From: a virus | Lineage: Duplodnaviria; Caudoviricetes | Virus record (IMG/VR): IMGVR_UViG_2738541308_000001 | Location: 20,260 to 84,259 of that record | Length of the DNA stretch: 64,000 nt | Reading direction: 5' to 3' (one strand) | In this document: positions 1-64,000 of the stretch, in pieces | Layout of the letters: each line of letters begins with the position of its first letter | Numbering within the stretch: the first letter of the stretch is position 1 | Program-made: the position numbers and the translations under genes | The notes under the pieces: model-generated | Told to the model about the DNA's origin: nothing | Databases searched by the model: none | What the model saw: only the letters and a program-made list of their open reading frames with translations

Positions 1-486
1 TCCGGCTCCGTTGCCGGGCTCAGTTGTCGGGGTACCAACCGTGAACGAAGTCCGAGCTAGCGTGTAGACGACTTTCCCGTCCCAGTCCTGGCATAGGGCC
101 CCCGCCACGTATTCGCCGTCCCTGAGGAACGGAATCGTCAGGGTTTTCGTCTCGCCAGGCTGAAGGTAGGCGTACGACTCGAACGACGGGTTGTCGGCTG
201 CTGTCGGGGATGCAGGATTGCCGACTAGCCAATTTCGTGGATTGTTCGCCAGGTCGAGCAGTGGACTTGCGTCCATGAGTTTGGCGTCCTGGGCTGTGTG
301 CACCCACGGCCCCTGGCAATTGCCGTTCCGGGTGAGACTGTCCGGCGCGTGAATGGTCACGACGGCCGAGTTGGTTCCAGGCTCAACGGAAATAGTGGCG
401 GGCGTCGGCGCTGCCATAGCAATCGCAGGAACCGCGAGGGCTGCCGCTGCTGTGAGTGTGGTGATGGTCGCGAAGCGTTTAATCAT
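1..486 (-). CDS. Secreted protein, runs off window edge
   Basis: Manual translation MIKRFATITTLTAAAALAVPAIAMAAPTPA... open to position 1; signal-peptide-like N-terminus; GAAGGGA upstream. Confidence 0.7.
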   Translation of the reverse strand, partial: MIKRFATITTLTAAAALAVPAIAMAAPTPATISVEPGTNSAVVTIHAPDSLTRNGNCQGPWVHTAQDAKLMDASPLLDLANNPRNWLVGNPASPTAADNPSFESYAYLQPGETKTLTIPFLRDGEYVAGALCQDWDGKVVYTLARTSFTVGTPTTEPGNGAG

Positions 487-643
487 GCCGGCGATGTCCC
501 TTCTTTGGATGAATCCAGAAAGAGTACCAATCGGTCGGCATAACCGAACGGGAGTTGACCCCACTTGTCGAACAGGCGGAACGAAGAGAGTGCCCCCGGA
601 CAGGGTGATGTTGCCTGCCGGGGCTTCGTTCTCGGGTGAGGAG

Positions 644-892
644 CTACGCGGCGTCCTTATCAACATCAACGTCATAGAACGCCGCGTAGGCGTTGAACGG
701 CTCGATCACCTCAGTGATGTATCGAACGGCGATGTGGTGACGGTCCGGCGAATACTCAGGCTGAACGACCGCGACCGCATCAGGGTGCTCGCCGCGGACT
801 GCGCATACTCGCCCCGTCAGTGACGGGCCGTTCGCAATCGTAAGTTCAACTCGGATGTTCTTAGCTGCGGCATAGGTGAGGAAATTCAACAT
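644..892 (-). CDS. Small protein, possible Sm/Hfq-like fold
   Basis: AGGAG RBS; helix then IRVELTIANGPSLTGRV and HHIAVRYITEV resemble Sm1/Sm2 motifs. Confidence 0.5.
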   Translation of the reverse strand: MLNFLTYAAAKNIRVELTIANGPSLTGRVCAVRGEHPDAVAVVQPEYSPDRHHIAVRYITEVIEPFNAYAAFYDVDVDKDAA

Positions 893-1045
893 GTGGCGGT
901 GCTCCTGGGTTGTCTCACTGATGTCGACGGCCGGTCGCCGTCGCTGCGCCGAGACTACACACACTCAACGCTCTACGGCAACCAAGGAAGCATCGAAAGA
1001 TGTTCTGGTAGTTAGTGTTTGACACTTCCCTGGCTGCTGGTCGAC

Positions 1046-1300
1046 CTACTCCGCAGGTTTGCAGTGGTTCGCATCGGCGACTTCCATCATCAGCTGAGGG
1101 ATGAAAGTGTTGATATCCCTACCGAGGTAGGAAATCTCCTTGGCACGGAACCGTTCGGAGATGATAGCGACGTAGTCGTTCCACCACACCCCGAAGGCGG
1201 TCGCGGTGTCGTGCTCGCTACCTTCTCGGCCGGCGGCGAACGCTGCCCGTGCCATTGCCTTGTGCTTCTGCATCACGAAGCGGACTTGACTCTCGCTCAT
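1046..1300 (-). CDS. Hypothetical phage protein
   Basis: Coupled to upstream ORF (TGATG overlap). Confidence 0.65.
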   Translation of the reverse strand: MSESQVRFVMQKHKAMARAAFAAGREGSEHDTATAFGVWWNDYVAIISERFRAKEISYLGRDINTFIPQLMMEVADANHCKPAE

Positions 1301-1587
1301 CACCAATCACCGTCTTCGTATTCGTCAGGCGGAATCGGTGTGACGGTGAAGCGTTCGTCTTCGATCTTGGTTTCGGTTCCGTCCTCGTGCAGGATGCTGC
1401 TGTCATAACTGGCTTCGACTTCTATGTCGTGAATCTTCTCGATGCCAAAGTCTCGGAGCGGGTTACCTTTACCGACCGTGATTCGGAGGTTCGGCCCCCA
1501 CTTCGCTTTCCATTGCTCGTGGCTGTCGGCGATCTTCTGCAGGATCTTCACCAGTAGCTCAGCCTGGCTGTCGGTGTAGTCGCTCAT
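1300..1587 (-). CDS. Hypothetical phage protein
   Basis: Start/stop overlaps on both sides. Confidence 0.65.
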   Translation of the reverse strand: MSDYTDSQAELLVKILQKIADSHEQWKAKWGPNLRITVGKGNPLRDFGIEKIHDIEVEASYDSSILHEDGTETKIEDERFTVTPIPPDEYEDGDW

Positions 1588-2177
1588 GACTCCCCGTCCA
1601 AAGCTGTGCCGATGAGTCGTGCTGCTCCCCACTGCGCTATGAGATTTCCGCCGCGCAGGAATAGGTCACCTTTCAGCGCTTCCACCCTGGCGATCGTGGC
1701 GTGCGCAGTAGCAAGTGCGGCATCTTGGACCGCCAGCGCTCGCCGAAGATCCTCAATCACCAATCGGCTCGGGACTTCACGCTCGGCTTCGAGTTCCGCT
1801 ACCCGAACGATCAAACGTTGGACTTCCTGCTGAGCGACGCCGATCATTTCCCACACCGGCTCGGGTGGCCGTTCCTCTTCGTCCCAGCATTCGATCTCGG
1901 ACTGTGCCATGTGGCCGATCATGTGTTCAAGCGCGGCGTACGTTGTGGGCCGTTCGTAGGTGAAGCCGGTCGGAGTCGTCTTCGGCCATCCGTGCAGCCC
2001 GTTGGTGCGCTGCTCCACCACCAACTTGAAGGCAGCCGAGTTACGGAGGTCGGCAAGAGCTGCAACGTAGCCCGCGTCATAGTTGTCTTCCTCATGGTTC
2101 GGAGCAGGTGCATCCGTGATGAGTTCCGTCAGGTGCGCTGCGATGAGGTCGGTCAACCTCGGATCAGGCGCGGTCAC
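1584..2177 (-). CDS. Hypothetical coiled-coil phage protein
   Basis: ORF in coupled leftward operon. Confidence 0.7.
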   Translation of the reverse strand: MTAPDPRLTDLIAAHLTELITDAPAPNHEEDNYDAGYVAALADLRNSAAFKLVVEQRTNGLHGWPKTTPTGFTYERPTTYAALEHMIGHMAQSEIECWDEEERPPEPVWEMIGVAQQEVQRLIVRVAELEAEREVPSRLVIEDLRRALAVQDAALATAHATIARVEALKGDLFLRGGNLIAQWGAARLIGTALDGES

Positions 2178-2368
2178 GACGACACCCCTTCCGGCTTCGC
2201 TGGAGTGACATCGTCAATCCGAACTTGTACGGCCACCGCCAGCCGACCCTCGCGCCGTGCGTACAGCCAATTCCTCGTGATGCGCGTGACTTTGAGTGGT
2301 GGACCAATTGGACCGAACATCACTTCCGGCTTGAGGTCTACGAGGTCGCCAACCTTGATCTCGCTCAT
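2174..2368 (-). CDS. Small hypothetical protein (SH3/KOW-like IKVGDLV start)
   Basis: GGAGGG RBS, coupled to neighbour. Confidence 0.6.
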   Translation of the reverse strand: MSEIKVGDLVDLKPEVMFGPIGPPLKVTRITRNWLYARREGRLAVAVQVRIDDVTPAKPEGVSS

Positions 2369-2370
2369 GC

Positions 2371-3675
2371 TCACCCCTCCACGGCCGCAACGAACGGGGC
2401 GAGAGTTCCGACAGGTGCGCCGTTCCACAGCCTGTGGTCGCCGTTGGGAGTGATCCGGTACCCCAACGCGGTCTTGACGATGTAGCTCGGACCGGTATAT
2501 CCAGCGGGCCGGAATGCAGCGCCAATCGGGATCTCTTCCACTGTTGCCCACTCGGTTTCGTTGGGGGCGGGTGTGTCGGCTCGTTTGGTGTTGTCGAGGG
2601 CGACGGCAAGCGCAAATGCACTCTCGGCAGCCCGATCAAGCTCAGCGACAGGAACTTCCTGGTAGATCGCGCCCTCGTTCTCGTCGAGGAAGTAGAGGCG
2701 GTACTCGTTGATTCCGGCGCGCACACCTCGTTCGAACTCGGTTTCGGTGGGGGCAGGGACAACCGGCGAGGAGGTGTACGGGATGCGTAGCGCCCAGAAT
2801 CCGTCGCCACGATCAATCCATTCACCGACCGAAATGCTTGCGCCCTGAGGGTTCTCCACCTCCACGAATCGCCCCGAGTCGTGCGACGGTGGGCCATCGA
2901 ACACGATGTCGATGAACTCGCCCTCCTTTGCCGTCGTAGGTGTTGCGACTTGCTTCTCACCGAAGAGTGTTGGGCGGTAGTGCCCATAGGTGCGGGGCTG
3001 GTCCGGATTGAATGAGTCGTCGCGGACGATGAAGCCGCCCTTGACCAGTGATTCGATGTCCTCAGTCCAGTAGCGCCAGGCCCAACCATCAGGCTTACTG
3101 GTCGCGCTGGAGGCGGCGATGCTGCGGAGTGTGAGCAGCTGCTCGTCGGTCAACGCCTCCGCTTTCGTCTCCTCCTCGGCGGGTTCACCAGGGGCGGGTG
3201 GGTCGATGTGGTGATGTGCAGTGTGTCCGTCTCGACGTTTGCACTGAAGGCAGCCATGTTGCTCGGTTTCCGCATAGAAGTCGCAACGCTCCTCGTCGGC
3301 GGGTTCCGTTGCCGGGAACAGGGCAGGTGGCAGTAGCGGATTCTCGGGCCACTTCATCACGCCGAGTGCATCCCGTGACAATTCAGCGAAACGCGGGTCG
3401 GCTGCCATGCGCTGGTAGTGCGACCACTGTTCGGCGGTGAGTGTCATACCGCCGGCACGGGCGAGACGGCCAGCAGCGGTGAGATGCGCAAGAACAACCG
3501 CGGCCACCTCCTCCCATTGCGACCACCGATCGCATGTCACGGAGAGCTCTTCGACGAGGGCTGCAGTTTCAGGGGCATGTGTGGTGACATCAGCTGCATC
3601 GGCGCGCATCTCGGAGACTGCGGCTGCCATCTCCTGGCTGATCCTTGTGAACTTCTCGATTCGGCTCTCAGTCAT
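2371..3675 (-). CDS. Mosaic hypothetical phage protein
   Basis: Long ORF of short modules separated by Pro/Ala linkers. Confidence 0.7.
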   Translation of the reverse strand: MTESRIEKFTRISQEMAAAVSEMRADAADVTTHAPETAALVEELSVTCDRWSQWEEVAAVVLAHLTAAGRLARAGGMTLTAEQWSHYQRMAADPRFAELSRDALGVMKWPENPLLPPALFPATEPADEERCDFYAETEQHGCLQCKRRDGHTAHHHIDPPAPGEPAEEETKAEALTDEQLLTLRSIAASSATSKPDGWAWRYWTEDIESLVKGGFIVRDDSFNPDQPRTYGHYRPTLFGEKQVATPTTAKEGEFIDIVFDGPPSHDSGRFVEVENPQGASISVGEWIDRGDGFWALRIPYTSSPVVPAPTETEFERGVRAGINEYRLYFLDENEGAIYQEVPVAELDRAAESAFALAVALDNTKRADTPAPNETEWATVEEIPIGAAFRPAGYTGPSYIVKTALGYRITPNGDHRLWNGAPVGTLAPFVAAVEG

Positions 3676-3891
3676 TTCGTACTCTGTCCGTCGTAGTTGA
3701 TGGTTATCTACCTCGACACTAGACACCGGAGGTGTGCAGCGCCGCTTGTCGATTCACTCAGGGCTGAACCGCGCGCTCACGATCCCGACGAATGCAGCGA
3801 GCGTCGTACGCCAGCGCCCACAGCATCACCCGACCCCGCGCCCGCTGCTTCGCGCGCAAGTAATGCCACCGCGCCAACTCCGCGTAGTACC

Positions 3892-4161
3892 TCACGACAA
3901 CCACCCCGCATCCTCACGGTCCTCGACGTACTGCCCGCCTGGGGGATGGTCGTACGCCGAGGCAAGCGCCGCCCGTACTGTCTCGGACGACGCCGCAGCC
4001 AGATTCGCATCCCGCCTCGCGCGCCAGTCCTCCCAATCCCAGCCAGCGCCCGCGTCGATGACGTACTCGGCACTCTTCACCGGTACGCCGTCCACGAACA
4101 CATACACATCCGTCGGGCCGTCCGGATCCCGAACGACAATCGTTTCGATCTTCGCGCTCAT
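3892..4161 (-). CDS. Hypothetical phage protein
   Basis: Coupled ORF with phage-like composition. Confidence 0.7.
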   Translation of the reverse strand: MSAKIETIVVRDPDGPTDVYVFVDGVPVKSAEYVIDAGAGWDWEDWRARRDANLAAASSETVRAALASAYDHPPGGQYVEDREDAGWLS

Positions 4162-4382
4162 TCGCCTGCCACCTCTCCGCTGCGCACGATCAACGCCGTG
4201 TAGTCGTACACATCGACATCGATGTCTGCGCGCGACTCAGCGTCGATGTCGATCGTCACGACACCGGAATCGTGCACGTACAAATGCACATTGACCCGCT
4301 TGCTCAGATTGGGGTCGCCAGCCGGAATGAGGGACACAACTGCCTCATTCTCGTTTGACGAAATCACCTCTACGTTCATCAT
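4158..4382 (-). CDS. Hypothetical acidic protein
   Basis: GGAG RBS, ATGA overlap. Confidence 0.6.
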   Translation of the reverse strand: MMNVEVISSNENEAVVSLIPAGDPNLSKRVNVHLYVHDSGVVTIDIDAESRADIDVDVYDYTALIVRSGEVAGE

Positions 4383-4834
4383 CGCTCTCCGTTCCTTCGT
4401 AACAACTTCCGTGCTGGAAGTGCAGGCTGCTCGTCTCGCATCCCCATCCGATACGAGCAACCAGCGCCCCCAGCAGGGGGTTTCAACCTCAGAAATACGC
4501 AACCCAATGCGGCCACACACCCGGCGCAGGGCCGGCCGCGACCGCGACGATCGGACGCCACGGACTCCACGGCGGCGTCCGGTACGCGTCAGGCTCGTGG
4601 CCCGGACACATCACCGCCTCACCATTGGTGACGGTCGGCGTCTGCACGCACTCGAAGTAATCGCAGTACGGCTGCGACAGCCGCACATGCGAGCGGACAA
4701 TCGGCTCAACGACGCATTCATTCATGCTCGATTCCTTCCTCAGGGTTCACTGGCGAACTGTCGCGCGGTGTGAAAAGGTGACCGACGGGACGAACCCTGG
4801 CGCGTCGCTTGCGTCAGGGCTCCTCCCGCCGAAC

Positions 4835-5191
4835 TCACACAGGTGACGCGTCGAACTGCGCCGCGATCCTCAGCAGCCGTTCCTGCCACACAACCGGCAA
4901 CGAGACAGTCTCGCCTTCGCCGTCGGTGGCCGTGAACACCACGATCCCGTAGTACGCCTGCCACGTGTACCCGAAGATCCGCGCAAGAGCCGTTGCCAAC
5001 AGGTTGACTTCCGGCTCGGCGACGCACAGACCTTCGTCGTCGATCCACATGTCGACCTCGTCGGGAACGAGCCGCACCACATCCACTGACCTGCAATCGA
5101 TCTCGCGATAGAACCCCTTCAACGTGTCGTCGCCGAGGTCTACCAGCGTCGCTGCGCCGTCAGTGTCAATCCGTACTGCCTGAACACCCAT
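4835..5191 (-). CDS. DUF3846-like protein
   Basis: MWIDDEGL...EVNLLAT...YYGIVVFT motif pattern. Confidence 0.75.
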   Translation of the reverse strand: MGVQAVRIDTDGAATLVDLGDDTLKGFYREIDCRSVDVVRLVPDEVDMWIDDEGLCVAEPEVNLLATALARIFGYTWQAYYGIVVFTATDGEGETVSLPVVWQERLLRIAAQFDASPV

Positions 5192-5296
5192 GATCGGGTT
5201 TCCTCTCCACTCGGGGGATGACCTACCACCCGAAGTTCGGACGGTAGGGGCTTGTGAACAGCCATCAGGGCTCGCCGGACGACGAAACAGGGGGAG

Positions 5297-5500
5297 TCAG
5301 GCGCCCACGAACAGACGGGCGCGCTTGAGAGAGTCGGAACTGTCGATCAAGTTCTGAGCGAGACTGTCGAGCGACTCACATGCATCGAGCAGCAACGCGG
5401 AATGTACGCACAAGACGGGATCGGTGACCAGCTTACGGAGCTGATCCTCGAGGGCCCGGACGTGGGACAGTGCAGCGAAATCTTCACGGAAGTCGGACAT
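5297..5500 (-). CDS. Hypothetical protein
   Basis: AGGAG RBS. Confidence 0.6.
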   Translation of the reverse strand: MSDFREDFAALSHVRALEDQLRKLVTDPVLCVHSALLLDACESLDSLAQNLIDSSDSLKRARLFVGA

Positions 5501-5609
5501 ATCGTTCTCCTAAGGGGATGACGACGAGCCCAAAAAGCCGTTCACAACACGGGACATGAGCAACCATCAAGGGCTGCCGGCCGGAGAGGTTGGGTGTCGA
5601 GCGGGTGGA

Positions 5610-5909
5610 TCAGTAGTGGAACGCTGCGAACGCCTCGACGACTTGCCAGTCGCCGTCGTGGACGTACTCGACGCTGGCACGTTCGCATGCGCGGTTGCGT
5701 GCCTTCACGTGCTGGTGGTGCTGCCCGGGGAACATGCCGGACGGAAGGTCCTTCCATCGCGGCGTGTGGCCCTGGAGGATCTGAACGAGGTAGAACTGCT
5801 CATGCTCGTCGCACCGAGCGGGCACGATGTCGAATGCGGTGTCCGGTTCGGTGATGAGCATGAGTACCGCAACTGCGCCAAAGAGATTCGCGATCTGAGA
5901 TGTGGGCAT
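5610..5909 (-). CDS. Hypothetical protein
   Basis: AGGAGG RBS. Confidence 0.6.
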   Translation of the reverse strand: MPTSQIANLFGAVAVLMLITEPDTAFDIVPARCDEHEQFYLVQILQGHTPRWKDLPSGMFPGQHHQHVKARNRACERASVEYVHDGDWQVVEAFAAFHY

Positions 5910-6008
5910 GTTTCCTCCTGTGTGGGGGTGACGTGCCGACAACCCTTAAAGGCTGCTCATGTCTGCTTTTCGTGCACCCTATGGGGCCACCGCCGGTGAT
6001 GGGCGGGG

Positions 6009-6251
6009 CTAGGGCTTGACGCCCCACTCCCGCATTCTCGCGACGTACTGTCCGAGAAGTGCCGGTTCGTGTTGTGCGAGGAGCTGCTGATATGCCGACG
6101 GCAGGGCCAGTCCGTCCCGGAACTGTCGTTCCCGGAGGGTGCTGTGTACCCGGATTTTGCCGCGCTGGATCTTGTTGTGAAGCAACTGTTCTGGGGTGAG
6201 ATGAGCGTTGCGCTCACGGGCTTTTTCTGCCAGGGTTGCGGTTGTTCGCAT
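6009..6251 (-). CDS. Hypothetical basic protein, first gene of leftward operon
   Basis: GGAAGG RBS; downstream of leftward promoter. Confidence 0.6.
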   Translation of the reverse strand: MRTTATLAEKARERNAHLTPEQLLHNKIQRGKIRVHSTLRERQFRDGLALPSAYQQLLAQHEPALLGQYVARMREWGVKP

Positions 6252-6302
6252 AGGGGTGACCTTCCGTGAGTGGAGGGTGGTCCTATGGGGTGCACGAATG
6301 TG

Positions 6303-6331
6303 CTCACACTGTGGAGTTCTCAAGGATCATG
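6303..6331 (-). promoter_or_regulatory. boxA-like antitermination motif
   Basis: Minus strand CATGATCCTTGAGAACTCCACAGTGTGAG, near copy at 32478-32506; resembles actinobacterial rrn leader boxA. Confidence 0.6.
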
Positions 6332-6465
6332 GGGGAGCGGATTTCACCCGACCAGATTCGGTGTCCGCACCCCAGCTGAGACTGGGGGGACTTACGGCCT
6401 TGCCGGCGGGCTTTCGTTGCCGGCTTCCAGTGGCCTTGTCAGTGACTGTCACTCACTGGCATGAC

Positions 6466-6499
6466 CATAGTTTGCACTATGGGTGCATAGTCTGTCAAC
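6466..6499 (-). promoter_or_regulatory. Leftward promoter with CTATG-N4-CATAG operator between -35 and -10
   Basis: TTGACA-18nt-CAAACT on minus strand; 31/34 identical to 32680-32713. Confidence 0.7.
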
Positions 6500-6732
6500 A
6501 CTTGGGTTAGATCCCAGGTCAAGGGTGGTTTGTCATGCCCCCAGGTGGGAGCTAGGGGAGTGGCTACCCCCTGAGTGGTGGTCAGTATGGGCACTGCACT
6601 GGTGGCCCCCTGGTGGCCCCTGGGGGCTCAATTGCCCCTTGGGGTACCCAAGGGGGCAGGATGGCACTTTCTGGCCCCTTAAGGGCAAATAGGGGGCACT
6701 ATGACCAAATAGCCAGAATTAGCCCTGAGGAC

Positions 6733-6762
6733 TTGACACACTATGCCCCCATAGTGTTACCT
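6733..6762 (+). promoter_or_regulatory. Rightward promoter overlapped by palindromic operator ACACTATG-CCCC-CATAGTGT
   Basis: TTGACA at 6733, palindrome 6738-6757, AAGGAGG RBS downstream; -10 not clearly canonical. Confidence 0.6.
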
Positions 6763-6807
6763 CAGTGCATGAAACCAGCTGCCCCACAACACAAAGGAGG
6801 TGAACCA

Positions 6808-7092
6808 ATGACAATCAAACAACACCCCGAAAGCCGACACGCCCACGCGATCCAGGCCTACCAAGCGATCCGAGACCTCGCCGACGCGCGAGCCCAACTC
6901 GACAATCTCCGCGCCGACGAAGGCCCGAGGTACGAGGCCCAACTCGACGCCGTTGCCCGCGCCGAAATCGAACGCGCCCACTACGGCGACTATCCGGACA
7001 CTCACAACCCGTTCTGGAACGCCGCCGACAACCCGTTCGGCAACACCCCGCGTCGACCCGAATGGTACGAGAACGACCCGGTAGACGCCTGA
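6808..7092 (+). CDS. Hypothetical protein, first of rightward operon
   Basis: AAAGGAGGTG RBS. Confidence 0.75.
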   Translation: MTIKQHPESRHAHAIQAYQAIRDLADARAQLDNLRADEGPRYEAQLDAVARAEIERAHYGDYPDTHNPFWNAADNPFGNTPRRPEWYENDPVDA

Positions 7093-7209
7093 ATCAGGTG
7101 TCTACTATCCATCGCGACATCCGGTCGTCTACTATCCAACACAACACACAGAAACCGGATAGAATGGCAATGCCCCTGGCAGGGCGAACAATCCGAGAGG
7201 ACACCCACA

Positions 7210-7407
7210 ATGAACACCCCCAAAAACCGCAGAGCCCGGCACACATTCCGGCCCACCGACAACCGCGAACCCATCGCTGTCGAAACCCTCGCGAACCGCA
7301 TCCACCGCGAAACGCCGTTGCAGTCGTTCAAAGCCGACCAGCGCGCCATGATCCACGCCGAAGCACGGCGCAGCATGATCGCCGCAGGCAAGGAGCTGAA
7401 ACTGTGA
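7210..7407 (+). CDS. Hypothetical protein
   Basis: GAGGA RBS, coupled downstream. Confidence 0.6.
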   Translation: MNTPKNRRARHTFRPTDNREPIAVETLANRIHRETPLQSFKADQRAMIHAEARRSMIAAGKELKL

Positions 7408-7723
7408 CCACCGCACTCGTCCGCAACGTCCACCTCACCGACAACGAACGAGCCGCGCTCACCGAACTCGGCATCGACACCAACCAACGCGACGTCGCCA
7501 TCACCATCACCGCCGACACGTCCTGGCTCAACCTCACCGAGCCACACGCATGGATCGCCGATTGGCACACCGGCACCGACCACACCGATCGCGACGACAG
7601 CGGCACTCTCGACGAACTGCCCGAGCGCATCCAGGCAATCACCGACGACCCCGAGTTCAACCGGGGAGCCGGACTGTCCATCGAAATCTGCCGCTGGCAC
7701 CTCTGGATCAACGGGCACCTGTC

Positions 7724-8071
7724 ATGAGTCCCGAAACCTGCACCCTCAACATCGAATTCGCCGAAGAGGTCTACCAGTACCTCATCGATCACCCCGACGA
7801 ACACAACCAAGGGCAGTGGACGAAGACCACGCCATGCGGCACCGTCCGATGCATCGCCGGAACCGCCTGCCACCTCGCCGGATACGAAATCACCCCTGCT
7901 TTCGGTGTCACCGGTGCGCTCGCCTACACAGCCCGCAAGCTACTCGGACTCACCGCCTGGGAAGCCGACCGACTGTTCTTCCTCACCGACAACGAGGCAG
8001 CGCTGCACCTCTTCCGCGAATACATCGACCGCGCCGAAGACGAACGCGACGCAGCCCTCGTCCAGCTATGA
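7724..8071 (+). CDS. Hypothetical phage protein (HxQxxW..CGTxxCIAG family)
   Basis: Coupled ORF; paralog at 9887-10213. Confidence 0.7.
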   Translation: MSPETCTLNIEFAEEVYQYLIDHPDEHNQGQWTKTTPCGTVRCIAGTACHLAGYEITPAFGVTGALAYTARKLLGLTAWEADRLFFLTDNEAALHLFREYIDRAEDERDAALVQL

Positions 8072-8505
8072 GCACCACCTTCGAGGTAGAAGCCGACATC
8101 AGCTTCGACGACCTCGTACCCGCACCCAAAGCCCCACCACGCACCGTCGGCCACGACCCCCACATCGTGGCCGACAACTACCACTGGCTCCACACCACAG
8201 GCCACCCCGAAGACGTCATCGCCGAACGGCTCGGACTCGACCGGGAGACCCTTCGCAAACACCTCCGGACAGCCAACTACCAACCACCGCTTCTCGGCCG
8301 GAACCTCCACGTACAACGCACCATCGACCGACTCATCGCCACACGGCAGCCGTTCACCTGTGAATCGCTCCCCGAAGGCGACAGCAAATACGCCACCAAC
8401 TCACTAGTCCGGCTCGCACACAAACAGGGGCGCATCCGCAGGGCAGGAAAATCCACCCTCGGCTACATCCTCTGGGAAGCCACCACAGAACAGGCCAGCG
8501 CATGA
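8068..8505 (+). CDS. HTH DNA-binding protein
   Basis: EDVIAERLGLDRETLRKHL helix-turn-helix. Confidence 0.65.
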   Translation: MSTTFEVEADISFDDLVPAPKAPPRTVGHDPHIVADNYHWLHTTGHPEDVIAERLGLDRETLRKHLRTANYQPPLLGRNLHVQRTIDRLIATRQPFTCESLPEGDSKYATNSLVRLAHKQGRIRRAGKSTLGYILWEATTEQASA

Positions 8506-8668
8506 ACGCCAAACTCACAGCCGCGACCGCCATCGCGACCATCGGCGCCGCACTCACCGCCGCATCACTCATGGAACTCGGCAGCGCACTCCCGCTCACA
8601 GCCGCCCTCGCAGTCGGCATTGCCGGCATCTTCGGCCTCCTCATCGCACTCACCGCGAGCGTGCCCCG

Positions 8669-8866
8669 ATGACCGACACAACCAGCCGCACCCCGAACGC
8701 CGTCCACGTCTGCGGCCCCACCGCCGCCCAGCACGAGGAAATGATCACGGACCTGGCCTACGACCTGCGCGTCTGCGCCCGCTTCGCCACCGGCACACGA
8801 CTCACCCCCGACGAAGCCCGCGCCATCGCCGACGTCCTCGCCAACCAGCGAGGGTGGGTCCGATGA
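8669..8866 (+). CDS. Hypothetical protein
   Basis: Coupled small ORF. Confidence 0.55.
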   Translation: MTDTTSRTPNAVHVCGPTAAQHEEMITDLAYDLRVCARFATGTRLTPDEARAIADVLANQRGWVR

Positions 8867-9076
8867 CCCTCGAGGAACACGCCGAACACCTGATCCGGCA
8901 GGCCTACGACCTCGACCGCGAACCCGGCGACCCGGACTGGCCAGACCTGCCCGCCGACCTGAAATCGGCCGCAACCAACCTGATCCCCGCCGTCGTCGCG
9001 GCCCTGGAAACCAAACACCTCGAACCGGTCCGCTGACCGGCATCGACGGCAAACCAACGAGAGGAATGAGCTGAGC

Positions 9077-9397
9077 ATGCCCGCCCGCGACGCTCTGGCC
9101 GAGTTCCAGGCACTCGCAGAGCACTGGAAGGTCACCGCCCGCAAGCTCTACCACCGCGGCCGAACCCGCGAAGCGACGCAGTACGCGAACTTCGCCGACC
9201 AACTCGAAAAGACCATCGCGACAGCACCACTCGGCCAATCAGCGCCAGAACCGACCATCGAATACGGACTCCGCTGGCCCGACGGCCTCATCGTCCCGTG
9301 CACCCTCGACGAAGCCAAACGCTGGGTGCGCGACCCGACACTGAAACTCGTCGCCCGGCACGTCACCGAATGGCACAACAAGAAGAAAGCAGACTGA
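9077..9397 (+). CDS. Hypothetical phage protein
   Basis: ORF in operon with GAGGA upstream. Confidence 0.65.
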   Translation: MPARDALAEFQALAEHWKVTARKLYHRGRTREATQYANFADQLEKTIATAPLGQSAPEPTIEYGLRWPDGLIVPCTLDEAKRWVRDPTLKLVARHVTEWHNKKKAD

Positions 9398-9399
9398 CC

Positions 9400-9852
9400 A
9401 TGGCACTACCCGTCATCCGAGGCGAAACCGCCCGCCTCACACGTGATCCCGAGATCCGATTCACCGGCGGCGGCAAAGCCGTCGTCAACCTCGACCTCGC
9501 GTTCAACAAGAGAATCAAGGACCGAGCCACCCAGGAATGGAAAGACGGACCGACGCTGTTCGTCAAAGGCACTGCCTGGGAACAGTTCGCCGAGAACATC
9601 GCCGAATCGCTGAGCAAAGGCGACGAAGTGATCGTCTCCGGCGAACTCGACACCGACACCTACGACAAACGTGACGGCACCGGCCAAGGCTTCTCGGTCA
9701 CACTCGCCATCTACGCGATCGGCCCGAATCTCAAGAACGCCACCGCCAAAGCAACTCGCACCGCCAAAAACGACGGGGGAGGGCAGGGTACCTACGGCGG
9801 CGGCACCAGCAACGGGTACAGCGGCGCGAGCAGCGACGAACCACCGTTCTAG
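9400..9852 (+). CDS. ssb: Single-stranded DNA-binding protein
   Basis: LTRDPEIRFT, AENIAESLSKGDEVIVSG, acidic C-terminal DEPPF. Confidence 0.95.
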   Translation: MALPVIRGETARLTRDPEIRFTGGGKAVVNLDLAFNKRIKDRATQEWKDGPTLFVKGTAWEQFAENIAESLSKGDEVIVSGELDTDTYDKRDGTGQGFSVTLAIYAIGPNLKNATAKATRTAKNDGGGQGTYGGGTSNGYSGASSDEPPF

Positions 9853-9886
9853 CCGCCAACCGGCACATCCCCGAAAGGCCCGACCG

Positions 9887-10213
9887 TTGCGCAACCCCCT
9901 GCAACTACTCGAAGCGACAGTTCTCTACCTGGAAGAGAACCCCGACAAGCACACCGAATACCACTGGCACGACGGAACAGTCGGCGGCATCGCCGGATGG
10001 CTCTGCATTTTTGCCGGCGCCGCCATCAACGGGACCGGTTTCAAAACATGGGCCACGTACCACGACGAAGACATCGGGATCTACGACCTGGCCCGCCAAC
10101 TCCTCAAATTGGACCGGGCCACCGCCAACGACATCTTCATCGCAGACAGCAAGGCCGACGCCCTCGCAGCCGCGCGGGCATACATCGCCGACAGGAAAGA
10201 GCACCACCGATGA
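9887..10213 (+). CDS. Hypothetical protein, paralog of 7724-8071
   Basis: Shared GTV..IAG and AR.LL.L...A..IF motifs. Confidence 0.65.
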   Translation: MRNPLQLLEATVLYLEENPDKHTEYHWHDGTVGGIAGWLCIFAGAAINGTGFKTWATYHDEDIGIYDLARQLLKLDRATANDIFIADSKADALAAARAYIADRKEHHR

Positions 10214-10578
10214 GTGACACCACCGACGAGCAGGTTGCACGCGCATTCGCAGCCACACTGCAAGAGCTCGACAAAGGCAGAGTGCACAACGAGCTCACCG
10301 ACCGCCTCCACGAACTGATCGCAGCGGCGCGCAGCACCGGCAAGGGTGGCGCACTGAACCTCTCGATCAAGATCACACCGGACAACAAGACCGACATGCT
10401 TCGGTTCTCGACGAACGTCACCGCGAAGCTCCCGCAGGCCGAGCGCGCCGAAACGCTGTTCTTCGTCGACAAGGAAGGCAACCCGACCCGCCAGGACCCG
10501 CACCAGCTGGCGATGTGGGAAGCGAACGAGAACCGAATGGCCGCAGTACCCGACCCGACCGAGAAGAAAGAAGCCTGA
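10210..10578 (+). CDS. Conserved phage protein (usual partner of DUF2303)
   Basis: TGKGGALNLSIKI...FFVDKEGNPTRQDP. Confidence 0.8.
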   Translation: MSDTTDEQVARAFAATLQELDKGRVHNELTDRLHELIAAARSTGKGGALNLSIKITPDNKTDMLRFSTNVTAKLPQAERAETLFFVDKEGNPTRQDPHQLAMWEANENRMAAVPDPTEKKEA

Positions 10579-10583
10579 CCAAG

Positions 10584-11447
10584 ATGTCTAATGCAGATCG
10601 CGACACTAGAGAAAACGAAGTAGTCGCCAACCTGGCCAAGCAGTCCGTCGACCGAGGCCACGCCGTCACCCCGGACCCGATCGACATCCACACCTTCACG
10701 ATCGCCGAAGGCTACGGCAGCGAAAAGGTGGTCACCAGCTCGTTCGAGCAGTACCTCCCGGCGCCGCGCCGTCAACGAGGAACTACGACGGTCACCGACA
10801 CCGAATCGTTCATCCAACTGGTCGCAGCGCAGACCCGACGCTGGTCCACACCCGAACAGACCGTCATCTTCGCCGACGTCGACCAGTTCAACGTCACCGC
10901 AATCCTCAACTTCGACGACTGGAAGGACCACCGCGTCAGCCTCGCCATGCAGCGAAGCCCCGAATGGCTGCTCTGGAAGTCCCTCGACAACAAACTCGTC
11001 ACGCAGTCGACCTTCGCGCAGCACCTCTCCGACGGACGCCGCTCGATCCTGTCCCCGGACGCCGCAACGCTCATGGAGATCGCACAGACCTTCAAAGCCA
11101 AGCGCAACGTCTCCTACGAATCGGGAGTCCGCCTGCAGTCCGGAGACGTCCAATTCACCTACCACGAAGAGACCAAAGCCGGTGCCGGAGTGAAGGGGAA
11201 CATCGAGATCCCCGAACGCTTCGAGCTGAACCTCCCAGTGTTCCTCGGCGGCACCGCATTCAAGTTGGGCGCCGACCTCCGCTACAACGCAGACAAGGAC
11301 GGACTCGGCCTCGGGTACCGACTCGACAACCCCGACGAAGTCGTGCGAGCCGCCTTCGCCACCGTCCTGAGCCAGATCGGCACCGACCTCGGCGAAGGGC
11401 ACCTGCTGCTGCAAGGCAAAGCGCCGCAGTCGATCACCGCGATCTGA
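10584..11447 (+). CDS. DUF2303 family protein
   Basis: WKDHR, SPEWLLW, IPERFELNLPVF motifs. Confidence 0.85.
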   Translation: MSNADRDTRENEVVANLAKQSVDRGHAVTPDPIDIHTFTIAEGYGSEKVVTSSFEQYLPAPRRQRGTTTVTDTESFIQLVAAQTRRWSTPEQTVIFADVDQFNVTAILNFDDWKDHRVSLAMQRSPEWLLWKSLDNKLVTQSTFAQHLSDGRRSILSPDAATLMEIAQTFKAKRNVSYESGVRLQSGDVQFTYHEETKAGAGVKGNIEIPERFELNLPVFLGGTAFKLGADLRYNADKDGLGLGYRLDNPDEVVRAAFATVLSQIGTDLGEGHLLLQGKAPQSITAI

Positions 11448-11703
11448 TCCGCTCCACCCCATGACGCCCGGCCGGGGCGGGTGAGGAAGACACCTCGCCC
11501 CGGCCCGGGCCACACAGAAACCGAGAACCCATGGACGAAACACCCGCACCTGAGCGGCGTCGGCTGAGCATGAGCAACCAGATCCTCCGCGGCCTGCAGG
11601 ACCCCCGTAAGCACGTCTACAGCGGAAGCCTCGACGCCGCAACGAAAGCCGAACGCCGCGCCAAGAACCGTGCCGCCCGCAGCTCCCGGAGGAAGAACCG
11701 CCG

Positions 11704-12159
11704 ATGAACCACAACGACTGGCGCGACTACCGCGCCTTCATCTTCTCCGGAGTACTCCTGTTCGTCGTCGTCCTCGTCGTCGGGGGCATGGCGACACTCG
11801 GCATCGGACTCTTCAAGAAAGAAACCGCCGACTTCCGAGGCGGAGTCGCCGCTACCGAACAAGTCCACGCCAACGGTGCATACCGCATCGCCGCGTACGA
11901 CCAGTTCTTCAACCGGTGCGCCGAAATCCAAAGCAAGGAAGCGACTATCGCGTTCCTGACCACCGAAGCGAAAGACGCGACCCCTGAACGCGTCGCACAG
12001 ATCAACTCCACCCTCACCGCCGTTCGCGCCGGACGCGCCGCCGACATCGCCCGCTACAACGCCGACGCCGCCAAGACCGACACACTCGCGAACTTCCTCG
12101 CCAGCAGCCTCCCGTACGCCATCGACCCGACACAGGACCACACAGCATGCGCAAAATGA
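11704..12159 (+). CDS. Membrane-anchored hypothetical protein
   Basis: N-terminal TM helix. Confidence 0.75.
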   Translation: MNHNDWRDYRAFIFSGVLLFVVVLVVGGMATLGIGLFKKETADFRGGVAATEQVHANGAYRIAAYDQFFNRCAEIQSKEATIAFLTTEAKDATPERVAQINSTLTAVRAGRAADIARYNADAAKTDTLANFLASSLPYAIDPTQDHTACAK

Positions 12160-12713
12160 CTCGACTCGCCGCCACGTGCGCCGCCGGCATCACCTCCATC
12201 GCACTCCTCGCCGGATGCGGACCGAACGAACCGGACTCCCGCAACTCCGAACGCGCCACCGTCGACAACACCTACGACAAGCTCGTCGCGAACCAGCCCG
12301 CACACAGCATGGACTTCTCGCCGACCCGCGCGACGAAGAACTTCTGGATCGACACCTGGGGAAAGAACCCCGGCAAACTGTCCTACGTCTACCTGCAGTC
12401 CGCCGACGGGAAGCTGCTCGGCTACTACGTACTCGAAGGACTGCCCGTCAACTACTGCACGAGCCTCGTTCCGACGTACGAAATCAACAGCAGCGAAAAC
12501 GGCAAGGTCGTCGTACCCCGACCCAGCATGGACGGCACCTGGTCATCGGGCAGCGGCGGCTGCAACGCCTACTACGGCAAGGACGCCACCAGCGGCGCAT
12601 ACATCGAATACACCGCAGGCCTGGGCATCAACGTTCTCCTCTACGACGCACCGCTCGCACGACAGGACGTCCAACCCCTCGGCAACACCCGCATCGAAGA
12701 CCTACCGAAGTAG
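12147..12713 (+). CDS. Lipoprotein
   Basis: Lipobox LLAGC. Confidence 0.8.
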   Translation: MRKMTRLAATCAAGITSIALLAGCGPNEPDSRNSERATVDNTYDKLVANQPAHSMDFSPTRATKNFWIDTWGKNPGKLSYVYLQSADGKLLGYYVLEGLPVNYCTSLVPTYEINSSENGKVVVPRPSMDGTWSSGSGGCNAYYGKDATSGAYIEYTAGLGINVLLYDAPLARQDVQPLGNTRIEDLPK

Positions 12714-12883
12714 GCCATGAGCCATCCCGAAGAGACACGGTTGGGCGACGGATTCCTCCTCGCCCAACCGCTGTCAGACGAGACCATCCACAAAGCGCGG
12801 CTCGCGGTCTGCGCCGCAGCCGATCACGCAGACGACGCCACCACCATGCTCGCCATGCTGGGAATCCTCCCCGGAGACAACCA

Positions 12884-13480
12884 ATGAAGATCGTCACCCA
12901 CACCAACGGCATCGACTTCGCCTTCCAACGAGTCCGGGAACTCCGACTCGACGGCCGAACCGACGACGCCGCATACCTGCTCACCTACCTGCAGACAATG
13001 GCCGCGTATGCGTCGGTGCATTCGCACCACAACTCGATCCCTTTCCGCGGCGACGAACCCGAAGACGAATTCCGGGTCAAGTTCGACGAAGCAGTCGGAC
13101 TGACCGCCCGAACCGATCGACCGGACATCATCCACGTACGACCGGCGTCCGAAAAGCCCACTGCGACATTCCTGTTCTGGGGTGAATCCGACGACTGCAT
13201 CGAAGTCGACGGCGCCGTACGCGAGGAGTTCAGCCAGTACAACTCGATGTGGACTGCGACCCTCACCGCACCTGACGGCAAACAGAAGATGCTCATCTCC
13301 GGCTGGTACGCCGACAACGGCTGCTGGAACTTCGCGGTCGGACAGGTCGACGAAGAAACACCGCTCCCGAAATGGCCGACCTCGATCAGCCAGCGACACG
13401 ACAGGGGAGAGCACTACTCGACGCTCCTCGAGGTCACCGCCCCGGCAGGCTCCACCCTCACTCCGAGCAAGAGCGAGTGA
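12884..13480 (+). CDS. Hypothetical phage protein
   Basis: Coupled ORF; FWGESDDCIEVDG module. Confidence 0.65.
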   Translation: MKIVTHTNGIDFAFQRVRELRLDGRTDDAAYLLTYLQTMAAYASVHSHHNSIPFRGDEPEDEFRVKFDEAVGLTARTDRPDIIHVRPASEKPTATFLFWGESDDCIEVDGAVREEFSQYNSMWTATLTAPDGKQKMLISGWYADNGCWNFAVGQVDEETPLPKWPTSISQRHDRGEHYSTLLEVTAPAGSTLTPSKSE

Positions 13481-13603
13481 TGGCCACCAAAATCCCGCCG
13501 CTCGATCCGGCAATGCAACGCGACATCGACGAAGTGCGGGCGCACATCTTCAACGACGGCTACGACACCGGATACCGGGCAGCGATGAGAGAGAAGGAAA
13601 CCG

Positions 13604-13861
13604 ATGGCAACGTACCGGGACAGTGAAGAATGGCGTGCCGTCGAGCAGGCCGTGTCGAACCTCGCGATGTCGGTGCTCGGCGAAGACTATCGGGCGGGGG
13701 ATTTCGTGCTGTGCGTTCACAGCATGCCGATGACTGATCGAGCCGAACATCTCGGCCACTACGGGCATTTCTCGACGAGCATCATGCCTCACGTCAACCG
13801 CGGATTACTCATCGAATCCGATGAATACTGGGGCGACCTGGCCGGATCGGACGACGAATGA
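13604..13861 (+). CDS. Hypothetical protein
   Basis: AAGGA RBS, ATGA overlap. Confidence 0.65.
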   Translation: MATYRDSEEWRAVEQAVSNLAMSVLGEDYRAGDFVLCVHSMPMTDRAEHLGHYGHFSTSIMPHVNRGLLIESDEYWGDLAGSDDE

Positions 13862-14490
13862 CCCGCTACTTCTACGACACCGAATTCATCGACGACGGCC
13901 ATATCATCGAGCTAATCTCGATCGGAATCGTCGCCGACGACGGCCGCGAGTACTACGCGGTCAATCAAGACGTATCGCAGGATCGGATACTGCAGTCGAC
14001 GTGGCTTCGGGACAACGTGTGGCCGTCGCTCCCTACCCGTGCCCTGACACAGCACGAGGAACTGATCCTGGGTGCCAGGCAATTCAGGCCACCAGCGCAA
14101 GCGCCACTGGCAACGGACCTGTACTACCGACTCGGAGCGATCGACACCGAAGCACCTGAAGTCAAACACAAGACGGTCATCGCTGACGAAGTGCGAGACT
14201 TCATCCTCCAACCCGCAGGGAACGAGATACGTGCCGACGTCGAACTCTGGGCAGACTACGCCGCATACGACCACGTCGCGCTGGCACAGCTTTTCGGCCC
14301 GATGATCGCTCTCCCGCACGGAATTCCGATGTTCACGAACGATCTGCAGCAGCTCGTCGGTCACGTCGTCGCACGTTCTACCCAGTCGTTGACGTTGCCG
14401 GTGCAGGAAAGCGGAGCGCATAACGCGCTCGCCGACGCCAGGCACCTCAAAGCCTGCTACGACGCCATCCGACAGATTGGTGGCGTCTGA
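13858..14490 (+). CDS. DEDDh 3'-5' exoribonuclease (Rv2179c-like)
   Basis: YFYDTEF, LISIGIVADDGREYYA, AYDHV, HNALADARH. Confidence 0.9.
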   Translation: MTRYFYDTEFIDDGHIIELISIGIVADDGREYYAVNQDVSQDRILQSTWLRDNVWPSLPTRALTQHEELILGARQFRPPAQAPLATDLYYRLGAIDTEAPEVKHKTVIADEVRDFILQPAGNEIRADVELWADYAAYDHVALAQLFGPMIALPHGIPMFTNDLQQLVGHVVARSTQSLTLPVQESGAHNALADARHLKACYDAIRQIGGV

Positions 14491-14491
14491 C

Positions 14492-15271
14492 ATGGCTGAA
14501 ATCGCGCACAGTGAACTGAAATTCAAGGCGATCGCCGACGCCAACACCGTCCTGCGCGGCCAAGTCGGATCAGGACTCCACGGCGTCACAACCGGCAACG
14601 ACGACAGAGACGAGATGGGTGTTTGCATCGAACCACCCGAGTTCGTCATCGGCGTCAGCAAATTCGAGCAATACCAGTACCGCACCCAGCCCGAGGGCGT
14701 CCGATCAGGTGCCGGCGATCTCGACATGGTCGTGTACTCACTTCGCAAGTGGGCACGACTAGCCGAGGCGGGAAATCCGACCGTACTACTGCTCATGTTC
14801 ATCCCACCGCACGAACTCGTCCTCAACACCTACGTGGGCGAGGACCTGCAGGCGCACCCCGAACGGTTCGTCTCACGGCAATCAGCCTTCCGATTCGCCG
14901 GATATCTGAAGTCGCAACGCGAACAGATGCTCGGCCTCCGAGGTAAGAAGCACACGAACCGACCCGAACTCCTCGCGGTCCACGGATTCGACACCAAATT
15001 CGCGTATCACATGGTCAGGCTTGGCATTCAGGGCGTGCAACTGTTGACCGAAGGCAAAATCACGCTACCGATGCCCGCCGGCGACCGCGCATGGTTGACC
15101 GAACTCCGTAACGGTGAACACACCCAGTTCGAAGCGCTCGACCGGGCAGCGGAACTCGAATCGCAGTTGATGCAACTATCGCGAACCGCCGACTATCCGA
15201 AGCAGCCAGACCGCGCACAGATCGACTCGTGGCTCGTATCGACCTACCGAGGATGGTGGGACTCGAAATGA
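14492..15271 (+). CDS. Pol-beta superfamily nucleotidyltransferase (RlaP/YcgL-like)
   Basis: GS..HG....DDRDEMG, GNPTVLLL, FDTKFAYHMVRL. Confidence 0.85.
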   Translation: MAEIAHSELKFKAIADANTVLRGQVGSGLHGVTTGNDDRDEMGVCIEPPEFVIGVSKFEQYQYRTQPEGVRSGAGDLDMVVYSLRKWARLAEAGNPTVLLLMFIPPHELVLNTYVGEDLQAHPERFVSRQSAFRFAGYLKSQREQMLGLRGKKHTNRPELLAVHGFDTKFAYHMVRLGIQGVQLLTEGKITLPMPAGDRAWLTELRNGEHTQFEALDRAAELESQLMQLSRTADYPKQPDRAQIDSWLVSTYRGWWDSK

Positions 15272-15804
15272 GCGACATCATCGACGAAATCGATGCACTC
15301 GTCGACGAGCAACTCAGCGCCTACGACAGCAGGTCCGGATACGACCACAACGTCAACCAAGAACGGTGCTGGCACTGCGGCCGAGAATGGCATGGACTCA
15401 AAATCACAGCGCGCATGGAAAGGATGGCCGCGCAGGTCGCCTACGACGAGGACTATCGCTACGCAGACGATGACAGCGAAGTCCTTTGCCCTGGTTCGAG
15501 TTTCATTGGACCGACCCGAATGCCCTATCGTGCGAATGTTCATGCAATCGCTATACCCGACCTGTCCGACCTTCCGTTCTCCTTGCAGGAAGCCATAGCG
15601 CGGGCAATCCGGGCGGCGTGGGGGCTCGACGTCGAACGCAGCGTCGGCCTGTTTCAGCAAATACCGACGACATTCGCGCCGGAACCGGAACCAGATCCCC
15701 GAACACCGCAAGAGCGAGCACTTCCACGTCCATCGCCCACACCACCGATGTGGGCAGCGCCGATCACACGCCGACACAACCGGCGGGTACGCCATGGCCG
15801 ATGA
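15268..15804 (+). CDS. Hypothetical phage protein with CxxC
   Basis: DIIDEIDALVDEQL, CWHCGREWHG. Confidence 0.7.
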   Translation: MSDIIDEIDALVDEQLSAYDSRSGYDHNVNQERCWHCGREWHGLKITARMERMAAQVAYDEDYRYADDDSEVLCPGSSFIGPTRMPYRANVHAIAIPDLSDLPFSLQEAIARAIRAAWGLDVERSVGLFQQIPTTFAPEPEPDPRTPQERALPRPSPTPPMWAAPITRRHNRRVRHGR

Positions 15805-15985
15805 CATCCCAAACGACTACAGCAACGTCATCCAGTTCACCGGCCAACGCCTCACGCCCGCGAACTACCAGTGCGATTGCGGCAGCGAATGGTTCAACGC
15901 TTCCATCGTCCTCGCCGGTAGGGAGGTCACCGGCTACCTCCTGCCGTTGACCTGCACCGAATGCGGAAAGGAACACTCCCCGTGA
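15794..15985 (+). CDS. Small Zn-ribbon protein
   Basis: CDCG...CTECG. Confidence 0.65.
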   Translation: MADDIPNDYSNVIQFTGQRLTPANYQCDCGSEWFNASIVLAGREVTGYLLPLTCTECGKEHSP

Positions 15986-16899
15986 ACCGCTACGCACTCG
16001 GCCTGAGCATCGCACTGTCGACCCTGGCAGTCATACTCATCGTCGCGGGAAACGCGCTACTGCCAGCGATTCTGCTCGCAGTCTCCGCCGGCAACATCAC
16101 CCACTCGCGCATGCTCACCCACCGGCGAGCCCACGAGGCGCGTCGACTGGAATCCGATCGGCGTGCAGAACTGTCCGCCCGAGCCGACCGCGAGCACTCC
16201 CAGTACCTGGTTGGCGACTCGATGTCGGACGCGAAAACCGAAGCCCGCACCGCGCTCGTCCAAGCTCTCTTCGACGCGGAGAACCCCACGCCGGGCCTGA
16301 TCGAGCGCGTCAATCGCGAGCTGTCCGCACCCGAACAATTGCTGTGCAATCTGACCTACCTGCGCCGGGAGTTGCTCGAACCGGAGAAGGGCGAAGATGG
16401 GGAACCAGCTCTGGAATCGGCACCGGACAGGGGAAGCGACCCCGACGGTGACTTCGTCACGATCGCGGCGTGGGGGAGGGTTGAACCGGTTCGCACAGAT
16501 GCGCTTCCGACGGCAACCGAATTGATGCCGACCGTCGACGATACACTCTCGAACGCCGCACGTATTTCACCGCGCGCCTACACCGCACACCCGGGCGGGC
16601 CCCGCCGCTGGTACCTCCCCACTGGGCGGCGCCCTACGCCGGCCGAGGGATACAAGGTCGTCGCAATCGCAGGCGGAATTGTCGACGGGATCGGCTGGAC
16701 GATCTGGGAAGAACGGCCACGAGAACGCGACAACGCCTCGAGCGCACTCGCGAAGGCTTACATGAGTGCCGTCCGGTCCTCGACTGAGGCCGAAGCCCGC
16801 GCCGTACGTCTCGCGGAAGAGTATGCAGCCAACGCCGACCGCTTCCGACGAATAGGACGGGAACGGGACGCACGAGAGAGAAGACGGAGGCGGCAGTAG
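15982..16899 (+). CDS. Membrane-anchored hypothetical protein
   Basis: N-terminal hydrophobic helices. Confidence 0.6.
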   Translation: MNRYALGLSIALSTLAVILIVAGNALLPAILLAVSAGNITHSRMLTHRRAHEARRLESDRRAELSARADREHSQYLVGDSMSDAKTEARTALVQALFDAENPTPGLIERVNRELSAPEQLLCNLTYLRRELLEPEKGEDGEPALESAPDRGSDPDGDFVTIAAWGRVEPVRTDALPTATELMPTVDDTLSNAARISPRAYTAHPGGPRRWYLPTGRRPTPAEGYKVVAIAGGIVDGIGWTIWEERPRERDNASSALAKAYMSAVRSSTEAEARAVRLAEEYAANADRFRRIGRERDARERRRRRQ

Positions 16900-17015
16900 C
16901 CTCGCAGCCGCGAATCGGTGCGCTATCCTCAACCCTAGCTATCTACTATCGAGCGCGATACTAGATAGCGCAGGTGGGGGGTAGCCCACCGCCCACGCAT
17001 GAAAGGTCGCGAGGC

Positions 17016-17450
17016 ATGGCCACGTTCTTCGTCCCCGGAATCCCCGCACCCCAAGGGTCGAAGTCCTTCAAAGGCTTCCGTGGCGGCAAACCAGTACTCG
17101 CCGAATCGTCCAAAGCGCTCCCGAAATGGCGCCGCACCGTCCGCGAAACCGCAGCCGTCAACGTCACACGCGACGCAGCGCTATTCCCCACACAAGCCGC
17201 GGCCATCCACCTCGAGTTCGTAATGCCCCGCCCCAAGTACGCCATCGGGAAACTTCTCCCCGCCGTCAAACGCCCCGACATCGACAAGCTGACACGCGCC
17301 GTCCTCGACTCCCTCTCCGGCGTGATCTACAAGGACGACAACCAAGTCACCGACCTCAAAGTCACCAAACGACTTGCCAGTTCAGACGAACCGACCGGCG
17401 TGCACGTGACCTACCGGCAGGACACCACCCACGAGAGCCGAAGCGCATGA
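17016..17450 (+). CDS. rusA: RusA family Holliday junction resolvase
   Basis: PGIPAPQGSK, KRPDIDKLTRAVLDSL, DDNQV. Confidence 0.92.
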   Translation: MATFFVPGIPAPQGSKSFKGFRGGKPVLAESSKALPKWRRTVRETAAVNVTRDAALFPTQAAAIHLEFVMPRPKYAIGKLLPAVKRPDIDKLTRAVLDSLSGVIYKDDNQVTDLKVTKRLASSDEPTGVHVTYRQDTTHESRSA

Positions 17451-17694
17451 ACGACTCACCGGAACGCCGAAACAAAATCGCAGCGATCACCACCAACTAC
17501 TGGCGTGGCCGCATCATCCAAGACGCCGTCACACTTCCTGCCGGAATGCGCGCGATCCTCCCCGCCGACCACACCATCACCATTCTCGACGCCATCGTGA
17601 AAGCCCTCGGAGGAGAAACAGACATCGCTGCACTGTCGATCGACCCGGACTCGACCCCAGCCCTCCAAATCCAATATCTGATCGGAGACGACCG

Positions 17695-17904
17695 ATGAAC
17701 TACGAACAGATGGTCAACGCGAACCTCGAAGTAATGCAGAAGATCGCCGACCAGCTCGAACGGATCGCAGACACACTCCAATCGCCACCAAAGGTCGACA
17801 ACACCATCAACGTCAGCACTGGCGTCAACGACCTGGTCAGTGACACCATCGAACGTGTCGGCAGCATCATCGGCGACCAGTTCTTCAAGAAGTCCGGTCG
17901 ATGA
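17695..17904 (+). CDS. Hypothetical protein
   Basis: Coupled ORF. Confidence 0.6.
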   Translation: MNYEQMVNANLEVMQKIADQLERIADTLQSPPKVDNTINVSTGVNDLVSDTIERVGSIIGDQFFKKSGR

Positions 17905-18683
17905 CTGCGACCCTCTACGTAGTCGGCGGCACCGGCGAAAAACCCACCGCACGACTACCTCACGGACTCTTATCCGACACCACACGCCGCGTCGGCACCC
18001 GATTCACGACCCAATGGATCGACTACCCCGCGGCCTACGGCATCGGATTCTCCTACGCAAACTCCGTCCACCACGCCAAAGCGCAACTCCGAGAACGAAT
18101 CCTCGCCACCACAGAGCCATTCGCAATCATCGGATACAGCCAAGGCGCGGACATCGCCGGCCGAGTAGCCCAGGAACTCGGCAGCGGCGCCCTCGACGGC
18201 CGCGACAGACTGCTCGCAGCTGGCCTCGTCGCGAACCCCATGCGCCACGAGACGGGAGAGTTCACCGGATGGGGCGTCGCCGGACAGCACGGCTCCTACG
18301 GCGCAGTGGCACAGAAGGTGTACGACTTCGCGAACCCCGACGACATGATCACCAACGCGGACCCGGACTCGCTCATACGCGACGTCGCCGACCTCACCCG
18401 CATGATGGGGCCGGACTTCTCGGCATGGGCGTTCGACATTCAACGGTTGCTGAAAGAGCGTTCATGGCAAAACCTCTGGCTTGCCAAGCGCTGGTGGGAT
18501 GCACCGTATCAGCGTGACCGCGTCCGCCGTGCTGGCCTCGAACTCGCCGGGTATCTGCCCGTCTCGATCCTCAACCCTGCCGGTGGACAGCACACCGCCT
18601 ACGACAAAACCCAGATGTACGTCGGGGGACCGACGTACACCGAACGACTCGCGCAACTCCTCACAGAAACGGTGAACACATGA
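17901..18683 (+). CDS. Cutinase/PE-PPE-like serine hydrolase (LysB-like)
   Basis: GTG, IDYPA, GYSQGA nucleophile elbow, NP.R, C-terminal H. Confidence 0.85.
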   Translation: MTATLYVVGGTGEKPTARLPHGLLSDTTRRVGTRFTTQWIDYPAAYGIGFSYANSVHHAKAQLRERILATTEPFAIIGYSQGADIAGRVAQELGSGALDGRDRLLAAGLVANPMRHETGEFTGWGVAGQHGSYGAVAQKVYDFANPDDMITNADPDSLIRDVADLTRMMGPDFSAWAFDIQRLLKERSWQNLWLAKRWWDAPYQRDRVRRAGLELAGYLPVSILNPAGGQHTAYDKTQMYVGGPTYTERLAQLLTETVNT

Positions 18684-19039
18684 CCTTCCGAATCGAAGAC
18701 GTCGCCCGCATCGCACACGAAGCGAACCGCGCTGTCCAACTAGTAGCGGGTGATCCCAATCCGTCGCCGCATTGGGACGCAGCACCCACCTGGCAGCGTG
18801 ACAGTGCAGTCGAAGGTGTGCAGAAGGCGCTCGCAGGGGCCACAGCGGAAGGATTGCACCTGTCCTGGTGCGAATCGAAAGTTAAGGACGGGTGGAACTT
18901 CGGGCCAGTCAAGGACGCGGAGGCGAAGACACATCCATGCCTCGTCCAGTACTCGGAACTGCCCGAAGGCCAGAAGGCAAAGGATCATCTGTTCGGCGCC
19001 ATCGTCAACGTGCTCGCACCCTACATCGAGGAGAACTGA
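18680..19039 (+). CDS. RyR domain protein
   Basis: HxSW...K...GWxFG...D...KTHPCLVxYxELP...KxKD. Confidence 0.88.
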   Translation: MTFRIEDVARIAHEANRAVQLVAGDPNPSPHWDAAPTWQRDSAVEGVQKALAGATAEGLHLSWCESKVKDGWNFGPVKDAEAKTHPCLVQYSELPEGQKAKDHLFGAIVNVLAPYIEEN

Positions 19040-19040
19040 A

Positions 19041-19274
19041 ATGACCGAGCAGCTACCTACCGTCGGACGAAGCGTCCACTACCATTCGTACGGCACCCCG
19101 AACGGCGAGTACCTCCCCGAACCCCGCGCCGCGATCGTCACCGCGGTACCCGACGACTACGACGGCACCCTCTCCCTCGTCATCTTCAACCCCACCGGAC
19201 AGTTCTTCAACCCCTCGGTCCCGTTCTCGCCCGAACCCAAACCAGGACACTGGAACTGGCCACCACGCGTCTGA
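19041..19274 (+). CDS. Conserved small phage protein
   Basis: PTVGRSVHY...RAAIVT...WNWPPRV. Confidence 0.8.
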   Translation: MTEQLPTVGRSVHYHSYGTPNGEYLPEPRAAIVTAVPDDYDGTLSLVIFNPTGQFFNPSVPFSPEPKPGHWNWPPRV

Positions 19275-19526
19275 CACCTCGCACACCCACCATGACTGAA
19301 CAGCCCTACGGCGTCGGTGGCCTGATCACCACCGCCACCGCGACTCGACCGCTCATCCTGCACCCCGACGAATGCGTCCGAAGTCCCCGCGGTGAAGTTC
19401 TCGTCTGCGTCCGACCCGCACACCAGAACCGACAATGCCCCGACCTGAACATCGGAGCGACCCTTGCCCTCCTGAAACACATCACTGCCGCGCAGCAACC
19501 GCACGACCAAGGGAGCTCTCTTGACC

Positions 19527-20192
19527 ATGGCGACCACACCGAACCACCGCACTGACGACGAAAGCCTGCACGCCGCCAGGCGCGCATTCGACGACGCAGT
19601 GCAACTACTCACCGGACCCCGCATCGACATCAAAAACGACGACAACGGAAACCGGATCGTCTGCACATCAGGTTCCCTGTACGCAGAAATGACCGAAAAC
19701 CTTGCAGGACAGCAGGGCACAGCTCACGGGGGAGTGGCCCGCTCACTCCCGCCAGTCTGGGTCGACGGCTTGGACTGGATTGTCCTGGTGGACAACACTG
19801 TCACAGCGTGGGCGCCAGGCTCGGACGGCGGCACCGCGACGCGGCTCGCCTATCTGGCGGACTGGTCATGGCGCCCGCAGGATGCGGTGTGGTTGCAGGC
19901 TGCGGCGATGGAGATCCGCACATGGGTCGAGAGTGCGGAAGAACTGATCGCGGGGCGCAACCGCTTCACGTTGGCCGCGGCGTGCCCGGCCTGCGGTGAA
20001 ACGCATGTCACGAGGACCGATTCGGACGGTGAGCACGTTCGGGTACCGGTCCTGCAGGTATCGCGTTCGGGTGCTTCATGCGTCGCTTGCGGGCACGAGT
20101 GGGGGTTGGACCGCCTGATGTGGCTTGCCCGCACGTTGGGTTGCGACCCGCTGGACGGAATCGACCCCGGTGTAGCCACAATCATCCGCTAA
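19527..20192 (+). CDS. Zn-finger phage protein, possible transcription regulator
   Basis: CPACG...CVACG near C-terminus. Confidence 0.7.
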   Translation: MATTPNHRTDDESLHAARRAFDDAVQLLTGPRIDIKNDDNGNRIVCTSGSLYAEMTENLAGQQGTAHGGVARSLPPVWVDGLDWIVLVDNTVTAWAPGSDGGTATRLAYLADWSWRPQDAVWLQAAAMEIRTWVESAEELIAGRNRFTLAAACPACGETHVTRTDSDGEHVRVPVLQVSRSGASCVACGHEWGLDRLMWLARTLGCDPLDGIDPGVATIIR

Positions 20193-20215
20193 GTGCTGGG
20201 TGTCTAACGCGATGC

Positions 20216-20244
20216 TAGACATCGAGACATTCATCAGTTAGTCT
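20216..20244 (+). promoter_or_regulatory. Promoter of Y RNA/Ro operon
   Basis: TAGACA-17nt-TAGTCT, ending 13 nt before first Y RNA unit; overlapped by two inverted repeats. Confidence 0.6.
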
Positions 20245-20257
20245 CGATCACGTCACC

Positions 20258-20330
20258 ACACCGGTGCGAAGCCCACAGGCAGTTACTTCCTCTTCGAAAT
20301 ACACTGTCGCCCGGCATTTTTACTCGGTGT
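20258..20330 (+). ncRNA. Y RNA-like unit 1 (short, no tRNA domain)
   Basis: ACACCGGTGCGAA...TTACTCGGTGT terminal stem with bulged C; TACTTC motif. Confidence 0.75.
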
Positions 20331-20354
20331 CACAACTTTTCTTACAACTCAATA

Positions 20355-20499
20355 GAGTTCCGGTGCGAAGCACCGAGGGTTACTTCCAATCGCAATGGGG
20401 ATGTCACGGGTTCGAATCCCGTCACCGGATCTGCATCCGGTGTAGCTCAGTTGGCTAGAGCGCCTACGTCACCCTCACCGCAACCATTACTCGGAACTC
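20355..20499 (+). ncRNA. YrlA-like Y RNA unit 2 with permuted tRNA domain
   Basis: GAGTTCCGGTGCGAAG/TTACTCGGAACTC stem; T-arm GGGTTCGAATCCC, closed acceptor stem, D-arm TAGCTCAGTTGGCTAGAGC. Confidence 0.9.
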
Positions 20500-20513
20500 A
20501 CAACAACTTTCGC

Positions 20514-20586
20514 GCTCCCGGTGCGAATCGGTCCGGCTACTTCTTTGGGTGAAATTTGCCGACACCGAGCCCATTTCCTCGGGAGC
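20514..20586 (+). ncRNA. Y RNA-like unit 3 (short)
   Basis: GCTCCCGGTGCGAA/TTCCTCGGGAGC stem; TACTTC motif. Confidence 0.75.
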
Positions 20587-20600
20587 CGCACACTTCACAC

Positions 20601-20732
20601 CTCCCGGTGCGAAGGGATGCGGATACTTCTTCCATGAGAAGACGGGGGTTCAAATCCCTCCCAGCCGAACATGATTCGACTGGTACACACAAGCGGCCTA
20701 GTGCGTCCCGCGTCCCACCTCATCCTCGGGAG
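20601..20732 (+). ncRNA. YrlA-like Y RNA unit 4
   Basis: CTCCCGGTGCGAAG/TCCTCGGGAG stem; T-arm GGGGGTTCAAATCCCTC; CCAGCCGAA/TTCGACTGG acceptor; divergent D-arm. Confidence 0.82.
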
Positions 20733-20744
20733 CCACAACTTCAC

Positions 20745-20889
20745 AGAGTTGATGCCGGTGCGAAGGAGTACCGCTACTTCGTGTGTTGCGGGTTCAAATC
20801 CCGTCAGCAGCCCCGGCTGCTGTAGCTCAACTGGCAGAGTAACGGACCCCCTCAGCGGCACCCCAACCTCATTACTCGGCATCAACTCT
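20745..20889 (+). ncRNA. YrlA-like Y RNA unit 5
   Basis: AGAGTTGATGCCGGTGCGAAG/TTACTCGGCATCAACTCT stem; T-arm GCGGGTTCAAATCCCGT; D-arm TAGCTCAACTGGCAGAGT. Confidence 0.88.
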
Positions 20890-20926
20890 CGTGGTGGCTC
20901 CCTCCGAATTGAACACGGAGAACACC

Positions 20927-22525
20927 ATGACCAAGTTCAACACCCCCGGAACACGAGCAACCGGACGACATCCGATCACCACCGACCGCCACCCATCCGG
21001 GCGGACCCACGAAGGCGCAGCCGGATACGCGCGTGACACCCAGTCCGAACTGTTCCTCCTCGCAGTGACCAACATGGTCGGTGAGAAGACGTTCTACGAA
21101 TCCGCCGCCTTACGCGATAACCGCTTCGGCGAACTGATCCGCACACTCGCCGCGCAACCGGACCCCGACCTCTGGCTCACACGCTTCGCCGGATGGCTCC
21201 GCAACTCCGCGAACATGCGTTCAGCCTCCCTCGTCCTCGCGGCAGAAGTCGTCCACGCCCGCCTCGCAGCCGGCCTGGCCGGTGGCAACAGGCAGATCAT
21301 CAATTCCGTGCTGCAGCGCGCGGACGAACCAGGCGAATTCCTCGCATACTGGCACACGAACTATGGCCGCAACCTCCCGCAGCCGGTCAAGCGCGGTGTC
21401 GGCGACGCCGCCACGCGCCTCTACACCGAGCGGTCTGCCATCAAATACGACACCGCATCTCACAGTGTCCGCTTCGCCGACGTCATCCGTCTGACTCACG
21501 CCGCCCCCAAAGCCGAATGGCAGAGCGACCTCTTCACCCACCTCGTCGGCGCCCGACTCGGCGTCGAAGACCTCACGATCCCCGAGTCGCTACTCATGCT
21601 GCGAGAAAACGCAGCCATGAAGGCACTGACTCCACAGCAGGCCGTCGACCTCCTCTTCACCCCGAACGACATCACCGACAACGCGTCCACTGCGCTCGCC
21701 GCTGCAGGAATGACATGGGAGCAGATCCCGTCCCTGATCAACGGACCGTGGACGGCCGCGATGTGGGAAGCGATCATCCCGTCGATGGGGTACATGGCGC
21801 TGCTGCGGAACCTCCGCAACTTCGACCAGGCCGGGGTCTCCGATGAAGTCGCAGAGCGGGTATGTAAGCGGCTCGTAGATCCCGAGCAGGTAGCGCGCTC
21901 GCGACAGTTCCCATTTCGGTTTTACTCGGCGTACAAGCACACGAACTCGCTGCGCTGGGCATACGCGCTCGAGAAGGCGCTCGGGATGTCGCTCGCAAAT
22001 GTTCCCCCGATGCCCGGCCGCACATTGATACTGGTCGACCAGTCGCCGTCGATGTTCCCCGGCTACTATTTCTCGACCCGAAACAGCAGTGACATCACGC
22101 TCGCCGAGCAGGCCGCACTCTTCGGGTCCGCGCTTGCGCTACGCGCGGAATCTGCGGATCTCGTCGGCTATGGCACCAATAGCTACTCGGTGCCATTCAC
22201 CCAGGGTGAAGCTGTCCTGCGCACGATGACGAAGTTTCACGTTGAAGACGGCACCGACACGGCCGCCGCAGTCGTTCACCGATTCAAGGGCCACGACCGC
22301 ATCGTGATCGTCACCGATGAGCAGACCCAGCGCAGTCGCTACGGCCGCATCGACGACTATGTTCCGGCGGGTGTTCCGGTCTATACCTGGAATCTCGGCG
22401 GCTATCAGCACGGCCACGGCCCGTCCGGGAACGCCCACCGGTACACCTTCGGTGGTCTAACCGATCAGATGTTCGCGATGATCCCGCTCCTCGAGCGTGG
22501 CGCCAACACATCGTGGCCGTTCTGA
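20927..22525 (+). CDS. rsr: Ro60/Rsr TROVE-domain RNA-binding protein
   Basis: THEGAAGY, ELFLLAV, MGYMALLRNLRNF, SRQFPFRF, vWA MIDAS-like DQSPSM and IVTDEQ; GGAG RBS. Confidence 0.95.
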   Translation: MTKFNTPGTRATGRHPITTDRHPSGRTHEGAAGYARDTQSELFLLAVTNMVGEKTFYESAALRDNRFGELIRTLAAQPDPDLWLTRFAGWLRNSANMRSASLVLAAEVVHARLAAGLAGGNRQIINSVLQRADEPGEFLAYWHTNYGRNLPQPVKRGVGDAATRLYTERSAIKYDTASHSVRFADVIRLTHAAPKAEWQSDLFTHLVGARLGVEDLTIPESLLMLRENAAMKALTPQQAVDLLFTPNDITDNASTALAAAGMTWEQIPSLINGPWTAAMWEAIIPSMGYMALLRNLRNFDQAGVSDEVAERVCKRLVDPEQVARSRQFPFRFYSAYKHTNSLRWAYALEKALGMSLANVPPMPGRTLILVDQSPSMFPGYYFSTRNSSDITLAEQAALFGSALALRAESADLVGYGTNSYSVPFTQGEAVLRTMTKFHVEDGTDTAAAVVHRFKGHDRIVIVTDEQTQRSRYGRIDDYVPAGVPVYTWNLGGYQHGHGPSGNAHRYTFGGLTDQMFAMIPLLERGANTSWPF

Positions 22526-23178
22526 TGGCGATGTCGACTGCCGCGGACTGGGCGGCGAAACTCCGAGACCTCCAACCGGTAACCCTCGACGCAGTAGACA
22601 TTGATCCGGAGTCTGGCTGGATTCGCTGCGGCGGAGACAGCATGGTCTTCGGACTCAAAGTCGCAGACTGCGTAGGAATTCCGATGGTCGGTCACACATA
22701 CGAGCTGGAGACAGTACTCGGCTCCACCGTCACCGGACTCCGAACCGGGGACTTCTGGCTCATGCGTAAGACCGATCAACAGCTCGCCGATGAGCACAAC
22801 ACGATGGTTGCCGGTTTCCAGGACGAACGGCGACGGACTCTCGAGACCTGTCGGGAGACGTGGACCGAACAGGAAGCAGCGTTGCCGGACTGGCTACGTG
22901 AACGACTGCCACGGTTCCGCACGAATGGCGGCGAACGGTTTGACCTCGACGGGTGGGGCTACGAACTGATGATCTGCCGCCTCGCCGCGGTTCTCGCCGA
23001 CGGCGACGAAGACGCTGCCAACGCCCTCGCATCGGAGAGCGGTGCATCCGGCAACCAATGGGACTGCGCGAAAGCCCTTGCCTCCCATCATGAGGGCGGT
23101 GCCGACCTAACCGAATTCCCGGCCGGGTTGACCCCGCTCACCGGTGACCCCTACTACCTCGGAAAGACGGAATCATGA
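22525..23178 (+). CDS. Hypothetical protein coupled to Ro60
   Basis: TGATG overlap. Confidence 0.7.
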   Translation: MAMSTAADWAAKLRDLQPVTLDAVDIDPESGWIRCGGDSMVFGLKVADCVGIPMVGHTYELETVLGSTVTGLRTGDFWLMRKTDQQLADEHNTMVAGFQDERRRTLETCRETWTEQEAALPDWLRERLPRFRTNGGERFDLDGWGYELMICRLAAVLADGDEDAANALASESGASGNQWDCAKALASHHEGGADLTEFPAGLTPLTGDPYYLGKTES

Positions 23179-23447
23179 CTGCAGCATCAACGATCCACCC
23201 GGACCGACACCCCCAAGCCGGGACCGCCGTCACCATCGACGTCCCCGGGATCGGGGCAGGGGAGTACTGGATCGAAGACTGGTGGGACCGCGCCGCAGGA
23301 ATGTCCTGGATGGTTGCGGACGGTAACCCTGCAGCGCTCAAGTATGCGATTCGCGTCGGATTCTCCAACCTGCCCGTCGACAACGAAGTCGTCTACGGGC
23401 ACCTCGGTAGCTTCGGGCACCTGATTCACACCTCGGAACTGCCATGA
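23175..23447 (+). CDS. Conserved phage hypothetical protein
   Basis: IEDWWDR...GNPAALKYA...DNEVVYG. Confidence 0.75.
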   Translation: MTAASTIHPDRHPQAGTAVTIDVPGIGAGEYWIEDWWDRAAGMSWMVADGNPAALKYAIRVGFSNLPVDNEVVYGHLGSFGHLIHTSELP

Positions 23448-24043
23448 CCGCCGCCGCAGTAACCGAGAAGCGTAAGCAACAGCGCGCCACACGAACCCGC
23501 ACCAAGATCCTCGTCAAAGCAGCACACCTCTTCGACACCCACGGCTACGCCGCGACCACCATCAACGATGTCTGCGAGTCCGGGCTCCTCACCAAAGGCG
23601 CGATCTACTACCACTTCACTTCCAAGGAAGAGATCGCCGGTGCACTGATCGGAATGTGGGTCGACGCAGCCACAGACATCAGCAACGACATCGACGGCGA
23701 CCCAGTCGACGCGCTCACCACCCTCGCGAGCAAGCTCGCTGACACCGCCGCGAAAAACCCGGAACTCCGCGCCGGACTGAAACTGAGCACCGAAACACAG
23801 ATCGACGCCAGCTACACCGGCTACGAATCGTGGACCAGCCTTGTCACCGAACGCATCTGCGATGCAGTCGACGCCGGCCAGCTCGTCAACACTCCCGCCG
23901 CGCGGCTCGCCGGAAACGGCATCTGCGCGGCGCTAGTCGGGTTCCTCATCACCCCTGGCAGTGGCTTCACCTTCACTGACCGTTTCGCAGAAACAGTCAA
24001 CGCGATCCTCGCCGGACTCCGACCACTGAAAGAAGCAGCATGA
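23444..24043 (+). CDS. TetR family regulator, ScbR/ArpA-like
   Basis: KQQRATRTRTKIL..AA..F...GY....TKGAIYYHFTSKEE. Confidence 0.88.
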   Translation: MTAAAVTEKRKQQRATRTRTKILVKAAHLFDTHGYAATTINDVCESGLLTKGAIYYHFTSKEEIAGALIGMWVDAATDISNDIDGDPVDALTTLASKLADTAAKNPELRAGLKLSTETQIDASYTGYESWTSLVTERICDAVDAGQLVNTPAARLAGNGICAALVGFLITPGSGFTFTDRFAETVNAILAGLRPLKEAA

Positions 24044-24300
24044 GTACCCAATACGGCACCGTCGACCTCGAGCTGATCGAATATGTCCGCGATCAGGACG
24101 AACTCGACGCCGTCAACGCGCTCGGCATCATCAAACCGAATACGGTCCTGCTCAACGGCCGCCACCTTCGGATCCCTGTGGATCAGTCCATCACCGTCGA
24201 CTCCGTTGAAGTACCCGGACACGATGTCGCGAAAGTGACGCTCACTTTGTTCGTTCGCAAGGTCAACATCGAAGCGCGAGTGAGGCCGGAAGCCGAATGA
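24040..24300 (+). CDS. Hypothetical protein
   Basis: Coupled ORF. Confidence 0.65.
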   Translation: MSTQYGTVDLELIEYVRDQDELDAVNALGIIKPNTVLLNGRHLRIPVDQSITVDSVEVPGHDVAKVTLTLFVRKVNIEARVRPEAE

Positions 24301-24623
24301 CCGGGTTCCTCGTCCATTTCTTCATCATCGTCGCAACGATCTGCAACGCAATCCTTGCAGGTTTCGCCATCGTGTTCGTCGTCTCGACAGTCCTGCCGAA
24401 CCCTCGACTGTTCAACATCCTCATCGGTTGGCTGACCGCACTCGGACCCGAAAGCAACGAGGATGCCGACGCGTGACCGACTCCGGTACACGCTGCGCCA
24501 GTGGCGGGGTCGCATCCGCCGAACCCTTCGCCGAGTACTGACCGCTGAATGGTTCGGACACATCGACCCCGCCGACTGGTGGGACTGACCAACACACTCA
24601 CTACCGGTAAGGAGCACCGCTCG

Positions 24624-25217
24624 ATGAGCAACATCTGGCTCACCGCAGACCTGCACCTCGCACATCCGAAGGTCGCAAAACTCCGCGGCTTCGACAGCAT
24701 CGACGAGCACGACCGAACAATCCTGTCGAACATCGCCAACACCCTCAACCGAAACGACCACCTGTGGATTTGCGGTGACCTCTCCAGCGGCGGCTCCGGG
24801 TCCGAACGGTCAGCACTCGATCAACTTCAGCAGTTCACACCGTTCTTCACCATGCATCTCGTCGCCGGAAACCACGATTCCGTGCACCCGATTCACCGGA
24901 AGGCCTACACACGGCAAGGAATCTTCGGGGAAGTGTTCGCGTCGATCCAACCGTTCGCCTACCGACGCGCGGCCGGGCACCGACTTTGGCTGTCCCACTT
25001 TCCATACTTCGGGGACGGCGACCGCGACGCCATCGAACGATTCCCGGAAGTGCGACTACACGACAACGGCATCGACTTCCTCGCACACGGCCATCTGCAC
25101 TGCACCGAGCAGTGGACCGGCCCCCGCTCCCTGCACGTCGGACTCGACGCCTGGAACCTCGCGCCAGTCAACATCGACACCGTCGTCGACATGATCGTAG
25201 AAAGAGCAGCAGCATGA
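24624..25217 (+). CDS. Calcineurin-like metallophosphoesterase
   Basis: DLH, GD, GNHD, HGHLH motifs. Confidence 0.92.
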   Translation: MSNIWLTADLHLAHPKVAKLRGFDSIDEHDRTILSNIANTLNRNDHLWICGDLSSGGSGSERSALDQLQQFTPFFTMHLVAGNHDSVHPIHRKAYTRQGIFGEVFASIQPFAYRRAAGHRLWLSHFPYFGDGDRDAIERFPEVRLHDNGIDFLAHGHLHCTEQWTGPRSLHVGLDAWNLAPVNIDTVVDMIVERAAA

Positions 25218-25750
25218 GCGCCGACCAACATCTCCTCGTCGCCGAGTTCCACCGCGCCTTCGGCCACCCCGTCGCGTTGATGCCGACCTGGCGCGACCAG
25301 AAAACCCGCGAACTCCGCATCCGGTTGCTCCTCGAGGAATACGACGAACTACGAGCAGCCGAGGCCGCGAACGACCGCGTCGAAATCGCAGACGCACTCG
25401 CCGACATCGCGTACATCGCACACGGCACCATGTGGGTGCACGGTCTGCCGTACTGGGCGAACAAAACCTTCGACGGAACTCTCGACGACGCAGTCGAAAA
25501 GTACCGCAACGCAGGCACACTCATCGAGGCGCACCTCGCGCTCTCCGTCATCCAGGTCCAGGTCCGGACCCACGCCGACACAGCAGGCATCCCGTTCGCT
25601 GCCGTGTTCACCGAAGTCCACGCATCCAACATGAGCAAACTCGGGCCCGACGGTAAGCCGATCTACCGCGCCGACGGCAAGATCCTCAAAGGCCCGAACT
25701 ACTTCGCCCCTGACATCGCTCGCATCCTCGCCGAAGTTGATGCCGCATGA
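25214..25750 (+). CDS. MazG-like NTP pyrophosphohydrolase
   Basis: EEYDE, EIADALADIAY, EVHASNMSK, DGKILKGPNY. Confidence 0.9.
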   Translation: MSADQHLLVAEFHRAFGHPVALMPTWRDQKTRELRIRLLLEEYDELRAAEAANDRVEIADALADIAYIAHGTMWVHGLPYWANKTFDGTLDDAVEKYRNAGTLIEAHLALSVIQVQVRTHADTAGIPFAAVFTEVHASNMSKLGPDGKPIYRADGKILKGPNYFAPDIARILAEVDAA

Positions 25751-25844
25751 AGCAGATGATCGCGGCACTCGCGGCAGCCGCCGTCACATTCGCCGCCCTC
25801 GTCTACATCGCATGGGTGGTGCTCACCGAAGGATTCGACAACAG

Positions 25845-26480
25845 ATGAACGATGCCTGCCTGTGTGGCCTGTGCCCGGCATGCCGACGGGAGGACAGAAT
25901 CTCCCAGCGGCCAACACCGACCGCGCCTCCCGTATTGTCGGAACCCGCGCGCCGCATTCTCGCTGAACCCGCCGGATACACCCCACCGCCTCGACCTCGC
26001 GTATCCACCTCGGCTCCCAAGCCGCCGAAGCGGAAACCGACATCCGCGCGCAAACCGCAGAAGAAGAGGACCCCTCGTCCCGCGCCAGCGAACCCGCGAC
26101 CAGTCGGACCAGCGGACCAATTCACCCCAACCCCGTGCGACGAATGCGGCGAACCGCGGATCGTAATCCCCTACGGACGCGCATTCACCCTCGCCGGCCG
26201 AAACGGACTGTGCGAGTTGTGCTTCGACAGCAGCAAAATGACATCGGAACTTGCACGCCTCGAGGCGCTGCCGCTGCCGTACACCCCGCAAATCCGCAAC
26301 CGGCTGAGAATGCTGCGTCGCCACCGAGAACGCGTCCTCCGCGACGGACGCCCGTATCACCAGGCCGCACCGCACGGGAAAGTCAGCGCCTACCAAGTTT
26401 TCGGATGCCGCTGCGCCCCGTGCCGCGCCGTCAAATCCGCGTACCTCCACGAGTACCGCTACCGCCGAACCAAGGACTGA
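25845..26480 (+). CDS. Multi-Cys Zn-binding hypothetical protein
   Basis: CLCGLCPAC, CDEC, CELC, HG...Y...GCRCAPCR. Confidence 0.65.
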   Translation: MNDACLCGLCPACRREDRISQRPTPTAPPVLSEPARRILAEPAGYTPPPRPRVSTSAPKPPKRKPTSARKPQKKRTPRPAPANPRPVGPADQFTPTPCDECGEPRIVIPYGRAFTLAGRNGLCELCFDSSKMTSELARLEALPLPYTPQIRNRLRMLRRHRERVLRDGRPYHQAAPHGKVSAYQVFGCRCAPCRAVKSAYLHEYRYRRTKD

Positions 26481-26582
26481 TCAATGGTCGATGGGCGAGG
26501 GAACTTGCGGGTCAGATTAGCCATCATGTGTCAATGCGACCCTAAACATCCGAAGCGGTCTGCGATAAGCGACAATCTCCCC

Positions 26583-27938
26583 ATGATCATCGTTCTTGAC
26601 ACGACAGTTGTGCTTTCGGACCCGCAGCTGCGGGCAGCGTGGTGGAATACTCTCAAGGAGACAGCCAAGCGAAATACTGCGCGAATCTTGGTCCCGGAAG
26701 TAGTCGTGATCGAGGCGGTCGCCAATCAAAGGCGAACCCTGGCCGCGTTGTCGAAGAAATTGATCGAGGCAGCTCAGCGGGAAAAGCGATTCGGTGTCGA
26801 CTCCATCTGTGATGCTATTGGCGCCGCAATTGATGCGAAAACTGAGGCATTTGAGCGAGAATTGCGCGGGCACCTGTCGTCTGTCGGTGCGACGTTCGTT
26901 CCACCCGCCTCGATTGATCATCTTGAGCTGGTCGCCCGTGCGGTGATGTTTCGCAAGCCCTGGGATGGTGACGAACGGAAAGATGGTTACCGAGACACGC
27001 TCAATTGGCTGACCGTCATCGATATTGCCGAGTCGAATGCAGGACACGAGGTCTGGTGGGTCTCGCAAAATTCCAAGGACTTCGGCGCCAACGATGACGA
27101 CGACAACCCTACGAAGTGGCACCACGACATCAATGAGGAGCTTCAATCGAAGGGGCTCATCGATCGGGTGAATTGGGCACACGACATTGCCTCACTCCTA
27201 TCCGCCATCGCTGAGCGCACTGCACCGGTTGCGGCTGGAGACAAGCAGGAGTTCGTCGAAAAGATATCCGAGAAAGAACTCTTCGGATACGTCTACTCTG
27301 AGCTAGTAGGTTGGAAACTTGAGGGTGCGGCAATTGGCCTTCCAAAGGCCACGCGGTCAGCGGAGATCGTATTCATGACGGACTTGCGCGACATCGAGTG
27401 GGAGAGCTTGGCAGGAGACGGCGATGGCGGATATGTAGCGCGTTTCAACTCGATCGTGCACGCTGGGATCAAGGCAGTGATTCCAGATGAGGACGGACTG
27501 CACTCGGTTACCCCAGAACGCGATTTCAGTATTTCCGGAGTTGCGAGCCTGACGCGAGATGGGTCAATTACCTCGGTTTCTCTATCCTCGATTGAGGTGA
27601 GTTCCGCACTCCTTCGCGAGGCGTTGGCAAATATCAAGCATGCAGCTCGTCATGCAGCGGATCGGCATTTGGATAGCAATCTTGGAGATCGAAATACACG
27701 CCGGAGGGTCCTTGCTGACGTACTGCTCATGGCTATCGCCGGCCTGAATAACCCGCAGCTAGCGGACCTTGACTTCGCTGCGCTCGAAACCACTTTGCGC
27801 GAATCTGGCGTTTCAGAGGATACGGTTACGAGCCTCTTGAAACAGGCAAAGCATATGCGCAACGCGACCCTTCACGGACGACCGCTCGAACCATTCGAAC
27901 TAGGGTCCGGAGAAGCGGCCTTGAACGATGATGACTAA
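26583..27938 (+). CDS. PIN-domain protein (PIN_12/DUF4935-like), moron
   Basis: IIVLDTTV, VPEVVVIE, KDGYRDTLNW, VSQNSKDF; lower GC. Confidence 0.85.
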   Translation: MIIVLDTTVVLSDPQLRAAWWNTLKETAKRNTARILVPEVVVIEAVANQRRTLAALSKKLIEAAQREKRFGVDSICDAIGAAIDAKTEAFERELRGHLSSVGATFVPPASIDHLELVARAVMFRKPWDGDERKDGYRDTLNWLTVIDIAESNAGHEVWWVSQNSKDFGANDDDDNPTKWHHDINEELQSKGLIDRVNWAHDIASLLSAIAERTAPVAAGDKQEFVEKISEKELFGYVYSELVGWKLEGAAIGLPKATRSAEIVFMTDLRDIEWESLAGDGDGGYVARFNSIVHAGIKAVIPDEDGLHSVTPERDFSISGVASLTRDGSITSVSLSSIEVSSALLREALANIKHAARHAADRHLDSNLGDRNTRRRVLADVLLMAIAGLNNPQLADLDFAALETTLRESGVSEDTVTSLLKQAKHMRNATLHGRPLEPFELGSGEAALNDDD

Positions 27939-27988
27939 CCCCAAGCAACATAGCTTCAGGCTTGTTTGTCGATTGGTTGGAGGTGAAA

Positions 27989-28459
27989 ATGGAACTCGCA
28001 CAACTGGTGACTGTGATTGATTCTTTGCAAGCCGCACAGCCGGTAACGGATGCCTACGAGCCGCGCAGCGACGGCACGGTCCGGTATTCCTCACAGAAGG
28101 AGCACCTGCTCGGCTTCTGGGGCGAATACAACACTCCCGGTGCCTACAACCGGAAGCACACCGATCGTGACGCGAAGTTCGCCTACAACCACCTGCGGTG
28201 CGCCCCAGCGTTGCTCTGGCTCGCCGAGGCATTGGGTGAAGAACGCGATGTTCTCGAAAAGGCAATCGCCGCAATCCGCACTGCCGGACCTAACCGATCG
28301 TCGCAGTGCGCGGCATTCCGAAAGGTGTTGCCGTGGTCGAGAATCGAGTCACTGATCGAGGCGGGAGATTTCGCTCGCCCAGGTTTGTCCAGGCATGTAG
28401 GCGCCCTCGTGACGCGAATCAGCAGGTTGATTCCGGCGATGACTAGACAACCCGCGTAG
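27989..28459 (+). CDS. Hypothetical protein
   Basis: GGAGG RBS; SQKEH, YNHLRC..LLWLAEALG. Confidence 0.75.
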   Translation: MELAQLVTVIDSLQAAQPVTDAYEPRSDGTVRYSSQKEHLLGFWGEYNTPGAYNRKHTDRDAKFAYNHLRCAPALLWLAEALGEERDVLEKAIAAIRTAGPNRSSQCAAFRKVLPWSRIESLIEAGDFARPGLSRHVGALVTRISRLIPAMTRQPA

Positions 28460-29483
28460 ACAGCGTCTACTCTGTCTCTCGCGGGACACGTGTCGAAAAA
28501 TCCGGTCCCAAATTCTCCGGTACTTCCTAGACCATTCGGGTCTCTGTAACCACGCTCTCCGGAACGTAGATGCAGACCGGGGCACAACCGAATAGCGGGC
28601 AATGCCCGGACGTCCCTCGCGGTCGGCGTCCGGGCATTGTCGCACCCAGACTCCCTCAGGATGCAGCCAGCCAGCAGCGCCGAGGGCTTCGCCCCGACCG
28701 CACGTTTCCGCTACCTCGGGATGCGGTCGGGGCACACAAACTAGACGAGGTGCGGATGAAGCGAAGACTCTCGAATTGGTTGCGACGCATCGCCTATCGA
28801 CTCGACCCAGAACCGACGCGACCTCAGAGTCGGGACTATGGACAGGTGCCGTACGTGCCGAAAGTCCCTACCCTGACCTTCGGTCGACAGTCTGGCCAGA
28901 CAGAACAGATGCAACAGTACTTGGCGCGGAACAATGACCGCCCGAACCATCGGTGACATCGACAGGCTTCTCAGCCGAGTGGTCGAATTCCGACGACGTG
29001 CGCCTGACCAACGATTTCACCAAATCCTCAGTCGCAGAATCGACTCACTCCTCGCGGACCGAACACACGCGAAGGCACAAACTTGGCCGGCCGCCGAACC
29101 CCTCGACCTCGAGGATCGGCTTGTCAACGTCACCCGGCCCTGGCACGAGTCAGCCAGGGCCGGGAGCGAAGCGCACCCACGACATACCCACCGTTCAATG
29201 GGTGAGGTGTTGCTGCCCGGCCAACCAACCGAAGAAGGAAACGGGGGAGACGATGCAATCACCACGTCGTGACCCGTTCCTGCAGTACTGGACCAGCAGC
29301 GCAGAAGGCCTCGCGAAGTGGGCCTCCACGCCTGACGGCGCATGGACGCGATTGGTGGCCCACCTGCGCAAACACATGTCCGAACGCCACGCGAAAGGCC
29401 TTGCCTCCAAGTACTACCGCGTGGTGTTCGGCATGTGGGTCGGGGAACGGAAAGGGAAAAACCCGGTCGGGCCGGGCTGACGA

Positions 29484-30020
29484 CTACTGCTGAGTCATCG
29501 ACGTGATCTCAACGCTGTACTTCGAGTCGCCCATGAACTGCACATTGCACTCGTAGTTCGCGCGCAACACTGTGCCGAGGGCGTTCTGACTGTCGACACC
29601 ACCGGAAATCGTCCACGTGTCTGTCGGATCCTCGCGCACTGCCGGATCTGCCGTGAACTCCGCTGAGGCCGGCGCCGACAACCGATCGGAAACAGTGTCC
29701 TGGCAAGCCTGAACCGCGTTCTCGACGCGACTCGTGCGCGTCGGAGATGTCAATGAGAAGATCACGACAAGCGCCACGAACAAGACGACGACCCCGCCGA
29801 GAATCCACGGCCACCGCTTCTTCTTTTTCGGAGGCTGGGGCACCGGGTACCCGGCGGGCTGCCCCGACCAGTTTTGCTGCGGCTGCTGCGGGTACGCGCC
29901 CGAAGGCTGTCCGTACCCGTACGGCGCGCGCGGATCTGCTCCTACCGGCGGGTTGACGCCGGGTTGACGCGGATCTGCTCCTGGATGGGGATAGCCACCG
30001 TTCGGCGGGGGCTGAGTCAT
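29484..30020 (-). CDS. Membrane protein with Pro/Gln-rich N-terminus
   Basis: KKKKRWPW + TM helix + VDSQNALG extracellular domain; possible superinfection exclusion. Confidence 0.8.
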   Translation of the reverse strand: MTQPPPNGGYPHPGADPRQPGVNPPVGADPRAPYGYGQPSGAYPQQPQQNWSGQPAGYPVPQPPKKKKRWPWILGGVVVLFVALVVIFSLTSPTRTSRVENAVQACQDTVSDRLSAPASAEFTADPAVREDPTDTWTISGGVDSQNALGTVLRANYECNVQFMGDSKYSVEITSMTQQ

Positions 30021-30054
30021 CGTCACAACCTTCACTCGTCCAGAGGGCCGGTGA

Positions 30055-30354
30055 TCAGCCCTTTTCTATGCGGTTCTTCCGCGCCTGTGACTTGCGTTCC
30101 TGTGCGACCTCTTTGGTGCGGGGTCGAGGAGCGGACTTATCGGAGTTGATAAGGCCGAGCTTGTTCAAGCGCAGTCTCAGAGTGTAGAGCGACAGGCTGG
30201 ATGCTTCGGTGATCTCATCCCAGGTCCACCCTTCCGGGTACACCTTTTTCAGGCTCTTGTTGATGCTCTCTTCGACCGCCTCGAGTTCCGCACGCAGCTC
30301 CCGCCGGCGCTCGCCGAGAGCGGTCAATGCGTCGATGTTCTTCCTCGATACCAT
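30055..30354 (-). CDS. Small HTH DNA-binding protein, candidate repressor
   Basis: GWTWDEITEASSLSLYTLR; leaderless promoter TTGCGG-17-TACGAT-7-ATG. Confidence 0.7.
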   Translation of the reverse strand: MVSRKNIDALTALGERRRELRAELEAVEESINKSLKKVYPEGWTWDEITEASSLSLYTLRLRLNKLGLINSDKSAPRPRTKEVAQERKSQARKNRIEKG

Positions 30355-30969
30355 GTCCGGGATCGTAGTCACGATCCTTCGGGGCCGCAATCTTCGTGAT
30401 GGGGCCATAGTCGCGGCCGGGGCGTATGTTCTCACGGGATCGTCGATATTCGGACGGTCGGAGCGGACTTCGATACGAGGCGCTCCGAGTGGTCAGCGTG
30501 ACGAGTGAGCGCAGACGCGAGTGTGCGTGCGGCTTTGGGGGAGAGGTCGACGAGCCCGTGAGGCATGGTCGCTGCCAAGGTCACCAACGGGGCTTCGTCG
30601 ATGCAATCCGAGGTGACGGTCACTTCGCACCCGAGAGTGCTCAGGACGGTGACTGGAGCCTCCTCCGACGGGGGATGGCTCGGAACTGCGGGCAGATGCG
30701 TGTCGTTTCGCATGGGTTGGGTACTCCGTGATCGCGCGTGTTCGTTTGTTTGAGGGGACATCAGGTCGGGCACCCAGGGAAGGTGTGGCCTGAACCACAG
30801 GTGTCTCTCCCGGTGGAATTAGACCACCTGCCGCCGACACCGAAAAATCCGACCCTTCGGACTTGGGGTCGTTGGCCGAGGCGACACCTCGAGGGCGCAT
30901 TCTAAGGGTTTGACCTGCGGATATGCTGCATGATGCTTGCATCATTCAACAGCTTCGTGAGGGTAGCCG

Positions 30970-31002
30970 AAAAGGCCCCCACACCTCTCCGGTGTGGGGC
31001 CT
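30970..31002 (-). terminator. Intrinsic terminator after DUF2786 gene
   Basis: GGCCCCACACC/GGTGTGGGGGCC hairpin followed by TTTT on minus strand. Confidence 0.7.
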
Positions 31003-31009
31003 GATCGAC

Positions 31010-31762
31010 TTACCCGATGGCCTGCCTTCCGGCGCCGACGCGGGTGTTCCCTACGTCGGCACGGTCACCTGCAGCATGGCCGGCTCGGTAACCTTCGCCG
31101 CGGCCGACGGAGCGCCCGCGACCCTGGCCGATCATTCCGGCGTACTTCTTGTACATCGCCGCCTGCGCTCGATCGAAGTCGCTCTTGAGCATCAGGGACG
31201 CTCCGGTGCCGCCGTTCTCACGGTCGTACGTCGACGCCGCATTGTCCTCGCTCTCCTGGATACGAGAACCGATGCGGTCCGCGAACCCGATCATGAATTC
31301 CGCGCGGTGTTCGGCGGTGAGGCGGGCTGAATCCTTCGGATCCCGTCCTGCGAACGGATTCGCTGGAATAGCTTGCGTTGCAGATGAAAGCAGCTGCGGC
31401 ATCAGGAGTTGGATCAAGAACTTCACGCGCTCGAGATGACGGGACAGCCCGAAAATCTGCAACACATGCTCACCATGCAGTTGAACGGCGTCGCAATGCA
31501 GGGACTTGGATACGCGATTGACCAGATACATCTTCTCGTAGCCGAACCGGTCACCGGTGTAGGTGAACGTTACCGCCTTCATTGTGTCGCCATCCACGTT
31601 GCCGGAACCGGCAGAACCACGGGCCATTGCTTCGTCGATGCCGTACTTCGCCAGGAGTTCGAATGCCTTCTCGCGCAACGTATCGGCCTCGAGTGTACCT
31701 TCGACCGAATCCGCCTTTGCGAACAGACCCTTGATCCTGTTGAGCATCTTGTTGTCAACCAT
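31010..31762 (-). CDS. DUF2786 domain protein
   Basis: RIKGLFAKA...EA....KAFELLAKYGID; GY.AG..AG..ADV. Confidence 0.85.
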   Translation of the reverse strand: MVDNKMLNRIKGLFAKADSVEGTLEADTLREKAFELLAKYGIDEAMARGSAGSGNVDGDTMKAVTFTYTGDRFGYEKMYLVNRVSKSLHCDAVQLHGEHVLQIFGLSRHLERVKFLIQLLMPQLLSSATQAIPANPFAGRDPKDSARLTAEHRAEFMIGFADRIGSRIQESEDNAASTYDRENGGTGASLMLKSDFDRAQAAMYKKYAGMIGQGRGRSVGRGEGYRAGHAAGDRADVGNTRVGAGRQAIG

Positions 31763-31885
31763 TGTGCGTGTCCTAACCTTTCGAGACTGAGGGTGAATTC
31801 CGAACGTCAGGGTGGGCACCGGGGACGGGTGCCCACCCTTGCTCCGGCGAGTGCCAGCTCGCCGGAGCCCACTGTCGAACGATGG

Positions 31886-32407
31886 TCACTCTTCGATGAC
31901 TTCTTCTGCGGTGACTCCCGATTGGGGAGCGTCATCGCCGTCATCGTCGAGGTCGATGGTCTGCTGGCCGGCGTTCTTTCCGTCACCGATTGCCTTCTGC
32001 CGGCTCTTACGCTTCGGCTTTGGGGCCTCGATCGGATTGAACATCCATTCAGCGGTGTGATTGCCCAGGTAGTTGATCAGCAGATCAGAACTCTTGAAGT
32101 CGATCGCTGCGCCGTCGGCGCCGATCTTCTTCTTGAGGTACCCGGTTTGTTCTGCGATGCAGAACCATTCACCACCGACGTGTTCCCATACGAGTTGGAT
32201 TTCACGGGCCTTACCTTCGGGAGATCCGTCGGCTTTGACCTTGTGTGCGCGGACGGTGATCCGCGCAACCACCTCGTTGACCACGCTGTGTTCGACGGTG
32301 TAACTCCAGCCCATGAGGAGCATCGCTCCGAGCACGTTCGTGAAGTCGTCCGGAAGGGTCTCAGTCTTGAAAACCGGGACATACGCTTCGGTGGACTTGC
32401 TGGACAT
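31886..32407 (-). CDS. Hypothetical protein
   Basis: GAAAGGGG RBS. Confidence 0.75.
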   Translation of the reverse strand: MSSKSTEAYVPVFKTETLPDDFTNVLGAMLLMGWSYTVEHSVVNEVVARITVRAHKVKADGSPEGKAREIQLVWEHVGGEWFCIAEQTGYLKKKIGADGAAIDFKSSDLLINYLGNHTAEWMFNPIEAPKPKRKSRQKAIGDGKNAGQQTIDLDDDGDDAPQSGVTAEEVIEE

Positions 32408-32477
32408 AATGGTCCCCTTTCCGAGGGATCATCGGCAGCAACACCATTGGGCATTGCTGCCTTGTGGTTGTGGGTGT

Positions 32478-32506
32478 CTCACGCTATTGAGTTCTCAAAG
32501 ATCATG
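32478..32506 (-). promoter_or_regulatory. boxA-like antitermination motif
   Basis: Minus strand CATGATCTTTGAGAACTCAATAGCGTGAG. Confidence 0.65.
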
Positions 32507-32679
32507 TGCTCGAGGGTTTCTCCCCTGGCCTATTCAGGGTTCCCAAGAGCCGGCATTCAGACTTGTGACGATATGAAGTTGTTGGGACAGACCAACACTG
32601 AGGTTTTCCAGACTCTGAGCTGGTATCCAGATTGCTTGCCAGCTGGCCTGTGTTGCTGGCCCCTACTGGCTTGCTGATG

Positions 32680-32713
32680 CATAGTTTGCCCTATGGGGGC
32701 ATAATCTGTCAAC
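32680..32713 (-). promoter_or_regulatory. Leftward promoter/operator, near copy of 6466-6499
   Basis: TTGACA-18nt-CAAACT with CTATG-N4-CATAA operator. Confidence 0.7.
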
Positions 32714-32948
32714 CCTGCAGGTGGGAGGCTATTTCTGGGGCAATTTATGGGCCTTGTTGACCTCTCAGGGCTGTGAACTGCCCCTTGGGCTGCACTGCAC
32801 CACTGGCCAACCTCAGGGATGGGTGGTCCTGGCCCTGAGATCAATTCTCAGAGCCTGTGAGTCACTATGGGTACATAGTGCCCAGAATGGCCCAAGGATT
32901 GCCCAGGGCCTCCCTCAGGGGCATTAATTGCAATAGTTGTAACAGAGC

Positions 32949-32978
32949 TTGCACTATTGGGGCATAGTGACCTAATGT
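32949..32978 (+). promoter_or_regulatory. Rightward promoter with operator CACTATT-GGGG-CATAGTG
   Basis: TTGCAC-18nt-TAATGT; additional operator at 32863-32880. Confidence 0.65.
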
Positions 32979-33128
32979 CAGGGGCACACCAGCTAGTCAA
33001 GCTGGCCCAGGGGGCAAGTGCCCCAGGGGAACATCCCAAACCAGTGAGGTCACTCATGGGAGAACATCACCCAAATGTCACCACAGCCCAGCCGGCCCAA
33101 CACCTCCCCAGCGAGACAGGGGAGTGAG

Positions 33129-33320
33129 ATGAAAAAGATCAGAGTCATCTGGGAAGAACACAGCACACACCAGCAGGAGTTCGACGTTCCGGACGACTTC
33201 GCAGTCGAACCACACGAAGAGGGATACGACCTCAGCAACGCGCTCGCCAGCCTCGTAGACGAGCGCGGCGACGGATTCCTGGGACTCGAACGCACCGTAA
33301 TCGACGTGACCGAGCTATGA
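33129..33320 (+). CDS. Small acidic hypothetical protein
   Basis: AGGGGAG RBS. Confidence 0.7.
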   Translation: MKKIRVIWEEHSTHQQEFDVPDDFAVEPHEEGYDLSNALASLVDERGDGFLGLERTVIDVTEL

Positions 33321-33631
33321 GCGACCAAACGACAGTCGCCGTCATCGAATACACCGATCACCACGGTGAAGTCAGATACTTCGACGACGGAGTCTGGGCT
33401 GACATCGAACTACCGAGCATCCGTGCGCACGCCGGCAGATACCTGTTCACCAACGAATCTCTCACCTGCACCGGCGACCACAAAAACGGAAGTTTCACCG
33501 TCGACTTCGGTGGCGGAGAAACGATTTGGTACGCATGGCGACTGCTGACCCTCGACGCACAGGACGCCGCGAACACCAGAATCATCGGTTGCGATTCCGA
33601 CGCGACTGTGACTGAACGGAGCACCACATGA
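33317..33631 (+). CDS. Hypothetical protein
   Basis: Coupled ORF. Confidence 0.65.
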   Translation: MSDQTTVAVIEYTDHHGEVRYFDDGVWADIELPSIRAHAGRYLFTNESLTCTGDHKNGSFTVDFGGGETIWYAWRLLTLDAQDAANTRIIGCDSDATVTERSTT

Positions 33632-34395
33632 TCGAACTCGACGGAATCACCCCGTCGAAGCAGATGCTCGACGACCTCGCAGCGGAAGGTCGACCCGTCA
33701 TCCTCAACTTCTCCCGCGGCAAAGACTCAGTCGCCGTCTGGATCGAACTCGAACGACGAAACATGCAGGTCATCCCGATCCACAAGTCGATCGTGCCGGG
33801 ACTGAAGTTCGTCGAGGACGATCTCAAACGCTACGAAGACTATTTTCAAACACATATCGTCGACCTGCCGGCAGATGCGTTCTACCGCATGCTCAACAAC
33901 CTCACCTTCCAGCCGCCCGAACGCTGCGCGATCATCGAAGCTGCAGGATTCCCGTCGCCGACACGCGAAGAGTGGGACATGCTCATGCGCGACAACTTCG
34001 CCGAGGACGACACCTGGATCCTCGACGGCGTGCGGGCAACAGACTCCGCCCAAAGGCGAATGGCGATCATGCGCCACGGCCCGATCAAACACCGCACCCG
34101 ACGCCAGTCCGTCATCTGGGACTGGGGCATCGCAGACGTGCGACGGGCGATCAAGGACCGCGGCATCACACTCGGCCCCGACTACGAGTGGTTCGGCAAA
34201 TACCTCGCCGGAAAAGTGAACCCCAGACACAGAGGCGGGCTCGACGGCAACGGTCGGTCCTTCGACGGAATTCGCTACGACTTCCTCAAGCCGATCCGCG
34301 ACCACGCCCCCGACGACTACCAGCGAATCCTGCACTGGTTCCCGCTGGCTGAACTCGAACTGATGAGAATGGACATGATCAATGGCTCTGTCTGA
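33628..34395 (+). CDS. PAPS reductase-like / PP-loop ATPase
   Basis: LNFSRGKDS PP-loop, GVRATDS..RR, IWDW. Confidence 0.85.
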   Translation: MIELDGITPSKQMLDDLAAEGRPVILNFSRGKDSVAVWIELERRNMQVIPIHKSIVPGLKFVEDDLKRYEDYFQTHIVDLPADAFYRMLNNLTFQPPERCAIIEAAGFPSPTREEWDMLMRDNFAEDDTWILDGVRATDSAQRRMAIMRHGPIKHRTRRQSVIWDWGIADVRRAIKDRGITLGPDYEWFGKYLAGKVNPRHRGGLDGNGRSFDGIRYDFLKPIRDHAPDDYQRILHWFPLAELELMRMDMINGSV

Positions 34396-34762
34396 CGAAG
34401 TGAAAGCAAAGCTCAAAGCCGGAGGCAATCGCGCGAAGTTCTCCCGCGCAGACGTCGTCTCCGCCTTGAAAGCGAAACCCCACCCCGACCCCCTCGCCGA
34501 CGTCGAATACACCGACGACATCGAGCACGACACGAAGGCCGAACTCAACGCGCTCGGCAAAGGCTTGTCCGGAGCGTCGAAAGAGTGGGCTGAACAGTTC
34601 GGCCAGATGAACGACTCCGAGTACTGGGTCGCACTGTGCTTCAAGAACCGTGCAGCGAAAGATGCCTTCCTCGCCAGCGCCGGCGTGCTCGAACTAGGGG
34701 ACAAGTACCTCGACGGTCACAAAGCCGCAGAGATCCTCGGAATCGAATTCGAGGGCCGGTAA
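34382..34762 (+). CDS. Conserved hypothetical partner of PAPS reductase-like gene
   Basis: DSEYWVALCF...GDKYLDG; overlaps upstream gene. Confidence 0.8.
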   Translation: MALSDEVKAKLKAGGNRAKFSRADVVSALKAKPHPDPLADVEYTDDIEHDTKAELNALGKGLSGASKEWAEQFGQMNDSEYWVALCFKNRAAKDAFLASAGVLELGDKYLDGHKAAEILGIEFEGR

Positions 34763-34891
34763 CCACCGACTTCCCCACCCGGGCAACCGGGTTGCGGGTT
34801 GACCAAAAGCCCACCAGCAGCTGAAAGCCCCGAGTCGCCGAAGTGTCTCGGGGCTTTCTGCTGCCCGGATCACAGGAAAGGAGGGGTGACC

Positions 34892-35014
34892 ATGCGTAAT
34901 GCAGCCCGTCGTCTCGGCCAGCGCATCTCCGGTGTTTTCAACCGAATCACTGGCCGTAACCGCAACCGCACCGCCGCAAGCCCGGCAGCCGGTTCTCTCA
35001 GCGGTTCGACCTAA
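34892..35014 (+). CDS. 40-aa Arg-rich peptide
   Basis: Strong RBS AAAGGAGGGG; MRNAARRLGQRISGVFNRITGRNRNRTAASPAAGSLSGST. Confidence 0.7.
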   Translation: MRNAARRLGQRISGVFNRITGRNRNRTAASPAAGSLSGST

Positions 35015-35114
35015 GAGGTCAGGCGTTGGTCGCGTGCTTGAAATGTGCACCGACCGACGTCACAACCCGTCCCCACAACTGAACAATCGAGCCGACTCTG
35101 ACGGGAGGGCCAAC

Positions 35115-35465
35115 ATGAGCAGCCCGGAGCTTTCCGTAGTTTCCCTGCGCCCCAACCACAAACCACCTGAGCCCACTTCATCGGACGCGCCACCGGAGAC
35201 ACCAGAGTGGCTGACCGACATCGGCAAACAGACGTGGGCACGGTTGGCCCCCTTGTTCAATCTCACGCCCGCTGACATCGACGAATTCGCCGCCTACTGC
35301 GAGGCGATCGCCGAATATCAGGAATCGACCGTCATCATCGCCGAAGCTGGACTGCTCATCATCGACCCTGCGTCGGGCATGCCGATTCCGAACCCGATTC
35401 AGGCCGTTCGTGATCGAGCGGACCGCAAACTCGCATTTTGGGCCGGCCGCTTTCGAGGCGCGTGA
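35115..35465 (+). CDS. P27-family terminase small subunit-like protein
   Basis: PEWL...GKQTWARL, D...FAAYCEA, PNP. Confidence 0.75.
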   Translation: MSSPELSVVSLRPNHKPPEPTSSDAPPETPEWLTDIGKQTWARLAPLFNLTPADIDEFAAYCEAIAEYQESTVIIAEAGLLIIDPASGMPIPNPIQAVRDRADRKLAFWAGRFRGA

Positions 35466-35468
35466 TAC

Positions 35469-36107
35469 ATGGCTCCGCTTCCACCCGCGTCTCGATCGCG
35501 GACAACTCGCCCGAAGAAGGGCACGAAGAAGCCGGACCTCACACAGGCTGAACGCGACAAGATCGCTGCGTTGCATGCACAGGGCAAGGGACGCAACGAG
35601 ATAGCGCGCGAGATCGGCCGGTCCGCGTACTCGGTCACCAAGGTCGCCAAGGAACTCGGGCTTTCATTCGACGAAGCTGCGACGGTCGAAGCGACAGCCG
35701 CTCGCGTCGCGAAGATGAAGGCCCGCCGAGTCGACCTCGCCGAGCAACTTCTCGACGACGTCGTCAAGCTCCGTGAGCGCCTGTGGTCCCCACACAACTA
35801 CTACGAACGCGGCCAGGACGCCATGATCCCGGTGACCTTGCCGCTGCCCCCGCTGCGCGACGCCCGCGACGGCTACGCCGCACTGCAGATCGCGCTTAAA
35901 GGCCACATGGATCTCATTGCTGGCTCTACCGATTCGTCGGTCGAGGACAAGCGGTCCGTGCTCGCCAATCTCATCGATCGCATCAAGACGGTCGTCGACG
36001 AGGACAAGAAGAACGGTGCGCCGCCGCCGGACACATCAGTGCCCGTCAACGACGAAGCCGGTACCGCCGCAGAGCAGAAGGAGGTGGCGGGTGACGACGT
36101 TCAATGA
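35469..36107 (+). CDS. HTH protein, probable terminase small subunit
   Basis: LHAQGKGRNEIAREIGRS; directly upstream of TerL. Confidence 0.75.
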   Translation: MAPLPPASRSRTTRPKKGTKKPDLTQAERDKIAALHAQGKGRNEIAREIGRSAYSVTKVAKELGLSFDEAATVEATAARVAKMKARRVDLAEQLLDDVVKLRERLWSPHNYYERGQDAMIPVTLPLPPLRDARDGYAALQIALKGHMDLIAGSTDSSVEDKRSVLANLIDRIKTVVDEDKKNGAPPPDTSVPVNDEAGTAAEQKEVAGDDVQ

Positions 36108-37374
36108 CCTGCCACTGTCGCGGAAGCAGCTCTACTCGATAGCCGAGGCCGAAGCCCGCATCAACATCTGGGAAGGCGCAATCCGGTCCGGAAAGACCTT
36201 CGGCTCGATGATGCGGTGGCTGATGTTCTTGTCGAACCCGCCAGGGGGCGGACAGTTCGTCATGGTCGGGCGTACCCGCGAATCCCTCGCTCGCAACGTT
36301 ATCTCACCGATGCAGGATCCCGACATCTTCGGGGAATTCGCCGACACCGTCCACTACGTCACAGGCGCGCCGTCTGCGACGATCCTGGGTCGCCGCGTCT
36401 ACATGCTCGGTGCGTCGGACGCGAAGGCGGAGAAGTCCCTTCGAGGGCTCACCGTTGCCGGTGCCTACGCCGACGAAATCACCGTTATCCGGTCGGACTT
36501 CTTCCATCAGCTACTCGGTCGTATGTCTGTCACCGGCGCGAAGTTGTTCGGAACGACGAACCCCGACAACCCGATGCACTGGCTCAAGGCCGAGTATCTC
36601 GACCGACTGCATGAGCTTCCAGACTGGCGCAGTTGGCATTTCACGCTCGACGACAACCCTGCATTGTCCGAGGACTACAAGAACTCGATCAAGCGCGAGT
36701 ACACAGGCCTCTGGTACCGCCGCTTCATCCTCGGTCACTGGGTCGCAGCGGACGGCGCCGTCTACGACATGTGGGAGCCGTCCAAGCACGTCGTGCGGTG
36801 GCAGGACCTACCGCAGATGGTGGAACTGTTCGGCGTCGGAGTGGATTACGGCACCACGAATCCCACCGTGGCGTTGTTGCTCGGCGTGGGTGCCGACGGC
36901 GTGCTTTACCTGATCGACGAATGGTCGTACACGCCACGATCGGACGCCACCCGATGGACCGACGCGCAACTTTCCCGCGGCCTGCGTGACTGGCTCGCGG
37001 AAGGTCACCTGCCGTACCCGACGCGAATGCCTCCCGGGCCGGTCATCGTCGACCCCGCTGCGGCGTCGTTCCGGGTTCAGCTCCTCCAGGACGAACTCCC
37101 GACGTATGCGGCCGAAAACGATGTGCTGTATGGGATTCGGACCATCGCAACGTTGCTCTCGACTGGAAAGCTGAAGGTCACCGATCGCTGCAAGACCTTC
37201 ATGACCGAGGTCGCCGGTTACTCGTGGGACACGCAAGCAACATCCGAGGGCTACGACCAGCCCATTAAGTCTGCGGATCACGCGCTCGACGCTGCCCGCT
37301 ACGCCATCGTCACCACCGAAAAGCGGTGGCGGCGCTACGTCGATGTGAACGGAGGCGAGTATGCCGCTTCCTGA
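36091..37374 (+). CDS. terL: Terminase large subunit
   Basis: GAIRSGKT Walker A, YADE Walker B, TTNP, GVDYG, DHALDAARY. Confidence 0.95.
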   Translation: MTTFNDLPLSRKQLYSIAEAEARINIWEGAIRSGKTFGSMMRWLMFLSNPPGGGQFVMVGRTRESLARNVISPMQDPDIFGEFADTVHYVTGAPSATILGRRVYMLGASDAKAEKSLRGLTVAGAYADEITVIRSDFFHQLLGRMSVTGAKLFGTTNPDNPMHWLKAEYLDRLHELPDWRSWHFTLDDNPALSEDYKNSIKREYTGLWYRRFILGHWVAADGAVYDMWEPSKHVVRWQDLPQMVELFGVGVDYGTTNPTVALLLGVGADGVLYLIDEWSYTPRSDATRWTDAQLSRGLRDWLAEGHLPYPTRMPPGPVIVDPAAASFRVQLLQDELPTYAAENDVLYGIRTIATLLSTGKLKVTDRCKTFMTEVAGYSWDTQATSEGYDQPIKSADHALDAARYAIVTTEKRWRRYVDVNGGEYAAS

Positions 37375-38920
37375 GAAGTCCACCGAATGGCCGCCGAAAC
37401 CTTTCGACCGCGCGCAGAAAGAAATGCGCACCTGGAATGCGTGGTACACCGGCAACGTCGAGGTGCTAGAAGAAATCTACCGGGAAAATAACCGGCAGCG
37501 CCCATCTCAGTACGCCGGGGGAGTCGTCGGGAAGTTGGCTCGATTCTTCTGGGGTCGGCCAAATCCCCAGCAGTCGCACCGACTTCACGTACCCGCAGCG
37601 TCCGACCTCGCCCGAGCTTCGGCGGACCTGTTGTTCGCGCAGCCACCGATGTTCGTGGTCGGAGAGGACGATGCGCGTGGTGATCATCAGGCAACGCAGG
37701 ACCGTCTGCAGAAGCTCTTCGGTGAAGACGATGCCGCAGCGACACTGGCGGAGTCCGCTGAAGTGGCGTCCGCGTTGGGTGGCACGTACCTGCGCTGGTG
37801 GTGGGACAAGGAAGTCGCTGACAAGGTCAAGCTCGGGGCAGTCGCCGCTGACGCAGCGGTCCCGACATGGAAGTACGACCAACTGGCAGGGGTGACGTTT
37901 TGGACCGTCGTGAACGACGACAACGACACGGTCTACCGACACCTCGAGCGGCATGAGCCGGGGCGAATCCTGCACGGCCTCTACGAAGGTGACCGGGGCC
38001 GTCTGGGCAGAGCCGTTCCACTGACCGAGCACTCGTCGACGTCATGGGCAGCTGACCTAGTCGACAGTGAAGGTGCCATCGAAACTGGCATCGACGCGCT
38101 GACGGCAACGTACATCCCGAATGTGCGTCCCAACCGGAAGTGGCGACCGATCCACGGGCTCTCCCCGCTCGGCCGGTCCGATTTCGACGGGTTGGAGCCG
38201 CTCTTCGACGCGCTCGACGAGTCTTACAGCTCGTGGATGCGTGACATCGACCTCGGTAAGGCGCGGCTGTTCGTCGACGAATCGATGCTCAAGCCACTCG
38301 GTCCCGGTAAGGGATCAGCCTGGGACGGTGAGCAATCGATCTTCACGCCGATGGCATCCGGGCTCGGTTCGATGCAGAACGGCAACGCGCCAGTTCAGGC
38401 GAACCAATTCACGATCCGGTGGCAGGAACACGCCAACACGTGCGCGGAACTTCTGAATGCGATCCTGCGAGGCGCTGGCCTGTCGGCGGGATCGTTCTCG
38501 GACAATTCCCTCACAGCCTCTACCGGTGCCGCGACGGCAACTGAGGTCAACTCCCGTGACCGTTTGTCGGAACGTACTCGGGACAAGAAGATCAACTACT
38601 ACAAGGCCGGTCTTCGCCCGTTCGCGCGGGCAGGGTTCGAACTCGACAACATCCAATTCGGAACAGGTCTCGAGCTGAAGGACATGCCGGAGATCCGGTT
38701 TCCGATTCGGCCGCAGCAAAGCCCGGTCGAGTTGGCCCAGACGCTCGGAACATTGTCGGCGGCCAATGGCGTCTCGGTCGAACAGATGGTTCGCCAACAG
38801 CACCCGAACTGGTCGAGTGACGACGTCAACGACGAGGTCGACCGGATCTGGAAGGACGTCGAGCGCAAGGCGAAGCTGGCGTACGTCGCCGAACCCGACG
38901 TTCCGGACAGCGAGTACTGA
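37361..38920 (+). CDS. Portal protein
   Basis: After TerL; LGRSDF, SSWMRD, TATEV motifs; 519 aa. Confidence 0.92.
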   Translation: MPLPEKSTEWPPKPFDRAQKEMRTWNAWYTGNVEVLEEIYRENNRQRPSQYAGGVVGKLARFFWGRPNPQQSHRLHVPAASDLARASADLLFAQPPMFVVGEDDARGDHQATQDRLQKLFGEDDAAATLAESAEVASALGGTYLRWWWDKEVADKVKLGAVAADAAVPTWKYDQLAGVTFWTVVNDDNDTVYRHLERHEPGRILHGLYEGDRGRLGRAVPLTEHSSTSWAADLVDSEGAIETGIDALTATYIPNVRPNRKWRPIHGLSPLGRSDFDGLEPLFDALDESYSSWMRDIDLGKARLFVDESMLKPLGPGKGSAWDGEQSIFTPMASGLGSMQNGNAPVQANQFTIRWQEHANTCAELLNAILRGAGLSAGSFSDNSLTASTGAATATEVNSRDRLSERTRDKKINYYKAGLRPFARAGFELDNIQFGTGLELKDMPEIRFPIRPQQSPVELAQTLGTLSAANGVSVEQMVRQQHPNWSSDDVNDEVDRIWKDVERKAKLAYVAEPDVPDSEY

Positions 38921-38939
38921 TCTTCGGGGGTGACGGCTG

Positions 38940-40775
38940 ATGTCGTTAGGCCCCGAGCAGATCGAAGCTCTCATCCGGGCGTCGTCGGCGGTGTACGCCT
39001 CAGCCGAGCAAGTGCTGATCGGCCGTGTCGCCGCGGCCGTAGCCGAGGATGCCCGCCAACCGCGGTCCGGCGTGCGTCGGTGGAGCCGCATGAACGAATT
39101 CCGCAGCGCGGCGCGGGAGTTGATGGCCGGTACCTACGTCCGTGGACGAAGAGAGGCGATGCGGGCTCTGGCCGAGTCCGCGGATCGAGGCCGGCGTGCG
39201 GCGATGAAAGAGCTCCCGTCGGTATGGCTTCGGGAGTCAGCACCACACGTGCCACGCACATCAGCCGCAACGCTGGTTCGCGCACCTGCGGGGTTGTTGC
39301 CGTCGTTGTCGCGGATGCATCCGCACATCCTGGCCTCAACCGAAGGCCTCTACCGGCAGGTCATGGCAGGAGTCCTATCCTCCCGGATCCAGGGGGAAGC
39401 CGGTCGGGTGGCGCTCGCGCAGCAGATGCTCGACCGGTTCGCAGCACGCGGAATCACCGGCTTCGTCGATCGGCGCGGTCGCAGGATCAACCTGGTCAAC
39501 TACGTCGAAATGGCAACCCGCACAGCATGTGCGCGGGCTGCGATGGATACGCACACGGCACTGCTGTCGGAGAATGGCTACGACCTGGTGCGTGTAAGCA
39601 CCGTGGCGAATTGCTCACCACAATGCGCACCGTTCCAGGGTCGGCTCCTGTCCCTGACTGGCGCCACACGCGGTGCGATCCACGCCGGCCGATCAGTCCC
39701 GGTGGTGGCGTCATTATCCGAGGCACGCGCACGCGGACTGCACCACCCGGGCTGCCGCCACGGTTTGCGACTGTGGGTGCCCGGCGACGATCTCCCGAAC
39801 GTGACACCGGTTGATCCCGCTGGATACGTGGCCACGCAACAGTTGCGAGCCCTCGAACGAGAGGTGCGGGCCAGCAAGCGGATGCGCGCGGCAGCGATCA
39901 CCCCCGCTGCAATAGCAACGGCGAACACTCGCGTGCGCGCAGCACAGAAGCAAATCCGAGAACTGGTCGACGAGACCGGCGTGCCACGCTTGCGGCGCCG
40001 AGAACAGATCGACCTCGGATACCGCACACGGCTCGAGCGCCCGGCGATGGTGACGGGCAACCCAGGTCCACCAGCTCCTGACTCGCCTCGCTCCCATGGC
40101 GGCGACGGATACCAACGCCAACTGCAACGGCTCACCGACATCGACGTCGCGGCGACCGGATTCGAGGTCGCAGACCTGGACACATTCGGAGAACTGGTGG
40201 ACGCGGTCGTCGACATGCATTACAGGTATCCGTGGGCGCGGGCGCCCCGCTTGCGAACACGAGACCTCCCCGAGCGGCACCTGGCGAACGCGGGCGGCAA
40301 TCCGGATCCCGACAACCCCGGAGGATGGATCGTCGGCAGGCTCTCGGTTTCGGAGACAGTGCTCCGCGACCGGTCAGCCCTGCTGGCTTCACTCGAACAG
40401 GACGAGCAAGGCGGTTTCCACCCACGCAACTCAGCCCGCAGAGGGATGTGGTCGGTCATCGTCCACGAATTCGGGCACGTCATCGACCACCTCGGCAATC
40501 ACACGGCGCGCCGGAAAGTACTTCGGACGGTCACAGAGGTCATGTCACGGCATCCTGAGGTGGTGAAAGGCGACAACGACACTCAAACCCGATGGCTGCA
40601 GAGTCAGATGTCGGGGTACTCGTTCCGCCACGACAACTCCATGATCGTCGATCCGGTCGAAGTTCTCGGCGAAGCGTTCCTCGACGTCGAACTCAACGGC
40701 GACGACGCAACGGAAGTCTCGCGCGCACTGCACGAGATGCTGCTCGCACAGGTTCCGGAGGCTAGAAAGCAATGA
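38940..40775 (+). CDS. Minor capsid / head morphogenesis protein with C-terminal HExxH domain
   Basis: YVEMATRT, C..C.PFQGR, GLHHPGCRH, QLRALER; HEFGH. Confidence 0.85.
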   Translation: MSLGPEQIEALIRASSAVYASAEQVLIGRVAAAVAEDARQPRSGVRRWSRMNEFRSAARELMAGTYVRGRREAMRALAESADRGRRAAMKELPSVWLRESAPHVPRTSAATLVRAPAGLLPSLSRMHPHILASTEGLYRQVMAGVLSSRIQGEAGRVALAQQMLDRFAARGITGFVDRRGRRINLVNYVEMATRTACARAAMDTHTALLSENGYDLVRVSTVANCSPQCAPFQGRLLSLTGATRGAIHAGRSVPVVASLSEARARGLHHPGCRHGLRLWVPGDDLPNVTPVDPAGYVATQQLRALEREVRASKRMRAAAITPAAIATANTRVRAAQKQIRELVDETGVPRLRRREQIDLGYRTRLERPAMVTGNPGPPAPDSPRSHGGDGYQRQLQRLTDIDVAATGFEVADLDTFGELVDAVVDMHYRYPWARAPRLRTRDLPERHLANAGGNPDPDNPGGWIVGRLSVSETVLRDRSALLASLEQDEQGGFHPRNSARRGMWSVIVHEFGHVIDHLGNHTARRKVLRTVTEVMSRHPEVVKGDNDTQTRWLQSQMSGYSFRHDNSMIVDPVEVLGEAFLDVELNGDDATEVSRALHEMLLAQVPEARKQ

Positions 40776-40996
40776 GAACCAACGGCACTCCGACCGGCTA
40801 CTCCGAATGGCGAACACTATTCGAGTACGACATCAACCTCGCGATCGATGAGGGAGAAGTCAACTCTTGCAGCCCGTTCGGGCCATGGCACGACGACGCA
40901 CTCGCAGCCATCATCACCGCCACACCGTCCGACAGACCTGCCGCGATCGCCGCGGCCTGGACGCAGTTCCACGCCGAACACCCCCAAGGCATCTAA
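40772..40996 (+). CDS. Small hypothetical protein
   Basis: ATGA-coupled to minor capsid gene. Confidence 0.6.
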   Translation: MRTNGTPTGYSEWRTLFEYDINLAIDEGEVNSCSPFGPWHDDALAAIITATPSDRPAAIAAAWTQFHAEHPQGI

Positions 40997-41057
40997 CCCA
41001 ACCGAACAGCCGACAAGCCCGCACACCACACCGGTGTAGCGGGCTTGTCGCCGTTCA

Positions 41058-41129
41058 TGGTGCGTAGCTCACCCGGAGAGCAACCGGTTCCTGACCGGCG
41101 AGTCGCAGGTTCGACCCCTGCCGCATCAA
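41058..41129 (+). tRNA. tRNA-Arg(CCT)-like, non-canonical
   Basis: Acceptor TGGTGCG/CGCATCA, D-stem GCTC/GAGC, anticodon loop TTCCTGA, T-arm GCAGG-TTCGACC-CCTGC; no encoded CCA. Confidence 0.7.
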
Positions 41130-41141
41130 CGTCCCCCGTAC

Positions 41142-41260
41142 CTGCCCTGGCGGCAGAACCGGGACCTTCAAGCCTCTGACCTGGCGTCGGGGCTCCTTTC
41201 ACATTTCCCGCGGTACCGACCTGGCGTCGTGCCGTCTGCCTACCCGCCGCCCGGCGCGGC
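41142..41260 (+). repeat. Four tandem hairpins with CYGGC loops upstream of scaffold gene
   Basis: Stems at 41142-56, 41171-94, 41211-34, 41246-60. Confidence 0.75.
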
Positions 41261-41275
41261 AAGAAGGGCCACCTC

Positions 41276-42037
41276 ATGTCCGACAGCACCAGCACAGTCG
41301 TCGAAACCGACAGCCCCGCAGGTGATCCCACCGACAACGACACCACCGTCGAGGAGACCACCACCACCGAACCCACCACGGGTAACGAAGGCGGCGCAAC
41401 GACCACCGACGACGACGATCCCGTCATCAAGGTTTCCGAGGCGCGCAAACTCCGCCGCGAAAACCAGCAGCTCCGACAGGCGAACCAGGAAGCGATCGCC
41501 AAGGCCGCCGAAGAAGCCGCCGACAAGGCACGCGAAGAAGCCCGCGCAGCAGCCGAACAGCAGCAGCGGGAGTTCACCGAACGACTCGGCAAGGAACTCG
41601 GAATTCTCCCCGCAGAGGACAAGACCGAAGTCGACCCCGCCGAGGTAGTTGCCCAGGCGAAGGCCAAGGCAGACGACGCCGAAGCACGCGCGACAGCGCA
41701 GACCAAGGCAGCCGCCGAAGCCCGACGCGACCTCGCCCTCTACCGCGCTGCAGACGACACCGACGCCGATGCTGTCGCACTGCTCGACTCCCTCACGTTC
41801 CGAACCACCATCGCTGCGATCGACCCGGACGCAACGGATCTCGAGGACCAGCTGAAGACCGCGATCGAGAACGCGATCGCCGAGCACCCACGCCTGCGCA
41901 AGCCGAAGAAGGACGGCCCCGCACGTTCGGGTGCCGACCTCTCCGCCGGCAACGGCGACCCCACCGCCGGTGAGCCCAAGGCCACCGACATCGATTCCCT
42001 CCGAGTTTCGCGCCGCAAGCGGCGCGATGCCCGCTGA
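41276..42037 (+). CDS. Capsid scaffolding protein
   Basis: Acidic coiled coil, LLDS..F, RSGAD; precedes capsid. Confidence 0.88.
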   Translation: MSDSTSTVVETDSPAGDPTDNDTTVEETTTTEPTTGNEGGATTTDDDDPVIKVSEARKLRRENQQLRQANQEAIAKAAEEAADKAREEARAAAEQQQREFTERLGKELGILPAEDKTEVDPAEVVAQAKAKADDAEARATAQTKAAAEARRDLALYRAADDTDADAVALLDSLTFRTTIAAIDPDATDLEDQLKTAIENAIAEHPRLRKPKKDGPARSGADLSAGNGDPTAGEPKATDIDSLRVSRRKRRDAR

Positions 42038-42056
42038 CCCGTAAGGAGCCCACACC

Positions 42057-42980
42057 GTGGCAAACAACTTCCTCACCCCCGACGTCATCGCACGCCAGGC
42101 CCTCGCGACGCTCTACGAATCGCTGGTCATGGTGCCACTCGTGCACACCGACCACTCTCGCGAGTTCACCGCGCAGAAGGTCGGCAACACGGTCAACGTC
42201 CGCAAGCCCGCTGTCTTCGAGGCCAAGGATTTCAACCGAGCAACCGGCATCGAGATCCAGTCCGCCACCGAAGGCCAGATCCCGGTGGTCCTCGATCGCA
42301 TCGCAGACGTCTCGTTCGAGGTGACCTCGGAAGAGCTCACGCTCGATATCGAGGACTTCGATGAGCAGCTTCTCACCCCGGCCATGGAGGCGATTGCGCA
42401 GAAGATCGACCGCGCCATCCTTTCCCTGCGGGACGACGTAACCCAGGAAGCCGGTCTGCCTGCGCAGGCAGGATTCGAGTGGAACAAGCCCGAGGCGCTG
42501 ATCGAGGTTGGGCGCGTCCTCGACATCAACAAGCTCCCGGAGACGCTGCGGCACGCAGTCATCGGCCCCACGACCAAGGCCCAGTGGCTCAACTCCGACA
42601 TCATCAAGCACGCTGACAAGTCGGGCAGCACCGAGGCACTGCGCCGCGGCTCTCTCGGCCGCGACGTGTTCGGCTTCGACGTCTACCAGACGCAGAACGT
42701 CGGTCAGCCGAAGGCTCCCGGCGCGCAGGCAGCCGGCGACCCCACGACCGAGGTCGGCGTCGGATTCCACCCGACCGCGTTCGCCTTCGTCAGCGCACCT
42801 CTGGAGATTGCACCCGGCAGCAACGCCGAGGTCGCAACCTACAAGGGCATCAGCATCCGCATCGCTTCGGACTACGACATCAACAAGAAGGTGTCGGTCA
42901 TCTCGCTCGACACGCTGTACGGCGTGAAGACGATCGACAAGAACCGTGCGGTGCTGATCAAGGGCGCCGACAAGGCCTGA
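42057..42980 (+). CDS. Major capsid protein
   Basis: ANNFLTP, GNTVNVRKP, SLDTLYGVK; P22-coat-like. Confidence 0.92.
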   Translation: MANNFLTPDVIARQALATLYESLVMVPLVHTDHSREFTAQKVGNTVNVRKPAVFEAKDFNRATGIEIQSATEGQIPVVLDRIADVSFEVTSEELTLDIEDFDEQLLTPAMEAIAQKIDRAILSLRDDVTQEAGLPAQAGFEWNKPEALIEVGRVLDINKLPETLRHAVIGPTTKAQWLNSDIIKHADKSGSTEALRRGSLGRDVFGFDVYQTQNVGQPKAPGAQAAGDPTTEVGVGFHPTAFAFVSAPLEIAPGSNAEVATYKGISIRIASDYDINKKVSVISLDTLYGVKTIDKNRAVLIKGADKA

Positions 42981-42985
42981 GCCTG

Positions 42986-43456
42986 ATGCCCACCTTCCGT
43001 AATTGCAACAGCGGCCAGGTTGTGCAGGTAGACGACGATCCGTCGCACCTGTCCGACCTGGCCCGCTGGGAACGCATCGAGGAGGGGCTCAGCGCCCCAG
43101 CCGAATTGACGCACACCCCGTCGAGTGATGTCACTTCGGAAGTCGGCGGTCACACCGTCGAACCGACAACCAACGATGGCCTCGAATCGGCCGAAGCGGC
43201 CATCGAATCGGCCGAAGCGAAGGTCGCCGACGCGACCGTCGCAGCCGAGGACGCACAGACGGCACTCGAGGAAGCCCACGAGGACGCCACCGCACAGGTC
43301 CAGGAACTCAGCGGCGAACTCGCGGGCACACTCCCGGCAGCCGACGCAGAACGATCCGACTGGGTTGCCTACGCCCTCGCGCACGGCAAGACCGAGGACG
43401 ACGTCAAGGGCGTGTCGACCAAGAAGATCGCGGCTTGGTTCCTGCCGGCCAAGTGA
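42986..43456 (+). CDS. Hypothetical head-associated protein
   Basis: Position after capsid; C-terminal DWVAYA motif. Confidence 0.7.
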   Translation: MPTFRNCNSGQVVQVDDDPSHLSDLARWERIEEGLSAPAELTHTPSSDVTSEVGGHTVEPTTNDGLESAEAAIESAEAKVADATVAAEDAQTALEEAHEDATAQVQELSGELAGTLPAADAERSDWVAYALAHGKTEDDVKGVSTKKIAAWFLPAK

Positions 43457-43473
43457 TCGAAAGGCGGTGACCG

Positions 43474-43896
43474 ATGGGCATTCTGGTTCACGCAACGCCT
43501 GACGATCTCGTCGACGGGGACTGGTTCGAGTCAGTCCCCGTCGGGGCGGCGTCGCTACTGCGGTCTGCGAGCATCCTGGTCAGCAAAGCGACCAGGCATG
43601 ACCGATACGACACAACACCGGCAGGAGCGCCGTCCGACCCGACGGTTGCCGAAGCGTTCCGCGATGCGACGTGCCTGCAGGTCACCGAGTGGAGCGCGGC
43701 GAAGGTGGATCCGAACAAAGGTGCCTTCGGGCAAGACCTTCAGATCGGATCGCAGTCGGTGCCAGGCGGTTCGGTGACCTATGCCGGGCAAGCCACAGTC
43801 GAACAACGCGCGAAAGCGGCAACTCAGCTTTCGGAACTCGCGTTCGACGTGCTCACGAACGCCGGGCTCGGCACACGCGCGCCGAGGTACCTGTAA
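43474..43896 (+). CDS. Head-to-tail adaptor
   Basis: LLRSAS..V, RDATCLQV; synteny. Confidence 0.8.
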   Translation: MGILVHATPDDLVDGDWFESVPVGAASLLRSASILVSKATRHDRYDTTPAGAPSDPTVAEAFRDATCLQVTEWSAAKVDPNKGAFGQDLQIGSQSVPGGSVTYAGQATVEQRAKAATQLSELAFDVLTNAGLGTRAPRYL

Positions 43897-44219
43897 TGGA
43901 GTTCCCAGCAGGATCGATGCTCACCGTTCTCCGTGCACCTGATGTCGACGTGCACGGAGACGGTGACTACGAGGAAGTCGGGTCGATCGGCCCATGCGAC
44001 AGCCCCCGCATGGCAGGCGGTCACCAGGGGAACCGACAGGATCGCGACACCAACACGATTCCGGTGTCCGCTCCGGTCGGATCAGACGTTCGTAAGAGCG
44101 ACCGAATCAAACTCCCGGACGGGACGATCGCGTCGATCACATCGGACGTCGAACCCCAGACCAACCCGTTCACAGGATGGACACCGTTCATCCGGTTCAC
44201 TCTCACGGAGGTGACGTGA
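43896..44219 (+). CDS. Head-to-tail stopper
   Basis: DVRKSDRI, NPFTGW; synteny. Confidence 0.78.
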   Translation: MEFPAGSMLTVLRAPDVDVHGDGDYEEVGSIGPCDSPRMAGGHQGNRQDRDTNTIPVSAPVGSDVRKSDRIKLPDGTIASITSDVEPQTNPFTGWTPFIRFTLTEVT

Positions 44220-44533
44220 TGGGTTCCCTGAGAACGAGTTCCGCTGGAAACAACCTGGACGTGTACCTGAGTGAATCCGATGACCTCGCGAAGGTCATTC
44301 ACACCAAGTGTGAGATCGGTGCGGCGTTCTGGACGGCGAACTCTCGCAAGCGAACCGGCTACAACTCGCAATCCGTGACCACGCTGCTGACTCGCGGAGG
44401 CCTCAACGGCACGAAACAGGTCGGCGTGATCTACGCGTTCGGTCACTACGCGCGGTTCCGTGAACACGGCACCCGATACAACAGGCCAGAACGGGTTCTT
44501 GCGCAGGCCATTTCAGTGATCGAGTCCACGTGA
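44219..44533 (+). CDS. Neck/tail completion protein
   Basis: RTG, EHGT motifs; synteny. Confidence 0.72.
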   Translation: MGSLRTSSAGNNLDVYLSESDDLAKVIHTKCEIGAAFWTANSRKRTGYNSQSVTTLLTRGGLNGTKQVGVIYAFGHYARFREHGTRYNRPERVLAQAISVIEST

Positions 44534-44925
44534 TGGGGCCATTTCCCGACGCTGAACAGGTGCTCGTCGACCTGCTCGCACCATTCGGGCACGCATGCAC
44601 CTATCTACCAGTCGACCAAAAAGGCGACTTCGACGTCACGAAGATGCCGGTCATCTGGATCACCCGAAACGGCGGCAGCCGCGACGAGATCACCGACCGC
44701 CCGATCCTGCAGGTCGCCGTCTTCGCCCGGAAACGATCAACATCGACCGGCATCGCCGAACAGTGCCGCGAAGCGGTCCTGAACTCGGTCAACCGCAAGA
44801 TCGCGGGCGCACTCGTCGACGCCGCTCGCGAGGTCACCGGTGTAACGCAACTCCCGGACATCGACCCCCTGAACCGGATGGTCCAAGCCACGTACCAGCT
44901 CAGTTTCCGTCGTACGCGGCTCTGA
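44530..44925 (+). CDS. Tail terminator
   Basis: FPDAE, RNGG, precedes major tail. Confidence 0.8.
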   Translation: MMGPFPDAEQVLVDLLAPFGHACTYLPVDQKGDFDVTKMPVIWITRNGGSRDEITDRPILQVAVFARKRSTSTGIAEQCREAVLNSVNRKIAGALVDAAREVTGVTQLPDIDPLNRMVQATYQLSFRRTRL

Positions 44926-45000
44926 CCACGACTCGCCGCCGCTTCCGCTCCCGGTGGGGCAGCGGTCGCTCACTCGTAACCCCACGTAAGGAGACCTCCC

Positions 45001-45648
45001 ATGGCATTTGACGATGCCCTGCTCGACCTCAAGGCAGAACTGGTCCGCAAGCCCAACAAGGGCGCGGTTCTCATCGCGCCAATGACTGCGGCCATCCCGG
45101 TCAAGTTCACGACCGGTGCCACCGCCGACCTCGTGGATTTCACCGGCTTCTCGTCCGTCGGCCACATCGCCAAGGACGCGCCACCGAGCTTCACCCCGGA
45201 CGTCCAGACCACGACCATCGAAGCGTGGGGTGTGCTCGAAGAAGTCCGCGAGGACGTCATCAAGCGCACACTCGCCGTCGGATACACCCCGATCGAGACC
45301 AGCCGCAGGGTCCTCGAGATGTACCACAACGTCGACCTGTCTCAGGTGGCGCCCGACCCGACAACCGGTGAAGTTCAGTTCTCTGAACCCACCTCCCCGG
45401 CAACGCGGTACTACCGAACGATCTTCCTCGGCATCGACGGCGCGGAAGGCGAGGAAATCTACTTCGGCCGCATCCTGCCCCGCGCAACGGTTTCCGAAGT
45501 CGCAGCGCAGGACTGGGGAACGGACAAGGCGCTGTCCTACCCGATGACCCTCAAGGCGAAGGTCGACTCGACCCTCGGTTACTCCTCGCGACTGTTCTTC
45601 GGTGGTCCGGGCTGGAAGGCCCTCGCCGGCAAGCACGGCTTCGCCTGA
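45001..45648 (+). CDS. Major tail protein
   Basis: VGHI.KD, IEAWG, FFGGPGWKAL. Confidence 0.9.
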   Translation: MAFDDALLDLKAELVRKPNKGAVLIAPMTAAIPVKFTTGATADLVDFTGFSSVGHIAKDAPPSFTPDVQTTTIEAWGVLEEVREDVIKRTLAVGYTPIETSRRVLEMYHNVDLSQVAPDPTTGEVQFSEPTSPATRYYRTIFLGIDGAEGEEIYFGRILPRATVSEVAAQDWGTDKALSYPMTLKAKVDSTLGYSSRLFFGGPGWKALAGKHGFA

Positions 45649-45658
45649 TCGATCCAAC

Positions 45659-45697
45659 ACGCCCGCCACATCAACCGTCTGGTGTGGCGGGCGTTTC
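45659..45697 (+). terminator. Hairpin terminator after major tail gene
   Basis: ACGCCCGCCACATCA/TGGTGTGGCGGGCGT then TT. Confidence 0.6.
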
Positions 45698-45727
45698 GTC
45701 CACAACCTGAACACCTTTGGGAGAGAC

Positions 45728-45970
45728 ATGTCCGACAACCCGTACGACCTTCCCCGCGTCTTGGAAAAGGGCGAGGAGAAGGTCACCGTTCACAGCGCAA
45801 CCGCGTACCACAACCTGCTGGGCCGCGGCTTCCGTGTCGCAGCATCAGATTCCGACCTGGCCGACGACAGCACCGCAACCAACGACGCGTCGACACCCGC
45901 TGAGACCACCACATCTGAAGACGCCCAGCCGTCCAAGCCCGCCAAGCCGCGCTCCCGCTCGGCCTCCTGA
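45728..45970 (+). CDS. Small hypothetical tail-region protein
   Basis: GGGAGAG RBS. Confidence 0.65.
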   Translation: MSDNPYDLPRVLEKGEEKVTVHSATAYHNLLGRGFRVAASDSDLADDSTATNDASTPAETTTSEDAQPSKPAKPRSRSAS

Positions 45971-45996
45971 CCCTCGAACGAAAAGAGACACACCCC

Positions 45997-46889
45997 ATGG
46001 CTACCCCCCGCAAGGCCACCGCCCCCAAGCCCCGCCGCATCGCGCCCGTGCAGGAACCGGAGAAGAAGGTCGTCGGCCGCTTCACCGCCCTCGCCAACGA
46101 AGCCACCAAGGACTTCGTGCCCCTCGACCCGTACGTGATCGGTGAAGAAGACGGCATCGTGCCCGACATCGTAATCACCGAGCCGGTCGAGACCGAACGG
46201 ATCGTCGCGATGACCATGCTCCTCGAGCACGGGATCAAGAATCTGTCTCCCCAAGACTTTCAGCCGCTGCTGATGGCGGTATGCGGTGAAGCATACGAGC
46301 GAGTGTGGTCGGAACTGTTGCGAGGCAAGCACTTCAAGGTCACCGCTGCGTTCCTCCAGGATGTGCAGACGCACTTCTACGGGCAACGGCCGCAGGGGAG
46401 CAACGGGGCGAGTGATGTCCCGGGGGGATCGCAGGGCTGATCCAGCTCATCGACGCCTACGGGGAAGAGATCGAGTTCGACCTTCAACGCGAGTTCGGAC
46501 TCGATCTCCTCGACTTCTTTCGTCACAAACACCCGTGGCCGAAGCTGTATCGGCTCCTCTACCGACTTCCAGAGCACACCCACTACAAAGCCGCTCGCGC
46601 AATGGATTTCGAGTTGGCTGAATACCTCCTCGACCAAGACTCCAGCGCTGGGGGCGACGCGCCCGCACCGCTGATGACACCTCTGGGAATGTCCCGCGAG
46701 GTCTACCTGCAAATGGCGACGGTCGAAGCCATCCAAGGACTCGACTACACCCTTCGGCGAGTCCATGGAAACAAGGGGTCGCCGCCGCTGCCTCTCGAAC
46801 GGCCACGTACCGCCCTCGAACTCCTCGAACGCGAACGCGACACGAAATCCGTCGATCGCGTTCTCGCGAAATTGGGGCTCAACAACTAA
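45997..46889 (+). CDS. Tail assembly chaperones G (45997-46440) and GT via -1 frameshift
   Basis: Slippery G_GGG_GGA at 46422-46428; -1 frame open to 46889 (IEFDLQREFGLDLLDFF). Confidence 0.85.
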
Positions 46890-46904
46890 ATAGCGAGGTG
46901 ACCT

Positions 46905-49900
46905 GTGGCCGACAGTTACAACGCGGGATCCGCACGGCTGATTGTCGAACCAGAGCTATCGGCGAACTTCCACGAGCGACTGCGATTCCTCGTCAATTCG
47001 CGTCGCGTCGACGCAACTGTTCAGGTCGAGCCCAACCTTGCCGGATTCCACCAGCGGGTGCGGAACGGTACCCGGAACATGCCGGCAGTCGAGGTCGACA
47101 TCACCCCGAATCTCACGGGGCTGCGTAATCGCGTACGTACCCAGTTGCAGGGGATGGAAGCCGACGTCACCGTTCGCGCCGATCTGGACCTGACCAGGGC
47201 ACATGCGCAAATGCAGGCGTTCCGGGCATCGATCAGAGACGTCCACATGAACCTGGACATCGACACAGGTGCGGCGATGACTCAGGTCGCAGCTCTGACC
47301 GCACAGGTATTGGCGCTCGAGGCGCTGATTCGTGGCATGCCGCCGATCCCTGCCGGTGGTGGAGGTGGCGGCGCCGGTGGCGGTGCCGGAGCAGCTCTCA
47401 GTGGCATTGCTTCCGGTGCAGGTCTGGCGAAGATCGCTTTGGTCGCGTTGGGTGCAGTGTCGTTGGTACCGCTCATCGGCCAACTCGTCCAGGCAGCAGG
47501 GGTCGTGGCACTGCTCCCCGCGATGGGTGCTGCTGCCGCCGCGACCTTCGCAACGATCGCAGTCGGTGCCACCGGCATCAAGGACGCCTTCGAGGCAGGC
47601 AAGGAAGCGGCCAAGAACTCCGCGAAGGAGTCGGCAGCCGCAGCGAAGCAGACCGAGGCCGCTCAGCGCTCTCTTGCCGACGCGATCGACGCGGTGGAGC
47701 AGGCAGAGAAGGGCCACACACGAGCACTGCGTGAGGTCGAGTCTGCGGAGAAGAACAACCGTCGCGCGGTGGCGGACGCGGAACTCGCACAGAAGTCGCT
47801 CACGCAGGCGCGCAAGGCCGCAACCGAGCAGATCGAGGACATGAACCTCGCCCTCAAGCGCAGTTCCCTCGACGAAGAGGACGCGCTACTCGGGGTTCAG
47901 GAGTCCTGGGAACGACTGGTCGAAGCCCGAAGCTCCGGCGATACGACCCCGACCCAGCTACGCAGGGCCGATCTCGCCTACCGCCAGCAGGTCCAGCGTC
48001 TGACGGAAGTCCGCGAGGCGAACCAGGATCTCCGGGCCGAGGTCGCTGACGTCAACGCCAAGGGCGTCGAAGGTGCGGACCAGGTCGTCGCTGCTCAACA
48101 GGCAGTGGTGGACGCCGATGACCGTGTCGTCGACTCGAAGCAAGCGATCGTCGATGCGCAGGATCGAGTCGCTGAGTCGCAGAGAGGGATTGAGCGGGCA
48201 CTCGACAACGTGGCGGTCGCTCAGCAGAACCTGAACGACACCATGGCAGCAGGATCGCCGTCCCTCGAGAAGTACAACGAGGCGCTCGCGAACCTCTCGC
48301 CGAATGCACGGCAGTTCGTCGAGATGACACGCGGAATGTCCGACGCCTGGAAGGAACTCCGGTTCTCGGTACAGGACGCGCTGTTCGACGGGATGGGGCA
48401 GAAGTTCTCGGAGCTCGGCGGCACCTACATGCCGATCCTGACGGACGGTCTGACGGCGCTGGCGGACGTGTTGAACACCAAACTGAAATCGGCCATGGAT
48501 TGGCTGATGACCGATGGTGTCAAGGACGACATCTCGCAGATCCTCACCAACACGGCAGAAGCGTTGGGGCCGTTGCTGGATGGTCTCGGCAATCTCGGTT
48601 CTGCGCTGCTGGACCTCTCCGCCGTCGGATCGGATTTCCTCCCCTCTATCACCGGTGCTTTCGAGGAGGGGACCGGCAATTTCGCCGAAATGATCCACTC
48701 GATGCGCACCACCATCGACGAAAACGGTAAGTCGCAACTGCACAATTTCATGCAGGAAGCGATCGACACGTTCGCTCAAATCTGGCGCATCATCAAGGGA
48801 ATCGGCGAACTCGCGGGCAACATGTTCGCTGGCTCGGATGAGGTGGGGGAGTCCTGGCTCGACTCGATCGAGTCCACCCTCGACCGCTGGAACGAATTCC
48901 TCGGAACGCCCGAAGGTCGCGAAGAAATCAAGAAGTTCTTCGAGGACGTCAAGTCGATCGTCGAATCGATCATGGGCATAATCTCCACGGCCGCAGGGCT
49001 GTTGGGGACGTTCCGGCCCGCCCGAAGCAGTGACGACGGTGAACAAGGCGACGCACCCGGCAAGGTTCCCGAACAGCTCGAACCTGGTCAGGCGCAACGC
49101 GCGGGCGCACTGCGGCAAGTGTGGGACGGAGCCGACAACGACGGTGGCTGGTGGGGCAAAACCTCGCGAGGCGTCAACTCGTTCTTCGGCTACAACAACG
49201 AAAAAGACGAGTACGACGGTGGTCTGTGGAACAAGGACCACGGCGGCTGGGGCGGGGCGATCAACCGCGGACTCAGCGGCGTCGGTGACTTCGTCAGCGG
49301 CGGCGCGTGGGACTGGATCGGCGCGGAAGAAGGGCAGTCTCCCGCCGCAGCGTTGTGGGAGAAGTCGATCAATGCGGCCAAGGAGGCGTGGGACGGATTC
49401 ACCGGCTCTGTCGGCGACAAGGTCGAGGACACCAAGAAGTGGTTCGGTGACGTCAGCTCCCGGATCGGTGAAATCGGATCATCGGCGATCACCGGTCTAC
49501 GAGACGGGGCGAAGGCCAAGTGGGACGAACTGTGCTCACGGGTCTCGGACGGTTGGAATAACACCATCCGGCCGGCGTGGGACACCCTACGCAACGAAGG
49601 CCTCGGTGGACTCGCCAACGATTTCCTCTCGAAGATCACCAACGGAGCCGTCACGGACTGGAAGAACCTTCCATCCGCGATCGGTTCCGGTATCGCGGAC
49701 ATCGTCGAAAAGCACTTCCCAGGATTCCGGGGCGCGCTCGACGAACTGCGAAACTTCTTCGGCGGCATCGTCTCTGCGATCGGCGACATCTGGGACGGCT
49801 TGAGGGAACGCCTGGCCGGGCCGATCAACTTCGTCATCGACACCGTGCTCAACAACGGGCTCGGCAAGGCATGGAATGCCGTCGCGGGACTGCTCGATCT

Positions 49901-51722
49901 GGAACCGTGGCCGACGATCGATCCGATCGGTGAAGTCGGCGGCAAGTCCGGCGGAAACATCGCCGACCGGATGATTCATCGTCGCGACGGTGGCGCGGTG
50001 TTCGGTGCAGGTGGCCCGCGCGACGACAAGATCCCCGCCTGGCTTTCCAACGGTGAGCACGTCTGGACAGCAGCAGAAGTTATGGCTGCAGGCGGTCACG
50101 GCGAGGTCGAGCGGATGCGCCGCGAGACCTTGGCCAGCAACTACCGAGACGGGGGTCGGGTCCAGAACAAGGGACCGGCGAAGTTCGCGCTCGGTGGTGG
50201 TGTGATCTTCGGTTCCGACACCGACACCTGGATGGCGCAGGTAATCCAGGACGCGTTCCCGGAAGTGACGATCACGTCCGCTCTTCGCCCCGGCCATTCC
50301 GGCTATCACGGCAAGGGCGGCGCCGTCGACATCGACGGTCCGAACAAGCAGGCCTACGCGGACTGGATCTTCCAGGCGTATCCGCAATCAGCGCAGCTGA
50401 TTTGGGGTCCCGGACCGTTGCTCTACAACGTCGGCGGAAACATGATCACCGACCAGGGCCAGCTCTCGAATCAGGTGTACGCCGGTGACTTGCCTGGTCA
50501 CTGGGATCACGTGCACTGGGCGAACGATTTCCCGCAGGCCGAAATGAGCGACGAGGAAAAGAAGTCGCTGTTCGAACGGTTCACGGGAGCGATCAGCGGG
50601 GCGTTCAACATGGTCCGCAATCAGACCGCGAACCTGTTCGAGCTTCCGGTCAAGGGACTGCGGAAGATGATTCCGGAGTTCTCGGAATTTGGCATGTTCG
50701 GGCAGATTCCGCTCGCCGTCTACGACAAGTTGACGGACGCGGCTTTGACGATCGTCCGTGGCAAGTCAGCCACTTCCGGTGGTGGAGATGTCCCGTACGA
50801 CAAGAACTCTGGTGCGGAACAGTGGCGACCCCTCGTGGAGAAGCTGTTCGACGAAAAGGGTATCGACCGGTCATTGGTCGACAAGTACCTGTACCAGATC
50901 CAACGGGAATCCGGCGGCGACCCGAACGCGATCAACGACTGGGACGTCAACGCGCAGAACGGTGTCCCATCGAAAGGTCTCGCTCAGGTCATCGACCCGA
51001 CGTTCCAGTCGTACAAGGACCCAGGGTTCGACGACATCTGGGATCCGGAATCGAATCTCCGTGCGTCGCTGAACTACCTGCTTCGTGACCCGAAGTTCGG
51101 TGGGCAAGGTGTCGCAGCGTTGACCGGTGCCGGATACGACCAGGGCGGGGTCTTCAAGGACAAGACCTTCGGTTTCAACCTCTCCGGAAAGCCCGAAGTC
51201 GTGTTCACGGACGATCAGTGGCGGTTGCTGCAGCAGTACATCCCGGCAGTGACAGGTCAACCGCTGACCACACCTGAATCGCCGTCGGTAGCACCTGCTC
51301 TCGCAGGTGATCCGGCAGCACCAGTTCCGGGTGCGGCGGCGTTCGATCCGCAGGCGTACATGAACACACGCCTGGATAAATACGGCAAGGACGTCGGCAA
51401 GATCGGTCAGGACGCTCTGCTCGAAATCTTCGGGCTCAAGGGCACTCCCATCGATCCGAACAGCTACTACCGACAGGCCTTTGAGCAGGCGTCGAAGGCC
51501 ACAGTGCCGTCGGCGGGTGCTGCTCCCGGTCTCACCGCCGGGTCGCAGTACAACGTCGGCACCACCAATCGACCGGACCAGATTTACGCCGGTGACGGCG
51601 CTGCCCCGGTCGACCAGTCCACAACCATCAATATTCAGGTCCAGTCCGTCGAAGAGGCATTCGCGAAAGCGAAAACCTATGCGGCGCAGCTGGCCCTGCA
51701 GCACGGGGCGAGGTGGAGCTAG
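46905..51722 (+). CDS. Tape measure protein with C-terminal peptidoglycan hydrolase domains
   Basis: 1605 aa Ala-rich coiled coil; SGYHGKG.AVD..HWDHVH peptidase-like; RESGGDPNAINDWD..SKGLAQ SLT-like. Confidence 0.95.
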   Translation: MADSYNAGSARLIVEPELSANFHERLRFLVNSRRVDATVQVEPNLAGFHQRVRNGTRNMPAVEVDITPNLTGLRNRVRTQLQGMEADVTVRADLDLTRAHAQMQAFRASIRDVHMNLDIDTGAAMTQVAALTAQVLALEALIRGMPPIPAGGGGGGAGGGAGAALSGIASGAGLAKIALVALGAVSLVPLIGQLVQAAGVVALLPAMGAAAAATFATIAVGATGIKDAFEAGKEAAKNSAKESAAAAKQTEAAQRSLADAIDAVEQAEKGHTRALREVESAEKNNRRAVADAELAQKSLTQARKAATEQIEDMNLALKRSSLDEEDALLGVQESWERLVEARSSGDTTPTQLRRADLAYRQQVQRLTEVREANQDLRAEVADVNAKGVEGADQVVAAQQAVVDADDRVVDSKQAIVDAQDRVAESQRGIERALDNVAVAQQNLNDTMAAGSPSLEKYNEALANLSPNARQFVEMTRGMSDAWKELRFSVQDALFDGMGQKFSELGGTYMPILTDGLTALADVLNTKLKSAMDWLMTDGVKDDISQILTNTAEALGPLLDGLGNLGSALLDLSAVGSDFLPSITGAFEEGTGNFAEMIHSMRTTIDENGKSQLHNFMQEAIDTFAQIWRIIKGIGELAGNMFAGSDEVGESWLDSIESTLDRWNEFLGTPEGREEIKKFFEDVKSIVESIMGIISTAAGLLGTFRPARSSDDGEQGDAPGKVPEQLEPGQAQRAGALRQVWDGADNDGGWWGKTSRGVNSFFGYNNEKDEYDGGLWNKDHGGWGGAINRGLSGVGDFVSGGAWDWIGAEEGQSPAAALWEKSINAAKEAWDGFTGSVGDKVEDTKKWFGDVSSRIGEIGSSAITGLRDGAKAKWDELCSRVSDGWNNTIRPAWDTLRNEGLGGLANDFLSKITNGAVTDWKNLPSAIGSGIADIVEKHFPGFRGALDELRNFFGGIVSAIGDIWDGLRERLAGPINFVIDTVLNNGLGKAWNAVAGLLDLEPWPTIDPIGEVGGKSGGNIADRMIHRRDGGAVFGAGGPRDDKIPAWLSNGEHVWTAAEVMAAGGHGEVERMRRETLASNYRDGGRVQNKGPAKFALGGGVIFGSDTDTWMAQVIQDAFPEVTITSALRPGHSGYHGKGGAVDIDGPNKQAYADWIFQAYPQSAQLIWGPGPLLYNVGGNMITDQGQLSNQVYAGDLPGHWDHVHWANDFPQAEMSDEEKKSLFERFTGAISGAFNMVRNQTANLFELPVKGLRKMIPEFSEFGMFGQIPLAVYDKLTDAALTIVRGKSATSGGGDVPYDKNSGAEQWRPLVEKLFDEKGIDRSLVDKYLYQIQRESGGDPNAINDWDVNAQNGVPSKGLAQVIDPTFQSYKDPGFDDIWDPESNLRASLNYLLRDPKFGGQGVAALTGAGYDQGGVFKDKTFGFNLSGKPEVVFTDDQWRLLQQYIPAVTGQPLTTPESPSVAPALAGDPAAPVPGAAAFDPQAYMNTRLDKYGKDVGKIGQDALLEIFGLKGTPIDPNSYYRQAFEQASKATVPSAGAAPGLTAGSQYNVGTTNRPDQIYAGDGAAPVDQSTTINIQVQSVEEAFAKAKTYAAQLALQHGARWS

Positions 51723-52643
51723 TTGTTCGATTCGACAGCCAAGGTGGAAATCTTCGGTTGCGACGGGTCGTACTTCTGCCTCGCGGGTGAGGGTCAGGGC
51801 GCCGAAGGGGTGTACCTGTCCACCAACCCGCGAGGCATTTACGACGCACCGGTGTCGACGATCTGGAAGTCTTCGGCCTTCCAGATCGGCGGCAGCTACC
51901 GAGGCAAACGCATTAACCAACGCGAAGTCGTGTTCGGCGTCGAAATTCTCGGAGACTCGTCCGAGGAATGGGAGGAGAACGACTCCCGATGGCGCAAGGC
52001 CTGGGACTACGAAATCGATCCGTGGGACCCCAACGGATCTCAGACTCGGATGCGGATCACCACCGAACGGTCCGGGCCAAGGGATCTGCTGCTCCAGCTC
52101 TCCGAGAACCCGGACTTCGCATCAGACAAAGATCCACGCCTGACCGGCCACGGCACCGTGCCGATGACCGCGATCGCCGGGCAACCGATGTGGTTCCAGG
52201 AAGACGAACTCGACGGATGGAAACTGACCAGCGGCACGTCCGGGGCCGGGACCGTCACAATCTCGAACCCGACCGACCAGCCGATGCTCATCAAATGGAT
52301 CGTGACCGCGCCGGGAACATGGACACTTCCTGATTTTTCCTGGGTCGGCCGCAAATACGAACGCGTACCCGGTGGGAAGTATCCGACTCGGACAGTCAAA
52401 CTACCCGCCCTGTCGGCGTCGGAAGGCGGCGCGACGGTCGATCTCGACCCGATGAAGTTGATGGTTCGAGACGTCAACAACACGAACCTGCTCGGCCGGA
52501 TGGGCGGCAGATTCTTTCTGCACAAGATCCCGCCCTACACGCCCGAGACGCTGCTCCCGGTCTCAGTGACCGGCGCGGCACCCGGGGCGGGAGTGGTCCT
52601 GCGTCAACCCCGCCGCTGGTCTCGACCATGGGGCCTCGAATGA
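51723..52643 (+). CDS. Distal tail (minor tail) protein
   Basis: After TMP; WTLPDFSW, IPPYT, WSRPWGLE. Confidence 0.88.
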   Translation: MFDSTAKVEIFGCDGSYFCLAGEGQGAEGVYLSTNPRGIYDAPVSTIWKSSAFQIGGSYRGKRINQREVVFGVEILGDSSEEWEENDSRWRKAWDYEIDPWDPNGSQTRMRITTERSGPRDLLLQLSENPDFASDKDPRLTGHGTVPMTAIAGQPMWFQEDELDGWKLTSGTSGAGTVTISNPTDQPMLIKWIVTAPGTWTLPDFSWVGRKYERVPGGKYPTRTVKLPALSASEGGATVDLDPMKLMVRDVNNTNLLGRMGGRFFLHKIPPYTPETLLPVSVTGAAPGAGVVLRQPRRWSRPWGLE

Positions 52644-52659
52644 GCCAGGAGGTGCGCCG

Positions 52660-54397
52660 ATGACAGCTCCCCTGATCGACGAGGACCTTCTCGCGCAGTG
52701 CAACGCGATCTGGGCCGCGACAACTGAGCAGGAACGGGAAGAGACGCAACGTCGCCTCGAACCGCCACTGCTACGGCTCTGGGACGGCGACTACAAACTC
52801 CAGCACGTCGTCGCGTGCGAGTACTCGGCGAACTTCGAGTGGATCAACAACGACTCGGGAACCGGATCCACCGAGATCCCGTTCGACTCCGAAGCAGCAA
52901 TGTGGATCTGGGACGTCAAAGCGCGGATGGCGCGCGGCGAGAAGCGAAACATCCACATCACCGTCGACAAGGACGGTGCGCGCTGGTCCGGACGCATGCA
53001 GGACTTCTCGGTCCAGAAACGCGAGGACGGCACCGTTGTCCTCGTCGTCCGGTGGATGCACGACTACGAAAACCTCAAGTGGTATCAAGTTTGGTCAAAT
53101 CCGAATCTGCCTGCCGCACTACAGTTTCCGCGTGTATTTATGCTCGCCGGGCCAGCAATTTGGGCTTTGAAGCTCAGTCTGTTCCTCCAGATCAAGCGTG
53201 AAAACCGTTCAGCGTGGGCACTTTCCGACGATCCGCTCAATATCTCGTCGTGGGGTTCCGGGCTCGACATGTCCAACTGGAATGTCGTCGTCAAACCCAC
53301 CAGCTTCATGGACGACCTCAACGCAGGCACCTTGTGGGCGATCGTCTCGTCGCGGTGGAAGACCTGGCACGACATGGCGAAGCGTCCCCTCGAGGACGCC
53401 GAACTGACTGTCGTCGTCCGTCGATACCTCGAAGGCGACCCGCTGCCTTGGCCAGGAGCGAACCTGCGCCATGGCGCACTCGTCATCGACATCGTCGACA
53501 AGTCCGGTTACTACACCGGAACGTCCAACGGTGGCAACCTATACTCCGGTCTCACACGTGCAGTCGCGAAGTTCGCCGACGACTTCATCGACTCCACACT
53601 CGACCTGATCGTCGATGCCGACGTGCCCGGCGACTACTTCATGCCCGGCTACAAGTCGACACACGTGTCGATGCCCTACGTGATCTACCGCGAGGGCGAA
53701 GAGACCGGCATACGCTCGTCGACCTTCACGTACTCACCTTCTACAGCGGTTCAAGTAAACGCGGGCGGACACTCGATGCCGGGGGTCGTCTAGCCCCACT
53801 CGTTGATTCGGGTGGGGCTAGACGATCTCAATCGTCAACGAATTGCTTTCCGCGACTATCCAGATGCTCGGGGATCTCACTGCGATGATCCCCGGCGTGC
53901 CGCCTCTCGGCGGTGCTGCTGACGCGGTGCTCAAACCGCTCTACACGGACACCATCTTGGCGTGGATGTCCGTCGATTCACCTCAGCGCAAAAACAATTC
54001 GGGGTGGTCACGGTACTTCGAGTACTTCCAGGACGGCGCTGACAAGGCGTACACACTCAGCTCCCTCCTGGTGCTCCGTGCCGGCTTCTACGCGACCAAG
54101 ACGTGGTTCACACACGAACTCGCCATCTCTGACGCGGCTCCATTCCTCGTCGGGGACAACGGACTCGGTCACTTCTTCCTCGGTGATCGAATCGGCGCCA
54201 CGATCCCTGGTGACTTCACCGGGGAGGTGTACGTCGATCGGGTGTGCAGGCTCTCGCTGGCCTGGGACCGCGACGCGAATCCCGAATGGATGCCGGTCAT
54301 CGGCGACAACCGCGCGCTGCAGGACCCAGGGCAGCGCGCCATGGAACTGATCGAAGACATCAAGGCGGCAATACACGACCTCGGTGTCAATTTCTGA
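52660..54397 (+). CDS. Minor tail (hub/Tal-like) protein interrupted by 46-nt insert at 53791-53836
   Basis: ORF1 ends GGHSMPGVV-stop; downstream frame resumes NELLSATIQ...LYTDTILAW...GHFFLGDRIG; fused length 563 aa. Confidence 0.85.
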
Positions 54398-54412
54398 ACC
54401 AAGGAGACTCAC

Positions 54413-55045
54413 ATGTCAGTCGACGAGTTCCCGTTGCGGGACAACTCAAATCTGGACGATCCGGAAGAGATGTTCCTGCATCTCCTCGTCGGACTGCCCG
54501 GGATGAAGGGTGCGCCACTCCCATTCCCGGTGTCGTACCTGCGTCAGGTGTCGCGCCGCCTTTACGACGGCGGCGCGCGCCTGGTCGCAGACCCCACCAT
54601 CGAGTACCACCCGCCACGAACCGGCGACGTCAACTCGATGTTCTCGGCAGGCACGTGGAAGCCGGTCGGCACCGCGAAAGAACCACCGATCGACGTCGAC
54701 ATCTCCAGACTTCCCGACTCCATCCGAAAAGAGCTCGTCCGGCAGCTCATCGCGTCCGGTGAGATCCCCGGGATCGACCCCACTGTCGGACAGGACATCC
54801 CCGACATCCTTCGCGGTCCGAACGCGCCGGAGAAACCGAAGGCGGAATCGAAGTCCGACCCGAAGTCTGTGCCCGCCGAGGACCTCCGTATCCGCGTCCG
54901 TGAAGTCGCGAAGCAGTGCGGAGTCTCGAACAAGGCCGCGCTCAAAGCCCTCAAGGAAATCGGGAGCGACGTCAAATCCGTCAACGCGGCGATCGATCGC
55001 AGTACCGCATTCAAGTTGTACGGCCTTCTGGCCCAACCACGTTAG
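54413..55045 (+). CDS. DUF2744-like tail-region protein with C-terminal IF2_N-like domain
   Basis: DPEEMFL..LVGLPG..GAPL; IRVREVAKQCGVSNK. Confidence 0.8.
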   Translation: MSVDEFPLRDNSNLDDPEEMFLHLLVGLPGMKGAPLPFPVSYLRQVSRRLYDGGARLVADPTIEYHPPRTGDVNSMFSAGTWKPVGTAKEPPIDVDISRLPDSIRKELVRQLIASGEIPGIDPTVGQDIPDILRGPNAPEKPKAESKSDPKSVPAEDLRIRVREVAKQCGVSNKAALKALKEIGSDVKSVNAAIDRSTAFKLYGLLAQPR

Positions 55046-55054
55046 GAGATAGCC

Positions 55055-56122
55055 ATGGAATGGACAGGCGATCCCGTATTTCTCGAACAGGTCATTCGAG
55101 ATGCGGGAGTAAGTGTCAGCCTCTATCCCGGCGCCCTTGATCGAGGGCAGGGCGATTTCTACAAAATCTGGGGGATTGTCGACCATCACACTGGCGCACC
55201 AGTCGGAAGTAACCCTGGACCCGGCGCAATCGCGAAACACCCCACCCTTGGCCTCGCATCCCAGATTCACTTGTCCCGCAAGGGCATCGCAACCATCTGC
55301 GGTGTCGGCATCGCCTACCACGCAGGAGCGGGTTCCTGGCCCGGCATCGCCCAGAACGCAGCAAACCAGGTCACGATCGGCATCGAGGCCGAGAACAGCG
55401 GTACCGAAGGCTGGTCATCCGAACAGTATTGGGCGTACGTCCGCATCAATGCGGCGATTCTCCGCAAGCTCGGGCATCCGTCTTCTCGCACGATCGGCCA
55501 CAAGGAATGGGCGAAGGTCCAAGGCAAGTGGGATCCGGGCGGGATGGACATGGATAAGTTCCGCGCGGACGTCGGCAACGTGATCGCGGAACTGAACGGC
55601 GTCAAGCCTGACGTGCCGGTCATCGAAAACCAGATCGACCGTGTCCGGTTCTTTTCCGACTGGCTCGGCAATCGCCTCCACGACGGAGAACGCAAGTGCA
55701 AGGACGGAGTCGGCCGATACGCGGACTTCGAGAACGGCTCGATCTACTGGCACCCCGACACCGGTGCGGTACCGGTGCCGAAGCTGGTCTACGAGGTATG
55801 GGCAGCGCGAGGTTGGGAGATCGAATTCCTGGGCTACCCACAGCGGTTCCACGTCGTATACGAGAACGAAGGCGACCTGCAGAGCTTCCAGGGCGGCACG
55901 ATCGCCCGCCGCTACGGCACCCCCGGCTACGTCTGCCACGGCGTCATCGGACGCCGATGGATCGAAGAAGGCGGCGTCCGCGACGTCAACGGTCAGCCCA
56001 CACAACTCGGCTGGCCGACATCGGACGAATACGACCATGAAGGTGGCCGGCGTCAGGACTTCGAGCACGGCTCCTTGGTCTGGCATCCGTCCGGAGCGAT
56101 CAAGATCGTGAGGAGCGCCTGA
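55055..56122 (+). CDS. Endolysin (amidase_2 + LGFP repeats)
   Basis: HHTG, YHAGAG, IGIEAEN, GHKEW, GKWDPG; LGYP/LGWP repeats. Confidence 0.93.
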   Translation: MEWTGDPVFLEQVIRDAGVSVSLYPGALDRGQGDFYKIWGIVDHHTGAPVGSNPGPGAIAKHPTLGLASQIHLSRKGIATICGVGIAYHAGAGSWPGIAQNAANQVTIGIEAENSGTEGWSSEQYWAYVRINAAILRKLGHPSSRTIGHKEWAKVQGKWDPGGMDMDKFRADVGNVIAELNGVKPDVPVIENQIDRVRFFSDWLGNRLHDGERKCKDGVGRYADFENGSIYWHPDTGAVPVPKLVYEVWAARGWEIEFLGYPQRFHVVYENEGDLQSFQGGTIARRYGTPGYVCHGVIGRRWIEEGGVRDVNGQPTQLGWPTSDEYDHEGGRRQDFEHGSLVWHPSGAIKIVRSA

Positions 56123-56388
56123 TGGGACAGCACTCAGCACCCGAACTGTCTACACAGTCCCGCTACCCCTGGCGTGCGACTCTCCGCACCGTTGTCGCGT
56201 TCCTCATCGCGATTCTCCCGTATGTCGCAGCGGCGCTATCGGACGCCTCCGCAGAGGCACAAGGCGGCGCTGCAATCGCAGCCCTCCCGATCATCATGGC
56301 CATCACCAGATTTCTCGCGCGACCCGAAGTCGATGCACTTCTCAAGCAGTACTTCCCACCGTTGGCGACAACGCCGAAAGAGCGGTGA
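56122..56388 (+). CDS. Holin
   Basis: PWRATLRT, two TM helices, coupled to endolysin. Confidence 0.8.
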   Translation: MGQHSAPELSTQSRYPWRATLRTVVAFLIAILPYVAAALSDASAEAQGGAAIAALPIIMAITRFLARPEVDALLKQYFPPLATTPKER

Positions 56389-56780
56389 CCGGCATGTCAG
56401 GGGCACGAATCGTGTCACTGATCATGGGCCTGGTGGCGATCCTCGTCGGAATCGTCTACTGGGGACCAACAGAGTGGGTTCGTCGCCCTCTACCGCCGAA
56501 CCAGACATCACTGGTCCAGGTGGTGGAGGGCTTCGGCCCGGTCTGGCCGATCATCTTCGTCGTCACAGGTGCAGCGCTGGTCTGCGCCGCAGTTCTCGGA
56601 CGCTACGCAGTTCACGCCCACGTCATCGGCATTTTCGGCTGGATGTTCTACGGCGTCCTGATCCTCCTCGGCTCTCTGCAATCTGAACCACCAGCACCGA
56701 TCGTCACCGGACTCATCGGAATCGGCGTCGCTGCAATCCACTTCGGAATGACTCGAGTGCACCAGGAGGTGGGTGAGTGA
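56385..56780 (+). CDS. Multi-TM membrane protein of lysis cassette
   Basis: Four hydrophobic segments. Confidence 0.75.
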   Translation: MTGMSGARIVSLIMGLVAILVGIVYWGPTEWVRRPLPPNQTSLVQVVEGFGPVWPIIFVVTGAALVCAAVLGRYAVHAHVIGIFGWMFYGVLILLGSLQSEPPAPIVTGLIGIGVAAIHFGMTRVHQEVGE

Positions 56781-57088
56781 GCGCAGAGTCCTTGGGTGTC
56801 ATCCTCGCGCTGATCGTCGCATTCGGCACCGCAGTCGCGGGCGCCGTGACGGCGTGGAAGCGCGCACCTCAAGACAACATTGCCACCTTGGCGGCTCGCG
56901 TCGCCGCACTCGAAAGAAAGGTCGAGGAACGCAATGCCGTCATCGACCACATGGACCGGTGGCAGTTGGCGGCTCGAACGTACATCGCTCAACTCCGAAA
57001 CGCCCTAGCCGACCGCGGCATTGAATCCCCTCGGCCACCAGCGGATCTGGAAATCGCTCCCAGGGTGATCGACGATGACCAGTCCTGA
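56777..57088 (+). CDS. Membrane-anchored coiled-coil lysis-region protein
   Basis: N-terminal TM, coiled coil. Confidence 0.75.
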   Translation: MSAESLGVILALIVAFGTAVAGAVTAWKRAPQDNIATLAARVAALERKVEERNAVIDHMDRWQLAARTYIAQLRNALADRGIESPRPPADLEIAPRVIDDDQS

Positions 57089-58127
57089 TCGGGCGCAACC
57101 CGAAGGCGCGATCGGAATCGGCCAGTTCCGATCGTGGCAGTTGATGACAGAAGCAGACGCGAAAGCTCAAATGTCGGGTGGCGTTCGAACGTCGTTCAAC
57201 AACGCGCAGAACAAGTTCAAGACCTCGGGGCGCTCCTTGTCTGAGCAATTGGCGATCGTGAATGACCACACCCAGCAGATCGAAGAGCTCAGGGCTGAAC
57301 TCGGTCAGCTAACTATCTGGGGTAACAGTCGCGTATTCACCTCCAACAACACTTATTACGCGAGTCCGGGCACCATCCGCGCCGAGGTCATCATGCTCGG
57401 AGCTGGGGCAGGCGGCGGTGCGGGTCGCTATGACTACGTTCTCGGCGCAGGCGGCGCTTCCGGTGGGGGCGGCGGCGGTGAAAACCACTTCGTCATTCCC
57501 GGCAGCGTCCTCTTCGACAGTCAAGGCAACGCCAAGGCAATCCCGATCATCATCGGTGCCGGAGGAACTGGCGCACAAGAGACTCGCGGTGCCGGACAAG
57601 GCGGCGGCAACACCCAAATCCTCGACATAATTGTCGGAGGCGGAAACGGCGGAAGCTACGCCCAGAGCACGATCCCGCCTCCTGGCGGCTTCGGGATGAT
57701 TCCCGGCGGCGACGGCGGCCGAACGTATTGGATTGAGTCCACCGGAGAAAGCAGCTCCGTAGTTCACCCGCAGACCCCGGGCGGCGGCAGTGTCTCGCCA
57801 TACGACATGCACGGTGGAGGAGGCGGCGGCGGCGCAGGCGGGGACAAGGGCAACAACCAATACTCCGTCGGCACCAATGGCGGCAATGGCGGCGTATCCC
57901 CGGGAGGTCGGCAAGGAAGTCCCAACGGCTCGAACCCTTCCGAGTTGCTTGCCACCGGTGGTGGCGGAGGTTGGGGTCAGAACGGCAACTGGGGCGGCAC
58001 CGCTGGTCACGGAGGCTTCCCCGCCGGCGGCGGCGGCGGTGGTTGCGGTGGTGGCGGACCCGACTCGTGGGGTCGGGGCGGTAACGGTGCGCCGGGCTGC
58101 ATCTGGATCATCGAGCACGCCTCATGA
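57075..58127 (+). CDS. Glycine-rich minor tail protein
   Basis: MTSPD start, GAGAGGG repeats. Confidence 0.85.
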   Translation: MTSPDRAQPEGAIGIGQFRSWQLMTEADAKAQMSGGVRTSFNNAQNKFKTSGRSLSEQLAIVNDHTQQIEELRAELGQLTIWGNSRVFTSNNTYYASPGTIRAEVIMLGAGAGGGAGRYDYVLGAGGASGGGGGGENHFVIPGSVLFDSQGNAKAIPIIIGAGGTGAQETRGAGQGGGNTQILDIIVGGGNGGSYAQSTIPPPGGFGMIPGGDGGRTYWIESTGESSSVVHPQTPGGGSVSPYDMHGGGGGGGAGGDKGNNQYSVGTNGGNGGVSPGGRQGSPNGSNPSELLATGGGGGWGQNGNWGGTAGHGGFPAGGGGGGCGGGGPDSWGRGGNGAPGCIWIIEHAS

Positions 58128-58894
58128 CCAAGTGCATCGAAACCGTCTACACAACTTCCGGTACACACACCTGGCACCCCGACACCTTCGCATTCGACCT
58201 CTACATGTTTGCCGCCGGCGGTGGTGGCGGCTCGGGGACATCACACACATCTGCAGGTAGCCGAATCCCCGGTCCTGGCGGCGGAGGCGGCTCGGTGATC
58301 CAGCTCCTCTCTCAGCAGCGCAAAAGAGTCGATGACCATGTGGCGGTGACTATCGGCATCGGGGGACTGGGCGCCGCGCAGGCGGCGTCGGCCAACGGTT
58401 CGTTCAACCCAGGGGAGGACGGCGGGATCACTCAGTTCGGCGACATCGCAACCGTGCCAGGTGGCGGTGGGGGAGGCCTCCTCTCCGGGAACCGCGTCGG
58501 TGGCAGTGGATCGATCTCTCCTGGCAGTCGCGGCGGCAACGGCGGCGGTAACGGAGGTCCAGGGGAGTTGTCCGATTCGACACCGGTACGCCAAATCTCG
58601 GGCGGCGGTGGTGGCGGCTCGGGGAATCAGGCGGGTGGTGGTTCCGGCTGGAACAACCCCGGTGTTGCGGCCGGTGCGGCTGGACGCAACGCGAACGTCG
58701 TCACGGCGTGGTGGTCGTATCTCGCCTCTGGTACGGGCGGCGGCGGCGGAACCGCCGCGAGCCCAGTCGGAAAGAACGGCGGATACCCGAGCGGCGGGGG
58801 CGGTGGTGGATACCAATCCGCGGTCGGAGCCGCAGGCGGGTCCGGCGCAGACGGACGGATCGTCGTCGTCGAATACTTGAAGGAGACAGAATGA
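58124..58894 (+). CDS. Glycine-rich minor tail protein
   Basis: GGGGG repeats, GADGRIVVVEY end. Confidence 0.82.
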   Translation: MTKCIETVYTTSGTHTWHPDTFAFDLYMFAAGGGGGSGTSHTSAGSRIPGPGGGGGSVIQLLSQQRKRVDDHVAVTIGIGGLGAAQAASANGSFNPGEDGGITQFGDIATVPGGGGGGLLSGNRVGGSGSISPGSRGGNGGGNGGPGELSDSTPVRQISGGGGGGSGNQAGGGSGWNNPGVAAGAAGRNANVVTAWWSYLASGTGGGGGTAASPVGKNGGYPSGGGGGGYQSAVGAAGGSGADGRIVVVEYLKETE

Positions 58895-59430
58895 ACATAG
58901 CGACACCAGTTATTGATTGCGGCGGATTCGCCGGTCCTGCAAGAGCATTCCGCGTGACACCGCCACTTCGTGACCCCTCGAACGGCCGAACCTTCGACCA
59001 TGTGATCGTGTGTTTCACCGAGTTCGGTGGCCCGCGGATCGAAGTCTTCGGAGGAACCGAGCATGGCACCGCGCTCCTGATGAATCCGCTGCCTGGTTCT
59101 TGCATCCTTCAACACGCGGTATCTCTGGATGACGCGTGCGTATGGGCTCTGACTACAGCCGGGGGCTACGAAATCGTTCCTCCAGAGGTCATCGAGCCTG
59201 AGGCAGAGCCCGAAACGCTAGAGACACAGGACGTTCCGGGACAGGATTCGTCGCAGTCGAAACCGATACGGGTGTACGCGCTTGCGCAGGAACTCGGCGT
59301 GACATCGGCCGAGATCCTTCAGCGACTCGCTGATCTGGAAATTCCGATCACGAGCGCATCCGCAAACATCGATCCCGATACAGCGCAAATCATTCGAGAT
59401 TTCTACGCAATGATTCCGGAGGTGAACTGA
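58891..59430 (+). CDS. Hypothetical protein with C-terminal IF2_N-like domain
   Basis: PIRVYALAQELGVTSAEILQRL...SASANID. Confidence 0.75.
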   Translation: MNIATPVIDCGGFAGPARAFRVTPPLRDPSNGRTFDHVIVCFTEFGGPRIEVFGGTEHGTALLMNPLPGSCILQHAVSLDDACVWALTTAGGYEIVPPEVIEPEAEPETLETQDVPGQDSSQSKPIRVYALAQELGVTSAEILQRLADLEIPITSASANIDPDTAQIIRDFYAMIPEVN

Positions 59431-59756
59431 TGCCGGATATCCGACGGCCAACTCCCACCGGAGCTCTGAACCTGCCGACTCTCGGCGACTTCGTCTACTG
59501 GTACCGATTCGACGACGACTCGGACTTCCCCGCAGGTCTCGAGCTGTACTTCCTGATCGGTGACCCCGGTCCGTCACAAACCCGATGGAACTTCGAGATC
59601 ACCGGGCACATCGCACGTTTGAAGATCGAATCCGAGATCGTGGCGACCATCAAACCGCGCACAAAGTACTGGCTCATGCTCAAGGACACGACAACCACGC
59701 CCACCACCGAGCAGGAATTGCAGACCGGGCAGGTGAAGAAGGTGAATGCGCAGTGA
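59430..59756 (+). CDS. Tail-fibre associated protein
   Basis: GDFV, FPAG..LY, GQV; precedes fibre. Confidence 0.75.
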   Translation: MPDIRRPTPTGALNLPTLGDFVYWYRFDDDSDFPAGLELYFLIGDPGPSQTRWNFEITGHIARLKIESEIVATIKPRTKYWLMLKDTTTTPTTEQELQTGQVKKVNAQ

Positions 59757-61345
59757 TTCTCGTAGGTAGTGACGGTGAACGTATCGATCTTGGCGCGGAA
59801 TCGACTCCCGGTGGGGGCGTGCTAGTTCCGTTGGAGGGCCCTCCCGGCAAGGATTCGACCGTTCCAGGCCCACCGGGTAGAAATGTCGACGGCATCATCC
59901 TCTCCGGCGACAATCTGATCTTCGACATGTCGCAGGGCGCAGACATCACCGTCGCTGTACCCGCGATCACCGAAGCGAACGAAGCAGCGGGACGGGCCGA
60001 AGACGCCGCCGAAGTCGCAGTCCAGACCGCAGCAGGGATCCAAGATGTTGCGTCCGATGCAGCTCAGGTTGCAGAGGATCGACTCGCGGTGGAGTCCGCG
60101 GCTTCCGCAGTCGCGACCGACCGTCAGACCGTATCTGACGCGCGCGGCGTCGTGGTCACAGCGAAGGGCGACGTCGAGCAGATCAAGACCGAGCTCGTGC
60201 AGGTCAAGGACAGCATCGAGAACACAGCTGGCCTCGTTGACCAGACACTGGAGCAGTACGGCGCACAGTTCGTAGCGGAGAGGGAGCTGTCGCAGCAGGC
60301 GGTAACCGATGCGACGCTGCAGGCACAGCGAGCAGAAGCCGCAGCCGATGACATAGTCGCAGGCTCAGTTCTCGACAACGCCGTCACAACACCGAAGCTA
60401 GCTGACGAAGCAGTGACGAAGGGAAAGACCTCCACCGGTGTGCAGGCTTCCCTCGCACGAGCGGACACATCAGTGCAGGAGGGTGACCCGAGACTGACCA
60501 ACGCCCGCACTCCAACCGCCCACAGTCACCCTGAATCCGACGTCACAGGCCTAACCGCGAAACTCGCAACCAAGGCTGACCTCGATAGCAACGGGGTACT
60601 GGTTCAGTCGCAGATCCCGGCCGTCGCGATCCGGGACTTCCTCGGCGCTGTATCGACACAGTCAGCGATGCTCGCCCTGGTCGGGCAGAAGGGTGACTGG
60701 TGCACGCGGTCTGACCGAGGTTCCGACTTTCAGATCATCGGCAACGACCCGACGCAACTTGCGAGTTGGCGCGAGAACACCTACCCGGCGTCACCTGTTT
60801 CTTCGGTCAATGGACGCCAGGGCGCGGTCACAACCCAGGCCGTGGACATCACCGACTCCACTGCCGTTGGACGCGCAGTGATGAAAGCAGCCGATGCCGG
60901 TGCCGGCCGACTTGCACTTGGCGTTGACGCGCCTTCCGACACGCGTAGCCCAACACCTGGATCGGTGACAATCGCGACGATGGCCTCTGCCGCGAAGCAA
61001 GACACTCTCCGCTACGGACTCTGGTCGGACACCCGCAAGGTCGGCACCGGCGATGGATTCGCACCCGACGGATGGGAGTTCACCTACCCGGTTGTGGTGA
61101 CGGGTTGGAAAGTGCAGCTCGGAACCGCTGACGCAGCGGGCGGTACTGCCACCGTCATTCAGATGCAGAAGAACGCGGTCGACGTCCCCGCCGCGAGCGT
61201 GAGTGTCGCGGCGGGAACGCGCACTGGGTCAGTGACGGGAGCGTTCGCGTTCGCGGCGGGGGATGTTCTGACGTTCGGGCAGACCTCTGTCGGAACGACG
61301 CCCGGCAAGCGAGCGTCGATCATCTTGTCGATGACGAGGGCCTGA
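59753..61345 (+). CDS. Tail fibre / receptor-binding protein
   Basis: GPPG collagen-like, DPRLTNARTP, VSSVNGRQGAV, DITDST.VGR modules. Confidence 0.85.
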   Translation: MILVGSDGERIDLGAESTPGGGVLVPLEGPPGKDSTVPGPPGRNVDGIILSGDNLIFDMSQGADITVAVPAITEANEAAGRAEDAAEVAVQTAAGIQDVASDAAQVAEDRLAVESAASAVATDRQTVSDARGVVVTAKGDVEQIKTELVQVKDSIENTAGLVDQTLEQYGAQFVAERELSQQAVTDATLQAQRAEAAADDIVAGSVLDNAVTTPKLADEAVTKGKTSTGVQASLARADTSVQEGDPRLTNARTPTAHSHPESDVTGLTAKLATKADLDSNGVLVQSQIPAVAIRDFLGAVSTQSAMLALVGQKGDWCTRSDRGSDFQIIGNDPTQLASWRENTYPASPVSSVNGRQGAVTTQAVDITDSTAVGRAVMKAADAGAGRLALGVDAPSDTRSPTPGSVTIATMASAAKQDTLRYGLWSDTRKVGTGDGFAPDGWEFTYPVVVTGWKVQLGTADAAGGTATVIQMQKNAVDVPAASVSVAAGTRTGSVTGAFAFAAGDVLTFGQTSVGTTPGKRASIILSMTRA

Positions 61346-61346
61346 C

Positions 61347-61994
61347 ATGTCGATGTACTGGTTCAACTCGGGGTCAGTCGATCTCGTACCGCAGATATCG
61401 GCCACCGTGTACCACTTCAAAACAACTGGCTCCACGCTGACGTTCAACCTGCCACCGGCCGAAGTGGGTGACATACGGATCGCTGCGGTTGCTTCGATCC
61501 GGGCCTACGTCACTACCCGGCCGCCTTCCGGGTGGGTCACCATTCAAGACAACGGCAGTTGGTCCAACAACAATCTGTTCGTTTTCGGCCGGGCCAAGCA
61601 AGCAGGCGATTCCGATGCCGTGTCCTGGGCCACCGCTGGATACGACAGTGAGTTCATTGTCTTCGTTGCGGTTCTTCCGCAGGTGCTGCCACTACCGAAT
61701 GCATCGGCAAAGACGGAAGGCACCGGCGTCACTTGGCCGACTCCAGCCCTTACAACGACTGTTCCGAACTGCCTTATCCTCCGCTACGCGGTCAGTTCGG
61801 GAACCGGTGTCGAAGACATCATCTGGCCCTCCGATGTCGAGCCAATCTTCGCCTACACGATCCCAAACAAGTTGACGCTTGGCGCGTCAATTCAGAAGGC
61901 AAAGGAGCCTGGTGTCTACCCCGCCGTCAATGCCGGGCAGAGCGCCAGCCGTCGTTTTTCGACCACATCGGTCGCAGCGGCACCGAGCAACTAG
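61347..61994 (+). CDS. Tail-fibre associated beta-rich protein
   Basis: PSGW, beta-strand composition; last late gene. Confidence 0.72.
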   Translation: MSMYWFNSGSVDLVPQISATVYHFKTTGSTLTFNLPPAEVGDIRIAAVASIRAYVTTRPPSGWVTIQDNGSWSNNNLFVFGRAKQAGDSDAVSWATAGYDSEFIVFVAVLPQVLPLPNASAKTEGTGVTWPTPALTTTVPNCLILRYAVSSGTGVEDIIWPSDVEPIFAYTIPNKLTLGASIQKAKEPGVYPAVNAGQSASRRFSTTSVAAAPSN

Positions 61995-62011
61995 ACCGGC
62001 GCGCCACAACA

Positions 62012-62048
62012 CCCCCGACTTCACCGCACCAACGGTCGAAGTCGGGGG
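62012..62048 (+). terminator. Terminator of late operon
   Basis: CCCCCGACTTC/GAAGTCGGGGG stem followed by T-rich tract. Confidence 0.65.
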
Positions 62049-62483
62049 CATTGTCTTGTTTCTTGTGGGGACCCGGCCTGGCCAAGTGCGGCCGGGTCCC
62101 GTCGAACGCCACCCGCGTTGAGCACACAACACGAATGACCAACCACGTGCCGGATCCAACCCCTCGGCCGAATCCGACAGGTCGAACGTATTCGGCAAGC
62201 ATCAGGCAAACGTGCAAATCGGACGGAAATCCACCAAACGAACGAAGGTGGCCCCCAACCTTGGGGGGAGGATCGGGGGCCGCTCTCGACGTTAGAGGGG
62301 AAGGGCCCACCCCCGGCGAGTGGACAGCCGGAGGGCAGGCCTTGCGCGGCTGAACTGACCACTCAGAATCGCCGCAGCAACAAAATGATATCCGCTTTTC
62401 GTGTGTCATAAACACATCAGCTGGCGGGGCCGAGCTGGTCTTCCCTTACCCTCCCGACCCCGCCTGACCGACGCTACCATTCA

Positions 62484-62499
62484 TCGAACATGTGTGCGA
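62484..62499 (+). promoter_or_regulatory. LexA SOS box-like site
   Basis: TCGAAC-ATGT-GTGCGA vs actinobacterial TCGAAC-N4-GTTCGA. Confidence 0.7.
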
Positions 62500-62509
62500 A
62501 TCTTGCGGT

Positions 62510-62759
62510 ATGTCGAAGATTGAGCGAGCGCCGCGGCGGTGCCCCAACGGCCACCCGCTCGCACCGAATCGAACGCTCGTCGGCTGGGAAGTCTGCGGTT
62601 GCGTCCGATGCCCACAACGGTGGGCATCGGACGCACTACTGTCGAGAGTGTGGGGCGACGATCCGGACGCCACCTTGCAGCGGCGCTGAACCCCAGGCCG
62701 ACCGATGGGCGAACCGCGCAGCGGAAGCCCCGAAATCCCCCGTTTACCCCCCGAATTGA
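62510..62759 (+). pseudogene. Frameshifted small Zn-finger gene
   Basis: CPNGH..VGWEVCGC in one frame, HNGGHRTHYCREC in another; intact homolog at 63028-63234. Confidence 0.8.
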
Positions 62760-62860
62760 AGTCTCGTGACTGTCATCTAGTGTCTAGTGGAGAACTAGAC
62801 ATAGCAGGCTGGGCGACGTTTTGACAACGCATCTACCTGCGTCTATGTCAAAATGACTTC

Positions 62861-62898
62861 TTAACGGACGGTTGCTGGTTCGAGTCCAGCCGGGGGAG
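62861..62898 (+). repeat. att core: 3' half of a tRNA (probably Asn)
   Basis: TTAACGGACGGTTGCTGGTTCGAGTCCAGCCGGGGGAG has T-arm and 3' acceptor strand, no 5' half upstream. Confidence 0.8.
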
Positions 62899-62908
62899 CG
62901 TTCAGAAG

Positions 62909-62947
62909 AATCCCTGATCCGCAGCAATGCGGATCAGGGATTTTTTT
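62909..62947 (+). terminator. Intrinsic terminator following tRNA fragment
   Basis: AATCCCTGATCCGCA-GCAA-TGCGGATCAGGGATT perfect stem plus T7. Confidence 0.92.
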
Positions 62948-63001
62948 GTTGCACGGTTATGTCGAAGGCCTGCCAGGCGCCGCGTGACCGACAGCTGTCA
63001 T

Positions 63002-63017
63002 TCGAATGTGTGTGCGA
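63002..63017 (+). promoter_or_regulatory. LexA SOS box-like site
   Basis: TCGAAT-GTGT-GTGCGA, same spacing to ATG as 62484 copy. Confidence 0.55.
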
Positions 63018-63027
63018 AGATTCTGAT

Positions 63028-63234
63028 ATGTCTGTCGAGTCTGCGCCGACCAGTTGCCCCAGCGGGCACGCCCTCACCGGTGGCACCTGTCTCGTCGGAT
63101 GGGAAGTCTGCGGCTGTGTGACGGCCGAGAATGGCGGGCATCGAACGCACTACTGCCGCAAGTGTGGCAAGACTGTGCGAACGCCGCCATGCGCCGGTGC
63201 CATGCCGCAGGCTGATCGCTGGCGCAGTCGGTAG
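63028..63234 (+). CDS. Small Zn-finger protein
   Basis: CPSGH..VGWEVCGC..GGHRTHYCRKC..PPC. Confidence 0.8.
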   Translation: MSVESAPTSCPSGHALTGGTCLVGWEVCGCVTAENGGHRTHYCRKCGKTVRTPPCAGAMPQADRWRSR

Positions 63235-63409
63235 ATCTACGCCGCCGCGTCCCTGATCGTCTATGGCAGACCACTGGGTTAGGTTTTTTTGGGGCGCGTG
63301 ACCGCGATGATGCGAAGGCTGGCGCTGATCAGCTGGATCCGGACGGGTACTCAGATATCTAGGGGAGGTATTCGTCCGAGATTTGATCGTTGTCAGGTAG
63401 GTAAGAACC

Positions 63410-64000
63410 TCACAATGCACTGGGAAGATAGTGCGCTTGGTCGTCCTGCACGGCCAGGTTCATGACTTCCTCGTATGCCTCCGGTAGTGGGTGCTCACAC
63501 GCACCTCCTGTCGGAAAAGCAACTCTCACACCGTGTCCGCTGGCATCGACCAGCCAAACCACAGGAGTGGGAATGGTCGACGCAGTGGGGCATTCGCCGA
63601 ACCACGGACGATCGAGCGAGGGCTGCGCCAATTCAGCGATGACTCGCGTCAAATCACCGCTTCTCCTCGTCTGCCTCAGGATCGCCCCACTGTTGTCGTC
63701 CGCGAACTTCAGGAATTCGCACACCACCACCGATGTCGGTTGGAAGCTCTCGGGAATCGTTCCTGCCGGAGGCAATGGGTCTACTAGGTACTCCGGTGAC
63801 TGGACCGGTATAGGAATGACCGCCTCGAGCACGTCAGGCGCCAGACATGTGGGTTGCCCGATAACCTGCCCCTGCGGGGCAGCTGCCGGGGACCGTCGGT
63901 CGTCCACAATCTGGAAAGCAACAACTACCCCAACCGCGAGAACAGCAACGGAGCCAGCCAATACCGGCCCCAAACGACATCGCCGCATATCCAACACCAT
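63410..64000 (-). CDS. Membrane-anchored hypothetical protein (host side)
   Basis: N-terminal TM, Cys-containing extracellular domain; start uncertain at window edge. Confidence 0.7.
   Translation of the reverse strand: MVLDMRRCRLGPVLAGSVAVLAVGVVVAFQIVDDRRSPAAAPQGQVIGQPTCLAPDVLEAVIPIPVQSPEYLVDPLPPAGTIPESFQPTSVVVCEFLKFADDNSGAILRQTRRSGDLTRVIAELAQPSLDRPWFGECPTASTIPTPVVWLVDASGHGVRVAFPTGGACEHPLPEAYEEVMNLAVQDDQAHYLPSAL

What the first reader, a model, noticed from the sequence alone, without database searches (positions are those of the whole stretch)
6423..6827. 405 bp divergent promoter region with zero CG dinucleotides
Seen: no CG between 6423 and 6827 although the segment remains G+C-rich (many GG, CC, GC); the adjacent 60-nt line 6841-6900 has 9 CGs. 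The void coincides with the early divergent promoters. Inference: strong selection to keep control DNA free of a CG-directed modification, CG-binding silencer/nucleoid protein or CG-site nuclease. I know no described mechanism for this in actinophages.
Basis: partly seen in the sequence, partly recalled or inferred. Interest (0 to 1): 0.85.

Follow-up and report, generated by a model that had tools for sequence, protein, structure and literature searches.

The report
CpG-free control regions in an actinophage
A temperate phage of high-G+C bacteria keeps the DNA between two pairs of outward-facing gene blocks completely free of the dinucleotide CG; related phages do the same although the sequence itself changes, so something unknown makes CG harmful there.

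Summary
Window 6423-6827 has 0 CG where 31.5 are expected. A second void lies at 32570-33092. The next longest CG gap in the 84-kb provirus is 98 bp.

Both voids sit between divergently oriented gene blocks. They share the genome's only four ACTATG-N4-CATAGT palindromes. In R1, two outward-facing 39-nt modules, each with TTGACA and a palindrome, bracket the zone.

The property is conserved in the lineage. Gordonia phages VanLee, Aleemily and Morgana, six of eight IMG/VR relatives and one 97.5%-identical contig carry CG-free zones at the same places. Eleven zones hold 5 CG in 4,609 bp against about 356 expected.

Close relatives differ by 206 substitutions inside the zones. These make or break a CG 2 times against 34.5 ± 5.3 simulated, and the other 15 dinucleotides behave normally. 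Coding flanks gain and lose CG freely.

Ordinary intergenic DNA of these phages, long non-coding regions of unrelated actinophages and 400 kb of a carrier chromosome are CG-normal.

Selection against CG is therefore well supported, but its agent is not identified. This provirus has a C5-methylase; three complete relatives with voids have none.

The parts
6423..6827 (.). CpG-free zone R1 (the finding): 405 bp, 55.8% G+C, 0 CG
   Evidence: 31.5 CG expected
6460..6498 (-). Left arm of a 39-nt inverted repeat. Read on the minus strand it gives TTGACA, then the palindrome, then CAAACT. Inferred leftward promoter/operator module. It contains the 34-mer (6466-6499) shared with R2.
   Evidence: I1, 77% complementary, 234 nt between arms; shared 34-mer; promoter role inferred
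6476..6491 (.). Palindrome ACTATGGGTGCATAGT (operator-like site O1)
   Evidence: ACTAT-N5-7-ATAGT occurs 4 times in the 84-kb genome, all inside the two voids
6599..6620 (+). Tandem CTGGTGGCCCC x2 in the centre of the void
   Evidence: D5
6633..6658 (.). Palindrome TGCCCCTTGGGGTACCCAAGGGGGCA, one of several GCCCCC/GGGGGC inverted repeats. GGGGCA/TGCCCC occurs 14 times in R1+R2 against 0.38 expected.
   Evidence: I2-I6
6733..6771 (+). Right arm of the 39-nt inverted repeat: TTGACA, then palindrome O2 (6740-6755), then TTACCT. Inferred rightward promoter/operator module.
   Evidence: promoter role inferred
6793..6802 (+). Shine-Dalgarno-like AAAGGAGGTG ahead of the ATG at 6808
   Evidence: read
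6808..7092 (+). First rightward gene (94 aa, no family match). The void runs 20 nt into it.
6009..6251 (-). First leftward gene (80 aa, MRTTATLAEKARE..., no family match)
6253..6422 (-). CG-normal spacer/5' leader of the leftward gene (11 CG, 15.9 expected). It holds the conserved 18-mer GAGTTCTCAAGGATCATG at 6314-6331.
4835..5191 (-). DUF3846 gene of the leftward block. Its homologue sits beside the second void of Aleemily and Morgana, which marks R1 as orthologous to that void.
32570..33092 (.). CpG-free zone R2 (paralogous second void): 523 bp, 55% G+C, 0 CG
   Evidence: 39.6 CG expected
32680..32713 (-). 34-mer shared with R1 (CATAGTTTGCCCTATGGGGGCATAATCTGTCAAC); TTGACA on the minus strand
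32864..32879 (.). Palindrome ACTATGGGTACATAGT
32953..32968 (.). Palindrome ACTATTGGGGCATAGT. It overlaps the one consensus promoter-like hit of R2 (minus strand, 32981-32953).
31886..32407 (-). First leftward gene at R2 (173 aa, acidic C-terminal tail ...EEVIEE). It is conserved beside the void in VanLee, Aleemily, Morgana and L012-L017.
31010..31819 (-). DUF2786 / phrog_421 gene, conserved second leftward gene
33129..33320 (+). First rightward gene at R2 (63 aa from the ATG)
33628..34395 (+). PAPS-reductase-like gene (phrog_2302). In 6 of 8 IMG/VR relatives and in VanLee, the CG-free zone lies directly upstream of its homologue.

Best explanation
R1 is one of two paralogous control regions of an ~84-kb temperate siphovirus (an integrated provirus). 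Each lies between a leftward block of small early-type genes and a rightward operon.

Shown: each region carries outward-facing modules made of TTGACA and the palindrome ACTATG-N4-CATAGT. This palindrome occurs nowhere else in the genome, so both regions are probably governed by one palindrome-binding regulator. Between the modules lies an array of short G/C-rich inverted and direct repeats.

Shown: the whole unit, from about 40-110 nt downstream of one inferred start site to the same distance beyond the other, is kept free of CG by CG-specific purifying selection. Other substitutions accumulate freely.

Inferred: a factor that reads CpG on double-stranded DNA would disturb assembly of the regulatory complex or access of RNA polymerase. 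The factor could be a cytosine modification in CG context or a CpG-dependent DNA-binding protein of phage, co-resident prophage or host. Each new CG in this window would then be individually deleterious, whereas CG in translated or ordinary transcribed DNA is tolerated.
For: The void itself:
- It is real and far beyond chance.
- A second void in the same genome shares the four palindromes, a 34-mer and an 18-mer in the same order.
- Outward-facing 39-nt inverted-repeat modules bracket R1.

Conservation in relatives:
- VanLee has a 340-bp zone.
- Aleemily has 720 bp with 2 CG and Morgana 675 bp with 2 CG. Each also has a second void of 176 or 179 bp next to a DUF3846 homologue.
- Six of eight IMG/VR relatives have 281-372 bp zones, one of them interrupted by a single CG.
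- A contig 97.5% identical overall keeps a 525-bp void.
- Pooled, the zones hold 5 CG in 4,609 bp against 356 expected. Several of these zones are related to one another, so they are not independent samples.

Selection:
- R2 versus L003 shows 43 substitutions and 0 new CG (7.8 expected).
- L012 versus L013 shows 59 substitutions and 0 new CG (9.9 expected).
- In three pairs pooled (206 substitutions), CG was made or broken 2 times against 34.5 ± 5.3 simulated. The other 15 dinucleotides stayed within about 2.5 sd.
- In R1, 22 listed variant events in strains X4 and X12 create no CG. I checked this by hand. One further change removes the boundary CG at 6828.
- In the flanks, 22 of 53 substitutions make or break a CG. 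Fisher P = 2e-7 against 0 of 43 in the void.

Specificity:
- No other 3- or 4-letter word is strongly avoided. GGCC, CTAG and TGCA are common in the zones.

Controls:
- In VanLee, 26 of 27 annotated intergenic gaps have CG observed/expected of 0.72-1.49.
- In this genome, 34 of 36 gaps between called ORFs have 0.45-1.70.
- Long non-coding stretches of phages 40AC and Maselop are CG-normal.
- In 400 kb of a carrier chromosome the longest CG gap is 88 bp.

A candidate reader or writer exists here: a C5-cytosine methylase gene at G000:C1:12112-13842. Homologues occur in 346 phage records, 117 of them Gordonia phages.
Against: - No CpG reader or writer has been identified.
- The C5-methylase is missing from VanLee, Aleemily and Morgana, which are complete genomes. 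It is also missing from 5 fragmentary relatives.
- Its target sequence is unknown, and it has no close solved relative.
- Phage Sleepyhead, which has the closest methylase homologue, shows only a 94-bp gap.
- SRA and CXXC domains were not found in 4 genomes. The CXXC search rang in none of its control genomes, so that negative is weak.
- CpG-specific methylation is not known to me in Actinobacteria (recalled).
- A modification should matter only inside binding sites, yet the variable spacer DNA is CG-free too.
- No canonical promoter was found inside R1, so the promoter assignment rests on TTGACA hexamers and symmetry.
- The leftward 5' leaders are CG-normal, so the rule is not simply that all regulatory DNA is CG-free.
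- Between Aleemily and Morgana the void (15.4% diverged) is not faster than the flanks (10.1% and 22.8%).
Confidence: 0.4

Rival explanations
1. Architectural by-product. The zone is a dense, overlapping array of protein-binding sites and promoter elements whose recognition sequences contain no CG. It could be a large wrapped or looped nucleoprotein complex. CG would then be excluded because nearly every position is constrained, or because CG steps are physically incompatible with the required DNA shape, bending or melting. No CpG-specific reader would be needed.
For: - VanLee's void is mostly a tandem array of 9/12-bp GGCCACCAG(G) units.
- Aleemily and Morgana are packed with CTGGTG/CACCAG.
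- R1 and R2 hold 14 GGGGCA/TGCCCC against 0.38 expected, plus many inverted repeats.
- A/T dinucleotides show a weak 10-11.5-bp phasing. Seven of 11 zones reach a shuffle fraction of 0.10 or less, and one reaches 0.000.
Against: - The zones are not tightly constrained. Close relatives differ at 8-18% of positions, with all substitution types, yet CG alone is missing among the changes.
- The repeated motifs differ between phages while CG-freeness is constant.
- A quantitative property such as melting or bendability would tolerate an occasional CG. Instead there are 5 in 4.6 kb against 356 expected.
- The helical phasing is weak and is absent in 4 of 11 zones.
Confidence: 0.25
2. RNA-level constraint. 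Most of the void is transcribed as a long leader, and CG is avoided in the RNA, for example to escape a CG-cutting endoribonuclease or to keep a particular fold.
For: - Contigs from two soil RNA libraries span 6496-7800 and 6592-7788 in one piece.
- In R2 the CG-free stretch continues about 108 nt past the inferred rightward start site.
- R2 folds somewhat better than its shuffles (z = -2.27).
Against: - Contigs from RNA libraries do not prove transcription, and DNA can be present in such libraries (tool note).
- The leftward leaders (6253-6422 and 32408-32569) are CG-normal.
- The R1 fold has z = -1.35.
- There is no Rfam match.
- The sequence evolves fast without visible covariation.
- The outward-facing modules place the 234-bp centre upstream of both inferred promoters.
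Confidence: 0.07
3. Mutational decay. CGs in the zone are methylated and lost by deamination to TG/CA faster than they arise, without selection.
For: The TG/CA excess roughly equals the missing CG. A C5-methylase gene is present in this provirus.
Against: - The TG/CA and CC/GG excess follows automatically from forbidding CG.
- The genome-wide CG observed/expected is 1.25.
- In the flanks, columns within a CG change only 2.3 times as often as other columns (22 of 774 against 31 of 2,526). An equilibrium observed/expected of about 0.014 would need roughly a 70-fold bias.
- Ordinary intergenic DNA of the same phages is CG-normal.
- The relatives lack the methylase.
Confidence: 0.03
4. Chance, or an artefact of assembly or composition.
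For: none
Against: P is about 1e-14 or less for R1 alone. The feature recurs in independent assemblies and in isolated, sequenced phages.
Confidence: 0.001

Closest known systems
Divergent operator/promoter control regions of temperate phages (lambda OR-type; the early leftward promoter region of L5-like mycobacteriophages, recalled)
   Same: It lies between oppositely oriented gene blocks and has repeated palindromic operator-like sites overlapping TTGACA hexamers. The same operators recur at a second locus, which implies one regulator for both.
   Different: It is 400-700 bp long. The HTH repressor gene is 25 kb away, beside the integrase. There is no canonical -10 at normal spacing. Above all, CG is totally excluded, whereas the comparable 1.25-kb right end of phage 40AC is CG-normal.
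Restriction-site avoidance in phage genomes, including first-entering DNA that lacks sites (T5 first-step-transfer region and EcoRI, recalled)
   Same: A short palindromic word is absent through selection in a phage.
   Different: Here the avoided word is a dinucleotide. It is avoided only in about 1% of the genome and is over-represented elsewhere. Other palindromes (GGCC, CTAG, TGCA) are frequent in the zone. VanLee is circularly permuted, so no segment always enters the cell first (PMC8320454, whole text read).
Vertebrate-type CpG depletion and CpG islands
   Same: It is a dinucleotide-specific, regional contrast in CpG density tied to regulatory DNA.
   Different: The polarity is inverted: the regulatory DNA is CpG-free and the bulk is CpG-rich. 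The cause is selection, not decay. No CpG methylation system has been shown.
Methylation-sensitive regulatory regions of bacteria (Dam GATC sites in pap, agn43 and IS10 promoters, recalled)
   Same: This is the working analogy: the methylation state of a short palindromic site inside regulatory DNA changes protein binding, so the presence or absence of such sites there is under selection.
   Different: Those systems retain and use a few sites. Here every site is purged, and the methylase and its specificity are hypothetical.
Arrays of short repeats bound by ribbon-helix-helix or repressor proteins (omega heptads; cluster A stoperators, recalled)
   Same: VanLee's void is a tandem 9/12-bp array. 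R1 and R2 hold many short G/C-rich repeats. An RHH protein is conserved in the lineage.
   Different: In this provirus the repeats are degenerate and cover only part of the zone. The repeat families differ among relatives although CG-freeness does not.

Membership tests
Temperate-phage divergent operator/promoter region | Lies between divergently transcribed genes | tested here: met
   Leftward gene 6009-6251 and rightward gene 6808-7092. The arrangement is the same at R2 and in VanLee, Aleemily and Morgana.
Temperate-phage divergent operator/promoter region | Repeated palindromic operator sites specific to the region | tested here: met
   ACTAT-N5-7-ATAGT occurs 4 times in 84 kb, all in R1 or R2. 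The same palindrome occurs once in the main void of Aleemily and once in that of Morgana.
Temperate-phage divergent operator/promoter region | Recognisable sigma-70/SigA-type -35 and -10 elements at 16-19 bp spacing | tested here: inconclusive
   The tool scan found 0 inside R1 and 1 in R2. My own scan (at least 5 of 6 matches to TTGACA, then 16-19 nt, then TANNNT) found 0. TTGACA hexamers are present in the outward-facing modules. Aleemily and Morgana have TTGACA-N17-TAGGCT, read by eye.
Temperate-phage divergent operator/promoter region | Repressor gene adjacent | tested here: not met
   The HTH_3 repressor-like gene is at G000:C1:1184-1558, next to the integrase and about 25 kb from R1. The genes flanking the voids have no family match.
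Restriction-site avoidance | Specific 4-8-bp palindromes depleted across the genome | tested here: not met
   Genome CG observed/expected is 1.25. Only CG-containing words are missing in the zones. GGCC occurs 46 times, TGCA 31 and CTAG 23 in nine pooled zones.
Methylation-driven CpG decay | CG hypermutable relative to other sites, and depletion wherever selection is weak | tested here: not met
   CG columns in the flanks change 2.3 times as often as other columns. Other intergenic DNA is CG-normal.
Methylation-driven CpG decay | A CpG-specific methyltransferase acts on the DNA | not testable with these tools
   A PF00145 gene is present here but its specificity is unknown. It is absent from 3 complete and 5 fragmentary relatives.
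Tandem repeat / iteron array | Head-to-tail copies of one unit fill the region | tested here: not met
   In R1 the only tandem is CTGGTGGCCCC x2, and R2 has none. The feature is met in VanLee. find_tandem_repeats was not run.
Structured non-coding RNA or leader | Match to a known family, or folding well beyond shuffles | tested here: not met
   Rfam at gathering threshold finds only the tRNA in the window. Fold z-scores are -1.35 (R1) and -2.27 (R2).
Known CpG-reader proteins (SRA/YDG, CXXC) | Domain encoded by the phage | tested here: inconclusive
   0 of 4 genomes match PF02182 or PF02008. The PF02008 search rang in none of its control genomes, and host genomes were not searched.

The most novel reading that the evidence does not exclude
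A lineage of temperate actinophages lives with a CpG-reading activity that marks or coats essentially all CpG-containing DNA. This could be a CG-context DNA modification or a CpG-dependent DNA-binding or silencing protein, encoded by phage, resident prophages or host. The phages' two master control regions have evolved into CpG-free windows that stay unmarked and accessible. That would be a prokaryotic, inverted counterpart of CpG islands, and a new layer of phage gene control or defence evasion.
Probability: 0.2. Interest if true: 0.95.

Novelty: categorically new. Interest (0 to 1): 0.8.

Why it matters
Total, selection-maintained exclusion of one dinucleotide from regulatory DNA has, to my knowledge, not been described for phages or bacteria. 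Four literature searches gave nothing relevant (listings and abstracts only).

It implies that something in these cells reads CpG, or that a regulatory complex cannot tolerate it. Either conclusion would be new biology for Actinobacteria and their phages.

The phenomenon is sharply defined and present in cultivable phages of a harmless host (VanLee and Aleemily on Gordonia rubripertincta). It is directly testable by adding CGs, by methylome mapping and by pull-downs.

It also gives a simple computational signature: CG-free runs longer than 200 bp at more than 50% G+C. That signature can locate master control regions in related phages and expose mis-annotations, such as the VanLee gp163 'membrane protein' called over the repeat array.

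Tried and rejected
- DNA similarity of both voids to 50,697 phage records found no match. The exact 34-mer pattern had no hit in viral contigs.
- PAPS-reductase link. The void lies upstream of this gene throughout the lineage. Unrelated carriers (Cutibacterium phage CA1NRNZ, Bifidobacterium phage BigBern1) show only 72- and 70-bp gaps. L018 and L019 have the gene without a void and without a non-coding region there. Adjacency is therefore just synteny. The profile has no informative PDB or NCBIfam match.
- The phage methylase as a general cause was rejected.
- CCWGG enrichment is strong in VanLee, Aleemily and Morgana, moderate here, and absent in L012, L014 and L017. It is not universal.
- Helical phasing of A/T dinucleotides is weak.
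- PSonyx and Keanu right ends (about 14 kb each) have no void, but they have a different gene organisation and only those parts were examined.
- A search of 401 genomes of the class of G001 with the PAPS-reductase profile matched only G001 itself.
- The 173-aa neighbouring protein gave nothing: the Atlas had no usable hit, the AF2 model had mean pLDDT 62, and no PDB fold matched at E below 0.001. There is no sign of a DNA or CpG reader.
- RNA-library contigs covering the void cannot show transcription, starts or strand. The contig breaks at 6466-6499 coincide with the 34-mer repeated in R1 and R2.
- The 400-kb chromosome control comes from an assembly labelled Streptomyces that holds the relative only on about 4-kb contigs. 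It may not be the true host.
- The first gene call left of R1 (5957-6307) was in the wrong frame and was corrected. In one search two of my query frames were wrong (the R1 left gene and the R2 right gene), so their lack of hits there means nothing.
- Supplementary files of papers were not consulted.
Full report
**What the window is.** The window is bases 20260-84259 of an 84,259-bp single-contig virus record. IMG/VR classes the record as a provirus, and CheckV puts it at 98% complete. It is 61.9% G+C with CG observed/expected of 1.25. Its terminase is 60-62% identical to those of the ~85-kb temperate Gordonia phages VanLee, Morgana, Aleemily, ObLaDi and Cafasso. Gene order is largely shared with VanLee: integrase, HTH repressor, Cas4-like exonuclease, RecT, then, after a long stretch, a Ro-like protein, a leftward block of small genes, a PAPS-reductase-like gene, the terminase and the structural genes.

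**The observation.** 6423-6827 contains no CG, although it is 55.8% G+C and 31.5 CG are expected. The adjacent line 6841-6900 has 9 CG. A second void of 523 bp lies at 32570-33092. In the whole record the third-longest CG gap is 98 bp, and it lies in the repressor-side intergenic region near the integrase. I marked 36 stretches of 100 bp or more that lie between ORFs called by third-position G+C. Thirty-four have CG observed/expected of 0.45-1.70, and the two that contain the voids have 0.24 and 0.12.

**Anatomy.**
- Both voids lie between a leftward and a rightward gene block.
- At R1 the first leftward gene is 6009-6251 (80 aa). The first rightward gene starts at 6808, behind AAAGGAGGTG.
- R1 is bracketed by the arms of a 39-nt inverted repeat, 6460-6498 and 6733-6771. 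Read outward, each arm gives TTGACA followed by the palindrome ACTATG-N4-CATAGT.
- That palindrome occurs four times in the 84-kb genome, twice in each void.
- The 234 bp between the arms hold CTGGTGGCCCC x2 and several GCCCCC/GGGGGC inverted repeats. GGGGCA/TGCCCC occurs 14 times in R1+R2 against 0.38 expected from the rest of the genome.
- R1 and R2 align only in islands: a 34-mer at the left edge of each void, and an 18-mer in the CG-normal spacer to the left.
- Canonical -35/-10 pairs were not found in R1 by two scans. The promoter roles are therefore inferred from the hexamers, the symmetry and the gene arrangement.
- With the inferred start sites, the CG-free stretch reaches about 40-110 nt into the transcribed DNA on each side. 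The remaining leftward leaders are CG-normal.

**Relatives.**
- VanLee (67.8% G+C) has a 340-bp CG-free stretch at 82328-82668, upstream of its PAPS-reductase-like gene. Most of it is a tandem array of 9/12-bp GGCCACCAG(G) units, over which a 'membrane protein' gp163 is annotated.
- Aleemily and Morgana have 720 and 675 bp at the same place, with two CGs each. One CG in each sits in the 4-bp spacer of the same palindrome; the other sits in the spacer of a TTGACAC...AGTGT module.
- Both also have a second void of 176 or 179 bp that fills a divergent intergenic region next to a DUF3846 homologue. This marks it as the counterpart of R1.
- Eight IMG/VR relatives were found with a PAPS-reductase profile. 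Six have 281-372-bp CG-free zones directly upstream of that gene, one of them broken by a single CG. The other two lack a non-coding region there.
- A contig 97.5% identical to window 31987-35809 keeps a 525-bp void.
- Pooled over eleven zones, several of which are related to one another, there are 5 CG in 4,609 bp against 356 expected.

**Selection.**
- Inside the zones close relatives differ considerably, yet the differences avoid CG.
- R2 versus L003 shows 43 substitutions in 522 aligned bases. The density is 18-22 per 200 bp in the core against 0-8 per 200 bp in the flanks, and none creates a CG (7.8 expected).
- L012 versus L013 shows 59 substitutions and no new CG (9.9 expected).
- Aleemily versus Morgana shows 104 substitutions and two CG differences.
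- I ran a simulation that keeps the numbers of transitions and transversions. For the three pairs together it gives 34.5 ± 5.3 CG made or broken, against 2 observed. The other fifteen dinucleotides lie within about 2.5 sd.
- For R1 itself, contigs of two strains (X4, X12) show 22 listed variant events within 6423-6827. By hand check, none creates a CG. A further change removes the boundary CG at 6828 (14 more differences were not listed by the tool).
- In the coding flanks of R2, 22 of 53 substitutions make or break a CG.
- CG columns there change only 2.3 times as often as other columns. That is far too little for mutational decay to reach an observed/expected of about 0.014.

**Specificity and controls.**
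- No other short word is strongly avoided in the zones, and non-CG palindromes are frequent.
- In VanLee, 26 of 27 annotated intergenic gaps of 85 bp or more are CG-normal.
- The 1.25-kb non-coding right end of Mycobacterium phage 40AC has 102 CG against 110.7 expected. A 639-bp non-coding stretch of Rhodococcus phage Maselop has 52 against 47.1.
- In 400 kb of a chromosome whose assembly carries a close relative, the longest CG gap is 88 bp. That assembly may not be the true host.

**Search for an agent.**
- The provirus encodes a C5-cytosine methylase (PF00145, G000:C1:12112-13842) next to a DUF5131 protein.
- Its family is widespread in actinophages (346 records), but its target is unknown.
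- VanLee, Aleemily and Morgana have no PF00145 gene, nor do five fragmentary relatives.
- Sleepyhead, which carries the closest homologue, shows only a 94-bp gap in its repressor/cro region.
- SRA and CXXC domains were not found.
- The conserved neighbouring genes gave no lead. The 173-aa protein with an acidic tail, the DUF2786 protein and the PAPS-reductase-like gene have no informative family or fold match.
- Rfam and folding do not support a structured RNA.

**Conclusion.** There are two paralogous, lineage-conserved control regions from which CG is excluded specifically by purifying selection. The most economical mechanism is a CpG-reading activity at the DNA level whose action in this window is harmful. 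A purely architectural constraint is the main rival. I found no description of such a feature in four literature searches (listings and abstracts only). The VanLee genome announcement, read in full, does not mention the repeat region.

Noticed in passing
window 32570-33092: Second, longer CG-free zone (523 bp) with the same operators as the finding. It lies upstream of the operon that leads into the terminase and structural genes.
   Followed up: yes
G000:C1:10105-13842 (L010; upstream of the window): DUF5131 protein (412 aa, weak match to radical-SAM mobile pair protein A) and a 576-aa C5-cytosine DNA methylase lie close together. The methylase's closest phage homologue is in Rhodococcus phage Sleepyhead (68% aa identity).
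   Followed up: partly
L002 32424-32726 (VanLee 82424-82726): The annotated 'membrane protein' gp163 of VanLee is an open frame running through a tandem 9/12-bp GGCCACCAG(G) array. It is probably not a gene.
   Followed up: partly
window 6314-6331 and 32489-32506: Conserved 18-mer GAGTTCTCAARGATCATG lies in the CG-normal spacer left of each void. Similar words occur in L017 and Aleemily at the same relative place. Its function is unknown (leftward leader or promoter element).
   Followed up: partly
window 20891-22525, 14477-15271, 41058-41130, 20193-20594: Ro-like protein (45% identical to VanLee gp126), RlaP-type nucleotidyltransferase and tRNA-Arg(CCT). A 402-bp gene-free stretch ahead of the Ro-like gene could hold a Y-RNA-like gene, but Rfam at gathering threshold found none.
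   Followed up: no
window 23444-24043, 24549-25217, 25737-27938: TetR-family regulator, metallophosphoesterase, and a 247-aa + 484-aa pair whose second member has a PIN_12 domain. This may be a prophage-borne defence or accessory module.
   Followed up: no
window 31886-32407; L012-L017 homologues: The first leftward gene at R2 belongs to a family with a conserved core and an acidic C-terminal tail ending EEVI(E/D)E. Longer homologues add an N-terminal Lys/Ala/Pro-rich basic stretch and a CxxC motif. The AF2 core is helix plus curved sheet, with no significant PDB match.
   Followed up: partly
L004 (G001:C78) and L003 (G001:C83): In the assembly that carries a 97.5% relative, contigs end at window ~7095 and ~31987/35809, and R1 is not assembled. 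The relative sits on ~4-kb contigs only, so that genome may hold it at low coverage and may not be the host.
   Followed up: no
window 5600-7800 in runs X1-X20: Near-identical copies of this region occur in several isolates and in biofilm, factory, protist-associated and soil samples from 15 studies, including contigs from soil RNA libraries.
   Followed up: partly
G000:C1:1559-1772 (L010): The divergent region between the HTH repressor-like gene and the next gene is 47% G+C with CG observed/expected 0.45 and a 98-bp CG gap. Sleepyhead's cI/cro region has a 94-bp gap. Short CG gaps at immunity promoters may be common, but VanLee's immunity region is CG-normal (0.94).
   Followed up: partly

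Follow-up and report, generated by a model that had tools for sequence, protein, structure and literature searches.

A 522-bp segment that does not contain a single CG dinucleotide (island 2, positions 32571-33092) was found between two divergently oriented operons in the window, the 64-kb stretch analysed here, which is part of an 84,259-bp IMG/VR provirus record. Comparison with related phages and proviruses makes it very probable that this exclusion of CpG is maintained by selection at a co-regulated divergent control region. In the explanation that accounts best for the observations, the provirus is a temperate siphovirus of Mycobacteriales with a probably Rhodococcus-like host, and island 2 forms the core of one of its early control regions, a divergent one of 721 bp.

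The window is otherwise rich in CG (7573 CGs, one per 8.5 bp; observed/expected ratio (O/E) 1.24). A CG scan placed the dinucleotides bounding island 2 at 32569-32570 and 33093-33094, with 39.3 CGs expected between them from the local composition (probability of finding none about 2e-18). These coordinates are identical to those given in an earlier note on this DNA, which had described the segment as CG-free. The GC content of the island is 55%, compared with 62% for the window. In the window as well as in the whole record the two longest CG-to-CG gaps were those of island 2 (524 bp) and of a second CG-free segment, island 1 (6423-6827, 405 bp; gap of 407 bp), the next-longest gap being 70 bp (window) or 98 bp (record). 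When the record was scanned in 200-bp windows at 10-bp steps, merging those within 300 bp of each other, four places contained six CGs or fewer. Three of them lay inside the two islands (0 CG each), and the fourth was a CI/Cro-like intergenic region at record position 1541 (3 CGs). Chance matches from palindrome scans of IMG/VR served as a control set: in these 237 unrelated loci (2.0 Mb) the largest gap reached 17 times the mean CG spacing, compared with 62 and 48 times for the islands. A 400-kb sample of a Nocardia chromosome, with 54,310 CGs, had no gap of 100 bp or more (maximum 88 bp), and the prophage of that genome contained one gap of 319 bp, so that the long gap is a feature of the phage. 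A low-complexity artefact, which the earlier note had named as an objection, was ruled out for both islands, as was one of tandem repeats. TRF detected a single 2-copy 12-bp unit in island 2 and 2-3-copy units of 10-11 bp in island 1, and a repeat search returned solely 2-copy families of 13-24 nt, as in complex sequence.

Island 2 takes up most of the 721-bp intergenic region between the ORFs at 31886-32407 and 33129-33320. The leftward operon starts with the former, a 173-aa ORF on the minus strand (from the ORF list, GC3 0.72) that had no Pfam or PHROG match, and continues with a DUF2786 protein of 269 aa (31010-31819, minus strand; PF10979, E=1.7e-10; phrog_421, E=1e-35). The first gene of the rightward operon is a 63-aa ORF on the plus strand (33129-33320) with an ATG at 33129 and GGGAG 9 nt upstream, for which no protein family was matched. 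It is followed by a 104-aa ORF and by a PAPS-reductase-like PP-loop protein of 255 aa (33628-34395, plus strand; phrog_2302, E=2e-20). A FSRGKDS block is invariant in the alignment of 26 homologues of this protein, and the homologues in Gordonia phages carry the name PAPS reductase-like. Further to the right, on the plus strand, lie the terminase small subunit (TerS, 34899-35465; PF05119, phrog_83) and large subunit (TerL, 35917-37374; PF03237, phrog_2). The gene calls and the Pfam and PHROG assignments thus agree with the layout proposed earlier, in which a DUF2786 operon runs leftward from the island and a PAPS-reductase-like operon rightward, ahead of the packaging genes. The CG-free part adjoins the rightward genes. 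On the left side of the intergenic gap lies a conserved part of 163 bp with 5 CGs (32408-32570), the putative leader of the leftward operon (minus strand). Left of the window, the record comprises another 20 kb, which form the early region of the prophage and encode an HTH_3 repressor-like protein, YqaJ, RecT, an exonuclease, a C5 cytosine methyltransferase and DnaB. Since the lysogeny switch, with the HTH_3 repressor-like gene at record position 1184-2229, is situated in this region outside the window, the islands are not the lysogeny switch.

The palindrome CACTATG-N4-CATAGTG, allowing up to two mismatches, occurs four times in the window, with 0.01 matches expected, twice in each island and nowhere else. 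This supports the earlier proposal that the islands form one co-regulated class. In island 1 the operators (6475-6492 and 6739-6756) adjoin TTGACA hexamers at 6493-6498 (minus strand) and 6733-6738 (plus strand). In island 2 the putative leftward promoter and operator are contained in a 34-bp block (32680-32713, minus strand; island 1 copy at 6466-6499), which is identical at 31 of 34 positions between the islands and combines TTGACA on the minus strand (32707-32712) with a degenerate operator. The candidate rightward promoter, TTGCAC-N18-TAATGT (32949-32978, plus strand), was found by eye and carries the operator CACTATTGGGGCATAGTG (32952-32969) in its spacer. Two further palindromes are present in the island: CCCTGAG-N7-CTCAGAG (32833-32853), which resembles an inverted repeat around AGAATGG in Nocardia islands, and the perfect operator-like palindrome CACTATGGGTACATAGTG (32863-32880). 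By eye, the operators occupy the spacers of outward-facing TTGACA/TTGCAC-N17-19 candidate promoters. A promoter consensus scan did not call these candidates and called one other weak site per region; the promoters are therefore treated as putative.

The copies of the block and the operator are 263 bp apart in island 2 and 264 bp apart in island 1, whereas outside these elements the island interiors align at chance level. The earlier statement that the two islands share short promoter and operator motifs alone was too narrow, inasmuch as a 34-bp block, a 21-bp element and the 263/264-bp spacing are common to both; it holds for the remainder, which cannot be aligned. As the islands do not align over their length, a recent duplication of one of them, the other objection considered in the earlier note, is rejected, the 34-bp block, the operators and the 21-bp element being the only shared parts. 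On this sequence evidence the two islands appear as co-regulated paralogous modules with interiors that have diverged beyond alignment. A scan of IMG/VR with the 34-bp block gave no match, and scans with the two palindromes gave chance matches only and no further islands.

The 21-bp element CACGCTATTGAGTTCTCAAAG lies in the putative leftward leader (32480-32500, minus strand), with a second copy at 6305-6325. Written as CACRCTRTKGAGTTCTCAARG, it has exactly two matches in the window, located 71 or 98 bp to the left of each island. With up to three mismatches the 21-mer is present in 334 of 401 Mycobacteriales genomes (a tally that includes three genomes flagged as unpublished, G153, G222 and G236), in 1-10 copies and often at contig ends. 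At all three loci checked it is situated in the 16S rRNA leader, upstream of the 16S gene, at a distance of about 180 bp in two loci and, judged by locus layout, about 190-210 bp in the third, and in the same transcribed sense as in the leftward leader of the phage. According to a published study, the conserved leader motif CL2 codes for the putative BoxA of mycobacterial rrn operons (PMC10218544). The element is likely to be an rrn-type antitermination signal on the leftward early transcript, which would place the promoter of this transcript inside the island. A scan of IMG/VR for the element returned 57 loci, and only in three Nocardia proviruses that were already known did it adjoin an island; the element is therefore no predictor of islands. 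The arrangement recalls the divergent operator/promoter regions of lambda type with their nut/boxA leaders. Both have divergent operons and repeated palindromic operators overlapping promoter spacers, and the leader element is here a copy from the host rrn leader, transcribed in sense. It differs from these regions in that the island, at 200-675 bp, is far longer than the operators need, evolves fast in its interior and is not a CI/Cro switch. We know of no control region of the lambda type that excludes a dinucleotide.

Relatives were searched for with the alignment of 26 PAPS-like proteins in one genome per species (48 loci) and in IMG/VR (79 loci). Scans of IMG/VR with the PAPS-like protein or the 173-aa protein as single queries found no relatives, and a phage collection contained no match to the locus (megablast) or to the island (blastn). 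The terminases closest to that of the provirus belong to the Gordonia phages VanLee, Morgana, Aleemily, ObLaDi and Cafasso (60-62% identity), and the closest named PAPS-like protein is from Rhodococcus rhodochrous (73%). A 3.8-kb contig (L004) has a PAPS-like protein 99% identical to that of the phage and a CG gap of 525 bp. Each of the Nocardia-type loci (PAPS-like match 54-62%; L005-L015, L040, L045, L048, L052-L057) has one CG gap of 203-393 bp, which ends about 40 bp before the PAPS-like gene. All 11 of the genome loci that carry Nocardia in their title and match the PAPS-like protein at 60-62% possess this gap (L005-L014, L040, L045 and L048 are among them), as does L015, with a match of 54%. 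The IMG/VR loci L052-L057 and a Gordonia sinesedis prophage (L039, 231-bp gap) follow the Nocardia pattern.

Of the Gordonia phages, Morgana has 2 CGs over a zone of 675 bp, situated in a divergent intergenic gap of 1 kb, as well as a CG gap of 179 bp in another place; Cafasso (389+206 bp) and Aleemily (466+206 bp) have CG-free zones that are each split by one CG. The CGs within the islands of these three phages lie solely in the 4-bp centre of operator palindromes, and the same type of operator palindrome is found in Morgana and Cafasso. The VanLee gap of 340 bp consists of 22 tandem copies of GGCCACCAG, and the array carries the annotation of a 'membrane protein' gene; a tandem-repeat make-up was seen for this island only. 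The words 'repeat', 'intergenic' and 'PAPS' are absent from the text of the VanLee genome announcement. The orientation of the genes at the island is divergent in 7 of 7 gene-called relatives. In all other PAPS-like loci with at least 60% G+C the largest gap was 131 bp, which is ordinary for their composition, and AT-richer loci had gaps of up to 249 bp at mean CG spacings of 12-35 bp. No island was found within 6 kb in about 30 Pseudonocardiales-type prophages with the same PAPS-like gene, nor in Streptomyces phage Keanu, Corynebacterium phage PSonyx and Cutibacterium phage CA1NRNZ. Taken together, the same divergent region is the site of homologous CG-free islands, 203-675 bp long, in Nocardia proviruses, the Gordonia sinesedis prophage and Gordonia phages.

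Substitution patterns within the islands were informative about the cause of CG loss. Between the provirus and L004 the flanks are 98.6-99.5% identical and the CG-containing part at 32408-32570 is 98.8% identical, whereas the island is 91.7% identical (43 substitutions and 3 indel columns). None of these substitutions creates a CG, although 18% of all possible ones would (P about 2e-4). In an alignment of 12 Nocardia proviruses the mean pairwise identity was 53-74% in the island. The flanks, taken in blocks of 50 columns, mostly reached 83-93%, except for two blocks at the far left and one at the right island edge (59-67%), and the conserved CG-containing left intergenic part reached 91-93%. 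These 12 islands, of 252-258 bp, have accumulated at least 307 substitutions in 265 columns and contain 4 CGs in total, compared with 59.7 +/- 4.8 in 1000 within-column shuffles, none of which gave a value as low. In 52 pairs of neighbouring columns both C and G are found across the alignment, yet no single sequence combines the two. The same shuffle changed nothing in the flanks. Relatedness of the sequences inflates a column-shuffle test, but not fifteenfold. In contigs from soil runs the island was again the variable part, with 46 differences in an 821-nt piece compared with 0-5 in flanking pieces. Within the Gordonia cluster, divergence of the island does not exceed that of the flanks. The exclusion of CG is not absolute; for a relative in run X2 the differences listed include an A>G change at 32917 that would create a CG unless an adjacent base differs too, and 93 more differences lie beyond those listed. 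In the provirus-L004 pair and in the 12 Nocardia proviruses, the island thus appears as the fastest-evolving part of the locus and is still CG-free, which points to selection against the CG dinucleotide itself. As far as aligned sequences can tell, these two comparisons demonstrate purifying selection that targets the CG dinucleotide and not the sequence surrounding it. They also bear out the earlier suggestion that CG loss is maintained independently in the islands, by selection and not through the inheritance of one duplication.

It is very improbable, on the same evidence, that the islands are a by-product, either of slippage-driven turnover in arrays of short CG-free binding motifs or of local CG decay, with CG itself unselected. 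The array of GGCCACCAG in VanLee and the related CACCAG/CTGGTG words in Morgana, Cafasso and island 1 would suit such an origin, as would the over-representation of CA/TG (O/E 1.53), which replaces more of the missing CG than its share. The islands of the provirus and of Nocardia are non-repetitive, however, and the avoidance of CG by point substitutions in the aligned Nocardia islands (4 against 60 expected) largely refutes the idea. Methylation-driven CpG decay would be expected to deplete CG at neutral sites in general, to an O/E of about 0.2. Here CG is not depleted at the synonymous boundary between codon positions 3 and 1 (O/E 1.17) and neighbouring non-coding DNA keeps its CGs, while the pooled islands (5.5 kb) have a CG O/E of 0.01, far below any known decay equilibrium. 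Mutational or methylation-driven decay was rejected on these grounds.

The composition of the pooled islands also bears on whether the constraint is one of DNA mechanics. The island might be a fixed-length arm of a looped or wrapped repressor-promoter complex, from which CG steps are barred for their effects on shape or flexibility, and the near-equal 263 and 264 bp between block and operator copies, the constant length of the 12 Nocardia islands (252-258 bp) despite sequence change and the spacing of GGGGCA motifs at 40-42-bp steps would be expected of such an arm. GG/GC/CC dinucleotides are phased at 10.0 bp in the provirus and Morgana or at 11.25-11.5 bp in Nocardia, and in 8 of 13 islands the best period in the range of 4-30 bp falls between 9.5 and 11.75 bp; however, this periodicity reached p<=0.05 against shuffles in only 5 of the 13, and related islands are not independent. 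Moreover, the CG-free zone extends 40-110 bp past the outer putative promoters, and the model gives no reason for banning CG alone. GC steps are just as stable and yet occur at close to the expected frequency (O/E 0.93), CA/TG and TA steps are abundant, and no known property separates the CG step from them. We therefore regard a mechanical constraint as unlikely. Apart from CG the lowest O/E of any word was 0.42, and the most depleted of the other words include GAAC/GTTC (0.51) and GGA/TCC (0.60). This depletion could reflect the avoidance of cryptic promoters of alternative (ECF-type) sigma factors, by which initiation would be confined to the housekeeping promoters under repressor control; ECF promoters typically have GGAAC at -35 and CGT at -10. 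Such avoidance is very unlikely as the cause, however, as GAAC is merely halved and all four CGN/NCG classes are missing, not just CGT/ACG.

A constraint on RNA was considered as well, in which the island would be transcribed as long leaders or non-coding RNA that have to be free of CG, for instance in order to evade a ribonuclease or sensor. The CG-free zone does span the first 40-110 nt after the putative transcription starts and the first 7 codons of the gene that follows island 1. In the Nocardia inverted repeat, pairing is kept through double changes (5 of 9 pairs change on both sides, in 3-4 of 12 sequences), and G-U pairs are used on the plus strand. Contigs from RNA libraries span the island; however, island and flanks are covered alike at the same low depth, possibly from DNA carry-over, so that these contigs cannot demonstrate transcription and are uninformative about transcription and RNA ends. 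In an Rfam search the window matched one tRNA, and the best match in the island had E=3.2, with no structured RNA family at gathering score. The leader further downstream and all mRNAs are rich in CG, and if the outward-facing promoters are placed correctly, both have most of the island on their upstream side, where it would stay untranscribed. There is, for this last reason in particular, little likelihood of an RNA-level constraint.

Restriction is a further process that strips short words from phage DNA. Most GC-rich recognition sites contain CG, so that a CG-free control region might remain uncut and unmethylated in any host. The hosts are GC-rich, the phage carries its own C5 methylase, and in VanLee and Morgana the region would be located close to the terminus of the packaged genome, at 2-5 kb from its right end. 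The flanking genes nevertheless contain thousands of CGs, so the genome as a whole would not be protected by a CG-free island, and the CG-free palindromes GGTACC, CTGCAG, GGCC and CAGCTG are frequent in the islands. In known restriction-site avoidance, too, selection removes a short word; here the loss is local and affects a dinucleotide instead of a site of 4-8 bp, CG-free palindromes are kept and the rest of the genome is enriched in CG (O/E 1.24). Avoidance of restriction sites is accordingly rejected for lack of a genome-wide loss, and we give restriction in any form only a slight chance as the explanation.

Two candidate agents were also discarded. The provirus has a C5 cytosine methyltransferase gene, but a PDB sequence search with its product gave no clue to specificity, and none of the four records searched (for Morgana, VanLee and two Nocardia proviruses that are only 60-68% complete) yielded a C5 methylase, nor was one matched in the Gordonia sinesedis genome. 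A shared C5 methylase is therefore not the agent. Xenogeneic silencers of the Lsr2/CgpS type act in actinobacteria, and the local drop in G+C at a prophage promoter region (55% compared with 62%) is reminiscent of their targets. The islands are unlike such targets in that they are not AT-rich and are unusual in CG and not in G+C. A target of an Lsr2-type silencer was rejected on account of this GC content of 55% and of the absence of a phage Lsr2, an Lsr2-like gene (PF11774) being found in 0 of 5 phage records.

In our preferred explanation, the divergent region would consist of two back-to-back TTGACA-N17-19 promoters, each with a palindromic operator CACTATG-N4-CATAGTG in its spacer. The leftward promoter would transcribe a leader carrying the copy of the host rrn-leader element, and the rightward promoter the operon of the PAPS-reductase-like and packaging genes. 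This promoter platform would be kept invisible to a CpG reader acting on duplex DNA, namely a host or phage protein that binds, nucleates on or modifies CpG and thereby occludes or marks promoters. Such an agent would block initiation and leave polymerase elongating through the CG-rich genes unaffected, and CG would be tolerated only where a repressor already sits, which fits the CGs at the operator centres in Gordonia. That the island escapes a CpG-reading protein that binds or modifies DNA is a tentative reading, to which we assign slightly less than an even chance. A more specific proposal, that Mycobacteriales or this phage lineage possess a protein which recognises unmodified CpG in double-stranded DNA and accordingly silences, marks or cuts promoters, with the islands as CpG-free 'blind spots', is possible but on balance doubtful. 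We know of no CpG-reading protein in these hosts or phages, nor in bacteria and their phages more widely, and none was found in this analysis. If the proposal were true, it would describe a bacterial counterpart, with inverted sign, of the CpG-based marking of promoters in vertebrates. CpG depletion and CpG islands are known from vertebrates, and CpG-poor RNA viruses escape ZAP. As in those systems, it is CpG that would be read, and the CpG content of regulatory regions departs from that of the remaining genome; unlike them, the present case concerns bacteria and phages, shows CpG-free promoters in a CpG-rich genome and bears no signature of methylation-driven decay.

A literature search retrieved no account of CG-free regions in phages or bacteria (most subscription journals lay outside its coverage, and an earlier mention is possible). 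That a single dinucleotide is excluded locally from a regulatory region that evolves fast, and that this is conserved between host genera, fits no system known to us. Such near-total exclusion would be a clean selection footprint of something that reads CpG. Because this footprint is sharp, shared by phages of at least three host genera and found in phage isolates amenable to laboratory growth, the agent can be sought directly. CG-free windows would also provide a cheap sequence signature for early control regions in prophages. The host group includes important pathogens and industrial strains, and if the agent is a silencer or modifier, it would constitute a new layer of phage-host conflict or of nucleoid organisation.

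The phasing of GG/GC/CC dinucleotides was compared across both CG-free islands of the window (6423-6827 and 32571-33092), the islands of the related loci L004-L057 and that of Gordonia phage Morgana. The period was 10.0 bp in the islands of the studied phage and of Morgana, and 11.25-11.5 bp in those of the Nocardia proviruses. The hexamer GGGGCA recurs in the islands at steps of 40-42 bp. In the pooled islands (5.5 kb), the most depleted words after CG were TCTT/AAGA (observed/expected 0.42), GAAC/GTTC (0.51) and GGA/TCC (0.60).

Islands of the Gordonia cluster (L421, 845-1517; Morgana, 82166-82841) carry CGs only in the 4-bp centre of operator palindromes of the ACACTATG-nCGn-CTAGAGTGT type. 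In the divergent intergenic region of Gordonia phage VanLee, gp163 (L003 32424-32726, corresponding to positions 82424-82726 of the VanLee record), annotated as a "membrane protein", overlies a tandem array of 22 copies of GGCCACCAG and is probably not a gene. Locus L004 is a very short contig (3825 bp) of an assembly titled Streptomyces sp.; its PAPS-reductase-like PP-loop protein is 99% identical to that of the studied phage, and its island-flanking DNA is 97.6-99.5% identical to the studied locus. Instead of a Streptomyces prophage, L004 may be contaminating DNA or a free phage.

The early region of the provirus record, left of the window, contains a phage-borne C5 cytosine DNA methyltransferase gene (576 aa; G000:C1:12112-13842, 6.4-8.1 kb before the window start), flanked by RecT/exonuclease genes on one side and by DnaB on the other. 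No match to this methyltransferase was found in the four related island-carrying records searched. The same region holds an HTH_3 repressor-like gene (G000:C1:1184-2229) opposite a divergent neighbour; the intergenic CG gap there measures 98 bp (1652-1750) and is the third-longest in the record.

In contigs from three soil RNA libraries, window 34787-35246 (small terminase gene, upstream part) reached a word depth of 22-328x versus about 5x for the rest, and one contig starts at 34791, adjoining adapter sequence. One possible source of this high depth is an abundant RNA; another is a conserved segment common to other organisms. Further along the window, a tRNA-Arg gene (anticodon CCT; 41058-41130) lies among the head genes.

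Both leftward operons carry in their leader, in the transcribed sense, a 21-bp element (window 6305-6325 and 32480-32500). With at most three mismatches, this element matches 16S rRNA leader sequence in 334 of 401 Mycobacteriales genomes, a tally that takes in the unpublished genomes G153, G222 and G236. The element in the leftward leaders is probably a mimic of rrn-type antitermination signals.

What the first reader, a model, noticed from the sequence alone, without database searches (positions are those of the whole stretch)
53782..53839. Candidate programmed translational bypass (T4 gene 60-like hop) inside a minor tail gene
Seen: the gene reads ...ATG CCG GGG GTC GTC TAG, then a ~21-bp stem (GGGGTCGTCTAGCCCCACTCG-TTGATT-CGGGTGGGGCTAGACGATCTC, mismatches only G-U compatible) containing the last codon and the stop, then a matching GTC at 53834-53836 followed by AAC GAA TTG... 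in another frame. Skipping 46 nt (53791-53836) gives a 563-aa protein; the downstream ORF has no obvious RBS. Established: T4 gene 60 bypassing uses a take-off codon, adjacent UAG, a hairpin (GGA UAG CC..GG CUA) and a matched landing codon across a 50-nt gap; from memory, actinophage homologs read GGHSMPGVNE continuously. Inference: ribosomes hop GUC-to-GUC, possibly gating virion assembly; G-U pairs point to selection on RNA. Alternative: a tiny inactivating or excisable insertion flanked by TCGTC direct repeats.
Basis: partly seen in the sequence, partly recalled or inferred. Interest (0 to 1): 0.92.

Follow-up and report, generated by a model that had tools for sequence, protein, structure and literature searches.

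The report
Hairpin coding gap in phage tail-hub gene
A 46-49-base RNA hairpin with a stop codon cuts this prophage's essential tail-tip hub gene in two, and related hairpins sit at the same spot in many other actinobacterial phages, including lab-grown ones, so ribosomes most likely hop over it as in the rare phage T4 gene 60 case, though nobody has tested this.

Summary
ORF 52660-53793 ends GGHSMPGVV-TAG. A 21-bp hairpin (53782-53829, -46.7 kcal/mol, z -7.7) holds the Val codons and the stop. GTC recurs at 53834-53836, and the protein resumes at AAC 53837 in another frame.

The two pieces are the halves of one domain (PF14594 2-249 | 250-370; PHROG_110 31-399 | 400-579). The protein is the gp27/VgrG-like tail-tip hub.

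The insert is not a private lesion. I found 14 distinct hairpin inserts (49-59 nt, all three frame relations) at this exact site in divergent phages. The same hairpin family lies one codon upstream in 15 records of cultured M. smegmatis phages (Spartacus, Pollywog and others).

Evidence that the gap is decoded:
- Downstream ORFs are intact, with dN/dS 0-0.53.
- The first codons after the gap are conserved without a start codon.
- The stems covary and use G-U pairs.
- Take-off and landing triplets share at least 2 of 3 bases in 15 of 16 cases.

Best reading: a hairpin "coding gap" family decoded by translational bypassing (about 0.6). It resembles T4 gene 60 and is not homologous to it. No protein or RNA proof exists.

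This scan had already noted sister hairpin gaps on other DNA (e1-6205336, e1-6228503). No paper describing them turned up in seven full-text searches.

The parts
52660..53787 (+). 5' coding segment of the tail-tip hub (minor tail) gene, up to and including the first Val codon (V1)
   Evidence: ORF 52660-53793. PHROG_110 positions 31-399. PF14594 positions 2-249. tblastn matches to phage minor tail genes end at residue 376.
53785..53790 (+). GTC GTC: candidate take-off codon(s). The first (V1) is the native Val; the second is the first triplet of the insert.
   Evidence: Uninterrupted homologs have one V/I/T here. All 12 of 12 metagenome hits to the GGHSMPGVV pattern carry an insert. The third base of V1 covaries with the 3' arm (alignment columns 12/51) and is compatible with the third base of the landing triplet in all 14 V-site inserts listed.
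53791..53793 (+). UAG stop directly after the Val codons, inside the 5' arm of the stem
53782..53829 (+). Main hairpin: 21-bp stem (53782-53802 / 53809-53829), 6-nt loop
   Evidence: Fold. Covariance model R1 scores 44.9 bits on the sense strand against 28.1 on the antisense strand.
53775..53836 (+). Extended structure: an outer 4-bp helix (53775-78 with 53833-36) closes the hairpin and involves the landing triplet
   Evidence: MFE structure. Analogous outer helices (AUGCC.GG with CC.GGCAU) appear in 7 of the 14 V-site relatives folded.
53830..53833 (+). Short unpaired tail (AATC) between the main stem and the landing triplet
   Evidence: Tails are 6-20 nt in relatives.
53834..53836 (+). GTC: candidate landing triplet
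   Evidence: It is identical to both Val codons. In the family, 15 of 16 landing triplets share at least 2 of 3 bases with the take-off codon.
53837..54397 (+). 3' coding segment (186 codons plus stop), resuming at AAC GAA (NELLSATIQ...)
   Evidence: PHROG_110 positions 400-579. PF14594 positions 250-370. tblastn. It has no start codon at its beginning. The segment is conserved in the family with synonymous change.

Best explanation
The 46-49 nt between the Val codon(s) at 53785-90 and AAC 53837 is a non-coding 'coding gap'. It belongs to a family of GC-rich hairpin inserts that live in the tail-tip hub gene of phages of Mycobacteriales.

Most likely mechanism (inferred): the gene is transcribed with the insert. 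A ribosome carrying peptidyl-tRNA-Val at GUC meets the UAG, and the upper part of the very stable hairpin refolds at the A site. The ribosome does not terminate. It takes off, slides over the gap and re-pairs the tRNA with GUC 53834-36. Decoding resumes at AAC, giving one roughly 560-aa hub protein (...GGHSMPGV(V)NELLSATIQ...). This is the T4 gene 60 type of programmed translational bypassing.

Shown here:
- The anatomy of the gap.
- The continuity of homologs.
- Recurrence of the insert at this site in every frame relation.
- RNA-level covariation.
- Selection on the downstream half.
- Presence of the sister element in viable cultured phages.

Inferred: the hop itself, its efficiency, which Val codon is the take-off site, and how the element spreads.
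For: 1. One gene, one domain. PF14594 is split 2-249 | 250-370 and PHROG_110 31-399 | 400-579. The fold is the single-chain gp27/VgrG-like hub: the model of full-length homolog P0003 matches the Bxb1 tail tip chain 9d93_Oa at E 5.7e-53.

2. Recurrence. 13 of the 120 listed homologs end or change frame right after ..SMPGV/L. 8 of 34 viral-contig hits and 12 of 12 metagenome hits to the VV signature carry an insert. That gives 14 distinct inserts of 49-59 nt, counted after V1.

3. Insert length mod 3 is 0, 1 and 2. The in-frame inserts carry a stop in the loop, for example L013 and L043. The cultured relatives Spartacus (53 nt) and Pollywog (54 nt) differ by one base. This rules out frameshifting and fits a frame-independent hop.

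4. The downstream half is expressed. The ORF is open for 183-186 codons in 18 of 18 loci that extend far enough; 20 were examined and 2 run off the contig. dN/dS is 0-0.53 in the 60 of 66 pairs that could be computed, for example L044/L032 at 0.065. The first nine codons after the gap (NE.ISA.IQ) are conserved, with synonymous changes that include TCN/AGY serine. No start codon precedes them.

5. RNA selection. Across 17 hairpins there are 365 Watson-Crick and 45 G-U pairs, and the main stems have almost no mismatches. 11 of 20 consensus pairs show compensatory changes, including the pair made by the wobble base of V1. The sense strand outscores the antisense strand at all 17 places.

6. Take-off and landing triplets share at least 2 of 3 bases in 15 of 16 cases. 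Elsewhere in the gaps 6-28% of triplets do so. The window's pair is a perfect GUC/GUC with an adjacent UAG.

7. Viability. 15 records (10 phage names) of plaque-isolated M. smegmatis phages carry the same hairpin (92-94% identical to the L052 core) one codon upstream, at GGRSPKW|LNDLMNAT. Close relatives such as Galactic lack it.

8. A second hairpin gap lies at another site of the same gene in L050, with UUU take-off, UUC landing and 50 nt between them. This is the behaviour of a mobile bypass element.

9. The gap lengths bracket the 50 nt of T4 gene 60, whose defining features I read in the Introduction of PMC5462505.
Against: There is no direct evidence of a fused protein or of a hop anywhere in the family.

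Only the window has an exactly matched landing triplet. L042, L051 and L050 site 1 match by wobble. Most relatives land on near-cognate triplets: GUG to GCG, GUC to UUC, UGG to UGA. For T4 gene 60 such pairs would be expected to lower efficiency (recalled, not read here).

Most relatives have a sense codon after the Val codons (UGC or UGU), not a stop. If V1 is the take-off codon, the A-site codon is an ordinary Val codon.

I found no cultured phage with the insert at the window's own V site. Four of the 14 insert types were used as blastn queries.

The cultured carriers are annotated as two genes, and a two-protein hub cannot be excluded from sequence alone.
Confidence: 0.6

Rival explanations
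1. RNA-level removal: the hairpin is a mini-intron or processing substrate that host or phage enzymes cut out and religate, so the mature mRNA is continuous.
For: Frame independence, RNA-level covariation and selection on the downstream half fit splicing as well as bypassing. A real 265-nt group I intron, spliced by RT-PCR, sits six codons upstream in the homologous BAKA gene (passages read in PMC3706429), so this region does host introns. First-reader notes report an RNA-repair toolkit with Ro60 and Y RNAs in this prophage (e1-6230941; I did not test this).
Against: The insert is 46-59 nt of almost pure hairpin, far below any known self-splicing intron. No Rfam family approaches its gathering score: the best match is 16.7 bits against a threshold of 100. 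No bacterial pathway is known that cuts and religates such a hairpin inside an mRNA (my own knowledge). Splicing would not explain why the take-off and landing triplets resemble each other, nor why the wobble base of the take-off codon tracks the landing triplet.
Confidence: 0.12
2. Split gene: the hairpin insert simply divides the hub into two polypeptides (about 377 aa and about 180 aa) that assemble non-covalently. The second is translated on its own from an internal start.
For: Annotators of the cultured carriers call two genes, for example Spartacus gp16 and gp17. In Spartacus the read-through frame ends in TAATG, overlapping the Met of ..DLMNAT. The break falls at a strand-to-helix junction, between E362-368 and H375-393 of the model. 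I recall that the T4 topoisomerase is itself split by the mobile gene 60 cassette.
Against: The nine codons between the gap and the first possible start are conserved at protein level with synonymous change. That is unexplained if they are untranslated. No start codon or SD-like run lies at the resume point in the window (GACGATCTCAATCGTC AAC GAA), and candidate internal starts are not conserved: Met in some lineages, Ala in others. The TAATG overlap is absent in Pollywog, Kersh and MadMen. The stop position varies from 0 to more than 30 codons after the Val codons. The break lies inside one Pfam domain. This model would not explain the related take-off and landing triplets.
Confidence: 0.15
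3. Inactivating insertion: in this particular prophage the palindromic insert, flanked by TCGTC repeats, has killed the gene and the prophage is tail-defective. Precise excision between the repeats could occasionally revert it.
For: TAG lies directly after the Val codons, and 5-bp direct repeats flank a palindrome, a configuration I recall as prone to slipped-strand deletion. No cultured phage has the V-site insert in the four blastn searches run.
Against: The record is rated 98% complete. The same insert is unchanged in strains whose flanks differ: L004, L053 and the X2 contig, which carries 12 substitutions and none in 53725-53868. The downstream ORF is intact here and in 18 of 18 family loci and is under purifying selection. 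Sister elements are carried by viable phages. One V-site carrier (G003, locus L042) is a 100%-complete record with direct terminal repeats.
Confidence: 0.08

Closest known systems
Phage T4 gene 60 programmed translational bypass (50-nt coding gap)
   Same: A take-off codon sits inside the base of a hairpin. In this window UAG follows directly. A matching landing codon lies about 46-50 nt downstream. The gap is non-coding and independent of frame. The setting is a phage gene, with hints that the insert is a mobile element. The gene 60 features were read in the Introduction of PMC5462505.
   Different: There is no sequence homology and the gene is different: a tail hub, not a topoisomerase subunit. 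The hosts are high-GC Actinobacteria. Most family members have near-cognate landing triplets and no adjacent stop. No homing-endonuclease gene is attached. A nascent-peptide signal is unknown. The hop is untested.
Mitochondrial 'byps' of the yeast Magnusiomyces capitatus (recalled from memory; only cited in PMC5462505 and PMC10732093, not read here)
   Same: Short (tens of nt) GC-rich hairpin inserts, several possible per gene, apparently mobile, with take-off and landing triplets related to each other. The L050 gene with two hairpin gaps mirrors this.
   Different: A different domain of life and a different genetic system. Here the elements were found only in one gene family: 17 of 17 model hits and one hit in each of 5 whole phage records.
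Candidate UUA-triggered bypassing in the Streptomyces phage phiHau3 terminase gene (PMC10732093: abstract and passages read)
   Same: An actinophage structural or packaging gene interrupted by short inserts that homologs lack. The paper proposes bypassing aided by local RNA structure. The 16-nt insert in L055, followed by the rare AGA codon, resembles it.
   Different: The phiHau3 gaps are about 10 nt and depend on a rare UUA codon. The window's gap is 46-49 nt, dominated by a long hairpin, with a stop codon.
Group I intron in the homologous minor tail gene of Cluster J phages BAKA and Optimus (PMC3706429: passages read)
   Same: The same protein family and the same conserved region: after ..VIVGG, six codons upstream of the equivalent site. 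The insert is absent from close relatives, and the gene is functional despite the interruption.
   Different: The BAKA insert is 265 nt with group I features and its splicing was shown by RT-PCR. The window's insert is five times smaller, a plain hairpin, with no Rfam match.

Membership tests
T4 gene 60-type programmed translational bypass | Take-off codon immediately followed by a stop codon | tested here: met
   GTC GTC TAG at 53785-93. In the family this holds only for the window, L048 and partly L010. Others have UGC, UGU or GGU after the Val codons.
T4 gene 60-type programmed translational bypass | Matching landing codon about 50 nt downstream, followed by the continuing ORF | tested here: met
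   GTC at 53834-36, 46 nt after the second GTC, then AAC GAA... open for 186 codons. In the family 15 of 16 share at least 2 of 3 bases, and an exact or wobble-equivalent match occurs in 4.
T4 gene 60-type programmed translational bypass | mRNA hairpin formed around the take-off codon | tested here: met
   A 21-bp stem includes both Val codons and the UAG. It is conserved and covaries in 14 relatives.
T4 gene 60-type programmed translational bypass | Stimulatory nascent-peptide signal, and 5' and 3' stem-loops | not testable with these tools
   The upstream peptide GGHSMPGV is equally conserved in uninterrupted homologs, so it is uninformative. An outer helix is predicted, but its role is unknown.
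T4 gene 60-type programmed translational bypass | A single polypeptide is actually made across the gap | not testable with these tools
   This needs mass spectrometry or a reporter. The only support is indirect: selection on the codons directly after the gap.
T4 gene 60 / mobA cassette (homologous family) | Located in a topoisomerase subunit gene and associated with a homing endonuclease gene | tested here: not met
   The host gene is the PF14594 tail hub. The insert is 46-49 nt with no ORF. The neighbours are tail genes and a lysin-like gene.
Self-splicing intron (group I or II) or known ribozyme | Match to a curated RNA family, and a size compatible with a catalytic core | tested here: not met
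   The best Rfam match is 16.7 bits against a gathering score of 100, and it is an unrelated family. The insert is 46-49 nt.
Intrinsic (Rho-independent) terminator | GC-rich hairpin followed by a U tract | tested here: not met
   The scan found no terminator-like site in 53500-54100. The stem is followed by AATCGTCAAC.
Dispersed palindromic repeat, MITE or PATE | Multiple copies at unrelated sites of the same genome | tested here: not met
   There is one copy in the 84-kb record at up to 3 mismatches and one model hit in the window. The exact-arm pattern found no copy in viral contigs, and only L004 (the same prophage) plus one unrelated palindrome (L003) in genome contigs. The host chromosome beyond the provirus record was not available.
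Programmed -1/+1 ribosomal frameshift | One shift joins the two frames without meeting a stop | tested here: not met
   The 0 frame has TAG at 53791 and the landing frame has TGA and TAG inside the gap. Family inserts occur in all three frame relations.

The most novel reading that the evidence does not exclude
Actinobacterial phages harbour their own class of mobile bypass elements: about 50-nt hairpins that home to the most conserved stretch of the tail-hub gene, and occasionally to other sites in it. Each incorporates the take-off codon of its site into its stem and is decoded by hairpin-guided ribosome hopping that tolerates near-cognate landing triplets. That would be a third, independent natural system of programmed translational bypassing, and the first in high-GC Gram-positive bacteria with genetically tractable cultured carriers.
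Probability: 0.5. Interest if true: 0.9.

Novelty: new variant of a known kind. Interest (0 to 1): 0.82.

Why it matters
Long-range programmed translational bypassing is one of the rarest recoding events. The established natural cases are the T4 gene 60 cassette family and yeast mitochondrial byps.

Here a non-homologous hairpin-gap family interrupts an essential virion gene. It shows about 15 sequence variants, all three frame relations, compensatory stem changes and near-cognate landing triplets. That would show bypassing evolves repeatedly, and it would give a natural series of variants for dissecting what the hairpin and the landing triplet each contribute.

Because 10 named M. smegmatis phages that grow in the laboratory carry the sister element, the question can be tested directly by virion mass spectrometry, RT-PCR and phage engineering.

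There is also a practical side. These genes are currently annotated as two 'minor tail proteins' or as truncated proteins (13 of 120 database homologs), so gene callers and phage annotation pipelines misreport them.

Tried and rejected
Frameshifting was rejected: stops lie in both relevant frames and family inserts occur in every frame relation.

Terminator, promoter and known RNA family were rejected: nothing was found.

A dispersed repeat was rejected: there is one copy in the record. The inverted-repeat scan of the window listed only ordinary palindromes and the terminators near 62600-62950. It did not list this stem among its 25 longest, presumably because the G-T pairs count as DNA mismatches.

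The exact-arm pattern gave 0 hits in viral contigs. In genome contigs it gave 2 hits: L004, which is the same prophage segment, and L003, a Verrucomicrobia contig that I did not examine further.

The search for related loci with P0001 in viral contigs gave only 46-52% identical, uninterrupted relatives.

tblastn with the read-through form P0075, and a spread sample of 60 of 2464 phage records with P0003, found no cultured phage with a V-site insert. One of those 60 (BTCU-1) matched in 3 pieces and was not followed up.

RNA evidence. Contigs of three soil metatranscriptome runs from three studies cover both halves of the gene at depth about 2-6. They stop at 53761, 53748 and 53576 and resume at 53853, 53883 and 53865. 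No contig joins across the gap and none reads through it, while a DNA contig of run X2 runs through unchanged. This is a hole at low depth over a very stable hairpin. It neither shows nor excludes splicing, and DNA carry-over in the RNA libraries cannot be excluded.

The structure model places the break at a strand-helix junction. That does not decide between one chain and two.

Literature. Seven full-text searches found no description of a hairpin gap or bypass in an actinophage tail gene. Subscription journals and supplementary files were not searchable. PRFect (PMC10274946, passage read) mentions 12 SEA-PHAGES minor tail genes joined across more than 10 bp, which it attributes to group I introns.
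Full report
**What is there**

The window is part of an 84-kb provirus record rated 98% complete. ORF 52660-53793 (377 aa) ends ..NAGGHSMPGVV followed by TAG.

From 53782 to 53829 the RNA can form a 21-bp stem with a 6-nt loop. It has three G-U pairs and no mismatch. The stem contains GGG GUC GUC UAG in its 5' arm (-46.7 kcal/mol, z -7.7, 0 of 200 shuffles as stable).

Four bases after the stem comes GUC (53834-36). Then AAC GAA UUG... follows in the +1 frame, open for 186 codons. The 0 frame is closed by the UAG and the landing frame holds UGA and UAG inside the gap. No single frameshift can therefore join the two frames.

The scan found no terminator-like or promoter-like site, and no Rfam family comes near its threshold.

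**It is one gene**

- The two ORFs match consecutive parts of one profile: PHROG_110 31-399 and 400-579, and Pfam PF14594 2-249 and 250-370.
- More than 2,000 phage records hold both halves. In the prophage McProf they abut under a single 575-aa CDS.
- An AlphaFold model of the full-length homolog P0003 (80% identical; pLDDT 78.7) matches the tail-tip hub of mycobacteriophage Bxb1 (9d93_Oa, E 5.7e-53), the Douge baseplate, and gp27/VgrG-type hubs in general.
- The interrupted gene is therefore the central hub of the tail tip. In the gene order it lies third, after the tape measure gene and a first minor tail gene.
- The break falls between a strand (362-368) and a helix (375-393) of the model.

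**It is not private to this prophage**

Near-identical copies of the insert, with substitutions only in the flanks, lie in three places:
- a 2.8-kb contig of the genome collection (L004);
- a 1-kb metagenome contig (L053);
- a DNA contig of run X2, which spans 53421-54300 without a gap.

Of the 120 homologs listed by the protein search, 13 end or change frame right after ..SMPGV/L. Another 88 read G-G-x-S-x-P-G-[V/I/T]-[N/D]-E straight through. The remaining 19 are full-length (558-573 aa) with motif variants that my expression did not match.

A DNA pattern for HSMPGVV found 34 viral contigs. Eight of them are true cases in which NE[LAMTV][LI]S.. resumes after a gap, and 26 are unrelated chance matches. 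The stricter GGHSMPGVV pattern found 12 metagenome contigs, all 12 with the gap.

Together these give 14 distinct inserts at exactly this site. Each has:
- a 19-23-bp GC-rich hairpin starting 0-3 nt before the native Val codon;
- a loop that is often a GNRA tetraloop (GAAA or GCAA);
- a 6-20-nt tail;
- a triplet related to the Val codon, followed by AAY GAA.

Counted after the first Val codon, the inserts measure 49-59 nt. Their length mod 3 takes all three values. The in-frame inserts (L013, L043) carry a stop in the loop.

**The gap is tolerated and the downstream half is translated**

- In 18 of 18 loci that extend far enough (20 examined), the downstream frame is open for 183-186 codons.
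- Pairwise dN/dS of the downstream half among 12 insert-bearing loci is 0 to 0.53 in the 60 of 66 pairs where dS could be computed. Examples: L044/L047 dN 0, dS 0.066; L044/L032 0.065; L051/L052 0.18.
- The nine codons directly after the gap read NE.ISA.IQ in all lineages. Codon usage differs (AAC/AAT, ATC/ATT/ATA, TCN/AGY, GCG/GCC, CAG/CAA). No start codon lies between the gap and these codons.
- Translation must therefore enter this segment from upstream.

**The hairpin is selected as sense-strand RNA**

- Seventeen hairpins contain 365 Watson-Crick and 45 G-U pairs. Inside the main stems there is one G-A mismatch and one bulge. Seven C-A oppositions sit at the border to an outer helix.
- On a MAFFT alignment, 11 of 20 consensus pairs show changes on both sides that keep the pair. 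One of these is the pair formed by the wobble base of the native Val codon, which occurs as G-C, U-A and C-G.
- A covariance model built from the 14 V-site hairpins found three held-out copies: Spartacus at 44 bits, Pollywog at 41 bits and the second L050 site at 31 bits. It found nothing else in 194 kb. It scored the sense strand higher at all 17 places.
- Five whole phage records each have exactly one copy.

**Viable phages carry the sister element**

The hairpins of L044 and L052 match, at 84-94% identity over 31-38 nt, 15 records of phages isolated as plaques on M. smegmatis. These are Spartacus, Sabbb, LunaBlu, Guppsters, MadMen, Renaud18, ThetaBob, Cornie, Pollywog and Kersh.

In these phages the hub gene is annotated as two genes. 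Aligned with the close relative Galactic, which is uninterrupted, the insert is 53 nt (Spartacus, Renaud18, Cornie) or 54 nt (Pollywog, Kersh, MadMen). It lies between UGG (W) and the Leu codon of GGRSPKW|LNDLMNAT and ends in UGA. That is one codon upstream of the window's site in the aligned proteins. The 3' arm of the stem is adapted to pair with UGG and not with GUN.

An essential virion gene with this gap is therefore compatible with plaque formation. Two close relatives differ by one base in gap length.

One V-site carrier (G003, locus L042) is a 100%-complete record with direct terminal repeats.

**Take-off and landing triplets**

The triplet before the resume codon shares at least 2 of 3 bases with the native codon before the gap in 15 of 16 cases. 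The exception (GUU/GCC) reaches 2 of 3 if U and C are treated as wobble-equivalent. Elsewhere in the gaps 6-28% of triplets do as well.

The third base always agrees in the sense of one tRNA: GUC or GUU goes with NNC, and GUG goes with NNG.

Uninterrupted homologs never have F, A or L at this position; they have 79 V, 7 I and 2 T. The UUC, GCG, GCC and UUG triplets are therefore unlikely to be decoded as amino acids.

The window's copy is the most gene-60-like of all: a perfect GUC/GUC pair with an adjacent UAG.

**Further gaps in the same gene**

- L050 has a second 19-bp hairpin gap at ..SNPF|LP.., with UUU take-off, UUC landing, 50 nt between them and a UAG inside.
- L055 has a 16-nt insert at the neighbouring codon: UCU followed by the rare AGA, then UCC.
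- L032, L036 and L049 (three samples) share a 5-nt insert, UUG-UAGUG-AAA.

**Mechanism**

Frame independence excludes frameshifting. Selection on the codons right after the gap and the lack of a start argue against an independent second protein. The size and plain hairpin shape argue against a self-splicing intron.

What remains is a ribosome that carries its peptidyl-tRNA from the codon in the stem base to a related triplet about 50 nt downstream. Phage T4 gene 60 does this with a take-off codon followed by UAG, a hairpin around the take-off codon, a 50-nt gap and a landing codon (Introduction of PMC5462505).

I put this at about 0.6. Enzymatic RNA excision (0.12), a genuinely split two-chain hub (0.15) and, for this copy alone, a dead gene (0.08) are the rivals.

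**Points against a simple gene-60 copy**

- The stems are much longer.
- The landing triplets are mostly near-cognate.
- Most relatives have sense codons after the Val codons.
- No homing endonuclease gene is attached.
- There is no homology to the gene 60 cassette.

**Known or new**

Seven full-text searches found no description. The nearest literature is:
- the group I intron in the homologous BAKA gene (PMC3706429);
- the candidate 10-nt bypass in the phiHau3 terminase (PMC10732093);
- a remark that the Bxb1 primase ORFs may use a frameshift or a bypass (PMC12646305).

Earlier notes of this scan describe the same kind of hairpin gap, with UGG codons, in tail genes of other genomes (e1-6205336, e1-6228503, e1-6216622, e1-6216628). 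They reach the same untested reading.

I rate this a new variant of a known kind. It is of high interest because cultured carriers make it directly testable.

Noticed in passing
L050:1601-1671 (metagenome contig): A second hairpin coding gap lies in the same hub gene at a different site (..ASPF|LPPEIQFP). It has a 19-bp stem that includes the take-off UUU, a UAG inside, landing UUC and 50 nt between the two Phe triplets. The model built without it scores it at 31 bits.
   Followed up: partly
L032:~8234-8255; also L036 and L049: A 5-nt insert, TAGTG, follows TTG in ..HDYEHL|KWYS.. of the same gene (UUG UAG UG AAA). The three contigs carry different sample identifiers. The close relative L044 is uninterrupted at this point. 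It looks like a short stop-hop.
   Followed up: partly
L055:~992-1018: A 16-nt insert in ..VWS|NPF.. reads TCT AGA TCG GCG GAT T TCC AAC. That is a Ser take-off and landing pair (UCU/UCC) with AGA, which I recall as a rare codon in high-GC actinobacteria, in the A site and no hairpin. It is reminiscent of the rare-codon bypass proposed for phiHau3.
   Followed up: no
window 54413-55045: The gene directly downstream combines a Phage_gene29 domain with a C-terminal IF2_N domain (E 1.6e-6, 28.2 bits against a cutoff of 25.3). This confirms first-reader note e1-6230942. Any link to decoding of the gap is pure speculation.
   Followed up: partly
window 55055-56122: An Amidase_2 plus LGFP-repeat protein (lysin A-like) lies two genes downstream of the hub gene, among the tail-region genes.
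   Followed up: no
L011 (phage BAKA, JF937090 27001-28999): The published 265-nt group I intron of the homologous gene sits after ..RVIVGG, six codons upstream of the site used by the hairpin elements. The most conserved stretch of this gene seems to attract several kinds of insert.
   Followed up: partly
L004 (genome contigs, 2809-nt contig titled Streptomyces sp.): This contig holds a near-identical copy of the window's hub gene segment, although the closest named protein homologs are from Rhodococcus, Nocardia and Mycobacterium. A short contig like this may be a contaminant or a mislabel.
   Followed up: no
window 53762-53852, runs X15-X17: Metatranscriptome contigs from three soil studies cover both halves of the gene and all leave a hole over the hairpin. 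Either the prophage's tail genes are represented in soil RNA libraries or DNA was carried over into them.
   Followed up: partly
window 62600-62948: Two strong hairpins lie here: 16 bp perfect at 62600-62635, and 21 nt at 62903-62948 followed by a T run. They look like terminators.
   Followed up: no
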